A stretch of DNA of 34,771 nt from Octopus bimaculoides (lineage: Eukaryota). The notes under the pieces are model-generated. The model saw nothing but the letters and a program-made list of their open reading frames with translations. It did no database searches and was not told the origin of the DNA. The stretch spans positions 25,727,661 to 25,762,431 of the forward strand of contig NC_069003.1 of NCBI RefSeq assembly GCF_001194135.2. The letters are read 5' to 3'. The position numbers were made by a program, and so were the translations under genes. Shown one piece after another: positions 1 to 34,771 of this stretch (within the stretch, counting starts at the first letter, position 1; every line of letters begins with the position of its first letter).

Positions 1-111
1 TATATATATATATATGTATGATATTATCTTATGCATCATGTACATACATATAAATGTATTGTTATATGTATGTATATCTATATCTATCTATCTATCGATA
101 CACACACGCAC

Positions 112-153
<42 letters not shown>

Positions 154-363
154 GCACACATAAATAGATATAGACTGACCCTCACTATTCAATGTATATA
201 TATACACACAACGCATATTCCCCTTAGGCTGTTTAGCTGTAAAACCCAAAAGAATGTTTTTAGTTTTAGAGACTTTGTTCTTGTAGTTAGTTTATAATAA
301 TAACAGGTCAGGTCAGGATGTACAGCCTAGCCTGTTTCCACCACACCATCCCCTTCATGGCTG

Positions 364-417
<54 letters not shown>

Positions 418-746
418 TGNNNNNNNNNNNNNNNNNNNNNNNNNNNNNNNNNNNNNNNNNNNNNNNNNNNNNNNNNNNNNNNNNNNNNNNNNNNNNNNNN
501 NNNNNNNNNNNNNNNNNNNNNNNNNNNNNNNNNNNNNNNNNNNNNNNNNNNNNNNNNNNNNNNNNNNNNNNNNNNNNNNNNNNNNNNNNNNTTCTGTTCT
601 TTTTTTTTTCATTCAATGTTATAAAGGATTTGGAAAAAAAAAAATGTAGTTGGTAGTTTTTTTTTAAAATACTTTTATTTCTATATCTTTGTGTATATAT
701 TTGGTCGCTTCTCTTTTATTTGCACACTCACACATAACATATACAC

Positions 747-790
<44 letters not shown>

Positions 791-859
791 GCCCACTTAA
801 AACTCTACTTCTATGTGGGAATTAGCCTTGTCCGCTATACAGAAAATGACGAGGTACGA

Positions 860-1270
860 ATTTTACACTGTGAACCCAATGTAAACTCTGGCTCAAATGG
901 GTTAACAAGTTAACATAAGGTGCAGTGGGGTCACATAGATGCAGATAACAGATCCATAGAAATTGTTAGCTGGATGAATAATAAGAAAAAAATATGAAGT
1001 AACTCAGTTGGACATATTGACAGGTTCTGTTACCTAAGTAACCTAATGAGCAATGAAGGCGGGTTTTCCGAAAGCTCAAGTGACTAAAGCAAGAACAGAA
1101 TGGATCAAATCCAGTCTTCTATTATCTTTTTGTGGCAACAAAGGACATCTGTATAAAGTAGATTGTATATTGTATATACACGAAGTATGGTATTGTATCG
1201 GTAGTGACGATGGACCATAATCGACAAGAAAATTCGCTGGGAAAGATCCGCTAAATCCATATCTGTTAAT
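860..1270 (+). mobile_element. Degenerate RTE-clade LINE fragment (post-RT region)
   Basis: Translates with frameshifts to HIDRFCYLSNLMSNEGGFSES..VTKARTEWIK, resembling the RTE 'VDxFCYLGDxISxxGGCSExVxARIRxGWxKF' region. Confidence 0.6.
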
Positions 1271-1796
1271 GATAGTGATACCATTTCATACACATATACA
1301 AATACCTGTTTATTGTTAAGACTCAATTCTTCAGTCATATCACGTTCCTCAACCGTCACAGCCACAACCACGCCATCCTGATATATCTACCTGCAATTTC
1401 TCTCCGCTTCCTATTCTGCTCCTCCATAGAACCTATTTTCGCCCGACCTTCCTGATAAATCATGTCCACCACAGTCCATCTGTTCATCTCCTCTTATAAG
1501 GAGGCACTTCATATTAGTTACTTTTCAAATAAAATAGACTATACAATCAGCACCAATATTTCAAAGTATGAAAACAAACCAAGAAATACTCTAGGGTAGA
1601 ATCCAGTGTGTAGTCCAAATGTCGGCACCTACATTGCTAGAGATTTCTTAAATAGGAAGTCCTCCCATTTTCCAAACGCGCATGCACGCAAACACACACA
1701 CACACNNNNNNNNNNNNNNNNNNNNNNNNNNNNNNNNNNNNNNNNNNNNNNNNNNNNNNNNNNNNNNNNNNNNNNNNNNNNNNNNNNNNNNNNNNN

Positions 1797-1844
<48 letters not shown>

Positions 1845-2889
1845 CACACACACACACGTTAGTCGGGGCTAACCAAGGGATACAACAATAACAGCAGCTG
1901 CAACAACAACGATAACGGAATTTGAACAAGTGGGATTAGATTACTGGAGATGAAGCGAGTTTAGGAAACTGCTGTTACTTTTGGTAACAAAAGTCATTTT
2001 GATAATAGCTGTGGGAAGAAGCCACGTAAATGAAGACATGTTTATGGAAAGAAACATTATTTTATGGTGAAATATGCACAGAAAATGCGGAGCTGAATAT
2101 AAGCAATGTGGATATTCAAAGATAATTTAAAATAAATACCGAGTTTGAAAAATTGACTGGATAGCAAAAGCATTGCCTGCTGTCAATGGACCTGTTATAT
2201 TAATGGAGATATGGAGTTGAACGTTGCTTGCTTAGCAAGAAAGGACTTGACTTGATGGTGGCCTAAGGTAACTGTGTGGAGTTTGATCAAGAAATGCTTA
2301 CAGTAGAAATACAAGTTCAATACAAGATTGTTTGACCTCGAAGATGGCGTGGAATATTAAGAAGCATTGAGCAATGGTGCTTTGGAAATTTCTCCAACCC
2401 ACACACACAGAAAGAATTGGAAACGATGAGGATAATTATATATACAATGTATAAATGAGTGGTGTGTATGTGTGGGTGTATAATATATAACATTTAAATG
2501 TAGAAAGGAAAGCGTACATTTATATAATCCAGTAAATCAAAATGAACGCTTTATTGTGTCATAAGTCAGAATTGTTTGCCGAGCGAATATGTAGATGATG
2601 GAAAATTGCCATAATGAAATGTGTTATAAAAGATGATAACGCCTCTCTATCTCTCTCTGTCTTTACTTATCCGTTTGTAAGCACGCACACGCACATACAC
2701 ACACATGCACTTACACACACACACAGACAGGCGCGTGCGCGCACATACAGGGGAATGTCTTTTGAAGCTGTCTTTGCCTGTAACGATATTTGCAATTTAT
2801 GCAAATTCTGACAATAAAATGATAAAAGCGCACATTTTCTCTTAGTCATCATGATAACCATGTATCATAAGTATGTATTGTATACATAC

Positions 2890-2939
<50 letters not shown>

Positions 2940-3502
2940 NNNNNNNNNNNNNNNNNNNNNNNNNNNNNNNNNNNNNNNNNNNNNNNNNNNNNNNNNNNNN
3001 NNNNNNNNNNNNNNNNNNNNNNNNNNNNNNNNNNNNNNNNNNNNNNNNNNNNNNNNNNNNNNNNNNNNNNNNNNNNNNNNNNNNNNNNNNNNNNNNNNNN
3101 NNNNNNNNNNNNNNNNNNNNNNNNNNNNNNNNNNNNNNNNNNNNNNNNNNNNNNNNNNNNNNNNNNNNNNNNNNNNNNNNNNNNNNNNNNNNNNNNNNNN
3201 NNNNNNNNNNNNNNNNNNNNNNNNNNNNNNNNNNNNNNNNNNNNNNNNNNNNNNNNNNNNNNNNNNNNNNNNNNNNNNNNNNNNNNNNNNNNNNNNNNNN
3301 NNNNNNNNNNNNNNNNNNNNNNNNNNNNNNNNNNNNNNNNNNNNNNNNNNNNNNNNNNNNNNNNNNNNNNNNNNNNNNNNNAAACGTACTCTTTCTTCAA
3401 AAACATATTTAATAAAAATTATATTTTTCATTTTTCATGTTTTTATTTATTTATTTATTTATTTATTCATATTTTTAGATTACAACGACATTTAAACATT
3501 TG

Positions 3503-3574
<72 letters not shown>
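3503..3574. repeat. (ACT)n microsatellite
   Basis: Direct reading. Confidence 0.98.
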
Positions 3575-4003
3575 GTCTTATCTGGTTAGATGCAAACCCT
3601 CTTCACCTAGTCACACTCCACCACCACCACCACCGTTACTTCTACTGCATCTTCCATCTCTCTGAGCTCACCTCCACTGCACTAAAAGTTTCGCCCTTTA
3701 TCTCGTTTCCCCTCAGAATCCCTCAGAAATTCTCCTCCTCCTCCTGTATATTCTGTATTGTTTTTGTGTGCAATATCCAATGTTTGTGTTCCGTTCTTAC
3801 GACATCAAGAGGTGATTTGAGAGACGTTTGGCAGCTGTTTCTTGGTTACGAGATCGTGCAATCGCGTGAATTTCTAGAGTAAGTCTGACGTCACAGATTT
3901 TGCAGTAAGGATATTAAGGGTATACTTGAGTATAGCTAGAAGGAATAATATACACACACACACCCACACCCACACACGCACGCACCACCACACACTACTT
4001 ATG

Positions 4004-4153
4004 GGTTAAGGCTACCATTGGTTTCATGTTACGAGAGAAATCCCTTAACAGTTATCAAGCTACGATGGAGACGAACACCGATGTTCTATGTCTTAGGCTT
4101 GCTAATTGTTTAGGGATTTCTCTCTTAACTTGAAACCAATGGTAGCCTTAACC
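4004..4153. mobile_element. 150-bp fold-back element (MITE-like) with ~51-bp arms
   Basis: ggttaaggctaccattggtttcatgttacgagagaaatcccttaaca pairs with tgtttagggatttctctcttaacttgaaaccaatggtagccttaacc; TTAA near both ends. Confidence 0.8.
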
Positions 4154-5584
4154 TATAAATAAAGTATATTTATATATATATATTTGTGTCTGTGATTGTG
4201 TGTGCGTGTCTGTGTGCGTACGAATGCATCTATGTATGTGTGTGTGTACAACGGTAACGAGTGGGTCATAGACTGCATCGAGAAGACAAAAATAAAGAAC
4301 TTAATACACAGAAGAATAGAGTAAATCAACTTTAGAATTGTTCCAAAGCTTGCCAGTATTTATTTACATCAATGACACCCCATCCCATTATATGGTACTT
4401 AAGTTTAGGCACCAGAATTAAGTATGGTATTATCCATACAATTCCAAAATAAGATGATTAAAATCAAAATAAGCAAACAAGGATATCCAAAGTTAATGCA
4501 GTACGATCGTTTCATGCGACTCCATTTATTTAAGCAATGTGAACATTATATCAAATGTAAAATGCAGAGAATGGGCTTCATTTTACATTTGATTTAATGT
4601 TCAAATTGCTTAAATNNNNNNNNNNNNNNNNNNNNNNNNNNNNNNNNNNNNNNNNNNNNNNNNNNNNNNNNNNNNNNNNNNNNNNNNNNNNNNNNNNNNN
4701 NNNNNNNNNNNNNNNNNNNNNNNNNNNNNNNNNNNNNNNNNNNNNNNNNNNNNNNNNNNNNNNNNNNNNNNNNNNNNNNNNNNNNNNNNNNNNNNNNNNN
4801 NNNNNNNNNNNNNNNNNNNNNNNNNNNNNNNNNNNNNNNNNNNNNNNNNNNNNNNNNNNNNNNNNNNNNNNNNNNNNNNNNNNNNNNNNNNNNNNNNNNN
4901 NNNNNNNNNNNNNNNNNNNNNNNNNNNNNNNNNNNNNNNNNNNNNNNNNNNNNNNNNNNNNNNNNNNNNNNNNNNNNNNNNNNNNNNNNNNNNNNNNNNN
5001 NNNNNNNNNNNNNNNNNNNNNNNNNNNNNNNNNNNNNNNNNNNNNNNNNNNNNNNNNNNNNNNNNNNNNNNNNNNNNNNNNNNNNNNNNNNNNNNNNNNN
5101 NNNNNNNNNNNNNNNNNNNNNNNNNNNNNNNNNNNNNNNNNNNNNNNNNNNNNNNNNNNNNNNNNNNNNNNNNNNNNNNNNNNNNNNNNNNNNNNNNNNN
5201 NNNNNNNNNNNNNNNNNNNNNNNNNNNNNNNNNNNNNNNNNNNNNNNNNNNNNNNNNNNNNNNNNNNNNNNNNNNNNNNNNNNNNNNNNNNNNNNNNNNN
5301 NNNNNNNNNNNNNNNNNNNNNNNNNNNNNNNNNNNNNNNNNNNNNNNNNNNNNNNNNNNNNNNNNNNNNNNNNNNNNNNNNNNNNNNNNNNNNNNNNNNN
5401 NNNNNNNNNNNNNNNNNNNNNNNNNNNNNNNNNNNNNNNNNNNNNNNNNNNNNNNNNNNNNNNNNNNNNNNNNNNNNNNNNNNNNNNNNNNNNNNNNNNN
5501 NNNNNNNNNNNNNNNNNNNNNNNNNNNNNNNNNNNNNNNNNNNNNNNNNNNNNNNNNNNNNNNNNNNNNNNNNNNNNNNNNNNN

Positions 5585-5646
<62 letters not shown>

Positions 5647-6669
5647 CAGAATTATTAGTGATGGGTTTATCATCTCTCTATTAGTACACTGGGCGGCTCA
5701 CAATATTGTTTAGATTAATAAACAACTCCGTGTATTCTTGTGGCAGGATCCGAGGTTATAGTTCATCACCACCATTCTATATTGTAAATCCATGGTTATA
5801 CTGGTTTTTACACAGAGTGATATACAAGACAAGGCATAAGTTATGGTCGTTACATATTTTTCTTTATTGTAATAAATTTGGCTTACAACTGCTTCCAGTA
5901 GTCATTATTGGTTCGTTATTGACAGGTTTACTCAATCGGTTCATTGATTGGTTGATTGGTTGATAAAAATTGATCGCCCTAAAAAGTTAATGCTACTTTC
6001 GTCAGACTAGTAACGCTACTCTTCCAAACCATCACTCCTCTTCCCCTTTCCTCTCTATCTCTCTTCCACTTTACTTCCTACTTCCACTTATTGCCTCTCT
6101 TCGCTCCCCTTCACATGCTTGTGCCATTCTTTCAGTGTTCTGCCTGGTTTTAACCAGAAATGACTTTGCAATAAAGAAAAATATGTAATGATCATTATTT
6201 ATGCCTTGTCTTATATATATATATATANNNNNNNNNNNNNNNNNNNNNNNNNNNNNNNNNNNNNNNNNNNNNNNNNNNNNNNNNNNNNNNNNNNNNNNNN
6301 NNNNNNNNNNNNNNNNNNNNNNNNNNNNNNNNNNNNNNNNNNNNNNNNNNNNNNNNNNNNNNNNNNNNNNNNNNNNNNNNNNNNNNNNNNNNNNNNNNNN
6401 NNNNNNNNNNNNNNNNNNNNNNNNNNNNNNNNNNNNNNNNNNNNNNNNNNNNNNNNNNNNNNNNNNNNNNNNNNNNNNNNNNNNNNNNNNNNNNNNNNNN
6501 NNNNNNNNNNNNNNNNNNNNNNNNNNNNNNNNNNNNNNNNNNNNNNNNNNNNNNNNNNNNNNNNNNNNNNNNNNNNNNNNNNNNNNNNNNNNNNNNNNNN
6601 NNNNNNNNNNNNNNNNNNNNNNNNNNNNNNNNNNNNNNNNNNNNNNNNNNNNNNNNNNNNNNNNNNNNN

Positions 6670-6700
<31 letters not shown>

Positions 6701-7443
6701 GAGTATATGCATATATATGTACATGTATGTACATACCTTCATCTACATGTATATATAGATGCATATCTGGGTACATGACGTTGCAAAAAAGAACATGGAC
6801 AAAATGATAAACAGGGTACAGAAAACACACAGGCCTCATAGAGAACATTTCGTTCATCAGCTGCCACCATTATAACACTGGCGTTTCGATGAGTTAGGGC
6901 AGGACGCATCGTTAAAATGGCTATATATATATATATATATATACGGCTTCATCGTTTTGCCTACATTGATTGAACGAGTCTTCTCCGCTACACCACTTGC
7001 GACTCCATTTCAACCTTCACCCTTTCTGTTCATGCCTATCCCGATGATCCACTTTTGCAGATTCCTTCCATTTGTATTGCTTACCCGTAAAGACCAGACA
7101 CACATATTCAAACACACTGCCCCAGTCAGTGGTATCGACTGTAGTCACACATCAAACAGGAACGTAGCATAAAGAAACTCTATGGTTTTCGAAAAAATAG
7201 AGGTGTCTCCCTTTTTTTTCTGGATAAATTCGTCACCCCCAGGAGGCGCTTTTTAAATAAACCTCCTCGTGTATTCTCTTTTTCTTTGAGTTAGTTCAAA
7301 TCGAATCGTCCCCTTTAGCACACAACCTTCGTAATAGATGCATGGTTGCTGTTGTTGTTGTTGTTGTTGTTGCAGATGTTGTTGTTGTGGTTGATGTAGT
7401 TATTGTTGTTCGTATTGATTTCCCATTGAACATTTCCAACTGC

Positions 7444-7493
<50 letters not shown>

Positions 7494-7762
7494 CGCGTAT
7501 TTTGCAGTGTACAACTCTATTGTGTCTGTGTATCTTTCTTACAGTGGACAACAGTAAGTATTTAATCTCTAATATTTTTTTAATGTTTTTCACNNNNNNN
7601 NNNNNNNNNNNNNNNNNNNNNNNNNNNNNNNNNNNNNNNNNNNNNNNNNNNNNNNNNNNNNNNNNNNNNNNNNNNNNNNNNNNNNNNNNNNNNNNNNNNN
7701 NNNNNNNNNNNNNNNNNNNNNNNNNNNNNNNNNNNNNNNNNNNNNNNNNNNNNNCTATTAGT

Positions 7763-8124
7763 GGAGCCGCAATGGCCCAGTGGTTAGGGCAGCGGACTCG
7801 CGGTCATAGGATCGCGGTTTCGATTCCCAGACCGGGCGTTGTGAGTGTTTATTGAGCGAAAACACCAAAAACTCCACGAGGCTTCGGCAGGGGATGGTGG
7901 CGAACCCTGCTGTACTCTTTCACCACAACTTTCTTTCACTCTTACTTCCTGTTTCTGTTGTGCCTGTAATTCAAAGTGTCAGCCTTGTCACACTCTCTGT
8001 CACGCTGAATATCCCCGAGAACTACGTTAAGGGTACACGTGTCTGTGGAGTGCTCAGCCACTTGCACGTTAATTTCACGAGCAGGCTGTTCCGTTGATCG
8101 GATCAACAGGAACCCTCGACGTCG
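7763..8124 (+). mobile_element. tRNA(Arg)-derived SINE, family A1 (octopus OR-type)
   Basis: A box TGGCCCAGTGG, TCG anticodon-like loop, B box GTTTCGATTCC; nearly identical to 27158-27542. Confidence 0.9.
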
Positions 8125-8399
8125 CATAAACTATTAGAAACGTCTAAAGACAAATGTTACTTCTGCTTCAGGAACAGGCTGGACCTTCTGTCACTCTAGA
8201 AACACTTTCTTAGAAAAAATGGAACAAAACGTTATTTCCACTGTGTATGTGTGTATGTGCATGTGTACGTGTATGTGTGTGTCAGTCGATCTTAGTGTCA
8301 AAACAAGGAAACTATATCTCGGAGGCTGAATCTGAACTTAAAACTCCGAGTCGAATATACAGCGCAAGGTATCCTGTCTGACGCACCAACAATTCTAAA

Positions 8400-8551
8400 C
8401 TATTCATTGCAATGGACTGATATTTAGTGAACCTGAAAGAATGAAAAGCAAATTTAACCTCAGCGGGATTTGAAATCAGAATGCAGAGAGTCGGAACAAA
8501 TACCGCTAGATATTTTACCTGACTATCTAGCAGCTCTGTCAACTGACCGCC
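8400..8551 (-). mobile_element. Diverged SINE family B copy (5' part)
   Basis: Minus strand aggcggtcagttgacagag...gatttcaaatcccgctgagg. Confidence 0.65.
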
Positions 8552-8647
8552 TCAAATGGAACAGAATAATTCTGTTAGTCTAGAGGATAATCTATCAATT
8601 GGTAAACACTACTTTCTTCATGGGCTCGTCTGAGAGACATTCGCTTG

Positions 8648-8797
<150 letters not shown>

Positions 8798-9654
8798 TCA
8801 TCATCATCATCACCTTAGTCTGCTGGCTATGGACAGCTGACACTTTCCATCATACCCAGCAAAATAATACTATAATAACAATGATAATAAAAATAATAAA
8901 AATAACAGTTAAGTATACAATATATAAGCATGGAACTTAAAAATGAAAGCAGCTGCTCAACTGACAAATCTTGACATTAAAATGCCATAAAGTTACTTTG
9001 AATATGAAGCTTCTCTGGTAAACTAAGTTTACATCATAAAAGAATTTAATTTACAATGCAATAATTTACACCACCGACCAATGGACACACCCACTCATAC
9101 ACATATATACATACACTCATACATGTATGTGTATATGTATGAATGTATATATATTTACACACACACACACACATAAACGCACACACACATAAGCGCACAC
9201 ACACATAAAAGCACACACACATAAACGCACACACACATAAACGCACACACGACACACATATATAGAGGGATGGTTATAGCTAGAATGACTTTGAACAGGT
9301 CCACCTGGGGCTAAGTACAGCACCAGCAACAACACCATAAAACAACACCATTACCATTGCTATAAGCACTTCACCACAGCCTACTGCAGTACACTGCACC
9401 TCACTGCGTCACACTGTGGCACAGTGCGTCACACAATTGACAGCCACACCGTACAAATTATTACACTCGGGAGTCGCACTAGCTAGAAATAGTAGTCATA
9501 TTTTCTCAGTAATGGTCCTTCAGTCTTTATACAGGATGTACACATTGCAGGACAATATAGTGATCGATATACAAGAAAACGCAAAGATGGTCATGCTTGG
9601 CACGTCTTTGATTAGAAGCTTACTCCATCAGATCCGACTGGTGTGAATAAACAG

Positions 9655-9740
9655 CAACTACATCATCATCATCATCGTCATCATCATCATCGTCATCATC
9701 ATCATCGTCATCATCATCATCGTCATCATCATCATCGTTG
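9655..9740. repeat. (CAT)n microsatellite with periodic CGT variants
   Basis: Direct reading. Confidence 0.95.
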
Positions 9741-9890
9741 ATAATGTCCTTGTTGTCATCACCAACAACAATGACAACGCTAGCAACAACAACAACAACA
9801 ATGATGACGTATGAACATGATTGAAACATCCTTTGATCATCATAAGTCAACTGGAGCCAGCATGACAGCCACAGCATCTGTAATCTAGTT

Positions 9891-10169
9891 CAGGGGTTTT
9901 CAAACTGTGGTCCGCAAGGACAAGACAGTGGGTCCGTAAACAGCAAATACTTTTTATGGGCAATTTGATTTTATATATGCTTTTTAATCGAAATCTTTTA
10001 ATTGACAATAAACCTATTTGTTAAATACTGTTAAATAAATAAATGCAAAAATATATGTTATTTTAAGCAAATATTTATGTATAAATTTCATAAGCGTTTA
10101 TAAGGGGGTCCCTAAAGTAAAGCCTGAAATATAAAGGGGTCCGCAAGTCAAAAAGTTTGAAAACTAGAT
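9891..10169. mobile_element. hAT/Charlie-like MITE
   Basis: Starts CAGGGGTTTTCAAACT and ends AGTTTGAAAAC..; flanks atctagtt / ttctagtt resemble an 8-bp TSD. Confidence 0.7.
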
Positions 10170-10740
10170 TCTAGTTGATCAAGTCACACTAAACCAAATT
10201 CCAACGCACTACCACCACCGCCGCCACCACCACTATCAGATTCATTGTTCCTTATATTATTCTCTCTCTCTCTCTCTCTTTCTCAGTTTCAAGCATTTGA
10301 TGAATACACCATCCTTATGGTGGGGGCCGTACACCTCTTCTCCTCTCTGTCTCTCTACCAACTCTGGCCTGATATTTAATGTCCTTCCGGTTGGAATCAA
10401 CACCTCCTCTCCTGGCTTGGCAGCTAACGGCTCTTGAGGCGCGAACACACACACTCACATGCACACACACACACATATACATACACATTCATCCATCCAT
10501 TCGTCCATCAATATATACATACATGCATACACACATATACATGCGTATATACATACAAATGAAATTCACTCCCTGCTAAGCCTTTAGTACTTTTAAGGGT
10601 CCGCTATCCACTAATATCTGTAAATTACTTGAGCTGCAATTAGTTTCACTAATCCATTAATTATACATGGGGAGGGTTTGATCAATTCTATTATCCTGGG
10701 GAGATGAGGAATGTAATGTTTGGGGGTCCTTACCCTGCAT

Positions 10741-11165
<425 letters not shown>

Positions 11166-11412
11166 TACGTATCGGATAATTGTTTCGGATAATGTCAATT
11201 AAATATTCTTTTATCATTCAGATGGATTAAGTTCTCAAGAATGTTGTCTTATTTATTTACTCTGGAGGACAGTGCAGCGGCAGAGTTAGTTGAGTGTTGG
11301 ACAAACATTTATTGTCTTATTTAGTTACGTTTGTAGAGATTCTCATTTCAAATCTTACTGGCGTCAACTTTATCCTTTCTTATTTTCGATTTATTGAAAT
11401 ATATATATACTC

Positions 11413-11807
11413 TTTTACTTGTTTCAGTCATTTGACTGCGGCCATGCTGGAGCACCACCTTTAGTCGAGCAAATCGACCCCAGGACTTATTCTTTGGATG
11501 CCTAGTACTTATTCTATCGGTCTCTTTGTGCCGAACCGCTAAGTTACGGGGACATAAACACACCACCATGGGTTGTCAAGCGATGTTGGGGGACAAACAC
11601 AGACACACAAACATATACACACACATACATATATATATACATATATACGACGGGCTTCTTTCAGTTTCCATCTACCAAATCTACTCACAAGGCTTTGGTC
11701 GGCCCGAGGTTATAGTAGAAGACACTTGCCCAAGGTGCCACGCAGTGGGAATGAACTCGGAACCATGTGGTTGGTAGGCAAGCTACTTTCCGCACAGCCA
11801 CTCCTGC
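11413..11807 (-). mobile_element. tRNA-derived SINE, family C (CORE-like gcaccttgggcaagtgtctt), full length
   Basis: Minus-strand head gcaggagtggctgtg, B-box-like GAGTTCATTCC, internal (CA)/(TA) microsatellite, 3' end gactgaaacaagtaaaa. Confidence 0.88.
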
Positions 11808-11954
11808 ATAAAAAAAAAACTGTCAGGTGCAGGAGTTAATTTAACTCAACATAATTTTTCGTAAAATCTGTGAGTTTTGGGCCGATTTAGAAGTAATTTC
11901 TTAATCAAATAAAGGGTTTGGTACTTGACCAAAGGAAACAATTGAATGAAAGAG

Positions 11955-12043
11955 GGTGGTGGATGACGGAGTGAATCAAATGAGTGATGGAAGGTGGTGG
12001 ATGACGGAGTGAATCAAATGAGTGATGGAAGGTGGTGGATGAC
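11955..12043. repeat. 38-bp tandem repeat, 2.3 copies
   Basis: ggtggtggatgacggagtgaatcaaatgagtgatggaa starts at 11955, 11993 and 12031. Confidence 0.95.
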
Positions 12044-12104
12044 TAATGAAATCTGTTGAATGATGGTGAGTGGTGAATGTCAGAGAGTATTATTTGTGTG
12101 ACGG

Positions 12105-12320
12105 AAGGCGGTAAGATGGCAGAATCGTTAACAAGCTGGGCAAAATGCTTAGCAGCATTTCGTCTGTCTTTATGTTCTGAGTTCAAATCCTGTCAGTTTC
12201 GGCATTGCTTTTTTATCCTTTCGAGATAGATAAAATAAGTACCAGTTGAATACCGGAGTCAATGTAATCAACTTATACCCTTACCCGAAATTGCTGGCCT
12301 TGTGCCAAAATTTGAAATCA
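12105..12320 (+). mobile_element. SINE family B copy
   Basis: Colinear with the reverse complement of 13214-13434. Confidence 0.85.
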
Positions 12321-12630
12321 ATATAATTTGTGTCGTTATTTATCTCAGATGAAAGCGTTTTGGGGGGGAAACATTGGGAAATAGTTTTACTATGAAATGA
12401 AACATGAAAAATAGGTTTAAAGTCTGAAATTTTACGTTCAACAGGAATCAGACTTTATAATTGTTTTGTCAAGAAGAGAAAAGAACTGATAGTGTGCATG
12501 TATATATTTATACACGACAAGAATAATCAATGTAATAAGAGAATATGCATATATACATAGCAATGTATAATTGCATGGACACACACACACACACACATAT
12601 ATACACATACATAAAAAAACATATACATAC

Positions 12631-12663
<33 letters not shown>

Positions 12664-12829
12664 NNNNNNNNNNNNNNNNNNNNNNNNNNNNNNNNNNNNN
12701 NNNNNNNNNNNNNNNNNNNNNNNNNNNNNNNNNNNNNNNNNNNNNNNNNNNNNNNNNNNNNNNNNNNNNNNNNNNNNNNNNNNNNNTATGGGAAGAAATG
12801 AGGGTTTGATCACGCATCAGAACGTTTGA

Positions 12830-13210
12830 AGTGGGATCAAGGGTGGGTCTGTATTCAGAGTGTCTGGGACGGTAAAAAACTTGACCCTCAATCCGAACTT
12901 TAGGGAAGGGATCAGGTTGACATCATGTTTAAAGGTTATCATATTTTGAGGGAGGAATTAAAAATGAAATTCAAAGGTGGGATAAGTGTTGGTCACTTTA
13001 GCTATTGGGGGCAGCATGACAATTATTTTGGGAACACTAAACAAAGCAAATGAACTTTGGGATATCGATGAGGGGAAATCTTAGAGAAAGGATCGGGAGT
13101 TAGTTCTTGATTTGAATTGTCTGGGAAAGCAAAAAGGAGTCGAGTTAAGGATGGAATTATAGATGATCCAGTCTGTGATCTATTTGTGAGGGAGGACATA
13201 TCTATATATG
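12830..13210 (-). mobile_element. Possible highly decayed Penelope-type RT remnant
   Basis: Weak resemblance: NTYPTFEFHF*FLPQNMITFKHDVNL..FYRPRHSEY versus the N.hP.i.FT.E....i.FLD...vYrKpTh pattern. Confidence 0.3.
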
Positions 13211-13213
13211 GAG

Positions 13214-13434
13214 TAATGATCCTTTCTACTGGAGGCACAAGGCCTCAAATTTGTAGGGAGGGGACTAGTCGATTACATTGACCCTAGTGTTTCACTCGTA
13301 CTTAATTTATCGACTCCGAAAGGACGAAAGGCGAAGTGGACCTCGGCGGAATTTGAACTCAGAACGTAGCGGCAGACGAAATACCGCTAAGAATTTCACC
13401 CGGCGTGCTAACGATTCTGCTAGCTCGCTGCCTT
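13214..13434 (-). mobile_element. tRNA-derived SINE, family B (core catcctttcggggtcgataaaataagtacc)
   Basis: Head aaggcggcgagctagcagaatcg, B box GAGTTCAAATTCC and the conserved core; several copies in the window. Confidence 0.88.
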
Positions 13435-13814
13435 GACGGGCAGAGATATTAACATTAGATTTGGCACATCTGGTTTGAAAATAATGGTAACTAGAGAACT
13501 AGTAATGCAATTGTAATACTTTAGTGTATACCAATGCATTTCTAGTATATATTTTATTGGCGACAAAAGAACAAAAGCAAAGTCTATAGCAGCAAAATTT
13601 AAGCTTAAGTTATTGAAAAATGATAGTTTAAGTTATTACTCTACCTTCTGAACATTTCTGATACCCCAGTCAATGAATAATATTGGTTTCAAATTTTGGC
13701 ACAAGGCCAAGAACTTCGAAGAAAATATTTACTTAAGAATTGTGTGTTGTCAGGGAGGCAAAGATGATGGCAGAATTGGATTGTAGTAATTGTTGTTATC
13801 ATATAGATCGTGAA

Positions 13815-14134
13815 GGCGCGTGGCTTAGTGGTTAGGGTATTCGTCTCACGATCGTAAGATAATGAGTTCGATTCTCGATGGTGCGTTGTGCTCTCTTGAG
13901 CAAAACGCTTTATTTCATTTTGCTTCAATTTACCCAGCTAGCAAAAATGAGTTGTGCCTGTATTTTAAAGGAGACAGCCTTGTCACATTGTGTCTCATTG
14001 AATTTCCCCGAGAACTACGCTAACGGTACACGTGTCTATGGAGTGCTCAGCCACTTGCGCGTTAATTTCACGAGCTGGCTGTTCCGTTGATTGGAGTAAG
14101 TGGAACCCTCGTCGTCGTAACCGACGGAGTACCA
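13815..14134 (+). mobile_element. tRNA-derived SINE, family A2 (shares its 3' half with A1)
   Basis: A box TGGCTTAGTGG, B box GAGTTCGATTC; 3' part gccttgtcaca...gacggagt shared with A1. Confidence 0.88.
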
Positions 14135-14326
14135 GCTATTATTTAGATACATATCAGCTCTGATCGAATAAATCTAGGATCGAAGGCGCTCCAGCAATGA
14201 CTATCATGTTTCTTTTGTTTATTCAGGGCTACATTGTTCAATGCGGCCTTCCTTTTTAAGATGATAGGATGTAAATTGAGGAAAATTTAGGTGTTATTTC
14301 TAGCAAGTGAAGTAACCGTGTAGAGC

Positions 14327-14470
14327 AGTCAAAGGACCCAGCGGCCCGCAGGGTTGTCTGGATGGCAAGCCTGAATAAAAAATTATCTCGAATTTCTTTT
14401 ACTAGTGCGGCCCGCAAGATGATAAATCATGTCTCATGTGGCCTATTTCATGAGAAAGGTTGCTAATGCC
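14327..14470. mobile_element. Decayed hAT-like MITE inserted in an older repeat
   Basis: gcggcccgc motifs, end aaaggttgctaatgcctg; imperfect 8-bp flanks gtgtagag / gcctagag. Confidence 0.45.
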
Positions 14471-14780
14471 TGGCCTAGAGACCCCCATTGTTGAATCTCT
14501 CTTCGCGCGCACATAAAGCAAAACTTAAAACAAATTCATATACGCACCATACGCACATATATACGCACACATAGTAAAAAATGTTATATATGTGCATAAA
14601 ATAAGAAAAAACAATAAAATAAGAAAAAACAAAACGATACATTATTAATTAATATGTGTTAATTATGGATGGATTAATAAAGATTAAACCTTTCCATTGC
14701 CAAAAATAAAATTTGATCATCCTCTAAAATAAAAAGAATAAATAACCACAAACTGGTAATTTTACTTTGTTTTTTTTTAT

Positions 14781-15075
14781 ATTATTATTATTATCGTTCA
14801 GTAGTTTTATTTTTATAACGTGCTTTCACTTCACTACCGAGCGCAGCTCTGTGTGCCTTGGGTATGTGCTGTGGTTTGCTGTGATGCTCTTATGGTTACT
14901 GTATTGAAAGTGTTTTACGTAGGATGTGTGCAGTGCCCAGTAGTGCAATTTTCTGTATGTTATATATATTTGTAAGTCCTGGTGTTTTTGTTATGTATTT
15001 GTCTGAATATTTTTTTTATTATACCTAAGGGTGCCTATGATAGGAATTGTTTCTGTTTTTAGATTCCACACCTCC
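14781..15075 (-). mobile_element. 3' end of an R4/Dong-like non-LTR retrotransposon with (AAT)n tail
   Basis: Minus strand: EVWNLKTETIPII..LGIIKKYSDKYITKTPGLTNIYNIQKIALLGTAHILRKTLSIQ*, then a short 3'UTR and aataataat tail. LGTAHILRK is the typical R4-type C-terminus. Confidence 0.7.
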
Positions 15076-15084
15076 GCTCTGATA

Positions 15085-15530
15085 GTGGTGAGCAGAGATA
15101 AGGTCCGTGGGCCGAGNNNNNNNNNNNNNNNNNNNNNNNNNNNNNNNNNNNNNNNNNNNNNNNNNNNNNNNNNNNNNNNNNNNNNNNNNNNNNNNNNNNN
15201 NNNNNNNNNNNNNNNNNNNNNNNNNNNNNNNNNNNNNNNNNNNNNNNNNNNNNNNNNNNNNNNNNNNNNNNNNNNNNNNNNNNNNNNNNNNNNNNNNNNN
15301 NNNNNNNNNNNNNNNNNNNNNNNNNNNNNNNNNNNNNNNNNNNNNNNNNNNNNNNNNNNNNNNNNNNNNNNNNNNNNNNNNNNNNNNNNNNNNNNNNNNA
15401 GGTTCCACAGCATGTGACATCCCAAATGAGGGGGCCTATCACCACGGAACAGGAAAATTGTCATACCGTCAGGCCTTTTACCGTCCCCTCGGTCTAGCTC
15501 CGCTGGCTCGCTCTGGAAAGGGAAGCCTGC
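15085..15530 (-). mobile_element. Restriction-like-endonuclease domain remnant of a CRE-like non-LTR element (spans an N gap)
   Basis: SAAGFPFQSEPAELDRGDGKRPDGMTIFLFRGDRP(+1 frameshift)LIWDVTCCGT matches the EPxGLxRxDGKRPDGxT..WDxT RLE motif. Confidence 0.75.
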
Positions 15531-15898
15531 AGCGGAATGATGTAGTGAGAGGGGCCTCGGCTTGGACTCTGGTGAATACAGAGACAGAGGTGGCAGGATA
15601 AAGGTTAAGGGGCGAGTAAAAAGTCAAGAGCTTTTGTGGGGTGGCCGGATTAGTGAGGGTGGTGGAGGAATACTAAGCAAGTACGGAATGGTACGGAGAG
15701 TTAAGAATAGCAAACCATTCTTCTCTGACACCCATGGAATTAGTGTTTGGGGAAGAATGCAAGATCGATGGACGGCTGTGTCTATTGAAGTCTTTGAGGA
15801 GGATGAATTCATGAGGGGATGAGTTATTTTAAATATAATACAAATAGTAAGAACTTCAGCAACGATTATAGTCACAGTTTTTAGAGGAAGTAATTCGT

Positions 15899-16055
15899 CG
15901 ATAGCATCGGCACCAGTACTTGTCTGCTACTTTTATCGACCCCCTGGAGGGATAAAGGACAAAGGTCACCTCGGCAGGATTTGAACGCAGAATGTAAAGA
16001 ACCAGAACAAATACCGTACGACGTTTCTTTCGACGCTAAAACGATTCTGCCAATC
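15899..16055 (-). mobile_element. Diverged SINE family B copy
   Basis: Core ttttatcgacccc and B-box region recognisable. Confidence 0.7.
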
Positions 16056-16575
16056 CATCGTCCTAACAACAGCAGCAACATCTACAGCAACAACAACAAT
16101 AACAATATAAAAATAACAATAACTGGCAACGACAACAACAATAATTGCTTCTTTATTTGCCACAAGGGCAACGATGAGGGAATATTACACGTATGAGTGA
16201 CAAAAAAACGGTGGAAGTGAAAAGAGATGATGCAGAACTAATTTTGAAACAAGCTGGCAACGAAAAACAGCTACAACGGACCAACGAAGGAACCTTACAA
16301 AGCTAGAATTACCCACAATGCCAAGTGTGTGTTGCCTCTCTTAGCTAAAGGGGCTACTTCGAAACCTGCGACTGTTCTACTTTGGTTATAAATTCATATT
16401 TATGCCAATAAATACTCGTACATATGCCTTTCGAAAAGCGAAGATCTTCAGGCGAAGAAAGCGAGCAGCTAGCACAACGTTCACAAACGTAACCTGTTTG
16501 CGTAACAGTAAAAATATACGAGAATTCTTCAGCGTTCAACATTTTACATTTCGTTGTTGTTATTTCAGTTTCCAG

Positions 16576-16618
16576 TGATGGAGAATTGTTCATTTGTCAG
16601 AAACTAGGTTTTTTCTTT
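16576..16618 (+). CDS. Candidate upstream exon of the acidic-protein gene (DGELFICQKLGFFF)
   Basis: Pyrimidine tract with acceptors at 16568/16575; donor TTT|GTAAGA at 16619, phase 0, compatible with the acceptor at 17295. No homology support. Confidence 0.3.
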
Positions 16619-17294
16619 GTAAGAATTCAAANNNNNNNNNNNNNNNNNNNNNNNNNNNNNNNNNNNNNNNNNNNNNNNNNNNNNNNNNNNNNNNNNNNNN
16701 NNNNNNNNNNNNNNNNNNNNNNNNNNNNNNNNNNNNNNNNNNNNNNNNNNNNNNNNNNNNNNNNNNNNNNNNNNNNNNNNNNNNNNNNNNNNNNNNNNNN
16801 NNNNNNNNNNNNNNNNNNNNNNNNNNNNNNNNNNNNNNNNNNNNNNNNNNNNNNNNNNNNNNNNNNNNNNNNNNNNNNNNNNNNNNNNNNNNNNNNNNNN
16901 NNNNNNNNNNNNNNNNNNNNNNNNNNNNNNNNNNNNNNNNNNNNNNNNNNNNNNNNNNNNNNNNNNNNNNNNNNNNNNNNNNNNNNNNNNNNNNNNNNNN
17001 NNNNNNNNNNNNNNNNNNNNNNNNNNNNNNNNNNNNNNNNNNNNNNNNNNNNNNNNNNNNNNNNNNNNNNNNNNNNNNNNNNNNNNNNNNNNNNNNNNNN
17101 NNNNNNNNNNNNNNNNNNNNNNNNNNNNNNNNNNNNNNNNNNNNNNNNNNNNNNNNNNNNNNNNNNNNNNNNNNNNNNNNNNNNNNNNNNNNNACACACA
17201 CACACTTGAGTGTTGCATAAACAAATAAGTTATCAAGTTTTTTTCTTTCTTTATTCCTTTCTTTGTATTTTTTCTTTAATTTTCTTTTCAAAAG

Positions 17295-19226
17295 ATTTTG
17301 GTTGATGATGCCTATGATGACCTGGTACCAGACAGTTACAAAAACAATAACAACACCACCGCCACCACCACCACCACAACCAACAGCAGCAGCAGCAACA
17401 ACAACAACAACGGGAAGAAAGATGAGGTCAAGAGGAAAAGTAGGTCAGGGGAAATCTCCCTAGTAAAACCCGATGTAGACATAAGCTCAGAAAAAAACCG
17501 AACTCGAAAACTTTTTGAATTCGGTCGAAATAAAAGACAATTTGAAAGAAACCTGCAAGATCGCAAGAAGCGTGAACTCTTCTTAAAAAGTCGGCATTTA
17601 AGCTGTGAGTTCTTCACCTCGCTGAAGAATCCATATTGTGAGAATATGGCTGATATTTATCAATGTAATGTAGAAAGCGGATTTATTCTTGATGAGATTA
17701 ACAGAGTTATGGAAAATCTGTTCCAATTTCTGGATGCCGGCCTCAGTAAAGAAAGAGACGGCTTGGAATTTGCCAACGGCAACAATTTAACTTCCAAAGA
17801 TACTGCATGCAGTGAGATCCTTCGTTGCAGAGAACTTGGGTCTCTTCAGGATTCAACTCAAAATCTCGGAGAAAATCAAACGCATTCTGTTTCTCTGAGC
17901 GAAGAATTTCCAAGAATTGATGTTTATACAGACGCGGAGGAGGACGGTAAAGAGAGTGATTTGGAGGACGAGATTGGTATAAGGGTTGATACAGAGATAA
18001 AAGATGGCGAAGATGATACCATATCGTATTCTGATGACTATTCACTCGAATTCAATCGCAGCACTCACTTGGACATATTAGATCAAACCATGTTTAGTAC
18101 GTATTCCAATTCAGTTAGCAGCCTTAGAGAAGAGATATGTGAACGGTTGGATAGCTGCCAGACAGTGAGTTCTTACGTGTCAGCAGATGAAAATATCAAT
18201 GATAACACTGAAAACGACAGTGATGAAGCAGAGTATGCTGGGTCCTGCACCAGTAAGAATATCTCTGATAGTGCTACTAACCGGACCTACACATGTAATT
18301 ATGTCCCCAAAATAGTCAAAGAAAAGGATAAACATGAGGAAATTGTAGTTAATGATGAATATAACGACGACGACGACGACGACGACGATGATGATGCTAA
18401 TTATGACGATCTTAGTTTTGATAATGAAACAGACGCGACTGAAATCGACGAAAACGTGTTTGCAGACGACAACGTGTTTGCAGACGACAACGTGTTTGCA
18501 GACGACAACGTATTTGCAGACGACAACAACGACTACGATAATGATATGGGTGTCATCTGTGAAGATTTAGTGTTTCATCCGAACTCAAAGCATTCCGATA
18601 GTCCAAATGCCGAAGAAAGAAATGACGTAAATGTTGAATTATTGGCAATCAAAGAAAAACAACCAATGGTAAAGTTTGAGTTGGAATCGATAAATGAGGA
18701 AACATTAGAAAGTAAGAGTAACGAGATTCTAGAAATGGAGAACGAGGCAGCCGAAATGAAGAAAATAGCTGTACAAATTAAACACTGGGCTGAAAAAATT
18801 GAAAAGGTGGTTGTAAAAATTGAAAGCGAGGTTGTAAAAATTGAAAACGTGACTGAAGAAATTGGACAAAATATAGAACAAGATGTATATATGGAAACAA
18901 AGGATGAAGAAATCCAAAACAACTCTGAAGTAATTAGAAAAGATGATCAAAACGATAATGAGTTGGTAGAAAATGAAAGCAAAACTGTTCAAGTAGAATA
19001 CGATTGTAGTGAGATTGACATGAAGGAGACAAATTCTGTTTGGTTAACAGATGACGAAAGGGAATTAATTGCATCGCAGAGTCGAATGGAATTCTTGGAA
19101 GAATTGTCTGTAAATTACAGCATTCTTCAACGATTCTTGCTGATAAGCGATGATCCTACAACAGGAGCAATGATATTACCTGTTGTTCGTTGGATGTGGG
19201 ATATTTTTAAACGAATGCAATATTAG
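17295..19226 (+). CDS. Large coding exon of an unidentified acidic low-complexity protein (643 codons + stop); probably the last coding exon
   Basis: 1.9 kb open frame in AT-rich DNA, preceded by a long polypyrimidine tract and AAG| acceptor at 17294. The first in-frame Met is ~117 codons in, so splicing is implied. Poly-N/T/S/D runs; basic N-terminal part, D/E-rich body. No family recognised. Confidence 0.8.
   Translation: MLVDDAYDDLVPDSYKNNNNTTATTTTTTNSSSSNNNNNGKKDEVKRKSRSGEISLVKPDVDISSEKNRTRKLFEFGRNKRQFERNLQDRKKRELFLKSRHLSCEFFTSLKNPYCENMADIYQCNVESGFILDEINRVMENLFQFLDAGLSKERDGLEFANGNNLTSKDTACSEILRCRELGSLQDSTQNLGENQTHSVSLSEEFPRIDVYTDAEEDGKESDLEDEIGIRVDTEIKDGEDDTISYSDDYSLEFNRSTHLDILDQTMFSTYSNSVSSLREEICERLDSCQTVSSYVSADENINDNTENDSDEAEYAGSCTSKNISDSATNRTYTCNYVPKIVKEKDKHEEIVVNDEYNDDDDDDDDDDANYDDLSFDNETDATEIDENVFADDNVFADDNVFADDNVFADDNNDYDNDMGVICEDLVFHPNSKHSDSPNAEERNDVNVELLAIKEKQPMVKFELESINEETLESKSNEILEMENEAAEMKKIAVQIKHWAEKIEKVVVKIESEVVKIENVTEEIGQNIEQDVYMETKDEEIQNNSEVIRKDDQNDNELVENESKTVQVEYDCSEIDMKETNSVWLTDDERELIASQSRMEFLEELSVNYSILQRFLLISDDPTTGAMILPVVRWMWDIFKRMQY
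18453..18524 (+). repeat. Coding 18-bp tandem repeat x4 (NVFADD)
   Basis: aacgtgtttgcagacgac x3 plus aacgtatttgcagacgac. Confidence 0.95.
18795..18857 (+). repeat. Coding 21-bp (heptad) tandem repeat x3 (KIEKVVV/KIESEVV/KIENVTE)
   Basis: Units of the form aaaattgaaa...gttgta repeated in frame. Confidence 0.85.
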
Positions 19227-19558
19227 GGACGAAGAACTGAAATAATTTTTTAGTGGGGGGTGCCTAGTGGAAATGACTGTGTGAGTAAGCTGTTAGTTTC
19301 TTAACAACATTAACTCTTGGAGGCTTCCAAGTGGCCTTCGGAATATCTATTTAACAATCAATTAATTTATTCTATGCATTTTATGAACAATGATATCATT
19401 GGTTATAAGTTTATAACGAGTTAATCATTGCTTCAATGCAGTTTTGAGAATAACAAAGGAGTGTCTGTACATATCAGGCGGAATAAATGCCACAAGGTAT
19501 TTTTGTTCGAGATACCGGTTTAACGGTTTTCTTATTGATGTATATATTTCACACACAC

Positions 19559-19584
<26 letters not shown>

Positions 19585-19589
<5 letters not shown>

Positions 19590-19725
19590 CAACGGTCTTC
19601 CGTCTATCAAATTATTTCAATGACAAAGCATTAGTGAATTCGAAGCTATGTGCTGTGTAGTGAAATCGAACCCGAGGCTACATGGCTACCAAGCAAACTT
19701 GTTAATCTCATAGCCATGCCTGCAC
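19585..19725 (-). mobile_element. Diverged SINE family C 5' half
   Basis: tagtgaaatcgaacccgaggctacatggctaccaagcaaacttgttaatctcatagccatgcctgc. Confidence 0.65.
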
Positions 19726-20871
19726 TTGGAGAAGAATTAGCTGTTTTGAAAGCCAATGGGCAGTCGTGGGATCTAATTGACACAACTAATTGATTAAAAT
19801 CGTGTCATCACAATTTAATTAGCTTGATTCAATTAGTTTTGGTGATGGTGAGGAACTGCAAGCATATTGGATTAATGTAACACCACTAGAGATTTCATCT
19901 TTGTAGATTTTGAGTAAATCATCCTGAAAAAGCTAACTCCTCTCCAAGCCGGCTTCATCCAAGAGGTTATAAAAAAGCGCGCCCGATGCTGTCCACATCA
20001 TTTACTGACATCTAAGCATGTCTTTAGGTGAAATGAAAATAAATATTCAATAATTGACTAAGTAAATGGAAATAAAACATTGAAACAAATTGCTGTTGAT
20101 CAATAATTTATTAATCGAACTAGAAAATGCCTTAAGTATGCAAGTCGTTCTCTCTGTTATATTTTAAAATTAAAAAAAAAATTTTCTAAGTAATAAATTT
20201 GTTTATAAGCAGTGTCTCCATGGACAAGTGAAGAAAGTTCTTTATCGCTGATGAAACACCAACACAAGATTGTGGCTCACCTGGCTGATCCACATGATTA
20301 AAACTATTCTTTTTCTTTTTGTCGACGAAAATTCACTCAATACGTTTATGTAGAGTATATACATATTTTTCAAGGAAATAGTTGACAGTGACTTTACCGT
20401 TCGTTGGCTTCATAACACTGAAATGCTTATATATATATATNNNNNNNNNNATATATATATATATAATACAAAAATGGGACAAGAGCACAAAACATCCAAA
20501 CAGTTAGGTGAAACAAAAAGGGACAACAAAAGATCCAGACAGACGATACAAGGAAAACAAGGACGGGTCATTTGGAGTTTTCAATCCTCAGTCGAGTTCC
20601 ATATTATCTTTGCAATTTCAGCTGGTTAAACTCGAGCTTGCTTCAATCTGGTCAGCCCCAAGGAAAAAATAAGCTAAGAGCATTACACTCCTTGGAATTC
20701 AAAAGAATTTTTAAAGTTTTATTTATATTCTTATAAAATTAATGTAGGATATAAAATATGGAATATATAGTATATATAGTAAAATGAAATGAAGTGTTGA
20801 ATGTCTTATTGAATAAATGAAATATTGAATATTAAATATTAAATATTAGAGTCCTCTAATATTTAATATTT

Positions 20872-21030
20872 AATTTTGTACAAGTCCAGCAATTACGAGG
20901 GAGGGCGTAAGTCGATTACATCAACTCCAGTATTCAACTGGTACTTATTTTATCAACCCCCCCCCCCCCNNNNNNNNNNNNNNNNNNNNNNCCAACAGGA
21001 TGAAAGGCAAAGTCAACCTCTGCGACATTT
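20872..21030 (-). mobile_element. Partial SINE family B copy
   Basis: gtcgattacatcaactccagtattcaactggtacttattttatcaacccc...ggatgaaaggcaaagtc. Confidence 0.75.
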
Positions 21031-21158
21031 GCTTGCATAATGAAGACGTCACTGTGAGTACACACCACCCCCAACTCAACGCTCTCAAATACGAATTATA
21101 CTACATATGTAACGAGGATTGATGTTATCATGGGCTTCGCACATGCGCACGCTACGTG

Positions 21159-21478
21159 AAGACGCACGACTTCATGGTTAGGGTATTCGGCTCACGATCT
21201 TAAGATCGTGAATTCAATTTCCGGTGACGCGTTGTGTCCTGAGCAAGACACTTTATTTCACATTGTTCCAGCTCACTTAGATGGCTAAGATGAGTACCTG
21301 TAATTCAAAGGGGTCAACCTTATCACATTCTGTGTCTCGCTGAATCTCCTCCAGAACTTGCATTAATGGTACACGTATCTGTGGAGTGCTCAGCCACTTG
21401 CATGTTAATTTCATGAGTAGGCTGTTCCATTGATGGGATCAATCTGGACCCTCGTCGTCGCACCGACGGAGTGCCAGT
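21159..21478 (+). mobile_element. SINE family A2 copy
   Basis: Colinear similarity to 13815-14134. Confidence 0.85.
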
Positions 21479-22741
21479 TCTCCTTATTACACTACGCCAC
21501 AGGAATAATGAGGATTATGGTCATCAAGGGCTGAAAGGTAATATACACATTATATAGTGAGATTAAAGGTAACCAAATCATGAACTAAAAGGAACTGAAA
21601 TACATCCAGTATAACTTCACCAACAATAAATTATCATACATTACACACACGCACACACACACACGAATATAGATATTACCTTTTGGTATTAATACTGCTT
21701 GTGTCACTAATAGTTATTTTTTAATAAAGGCCATTGGCTTCTTGCGGCACCAAGGCCTGATTAGACACTATGATTCTTTCGTATAAATGGCGAGTGGCAC
21801 AGTCGCTGTTATTTCCAGCGGTCAGGTATCTACCATCGACAAGGCCAAGGTCTACTGATATCACGTTGATCTGATAGTCTCGGCAGCAGCGATAACGGTG
21901 ATTGTCTCCCGCTAGTGATGTAAACAAGAGTGCTTATATGCATCACACGACCGTATGAGAGGTTCTCTCGTGTTAACCACCGCAGCATTCTGTGTTCTAG
22001 CACAATTTCCGCTTTTAAGTGGTGACAAATATTACACACATANNNNNNNNNNNNNNNNNNNNNNNNNNNNNNNNNNNNNNNNNNNNNNNNNNNNNNNNNN
22101 NNNNNNNNNNNNNNNNNNNNNNNNNNNNNNNNNNNNNNNNNNNNNNNNNNNNNNNNNNNNNNNNNNNNNNNNNNNNNNNNNNNNNNNNNNNNNNNNNNNN
22201 NNNNNNNNNNNNNNNNNNNNNNNNNNNNNNNNNNNNNNNNNNNNCTCTCTCTCTCTTTCTCTCTTTTCCATATTTAAAACATCAACCGTATAAAACAAGG
22301 ACAAGTTCAGATCTGACTTTGGGCTACACAACAACACGGGGACAAGAAACATGACAGCTCCATCTACTGAAAAATTGGAGAAATTGATAAAGTACTGGGC
22401 CAACAAATTGATACAAATAATGTTTTATGTTCAGAATTTTCAAGTGTTGAGGAACATCCAGTGCCCCCCTCTGATCGAGTCCATCTTCGTGGCTTCTACC
22501 GGGGTAGAAAAACATACAGAAACAAAATGGACAACGGATAGAGTACATTATTTCTATATTGCATCCCACTGAACTCCTTATTATAAATCTCAGCACATCG
22601 ACCTTCAACTAGGGGGAGGAATTCTATGTCTGGAAGAATAAATCGGTGGATCACATCTCATCATTTGATCGAGTAAGCGGCGTGTCTTAGGCCTTCTCTA
22701 TCAACACTGACCATCAGCTGTATGATGACGAGCAGCAAAAA

Positions 22742-22786
<45 letters not shown>

Positions 22787-22890
22787 GCAGAACAACAACA
22801 ACACTCGCAGCAACAGAAATACGGATGGTAGGATACACACAAACTACCTCATAACTTTTAAACAATTAAAGACAACCTAAAAACTATATA

Positions 22891-23115
22891 CAGTAATCCC
22901 TCGACTATCGCGGGGGTGTTACGTTCCAAAATCCCCGCGATAGGTGAAGATCCGTGAAGTAGAAACAATACTTACTGTATGTTTTTTTTAAAAATTATTT
23001 TTNNNNNNNNNNATGCAAAAAAAAAAAAAAAACCCCCAAAAATCCACAAAGGAATCGACATAAGCTTAAATAATAAACCGTGATATGTGAACCGCGATAT
23101 GGCGATGGACTACTG
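22891..23115. mobile_element. pogo/Tigger-like MITE
   Basis: TA|CAGTAATCCCTCGACTATCGCG ... CGCGATATGGCGATGGACTACTG|TA; imperfect TIRs and TA target duplication. Confidence 0.85.
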
Positions 23116-23185
23116 TAAGTGAAATGGTCAGTAAATATTGAGGTGGTCAAAATATATATTCAAGTGGCCTGTAATTATTCAGTGT

Positions 23186-23481
23186 GAAGGCACGTGGCTT
23201 AGTGGTCAGGGTATTCGGATTACGATCATAAGGTCGTGACTTCGATACCTGACGGCGCATTGTGTCCTTGAGCAAGACACTTTATATCACGTTGCTGTCA
23301 AAAATGAGTTGTACCTGAAATTCAAAGGGTTAGCCTTGTCTCATTCTGTTTCATGCTGAATCTCCATGAGAACTACGTTAAGAGTATGCGTGTCTGTGGA
23401 GTGCACTTGCACATTAATTTCATCAGCTGGCTGTTATGTTAACTGGTTCAGCTGGAACACTCGTCGAACCGACGGAGTTCC
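23186..23481 (+). mobile_element. SINE family A2 copy
   Basis: Colinear similarity to 13815-14134. Confidence 0.85.
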
Positions 23482-24554
23482 ACTTATTCAGTTTAAATGC
23501 CTAATGATTCCAATACTGTTTTCTAAAATCCATTTGGTACATGTACAATATCTTCAAATATTTAGCGTTGTCAGAATAATATATAGCCATAATAAAGTAG
23601 AATTTCATAGACGGAAACTGTGTAGAAGCCTGTCTTCTGTTTAACTAATAACCTTAACTAGTCTTCAAGATTTGATGCAAAAAATAATACCCATTGTTTG
23701 ATATCAACTCGTATAATTTAATTATGGAGCTTGGTAAAAGTATCTGAATCATTCTCCAAAAATACAAATTCATATTTGGATTAAAGCGTAAAATGAGAAA
23801 GAAAAAAATATGGATGGACAGATTTTTTCTTGAAATAATACCAATTCTATCGAAAGTGATTTATTCTATCATATTTTTAATGACTTCCACAATGAGATAA
23901 ATTTAACCAGTAAACAAACTCTTGCCATCGTAAATACCTCAATTCTGGAGCCACAGGGATGTATTATTAATTTTTGCTTCCTTCAGCTACACACCGTGAA
24001 GGCGAATACTCCTTTCCCGCCTAACCGAAAGTCCCTTTTTTCGTCCGATCATCTCATTAGCTATCCTGCAGAGAAGTTCCTGTCTACAGTTCGTCTTTGA
24101 GATAGAGGCAGATACCTCATATGGATCTGTTTTCTTATTACCCATGCGGGCCAACATAGAAGTGTTGGCCCGCATATGGATCCTCATATGCGCATATGGA
24201 TCCGCATATGGATACCTCATATGGATCACTACCATCAACGACCCTTTTCTTTCCACCGCACATCCTTAATGCTGCGGTGGAGGTGGTGGTGGGGGTTCCT
24301 GACTTCTTAGATGAACGGAACAAAATACTGAAATACTGCAATTTGTCGGCAAATTACATTTTAAACCCCGAGGTGTCTCGGGTGTGGGCATTTAGGCGAA
24401 GACATTTTCGTCGTCGCCGTTCCGTCTCGCCGAAGTATCATGTGAATCTCATGATGGTGCTTAGCTGTTTCCAGTATCTCAGTCACGCTATCACTTTCAA
24501 TACTGTAGTGAGGGCTTTAGGGTTACCTCTAAAATAATTAGAGAACCGTATCGT

Positions 24555-24568
24555 CCGCCCACCATTGG
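24555..24568 (-). promoter_or_regulatory. GC box (CCGCCC) plus CCAAT box at the edge of a CpG-rich patch
   Basis: Adjacent motifs; 23990-24560 is visibly CpG/GC-enriched relative to its flanks. Confidence 0.35.
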
Positions 24569-24694
24569 AATGTGTAAATGAGGAAGTGTACATAGATGGA
24601 GCTTCCTTTTATCTATTTATTTATTTTATTTATTATTGTTATTATTTACTTTTCAAATTGGCGTCAGAAGTAAAGATATCTCGTGACTGGAACA

Positions 24695-24883
24695 CAGTAA
24701 TCCCTCGATTATCGCGGGTGTTACGTTCTAAAACATCCCGCGATAAGGGAAAATCCGCGAATTATTTTAATAATTTGAATATATTTATTATATTATATAT
24801 GCAAAACAACACCGTAGAGGAATCGACGTAAGCTTAAATAATAAACTCCGAAAGGTGAACCGCAATATGGCGAGGGATTCCTG
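24695..24883. mobile_element. Second copy of the same pogo/Tigger-like MITE, ~420 bp upstream of the URM1 ATG
   Basis: cagtaatccctcgattatcgcg ... cgcaatatggcgagggattcctg. Confidence 0.82.
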
Positions 24884-25220
24884 CATATGACATTTATCTG
24901 CATTGAAATTCATAGAATAAATGACCTTTTGTAATAAATAACTAGAGAAAACTTCGTATTGACAAGTGGAAAATTCGTAACCAAATTAATAAGAAATAGT
25001 AACTGATATGATTTGAATATCTGATTTAATGATTTTTCCTTTGAGTGCCTGGTATTAAATAAAACGTAATTCTGTTTTGACATACGTGAAATATCATAAT
25101 ATAAATCGTGTTGTGATTGCGTACAAATCATGTATGTCACTGAATAAAGCCATTTAAAATGAATTTAATTACTTTAATTGTTATTTTGTGGTATTTTCCT
25201 TGAGACTCGTTACATTTTTA

Positions 25221-25310
25221 CCGGAAAAAATGACTCAAGGGAGGTGACTCTCAACTGACTTGATTAAATCAAGGGAGGCAACTACGATTTATTTATTAAA
25301 ATATGGCGGA
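25221..25310 (+). promoter_or_regulatory. URM1 proximal promoter/5'UTR motifs (CCGGAA ETS-like, TGACTCA AP-1, AATATGGCGG YY1-like over the ATG)
   Basis: Motif matches only; the YY1-like site overlapping the start codon is common in housekeeping genes. Confidence 0.3.
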
Positions 25311-25334
25311 TCTTCCTGTCACGCTGGAATTCAG
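25303..25334 (+). CDS. URM1: URM1 (ubiquitin-related modifier 1) coding exon 1: MADLPVTLEF(S)
   Basis: ATG at 25303; donor AG|GTTTGT at 25335, phase 2. Joins exon 2 to give the URM1 motif LEFSGGAELLF. Confidence 0.93.
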
Positions 25335-25986
25335 GTTTGTTTTGTCGACAGATATTTTTCATTGTATTTTCTGTTCTCTTCCACTCTATTCGATTTGCCC
25401 GATCATTTAAATTTAGGCGCTAGTTTTTTCTGTAACTTTTAAATTGTGTACATAGTTTGTAATCAAGATTCGACCTGTTTTAATTAGATTGTATACTACT
25501 TTCTATCGATCAAGCAAGCACTGTGACATAAATAATTGCTTTAATATCAATATCCTAGCCTCCGTTGCAAGTTTGACAAAGAATTTTTAAAAATTAACTT
25601 ACAGTTTAGGAATCGTAGTTAAGGGTTACAAAAGTTGACTTACGTTGTGTAAGAGAGATAACAGGTGATTTATAAATAATTTGTTAGAGTTCCGGTCTCC
25701 GGTGGATACAGTAACGGCTTTAGTTATAGATTCAAGAAAGGAATATGGATATTAGCCTCCCAGGTTCAAACACAACCTGCTATTTGGCAACGAATAACAT
25801 CTCGCTGTCACCCGGCCTTGGTGTACGGGTAAAGCCATGGAAAGCGGCGTGATGGTTGTGCAACCTCGGCGAAAGAGCCATCCATTAACCAGCGGCGATA
25901 TCTGCTGGACAGATGAAGCTCAGGATGTCAATAAGTTCCCGAATTGTTTTCTATTACTATCGTTCTAGAAATCTGATGTCTATTAC

Positions 25987-26385
25987 CTTTTACTTGTTTC
26001 AGTCATAGATTACGGCCATGCTGGGGCACTGCCTCGAAGAATTTTTAATTAACCCCAAGCAAAAGTTTATCAAACAAAAGTTATATTTCCATACCTTAGC
26101 AGTTCAGCCAAAAAGAAGAAAAAAAAAAACAAAAAAAACAGACCAATAGAATACTTAAGTTTTCTCTTTTTATGCCCGATAATTATTCTGTTGGTCTGTT
26201 TTTTTTCTTTTTTTTTGCACACACGTACACACACATGATGGGCTTCTTTCAGTTTCTGTCTCTCAAATCCATTCTCAAGGCTTTGGTTGGCCTGGGGCTA
26301 TAGTAAAGGACACTTGACCAATGTGGCACGCAGTGGGATTGAACCAAGAAAAATGTGGCTGGGAAGCAAGCTTCTTAACATACAG
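25987..26385 (-). mobile_element. SINE family C copy (rearranged middle), URM1 intron 1
   Basis: Both ends match 11413-11807. Confidence 0.8.
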
Positions 26386-26954
26386 CTAAATATAGCAGTC
26401 AAATTTTTCCATGAATCACCCAGTACCATCTACAATAATAAAAGCAAAATTCTGTCTGTCCATCTGGGACCCCAATATCTCACTTGCTCTATATAGACAT
26501 GTTATACCTTTTTGGAATCAGGATGATCCTGGGATTGAGAATCTACCTTTCATTTGGTTTTTGAACATCTAAACATTGGGATCTGATTTAAAAGCATCTG
26601 GGTTGCTATTTCTAGCAGGTAAAGCTTGACTGATGCACACTATCTTGGCTGGCGTTTACCAGATGCTATCAGAGATCAAGGGGGAGATAAATAACATTCA
26701 CTTTGTTAATTTTATGTCAGAACAAAAACTTTGGGACAAATTGGAATTCAACTTGGGACTGGAACAATAGAATGATTGCATTACAGAATTCTCATTCGTT
26801 CTTAACCTCTGAGCAAACACTGTCAGGGCATATAGTCATTATAGACGTATTATAGTCATGCTATTTAGCTGTCTTCAGTTTTGCCTGGTGTGCTAACGAT
26901 TTTGCCAACTTGCCGCCTGAACCTATTGTAAAAAGGATTGTTATTATTATTGTT

Positions 26955-27050
26955 ACTAGCTGGCCCCGTGCCGTCAAAAATGATGGCTAATTGTAGTATT
27001 TTATAGATAATTATGGATGGTAAATCAAATTGATACTCATGTCAATGTTA
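26955..27050 (+). mobile_element. Possible non-autonomous Helitron/Helentron terminus
   Basis: ACTAGCTGGCCCCGT followed by the hairpin gccgtca-aaaa-tgatggc after a T-rich site. Confidence 0.3.
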
Positions 27051-27157
27051 TCCAGTGGTTGTCTTTTGAGATGTGACATCAATCATCATTTGTTACTGAA
27101 AGAACGCTGGTTCACATATACAAACATTCACATACTTCCCTTGTACATGCACATACA

Positions 27158-27542
27158 GTGGAGGCGCAATGGCCCAGTGGTTAGGGCAGCGGACTCGCGG
27201 TCATAGGATTGTGTTTTCGATTCCCAGACCGGGTGTTGTGAGTGTTTATTGAGCGAAAACACCTAAAGCTCCATGAGGCTCCGGCAGGGGATGGTGGGCG
27301 AACCCTGCTGTACTCTTTCACCACAACTTTCTCTCACTCTTACTTCCTGTTTCTGTTGTGCCTGTAATTCAAAGGGTCAGCCTTGTCACACTCTGTGTCA
27401 CGCTGAATATCCCCGAGAACTACATTAAGGGTACACGTGTCTGTGGAGTGCTCAGCCACTTGCACGTTAATTTCACAAGCAGGCTGTTCCGTTGACCGAT
27501 CAACTGGAACCCTCGACGTCGTAAGCGACGGAGTGCCAACAA
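27158..27542 (+). mobile_element. tRNA(Arg)-derived SINE, family A1, full length with 13-bp TSD, in URM1 intron 1
   Basis: A/B boxes; flanked by direct repeat acatgcacataca (27145-27157 and 27543-27555). Confidence 0.93.
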
Positions 27543-27925
27543 ACATGCACATACATACACACACATATACTCACACAGAGTTGAAATGCTGTTTGATTTT
27601 TTCTTTTCAGCATTGAATGCTCACCATTCCACTTCCATTGCACACACACACACGCACACACAAACATTCATGTACCCTCCTTTTACTTACACACACACAC
27701 ATGCTCACATAGAGTTGAAATGCTCCCACTACCAGTTTGCCATCACCCCTTCCTTTCTCATTCATATATTGTGATGAAGAAAAACACGAGTATTATTACA
27801 GTAGATTTATTAAGCTAGTGCAGTGTCATAAGCAGTGGAGTGTCAGAATATTTAGCTTTATCCATTCGATCAATGATTGTCAACTTGTTGGAATTTATGT
27901 AATGATCCTAGTTTCTCTTTGACAG

Positions 27926-27999
27926 TGGTGGTGCTGAACTCCTTTTCGACAAAATCAAGAAACATCAGATCAAATTGCCCCTCGAAGATAACAAACAAT
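27926..27999 (+). CDS. URM1: URM1 exon 2: (S)GGAELLFDKIKKHQIKLPLEDNKQ(W)
   Basis: Acceptor tttctctttgacag; 74 nt; donor T|GTAAAT, phase 1. Carries the GGAELLF hallmark. Confidence 0.96.
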
Positions 28000-28346
28000 G
28001 TAAATACATCATTATCTAAATTCTCAGTGTTGTTGTTGTTGTTGTTGTTGTTGTAATTGGTTTGTTAATCAAGTATTTGGTATGTGGTCGATAGGTAACA
28101 GAGTTGATTGTGGACAAAAATACCTTGTGGTATTTGACTATGTGGCTTTACATCCTTCAGGCATTGACGTGAGTGTAGTTTTGAAGGCAGTGCCCCAGCA
28201 TCGCCACACTCCAAGGACTGAAGCCAGTACATTTTGTTGAGATCAAAATTTAGTTATATGGCTGATATGAAGAGCACATACACACACACACACACACTCA
28301 CACACGCATATGTAAACACATGTGCACACACATGCACACACAAATG

Positions 28347-28380
<34 letters not shown>

Positions 28381-28383
<3 letters not shown>

Positions 28384-28437
28384 TCCAACCCATGCTAGCA
28401 TGGAAAGCGGACGTTAAACGATGATGATGATGATGAT
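28381..28437 (+). repeat. LINE/SINE 3'-tail fragment ending in (GAT)n
   Basis: gtccaacccatgctagcatggaaagcggacgttaaacgatgatgat; inverted copy at 29981-30028. Confidence 0.75.
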
Positions 28438-29048
28438 NNNNNNNNNNNNNNNNNNNNNNNNNNNNNNNNNNNNNNNNNNNNNNNNNNNNNNNNNNNNNNN
28501 NNNNNNNNNNNNNNNNNNNNNNNNNNNNNNNNNNNNNNNNNNNNNNNNNNNNNNNNNNNNNNNNNNNNNNNNNNNNNNNNNNNNNNNNNNNNNNNNNNNN
28601 NNNNNNNNNNNNNNNNNNNNNNNNNNNNNNNNNNNNNNNNNNNNNNNNNNNNNNNNNNNNNNNNNNNNNNNNNNNNNNNNNNNNNNNNNNNNNNNNNNNN
28701 NNNNNNNNNNNNNNNNNNNNNNNNNNNNNNNNNNNNNNNNNNNNNNNNNNNNNNNNNNNNNNNNNNNNNNNNNNNNNNNNNNNNNNNNNNNNNNNNNNNN
28801 NNNNNNNNNNNNNNNNNNNNNNNNNNNNNNNNNNNNNNNNNNNNNNNNNNNNNNNNNNNNNNNNNNNNNNNNNNNNNNNNNNNNNNNNNNNNNNNNNNNN
28901 NNNNNNNNNNNNNNNNNNNNNNNNNNNNNNNNNNNNNNNNNNNNNNNNNNNNNNNNNNNNNNNNNNNNNNNNNNNNNNNNNNNNNNNNNNNNNNNNNNNN
29001 NNNNNNNNNNNNNNNNNNNNNNNNNNNNNNNNNNNNNNNNNNNNNTTA

Positions 29049-29386
29049 CAGTTTTATATTTAAGAGATGAGGAATTACGTACATTATTTACATTATTTAT
29101 GTTTGACGGATATTTGTCCTCATCTTGTTTGTTGTTAACACAACGTTTTGATTGATATACCATCCAGCCTTCATCAGGTGTCTTGGGGGAAATTTCGAAC
29201 CTGGGTTCTCATTCCTAAGGTATTTTTCAATGTTATTATTATTATTGTTATTGTTCAGGTCACTGTTTGGAATCGAACTCGGAATGTTGGGGTTAGTAGC
29301 CTGCGCTCTTAACCACTACACCATATACCCACAAGCATATGGCGTAAATAATGTACATAATTCCTCATTTCTTAAATATAGAACTG
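29049..29386 (-). mobile_element. TA-flanked 43-bp-TIR element containing a tRNA-like head and a degenerate hammerhead motif
   Basis: TIRs 29049-29091 and 29344-29386 (40/43 match), TA on both sides, termini CAGTT/AACTG. Minus-strand A box TGGTGTAGTGG (29313-29323) and B box GAGTTCGATTCC (29269-29280). Confidence 0.85.
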
Positions 29387-29491
29387 TACTCTGATCTCTT
29401 CTTGAGATTTTACAACTGGCTACTTTGCTTGATATGTATATAATATTTGCATGGATTTGTTACATAGTCTCTCATTAAACATCTTCTTCAG

Positions 29492-29573
29492 GGAAAATCA
29501 AAGATCTGCTACCATGGATCCGTGATAATATGTTGAAAGAAAGACCTGAACTTTTCCTTCAAGGACACAGTGT
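29492..29573 (+). CDS. URM1: URM1 exon 3: (W)[26 protein letters not shown](V)
   Basis: Acceptor catcttcttcag; 82 nt; donor GT|GTAAGT. Carries the LKERPELF motif typical of URM1. Confidence 0.97.
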
Positions 29574-29663
29574 GTAAGTAATGTTTTGCGACCCCCAGGT
29601 CTGAAACATCGTATTCCTTTTCTACCCATCATGTACAAAATAATTATCCAACTTCATCAACTT

Positions 29664-29897
29664 CTTATTTCTTTATTGCCCACAAGGGGCTAAACATAGA
29701 GGGGACAAACAAGGACAGACAAAGGGATTAAGTCGATTACATCGACCCCAGTGCGTAACTGGTACTTATTTAATCGACCCCGAAAGGATGAAAGGCAAAG
29801 TTGATCTTGGCAGAATTTGAACTCAGAATGTAGCAGCAGACGAAATACTGCTATGCATTTTGCCCGGTGTGCTAACGTTTCTGCCAGCTCGTCGCCT
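29664..29897 (-). mobile_element. SINE family B copy in URM1 intron 3
   Basis: Same head, B box and core as the other B copies. Confidence 0.88.
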
Positions 29898-29951
29898 CAC
29901 CAACTTCTTGCCAACACAAAACCCCAATGGCTTCCTGTGACCCTATTTTAA

Positions 29952-30206
29952 CCCTTTAGCATTCAAATTACTCTGTCAAATCATCATCATCGTTTAACGT
30001 CCGCTTTCCATGCTAGCATGGGTTGGACTGTAGTACGTATTTATTTGCATTATTCTGAATTAATCGCATATCATCTCATAGCTTCAAGATTTTTATGATG
30101 TAATTGTTTTACATTTAGAATAGCATTTTAGGGTAGGCATGAGAGGCAGGATCTGGTCAATTTGAACATAATTGGGCTGAATATGGTCAGTTTGAATGCT
30201 AAAGAG
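29952..30206. mobile_element. piggyBac-like MITE (TTAA|CCCTTTAGCATTCAAA ... TTTGAATGCTAAAGAG) with a nested LINE-tail fragment
   Basis: 16-bp TIRs with one mismatch; TTAA on the left. The right TSD is truncated by the inverted URM1 duplicate. Confidence 0.7.
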
Positions 30207-30427
30207 TTGGTGTATATAGATTTATTTAACCTCCACGTAACGTTGATATAAATACAATTTTATCATTTGATTCAATTTGATATTCCAGTTTACCCTGCAA
30301 TGGATGAGAGCAAAAAATGGTATTTAGATAGAGGGATACACAAACAACTACTGGAATATCACATACAACCATACTTACACTTACACACATACATCCACAC
30401 TCACATCTGTATGTATAGATACCTATA
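30206..30427 (-). pseudogene. URM1: Inverted partial duplicate of URM1 intron-4 end, exon 5 and 3' flank, inside intron 3
   Basis: Reverse complement aligns ungapped to ~31734-31956, with 12 mismatches over the 215 bp counted. The exon copy (30226-30294) reads GKLEYQIESNDKIVFISTLRGG* behind an intact ttgcag acceptor. Confidence 0.95.
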
Positions 30428-30597
30428 TACCAACTCTTTGTTTGAAAAAGTAAAGGAGTCTTTGATTGCTGTAGAATGGCTTGTGATTATAATCCCAGCC
30501 CATTCGGGGTTTACTTCAGGTAAAACAATAACAACAACAACAACAACAGTAATTGGAGTGAAAATATTTCTTCAGCTTTGTTTATTTTATTCTTCAG

Positions 30598-30646
30598 GCG
30601 ACCTGGAATTTTAGTCCTAATCAATGATGCAGACTGGGAATTAATG
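30598..30646 (+). CDS. URM1: URM1 exon 4: (V)RPGILVLINDADWELM
   Basis: Acceptor ttttattcttcag; 49 nt; donor ATG|GTAAGT. Carries the RPGILVLINDADWEL signature. Confidence 0.98.
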
Positions 30647-30721
30647 GTAAGTCTTCATGTCATCCATTTTTCCCTCTCTCTCTTTCGGAGAGGCACAAGC
30701 ACATACACAGACATATACACA

Positions 30722-30860
30722 CACGGCAGTAACTTCCGCCTACCACATTCAATCACAAGGCTTCGGTCGGCCCAGGGCTATAGCAGAAGACACTTGCCCA
30801 AAGTGCCACGCAGTGGAACTGAACCCGAAACCATGTAGCTGGGAAGCAAGCTTCCTACAT
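30722..30860 (-). mobile_element. SINE family C 5' half, URM1 intron 4
   Basis: cacaaggcttcggtcggcccagggctatagcagaagacacttgcccaaagtgcc matches family C. Confidence 0.85.
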
Positions 30861-31154
30861 ATTTGTTTATTAGTTTTTCAATTCATTAATCAATGCATGC
30901 ATGTATTAGATGAATATGTTTGTTAAAGAACTGTTTTACTAGCAGATCCCTTTCCTGTCACTAACTCTTACTTACCTGTTTTTCAAGTAATAGGTCCCTA
31001 ATTTCACACCACTATCAAAGGTGAGAAGAGGATTTGTTGATAGGCAAATGACAACACCACAACCACTTGTAGCAAGCAACATTTGTAGAGGGAAAATGTA
31101 AGCGCACACACACGCATGTACACACACACACACACACACACACTCACATGCGCA

Positions 31155-31310
31155 ATTGGCTTCTTTTAGTTTCCTTCTACCAAGGCCACTAACAAGGCTT
31201 TGGTTGACCCAGGGTTATATTAGAAGACACTTGCCCAAAGTGCCATGCAGTGGGACTGAACCTGAAACCATACAGTTGGGAAACAACCTTCTTAATCACA
31301 ATGCCATACT
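31155..31310 (-). mobile_element. SINE family C 5' half, URM1 intron 4
   Basis: Same motif set as the other C copies. Confidence 0.85.
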
Positions 31311-31867
31311 TGCGCATATATACTCATGTATTGTGTAACCATGTACACACACACACTAGTACACATTCAGTCACATACATACATACTAAACACACACACA
31401 CCCACACACACACACACACACACAGAGTTATGCATGGGCTAATAAAATGTATTGAAGAAAAAGAAATAAAAATCATGATTAATTCAAGGAAAGTATACTT
31501 GTAATCTTGTAATTAAAAGAATCATTAATGGTAATTCTTGTCAGAAAGAACAAAAGAGACAACTTTGAAAACCAAATTTCATTAAAGAATGAAGACACAA
31601 CAGTTGGTAGTAATTATGATGCTTAGTTAGTAAAGAGAAGACAACTATAGACATAGTTGAATCTTATTTGATCTCCTCAGTGGAACAGTCTGACCTGCAT
31701 GTACCAGACTTTAGATTAGCTGAAATAATATAAATATAGATATTTATACATACAGATGTGTGTGTGGATGTATGTGTGTATGTGTAAGTAAGGTTGTGTG
31801 TAATATTCCAGTAGTTGTTTGTGTATCCTTCTATCTAAATACCATTTTTTGCTCTCTTCCATTGCAG

Positions 31868-31936
31868 GGTGAACTGGAATATCAAATTGAATCAGACGAT
31901 AAAATTGTATTTATATCAACGTTACATGGAGGTTAA
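31868..31936 (+). CDS. URM1: URM1 exon 5 (terminal): GELEYQIESDDKIVFISTLHGG*
   Basis: Acceptor ctctcttccattgcag; ends with the C-terminal di-glycine ISTLHGG then TAA. Total CDS 32+74+82+49+69=306 nt = 101 aa + stop. Confidence 0.98.
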   Translation, partial: GELEYQIESDDKIVFISTLHGG

Positions 31937-31941
31937 ATAAA
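31936..31941 (+). terminator. Putative URM1 polyadenylation signal AATAAA overlapping the stop codon
   Basis: GGT TAA ATAAA; U/GU-rich tract (tgttgttaattattcttttcttttattttgtt) ~30-60 nt downstream. Confidence 0.5.
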
Positions 31942-31996
31942 TCTATATACACCAACCAATTAACGACATGTTGTTAATTATTCTTTTCTTTTATTT

Positions 31997-32200
31997 TGTT
32001 ACTTGTTTCAGTCAAACTGTGGCCATGCTGCAGCACCACCTTAAAGAATTTTAGTCGAAGAATCAACCCCAGTACTCATTTTTTTTTAAAGTCTGGTACT
32101 TATTCTGTTGGTCTCTTGCTGAACTGCTAGGTTATGTGAATGTAAACACACCAACACTGGTTGTCAAGTAATGGTGGGGACAAATACAACACAGGACACA
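31997..32200 (-). mobile_element. SINE family C 3' half just downstream of URM1
   Basis: acttgtttcagtca...ggccatgctgcagcaccacc...ggtgggacaaa-like segment matches 11413-11600. Confidence 0.8.
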
Positions 32201-33012
32201 CACACATGCATATATATATATATATATATATANNNNNNNNNNNNNNNNNNNNNNNNNNNNNNNNNNNNNNNNNNNNNNNNNNNNNNNNNNNNNNNNNNNN
32301 NNNNNNNNNNNNNNNNNNNNNNNNNNNNNNNNNNNNNNNNNNNNNNNNNNNNNNNNNNNNNNNNNNNNNNNNNNNNNNNNNNNNNNNNNNNNNNNNNNNN
32401 NNNNNNNNNNNNNNNNNNNNNNNNNNNNNNNNNNNNNNNNNNNNNNNNNNNNNNNNNNNNNNNNNNNNNNNNNNNNNNNNNNNNNNNNNNNNNNNNNNNN
32501 NNNNNNNNNNNNNNNNNNNNNNNNNNNNNNNNNNNNNNNNNNNNNNNNNNNNNNNNNNNNNNNNNNNNNNNNNNNNNNNNNNNNNNNNNNNNNNNNNNNN
32601 NNNNNNNNNNNNNNNNNNNNNNNNNNNNNNNNNNNNNNNNNNNNNNNNNNNNNNNNNNNNNNNNNNNNNNNNNNNNNNNNNNNNNNNNNNNNNNNNNNNN
32701 NNNNNNNNNNNNNNNNNNNNNNNNNNNNNNNNNNNNNNNNNNNNNNNNNNNNNNNNNNNNNNNNNNNNNNNNNNNNNNNNNNNNNNNNNNNNNNNNNNNN
32801 NNNNNNNNNNNNNNNNNNNNNNNNNNNNNNNNNNNNNNNNNNNNNNNNNNNNNNNNNNNNNNNNNNNNNNNNNNNNNNNNNNNNNNNNNNNNNNNNNNNN
32901 NNNNNNNNNNNNNNNNNNNNNNNNNNNNNNNNNNNNNNNNNNNNNNNNNNNNNNNNNNNNNNNNNNNNNNNNNNNNNNNNNNNNNNNNNNNNNNNNNNNN
33001 NNNNNNNNNNNN

Positions 33013-33050
<38 letters not shown>

Positions 33051-33221
33051 TTATAGATCTCTACCAAAAATTTGGTAAAAATATTGTACCTGTTATCAAC
33101 GTAGCAAAATTTTCATATGAAAGGTTGTTTATCATATAATTTTGTGTGCATATCAATTTAAATAAGAGCTATAACACGATCCATCGTAAAAACTTTTTTA
33201 ATGACCTATGTACATTTCCAT

Positions 33222-33625
33222 ACCCAAAATTTCTCAAGTTCTGATAGTGACTCAGCAATAAGAACAAGATCATTGGTGTCGAGAAGCTCCCAAGGGCAGC
33301 CATTCTTAAATTCCTCAGTTATAGCTTGGAGGAGTATGATAAACAAGAGGGGTTAAGAACTGATCCCTGGTGGACTCCTGCTTGTACACTAAATTCCTTG
33401 CTATATTCATTGGCAACTTTCACCTTACTGGCAGCGTCCTTATAAATGGGTTTTACAGCTCTCATCAACCATCCATCTATCCCTGGATTCTGCATCACCC
33501 ACAGTAAAGGGAGTGGGAAACCTTGTCAAAGGCTTTCTCCATGTGAACAAAAGTCAGATGCAGAGGTTTATTTTTGGCCAAATATCTCTTCTGCATCTGC
33601 CTCACCAGGAAGATACATTTCTTAG
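33222..33625 (-). mobile_element. RTE-clade LINE reverse-transcriptase fragment (pseudogenised)
   Basis: IFLVRQMQKRYLAKNKPLHLTFVHMEKAFDKV (DLEKAFD motif), GVHQGSVLN (QG motif) and CPWELLDTNDLVLIAES (decayed YADD). Confidence 0.9.
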
Positions 33626-33726
33626 CCACACAGGGCTCAACGAAGATGGAAGATAACATTGGTGGTACTTCTACCCGGTACAAATCCAAGTTGCATCTCT
33701 CTATGCTAAATCTCCTATATATATAT

Positions 33727-34100
33727 ATGATGGGCTTCTTTCAGTTTCATTTGACCAAATCCACTCACAAGGCCTTGGTCAACCTGAGGTTATAGTAGAA
33801 GACACTTGCCCAAGGTGCCACACAGTGGGACTGAACCTGGAAGCATGTGGTTGGGAAGCAAACTTCTTACTACACAGTCATGCCTGTGCCTATTTATATT
33901 TCTATCCAAATCTTTATGCTACGATTTCAAATCTCTGACGGAATGAGATTTCAGTTTCCATCAACCAAATACTCTGACGAGGCTCCAATCCACCCGAGGC
34001 TATAGTGGAAGACACTTGCGCCAGGTGCCTAACTGGGGCATTCAACCTAAAGTCACATGGTTGAGAAGCGAACTTTTTAATTACAGAACCACGTCTGTAC
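33727..34100 (-). mobile_element. Two adjacent SINE family C 5' halves (33727-33890 and ~33946-34100)
   Basis: The motif gaggttatagtagaagacacttgcccaaggtgcc occurs twice, the second copy diverged. Confidence 0.8.
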
Positions 34101-34737
34101 CTCTACTGCATATATGTGTATATATGTGGTTGTCTCCATATGTGCATCTTACTGTGAAATCATAACTTTGAAAACACACCCACACACACACAGACACCAA
34201 CGAGAAAAGATTCCACATGAGCAAGTTTTTATTTTATATCTTGTGGCCATCGCAGTGTTGACGATATAGATTTTTCTCCAGGCGGGAATATAATGAATAT
34301 ATAGTATTAGTCATGTACAGTGGGTGGCGTGGTCGGATTGTTTGGAGTATAATAATAATAAATTTTAGATTCCAACCAAATAAAATCTTCCCTTTCAAAA
34401 TCTTTTAAATGAACATTATTTAGATAATGAATGGAAATAATTAGTAATTATAAATCTTCTCAGGCGAAAAATGATGAATATTTCCTCATATTTGTTGACT
34501 GGAGTTTATTAATTTTTTTTGGTAGACTTTAATTAGATTCTGTCGTTTGTTTTTGTATATTGCATTTCCTCTGAGAAAGCTCTGTGTGTGTGTGTGTGCT
34601 TGTTTTTTTGTTTGTGTGTATAAACATGACAATATTAATATATATGTTATAGACAGTACACCCTATACAAACTGTGTGGAGAAATTATTCATTTATGTAT
34701 GTATGTATTTATGTATGTATGTATGTATATATATATA

Positions 34738-34771
<34 letters not shown>

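What the first reader, a model, noticed from the sequence alone, without database searches (positions are those of the whole stretch)
30206..31956. URM1 carries an inverted copy of its own last exon in intron 3: a built-in ~215-bp pre-mRNA duplex
Seen: 30206-~30427 is the ungapped reverse complement of ~31734-31956 (12 mismatches in 215 bp). It covers the intron-4 pyrimidine tract, the exon-5 acceptor, all 23 codons, the stop and the AATAAA. The two arms are ~1.3 kb apart with exon 4 in the loop, so both lie in the same nascent transcript. Established: long intramolecular duplexes are ADAR substrates, and coleoid cephalopods recode extensively by A-to-I editing. Inference: this gene-specific, non-repeat complementary arm could mask the 3' splice site and poly(A) signal, promote exon-4 skipping (49 nt, frameshift, loss of the GG), or direct hyper-editing (AG acceptor to IG; UAA to UII = Trp read-through past the essential C-terminal Gly). 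That would tune Urm1-dependent tRNA thiolation and urmylation.
Basis: partly seen in the sequence, partly recalled or inferred. Interest (0 to 1): 0.8.

Follow-up and report, generated by a model that had tools for sequence, protein, structure and literature searches.

The report
Inverted last-exon copy inside octopus URM1
The two-spot octopus URM1 gene does carry a 223-bp backwards copy of its own last exon in an upstream intron, but the copy looks like a lineage-specific by-product of DNA break repair that has decayed at the neutral rate, so a regulatory role is possible but unsupported.

Summary
Window 30206-30428 is the ungapped reverse complement of 31734-31956: 223 nt, 13 mismatches, 94.2%. 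The window is Octopus bimaculoides chromosome CM046623.1, and the five-exon URM1 model translates exactly to XP_014781616.1. Arm B holds the last 134 nt of intron 4, all of exon 5, the stop and the AATAAA. Arm A lies in intron 3, 169 nt upstream of the 49-nt exon 4. Folding the 1861-nt pre-mRNA stretch gives 215 in-register pairs (duplex -345 kcal/mol).

The copy is absent from O. sinensis, which has a clean empty site, and from Argonauta hians. With O. sinensis as outgroup, the 13 differences split 7 on arm A and 6 on arm B. Five of the 9 transitions keep a G·U pair, as chance predicts. Arm divergence (5.8%) is no lower than species divergence in this locus (7.4%).

The junctions show 3-4-nt microhomologies and an 11-nt snap-back tract, with no target-site duplication and no poly(A). 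This fits a templated insertion made during break repair soon after the roughly 34-My split.

The duplex is a plausible ADAR substrate and processing block in transcripts that still carry intron 3. Nothing indicates selection for it. Editing, exon skipping and any "tuning" remain untested.

The parts
25303..25334 (+). URM1 exon 1 (ATG, 32 nt of CDS)
   Evidence: tblastn with O. sinensis URM1. The spliced CDS equals XP_014781616.1.
27926..27999 (+). URM1 exon 2
   Evidence: AG/GT boundaries
29492..29573 (+). URM1 exon 3
   Evidence: AG/GT boundaries
30201..30208 (.). Left flank of the insertion (AAAGAGTT), conserved in O. sinensis. Its last 3 nt (GTT) are microhomology with the source (AAC, 31954-31956).
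   Evidence: Empty-site alignment and junction check
30206..30428 (-). Arm A: inverted copy of the intron 4 end, exon 5, the stop, the AATAAA and 15 more nt, lying in intron 3 of URM1
   Evidence: It is absent at the orthologous site in O. sinensis. Seven derived substitutions.
30429..30439 (.). Snap-back tract ACCAACTCTTT. It is the reverse complement of 30201-30213 minus one AC. Its last 4 nt (CTTT) coincide with the right flank seen in O. sinensis.
   Evidence: (I16). In the spot check, 0 of 4209 sampled positions had a reverse-complement 11-mer at that offset.
30598..30646 (+). URM1 exon 4 (49 nt), in the 1305-nt loop between the arms
31734..31956 (+). Arm B: the source segment (last 134 nt of intron 4, exon 5 and 20 nt of 3' sequence). 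It is bounded by an 8-nt inverted repeat, ATATAGAT / ATCTATAT.
   Evidence: The O. sinensis orthologue is L001 20696-20912. Six derived substitutions.
31868..31936 (+). URM1 exon 5 CDS (22 codons plus TAA, ending ...STLHGG*)
31936..31941 (+). AATAAA overlapping the stop codon, the likely poly(A) signal
   Evidence: The hexamer overlaps or abuts the stop in O. bimaculoides, O. sinensis and Argonauta hians, although the flanks do not align.

Best explanation
The feature is a real, lineage-specific inverted micro-duplication. I infer it arose in the O. bimaculoides lineage when a DNA break in URM1 intron 3 was repaired by microhomology-primed copying. The broken end ...AAAGAGTT primed on AAC at 31954-31956, 1.5 kb downstream, and copied the opposite strand back to 31734. 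At the short inverted repeat ATATAGAT/ATCTATAT the new strand snapped back on itself and recopied its own first bases and 5 nt of the left flank, giving ACCAACTCTTT. It then rejoined the right flank at CTTT, with loss of about 10 bp of the target. Since then both arms have accumulated substitutions at the neutral rate. At the RNA level, in any nascent transcript whose intron 3 is still present when exon 5 is made, the arms are predicted to form a duplex of about 215 bp. That duplex would hide the intron 4 acceptor, exon 5, the stop and the poly(A) signal. It would be a substrate for promiscuous ADAR editing, and a fraction of transcripts would probably be lost or mis-processed. I read this as a tolerated by-product, not a selected regulator. 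What is shown: the repeat, its absence in relatives, the junction sequences, the even polarised substitutions and the predicted fold. What is inferred: the repair pathway, duplex formation in vivo, editing and processing interference, and neutrality.
For: Repeat. Species and gene model. Empty site in O. sinensis (AAAGAGTT|AAACTAAATA|CTTTGTTTG), with collinear flanks at 94.9% identity on the right and interrupted by gaps on the left. No copy in Argonauta. Junction microhomologies and the snap-back tract. There is no target-site duplication, no poly(A), and 134 nt of intron is included. In contrast, a genuine SINE-like insertion in the same intron (29667-29894) has a target-site duplication and other copies in the window. 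Polarisation gives 7 changes on arm A, 6 on arm B and none ambiguous; there are 9 transitions, 5 of which leave G·U against 4.5 expected. Arm divergence is 5.83% against 7.40% O. bimaculoides-O. sinensis non-coding divergence in the locus, Fisher p = 0.50. With a split of about 34 My (PMC10700109), the copy is roughly 27 My old. The copy keeps the ancestral AAT (Asn) where exon 5 now has GAC, so it cannot be a recent assembly artefact. Fold: MFE -642 kcal/mol with 215 in-register pairs, against -411 to -422 when arm A is shuffled. Templated inverted insertions flanked by microhomology, with serial template switches, are described for MMBIR and for synthesis-dependent MMEJ (PMC8421209; PMC5728401 and PMC11724301).
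Against: No RNA data were available, so duplex formation, editing and processing effects are only predicted. There are just two outgroups and no sister species, so selection within the O. bimaculoides clade cannot be excluded. Thirteen substitutions give little power: a two-fold slowdown would not be detected. The copied tract (220 nt, from 1.5 kb away) is longer and more distant than the typical reported MMBIR or Pol-theta templated insertion. The ancestral target sequence is inferred from one species. Arm B ends about 15 nt after the AATAAA, near where mRNA cleavage is expected. A purely DNA-templated model does not predict that coincidence.
Confidence: 0.6

Rival explanations
1. The arm is a selected cis-regulatory element, acting as a giant editing-site complementary sequence or splice and poly(A) mask. 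It tunes URM1 output through regulated editing (acceptor AG, stop codon, His99), exon-4 skipping or intron-4 retention.
For: A near-perfect 215-bp duplex is predicted over functionally critical signals. The arrangement has persisted for about 0.8 of the time since the ~34-My split without deletion. An A·C mismatch places A31926 (His CAT) opposite C30236, a context ADARs favour (established knowledge), and editing there would give LHGG to LRGG.
Against: The arm is absent from O. sinensis and Argonauta. Substitutions fall 7:6 on the two arms, and every one breaks or weakens a pair. There is no excess of G·U-preserving changes. Arm divergence is not below the neutral level. URM1 is a conserved housekeeping gene whose relatives manage without the arm. 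No paper links URM1 to cephalopod editing.
Confidence: 0.12
2. The repeat is real but inert at the RNA level. Intron 3, with arm A, is spliced out and degraded before arm B is transcribed about 1.3 kb later, so the duplex essentially never forms.
For: Arm A ends 169 nt upstream of the exon 4 acceptor, and Pol II must still transcribe 1.1-1.3 kb before arm B exists. Neutral decay is exactly what an inert sequence would show.
Against: It is established from nascent-RNA studies in flies and mammals that many introns remain unspliced for kilobases of further transcription. Inverted repeats 1-2 kb apart are routinely edited in other animals (PMC9989829 uses a ±2-kb window). An excised lariat could also still pair in trans.
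Confidence: 0.2
3. This rival concerns the origin only. The copy was reverse-transcribed from the 3' end of an unspliced, cleaved URM1 pre-mRNA and inserted at a break, giving an RNA-templated, 5'-truncated retrocopy.
For: Arm B ends 15 nt after the conserved AATAAA, near the expected cleavage site. Retrocopies are commonly 5'-truncated.
Against: There is no poly(A) tract at the copy's 3' end (the left junction is AAAGA|GTTGG) and no target-site duplication. The copy includes 134 nt of intron. The snap-back tract and microhomologies fit DNA synthesis from the broken end. A real retroposed SINE in the same intron shows a target-site duplication.
Confidence: 0.08
4. The hairpin is processed by Dicer into endogenous siRNAs that silence URM1, in the manner of an hpRNA or proto-miRNA locus created by inverted duplication of its target.
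For: This is the same genesis as Drosophila hpRNAs and young plant miRNAs (own knowledge). The long, near-perfect stem covers coding sequence.
Against: The loop is 1.3 kb and the hairpin lies inside the target's own pre-mRNA. There are no small-RNA data. There is no Rfam match. No conservation is seen.
Confidence: 0.05
5. Arm A is an assembly artefact, such as a chimeric or fold-back join.
For: The assembly is gap-rich: 15 N runs in the window, with gaps at 28438-29045 and 32233-33012 flanking the contig. I found no independent assembly or contig.
Against: An artefactual fold-back would be essentially identical to its source. Here the arms differ at 13 sites, 7 of them derived in arm A, and arm A keeps ancestral states that the real exon has lost. 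Both arms and their flanks lie in one gap-free contig that is collinear with O. sinensis.
Confidence: 0.03

Closest known systems
Intronic editing-site complementary sequences (ECS) for ADAR recoding, for example the intron 11 ECS of GluA2 Q/R and the Drosophila syt/para ECSs (own knowledge)
   Same: An intronic sequence pairs with a coding exon in the pre-mRNA, so editing must precede splicing.
   Different: Known ECSs are short and imperfect, lie next to the edited exon, and are conserved together with it. This arm is a 223-nt near-perfect copy, lies two introns upstream, covers splice and poly(A) signals, and is absent from the nearest available relative. No editing has been shown.
Reverse-complementary matches or inverted SINE/Alu pairs in the introns flanking an exon, which promote back-splicing and exon skipping (PMC8330042)
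   Same: Complementary sequences on either side of exon 4 loop it out. In C. elegans zip-2, such matches promote both the circular RNA and the skipped transcript.
   Different: The arms come from the gene's own exon, not from a repeat family. The downstream arm also buries the acceptor that skipping would need. The looped exon is only 49 nt. The zip-2 match is conserved and this one is not.
Microhomology-flanked templated inverted insertions (MMBIR templated insertions, synthesis-dependent MMEJ with snap-back synthesis, Pol-theta end joining; PMC8421209, PMC5728401, PMC11724301)
   Same: An inverted copy of a nearby template, 3-6-nt microhomology at each switch, a second switch (snap-back), a small deletion at the target, and no target-site duplication.
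   Different: The copied tract (220 nt) and the template distance (1.5 kb) are larger than the 10-50 nt within about 100 bp typical of those studies. The pathway cannot be assigned from sequence alone.
hpRNA and young miRNA loci born by inverted duplication of their target gene (own knowledge: Drosophila hpRNAs; Allen et al. 2004 for plants)
   Same: An inverted duplicate of coding sequence creates a long hairpin against the parent gene.
   Different: Here the hairpin sits inside the parent's own pre-mRNA with a 1.3-kb loop. There is no small-RNA evidence.

Membership tests
ADAR editing-site complementary sequence (ECS) | An intronic sequence that base-pairs with the target exon in the same pre-mRNA | tested here: met
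   The MFE of 30150-32010 has 215 in-register pairs between arms A and B, and the duplex energy is -345 kcal/mol. This is a prediction only.
ADAR editing-site complementary sequence (ECS) | A-to-I editing observed at sites within the duplex | not testable with these tools
   No RNA-seq was reachable. There is no URM1 entry in the supplements of the editome paper I searched and no relevant paper.
ADAR editing-site complementary sequence (ECS) | ECS and exon conserved or co-varying across related species | tested here: not met
   The arm is absent from O. sinensis (empty site) and from Argonauta. Substitutions split 7:6 and all of them weaken pairing.
Flanking-intron reverse-complementary matches driving circRNA or exon skipping | Complementary sequences in the introns on both sides of the affected exon | tested here: met
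   Arm A is in intron 3. Arm B includes the last 134 nt of intron 4. Exon 4 lies in the 1305-nt loop.
Flanking-intron reverse-complementary matches driving circRNA or exon skipping | Back-splice or skipped junctions detected | not testable with these tools
   No transcript data.
Templated insertion by microhomology-mediated template switching (MMBIR / SD-MMEJ) | The insert is an inverted copy of a nearby template on the same chromosome | tested here: met
   The source is 1.5 kb downstream, with 94% identity after roughly 27 My.
Templated insertion by microhomology-mediated template switching (MMBIR / SD-MMEJ) | Microhomology at each junction or switch point | tested here: met
   The microhomologies are GTT (left), CTATAT or the 8-nt inverted repeat (snap-back), and CTTT (right). 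The ancestral target is inferred from O. sinensis alone.
Templated insertion by microhomology-mediated template switching (MMBIR / SD-MMEJ) | No transposition hallmarks (target-site duplication, terminal repeats of a family, poly(A)) | tested here: met
   None are present. A SINE-like insertion in the same intron does show a target-site duplication and multiple copies.
Processed or 5'-truncated retrocopy | Intronless, with a poly(A) tail and a target-site duplication | tested here: not met
   The copy contains 134 nt of intron 4 and has no poly(A) and no target-site duplication.
Interspersed repeat (SINE/MITE) pair | Additional copies elsewhere in the genome | tested here: inconclusive
   There are no further copies in the 34.8-kb window, the 29-kb O. 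sinensis locus or the 28-kb Argonauta locus. The only other hits are microsatellite-like matches to nt 1-68. The whole genome could not be searched.

The most novel reading that the evidence does not exclude
In the O. bimaculoides lineage, a break-repair accident created at one stroke a perfect editing-complementary arm of about 220 bp against the last exon of URM1. The octopus now uses it as a cis-switch, possibly sensitive to temperature or tissue. The switch would act by ADAR editing (for example His99 to Arg, turning LHGG into the ubiquitin-like LRGG, or stop to Trp) or by masking the acceptor and poly(A) signal, and so would set how much active Urm1 is made.
Probability: 0.1. Interest if true: 0.65.

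Novelty: new member of a known kind. Interest (0 to 1): 0.3.

Why it matters
This is a clean, datable natural example of one repair event giving a housekeeping gene a long intramolecular dsRNA over its own coding end, splice acceptor and poly(A) signal, in an animal with very active ADARs. O. sinensis supplies the natural "empty" allele. The pair therefore makes a ready-made test of what a new 220-bp duplex does to editing, splicing and 3'-end formation in cephalopods. It is also a caution: a striking complementary arm can persist for tens of millions of years while evolving exactly as neutral DNA does.

Tried and rejected
1. I looked for independent contigs carrying the arm. A protein search with the 54-aa antisense ORF of arm A returned no candidates. 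Exact look-ups of both arm ORFs returned nothing. Only one O. bimaculoides assembly is on record, and it is identical to the window.

2. I looked for more cephalopod URM1 loci. Only O. sinensis and Argonauta hians appeared among 2537 homologues. Argonauta intron 3 is a tandem-repeat array and cannot be aligned, so it cannot polarise the target site.

3. The retrocopy origin is rejected: there is no poly(A), no target-site duplication, and intron sequence is included.

4. The transposon or MITE reading is rejected. The 17-19-nt 'terminal inverted repeat' of arm A (I16) is explained by the source's own ends plus the snap-back tract, and no other copies were found.

5. The other '100% inverted repeats' in the window turned out to be runs of N, that is, assembly gaps.

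6. The Rfam and tRNA scans of 25000-34771 were empty.

7. Literature searches for URM1 editing in cephalopods, and for an ECS arising by inverted duplication, found nothing.

8. The mismatches show no bias toward pair-preserving (G·U) changes and no excess of A-to-G.

Full report
**1. The observation**

The repeat finder reports arms 30206-30428 and 31734-31956: 223 nt, 94% complementary, 1305 nt apart. A direct comparison gives an ungapped alignment with 13 mismatches. Self-blastn of the gene region (25000-32200) gives E = 1.5e-96. This is the only long, complex inverted match in that region.

Other 'perfect' inverted repeats in the window are runs of N, i.e. assembly gaps. Both arms lie on one gap-free contig, 29046-32232.

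**2. Where it is**

- The window is identical to Octopus bimaculoides GCA_001194135.2, chromosome CM046623.1.
- The URM1 exons are 25303-25334, 27926-27999, 29492-29573, 30598-30646 and 31868-31936. All introns are GT-AG.
- The spliced product is exactly XP_014781616.1.
- Arm A lies in intron 3 (1024 nt) and ends 169 nt before exon 4.
- Arm B is the last 134 nt of intron 4 (1221 nt), all of exon 5 (22 codons plus TAA) and 20 nt beyond.
- An AATAAA overlaps the stop. The same overlap occurs in O. sinensis (TAAATAAA) and Argonauta hians (TGAATAAA), although the flanks do not align. It is therefore very likely the real poly(A) signal.
- Exon 4 is 49 nt. Skipping it gives a frameshifted ...HSVVNWNIKLNQTIKLYLYQRYMEVK* tail with no GG.

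**3. Relatives**

A protein search found cephalopod URM1 only in O. sinensis (98% identity) and Argonauta hians (79%). I fetched both loci.

In O. sinensis, arm B has a single orthologue (L001 20696-20912) and no inverted copy. The flanks of arm A align collinearly with O. sinensis intron 3, at 94.9% identity on the right and with gaps on the left. They meet at an empty site. O. sinensis reads ...GCTAAAGAGTT AAACTAAATA CTTTGTTTGAAAAAG.... O. bimaculoides reads ...GCTAAAGAGTT [227 nt] CTTTGTTTGAAAAAG....

Argonauta has no copy either. Its intron 3 is a tandem array that cannot be aligned.

**4. History read from the substitutions**

With O. sinensis as outgroup, all 13 arm differences polarise cleanly: 7 on arm A and 6 on arm B.

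- In the exon part, arm A changed Glu to Lys and His to Arg.
- The real exon changed AAT (Asn, shared with O. sinensis and Argonauta) to GAC (Asp), while arm A still reads AAT.

A fold-back assembly artefact could not produce this pattern.

Nine differences are transitions and four are transversions. In the RNA duplex they give 5 G·U, 4 A·C and 4 transversion mismatches. Half of random transitions keep a wobble pair, so 4.5 G·U pairs are expected and there is no pair-preserving bias.

Arm divergence is 5.83% (13/223). O. bimaculoides-O. sinensis non-coding divergence across the locus is 7.40% (180/2433). The two do not differ significantly (Fisher p = 0.50).

The two lineages split about 34 My ago (Jiang et al. 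2022, as cited in PMC10700109). The insertion is therefore roughly 0.8 of that age, with wide error, and shows no slowdown that would indicate selection or gene conversion.

**5. How it arose (inferred)**

The left flank ends in GTT, which matches AAC at 31954-31956. The copy then runs to 31734.

The source segment is bounded by a perfect 8-nt inverted repeat, ATATAGAT and ATCTATAT. After ...CTATAT the insert continues ACCAACTCTTT. This is the reverse complement of 30201-30213 (AAAGAGTTGGTGT) minus one AC, meaning the new strand recopied its own start and 5 nt of the left flank. Its last four bases, CTTT, coincide with the right flank. Ten bases present in O. sinensis are missing.

There is no target-site duplication and no poly(A). 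By contrast, an O. bimaculoides-specific SINE-like element in the same intron (29667-29894) has a CAACTTCTT target-site duplication and other copies in the window.

This is the signature of microhomology-primed templated insertion with snap-back synthesis, as described for MMBIR and synthesis-dependent MMEJ (PMC8421209; PMC5728401 and PMC11724301). The copied tract here is longer (220 nt) and its template more distant (1.5 kb) than is typical.

One loose end remains. Arm B stops 15 nt after the AATAAA, about where cleavage is expected. An RNA-templated origin therefore cannot be fully dismissed, but the junctions argue against it.

**6. What it should do at the RNA level (predicted)**

| Fold | Energy (kcal/mol) |
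|---|---|
| 30150-32010 (1861 nt), MFE, 215 in-register A:B pairs | -642 |
| Two arms as a duplex | -345 |
| Same stretch with arm A shuffled (5 trials) | -411 to -422 |
| Arm A alone | -35 |
| Arm B alone | -49 |

The arrangement meets the criterion for a potential dsRNA region used in a 22-species editome study: at least 80% identity over at least 50 nt within 2 kb (PMC9989829).

From established ADAR biology, such a duplex would be edited promiscuously. A31926 (His CAT) faces C30236, an A·C mismatch that ADARs favour, and editing there would give LHGG to LRGG. A duplex over the polypyrimidine tract, the AG and the AAUAAA should hinder U2AF and CPSF binding.

All of this requires that intron 3 is still present when arm B is transcribed, 1.1-1.3 kb after exon 4. 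That is plausible for a fraction of transcripts but unknown in octopus.

**7. Verdict**

The feature is a real, old, lineage-specific templated inverted duplication.

The most likely reading is a tolerated, neutrally decaying by-product that may cause some hyper-editing and loss of nascent URM1 transcripts. RNA-level tests and sister-species sequencing would settle the question.

Noticed in passing
window 420-591, 1706-1796, 2940-3381, 4616-5584, 6228-6669, 7594-7754, 12664-12786, 15117-15399, 16632-17193, 20441-20450, 20970-20991, 22043-22244, 23003-23012, 28438-29045, 32233-33012: There are fifteen runs of N (4877 nt in total). They show up as '100% complementary inverted repeats' and as very low GC in mechanical scans. 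Two of the gaps have the same length, 442 nt. Any repeat or composition finding at these coordinates is an artefact.
   Followed up: yes
window 29667-29894: An O. bimaculoides-specific SINE-like insertion in URM1 intron 3, flanked by a target-site duplication of about 9 nt (CAACTTCTT). It is absent at the orthologous O. sinensis site. Related copies lie at 13267-13427, 12114-12282 and 20902-20960.
   Followed up: partly
window 26218-26382, 30734-30857, 31131-31295: Three copies of another short interspersed element (75-81% identity) lie in URM1 introns 1 and 4, all in the same orientation. They therefore add no further inverted pairs to the pre-mRNA.
   Followed up: partly
window 31934-31941; L001 20890-20897; L002 17873-17880: The poly(A) hexamer overlaps the URM1 stop codon in all three octopods (TAAATAAA, TAAATAAA, TGAATAAA). 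This implies an unusually short 3' UTR conserved across deep octopod divergence.
   Followed up: partly
window 31895-31897: The exon 5 codon changed at two positions (AAT Asn to GAC Asp) in the O. bimaculoides lineage after the duplication. The intronic copy (30265-30267, reverse strand) preserves the ancestral AAT.
   Followed up: partly
window 31803-31812 and 31873-31882: A perfect 10-nt local inverted repeat (ATATTCCAGT / ACTGGAATAT) bridges the intron 4 acceptor. Eight of its 10 nt are kept in O. sinensis. It could form a small hairpin enclosing the 3' splice site, independent of arm A.
   Followed up: no
window 17298-19226 (+): A 642-aa acidic, low-complexity ORF is the last exon of an annotated 1685-aa protein with no Pfam hit. 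It ends about 6 kb upstream of URM1 on the same strand. I did not identify the gene.
   Followed up: no
L002 about 15620-16150 (Argonauta hians URM1 intron 3): The intron is largely a tandem array of a unit of roughly 47 nt (CCATGGAACAGGTTGTACTGGTTTACATGGTACCAGTAGCAGGTAGCTGACCTGA...), preceded by a (CAT)n tract. It is unrelated to Octopus intron 3.
   Followed up: no
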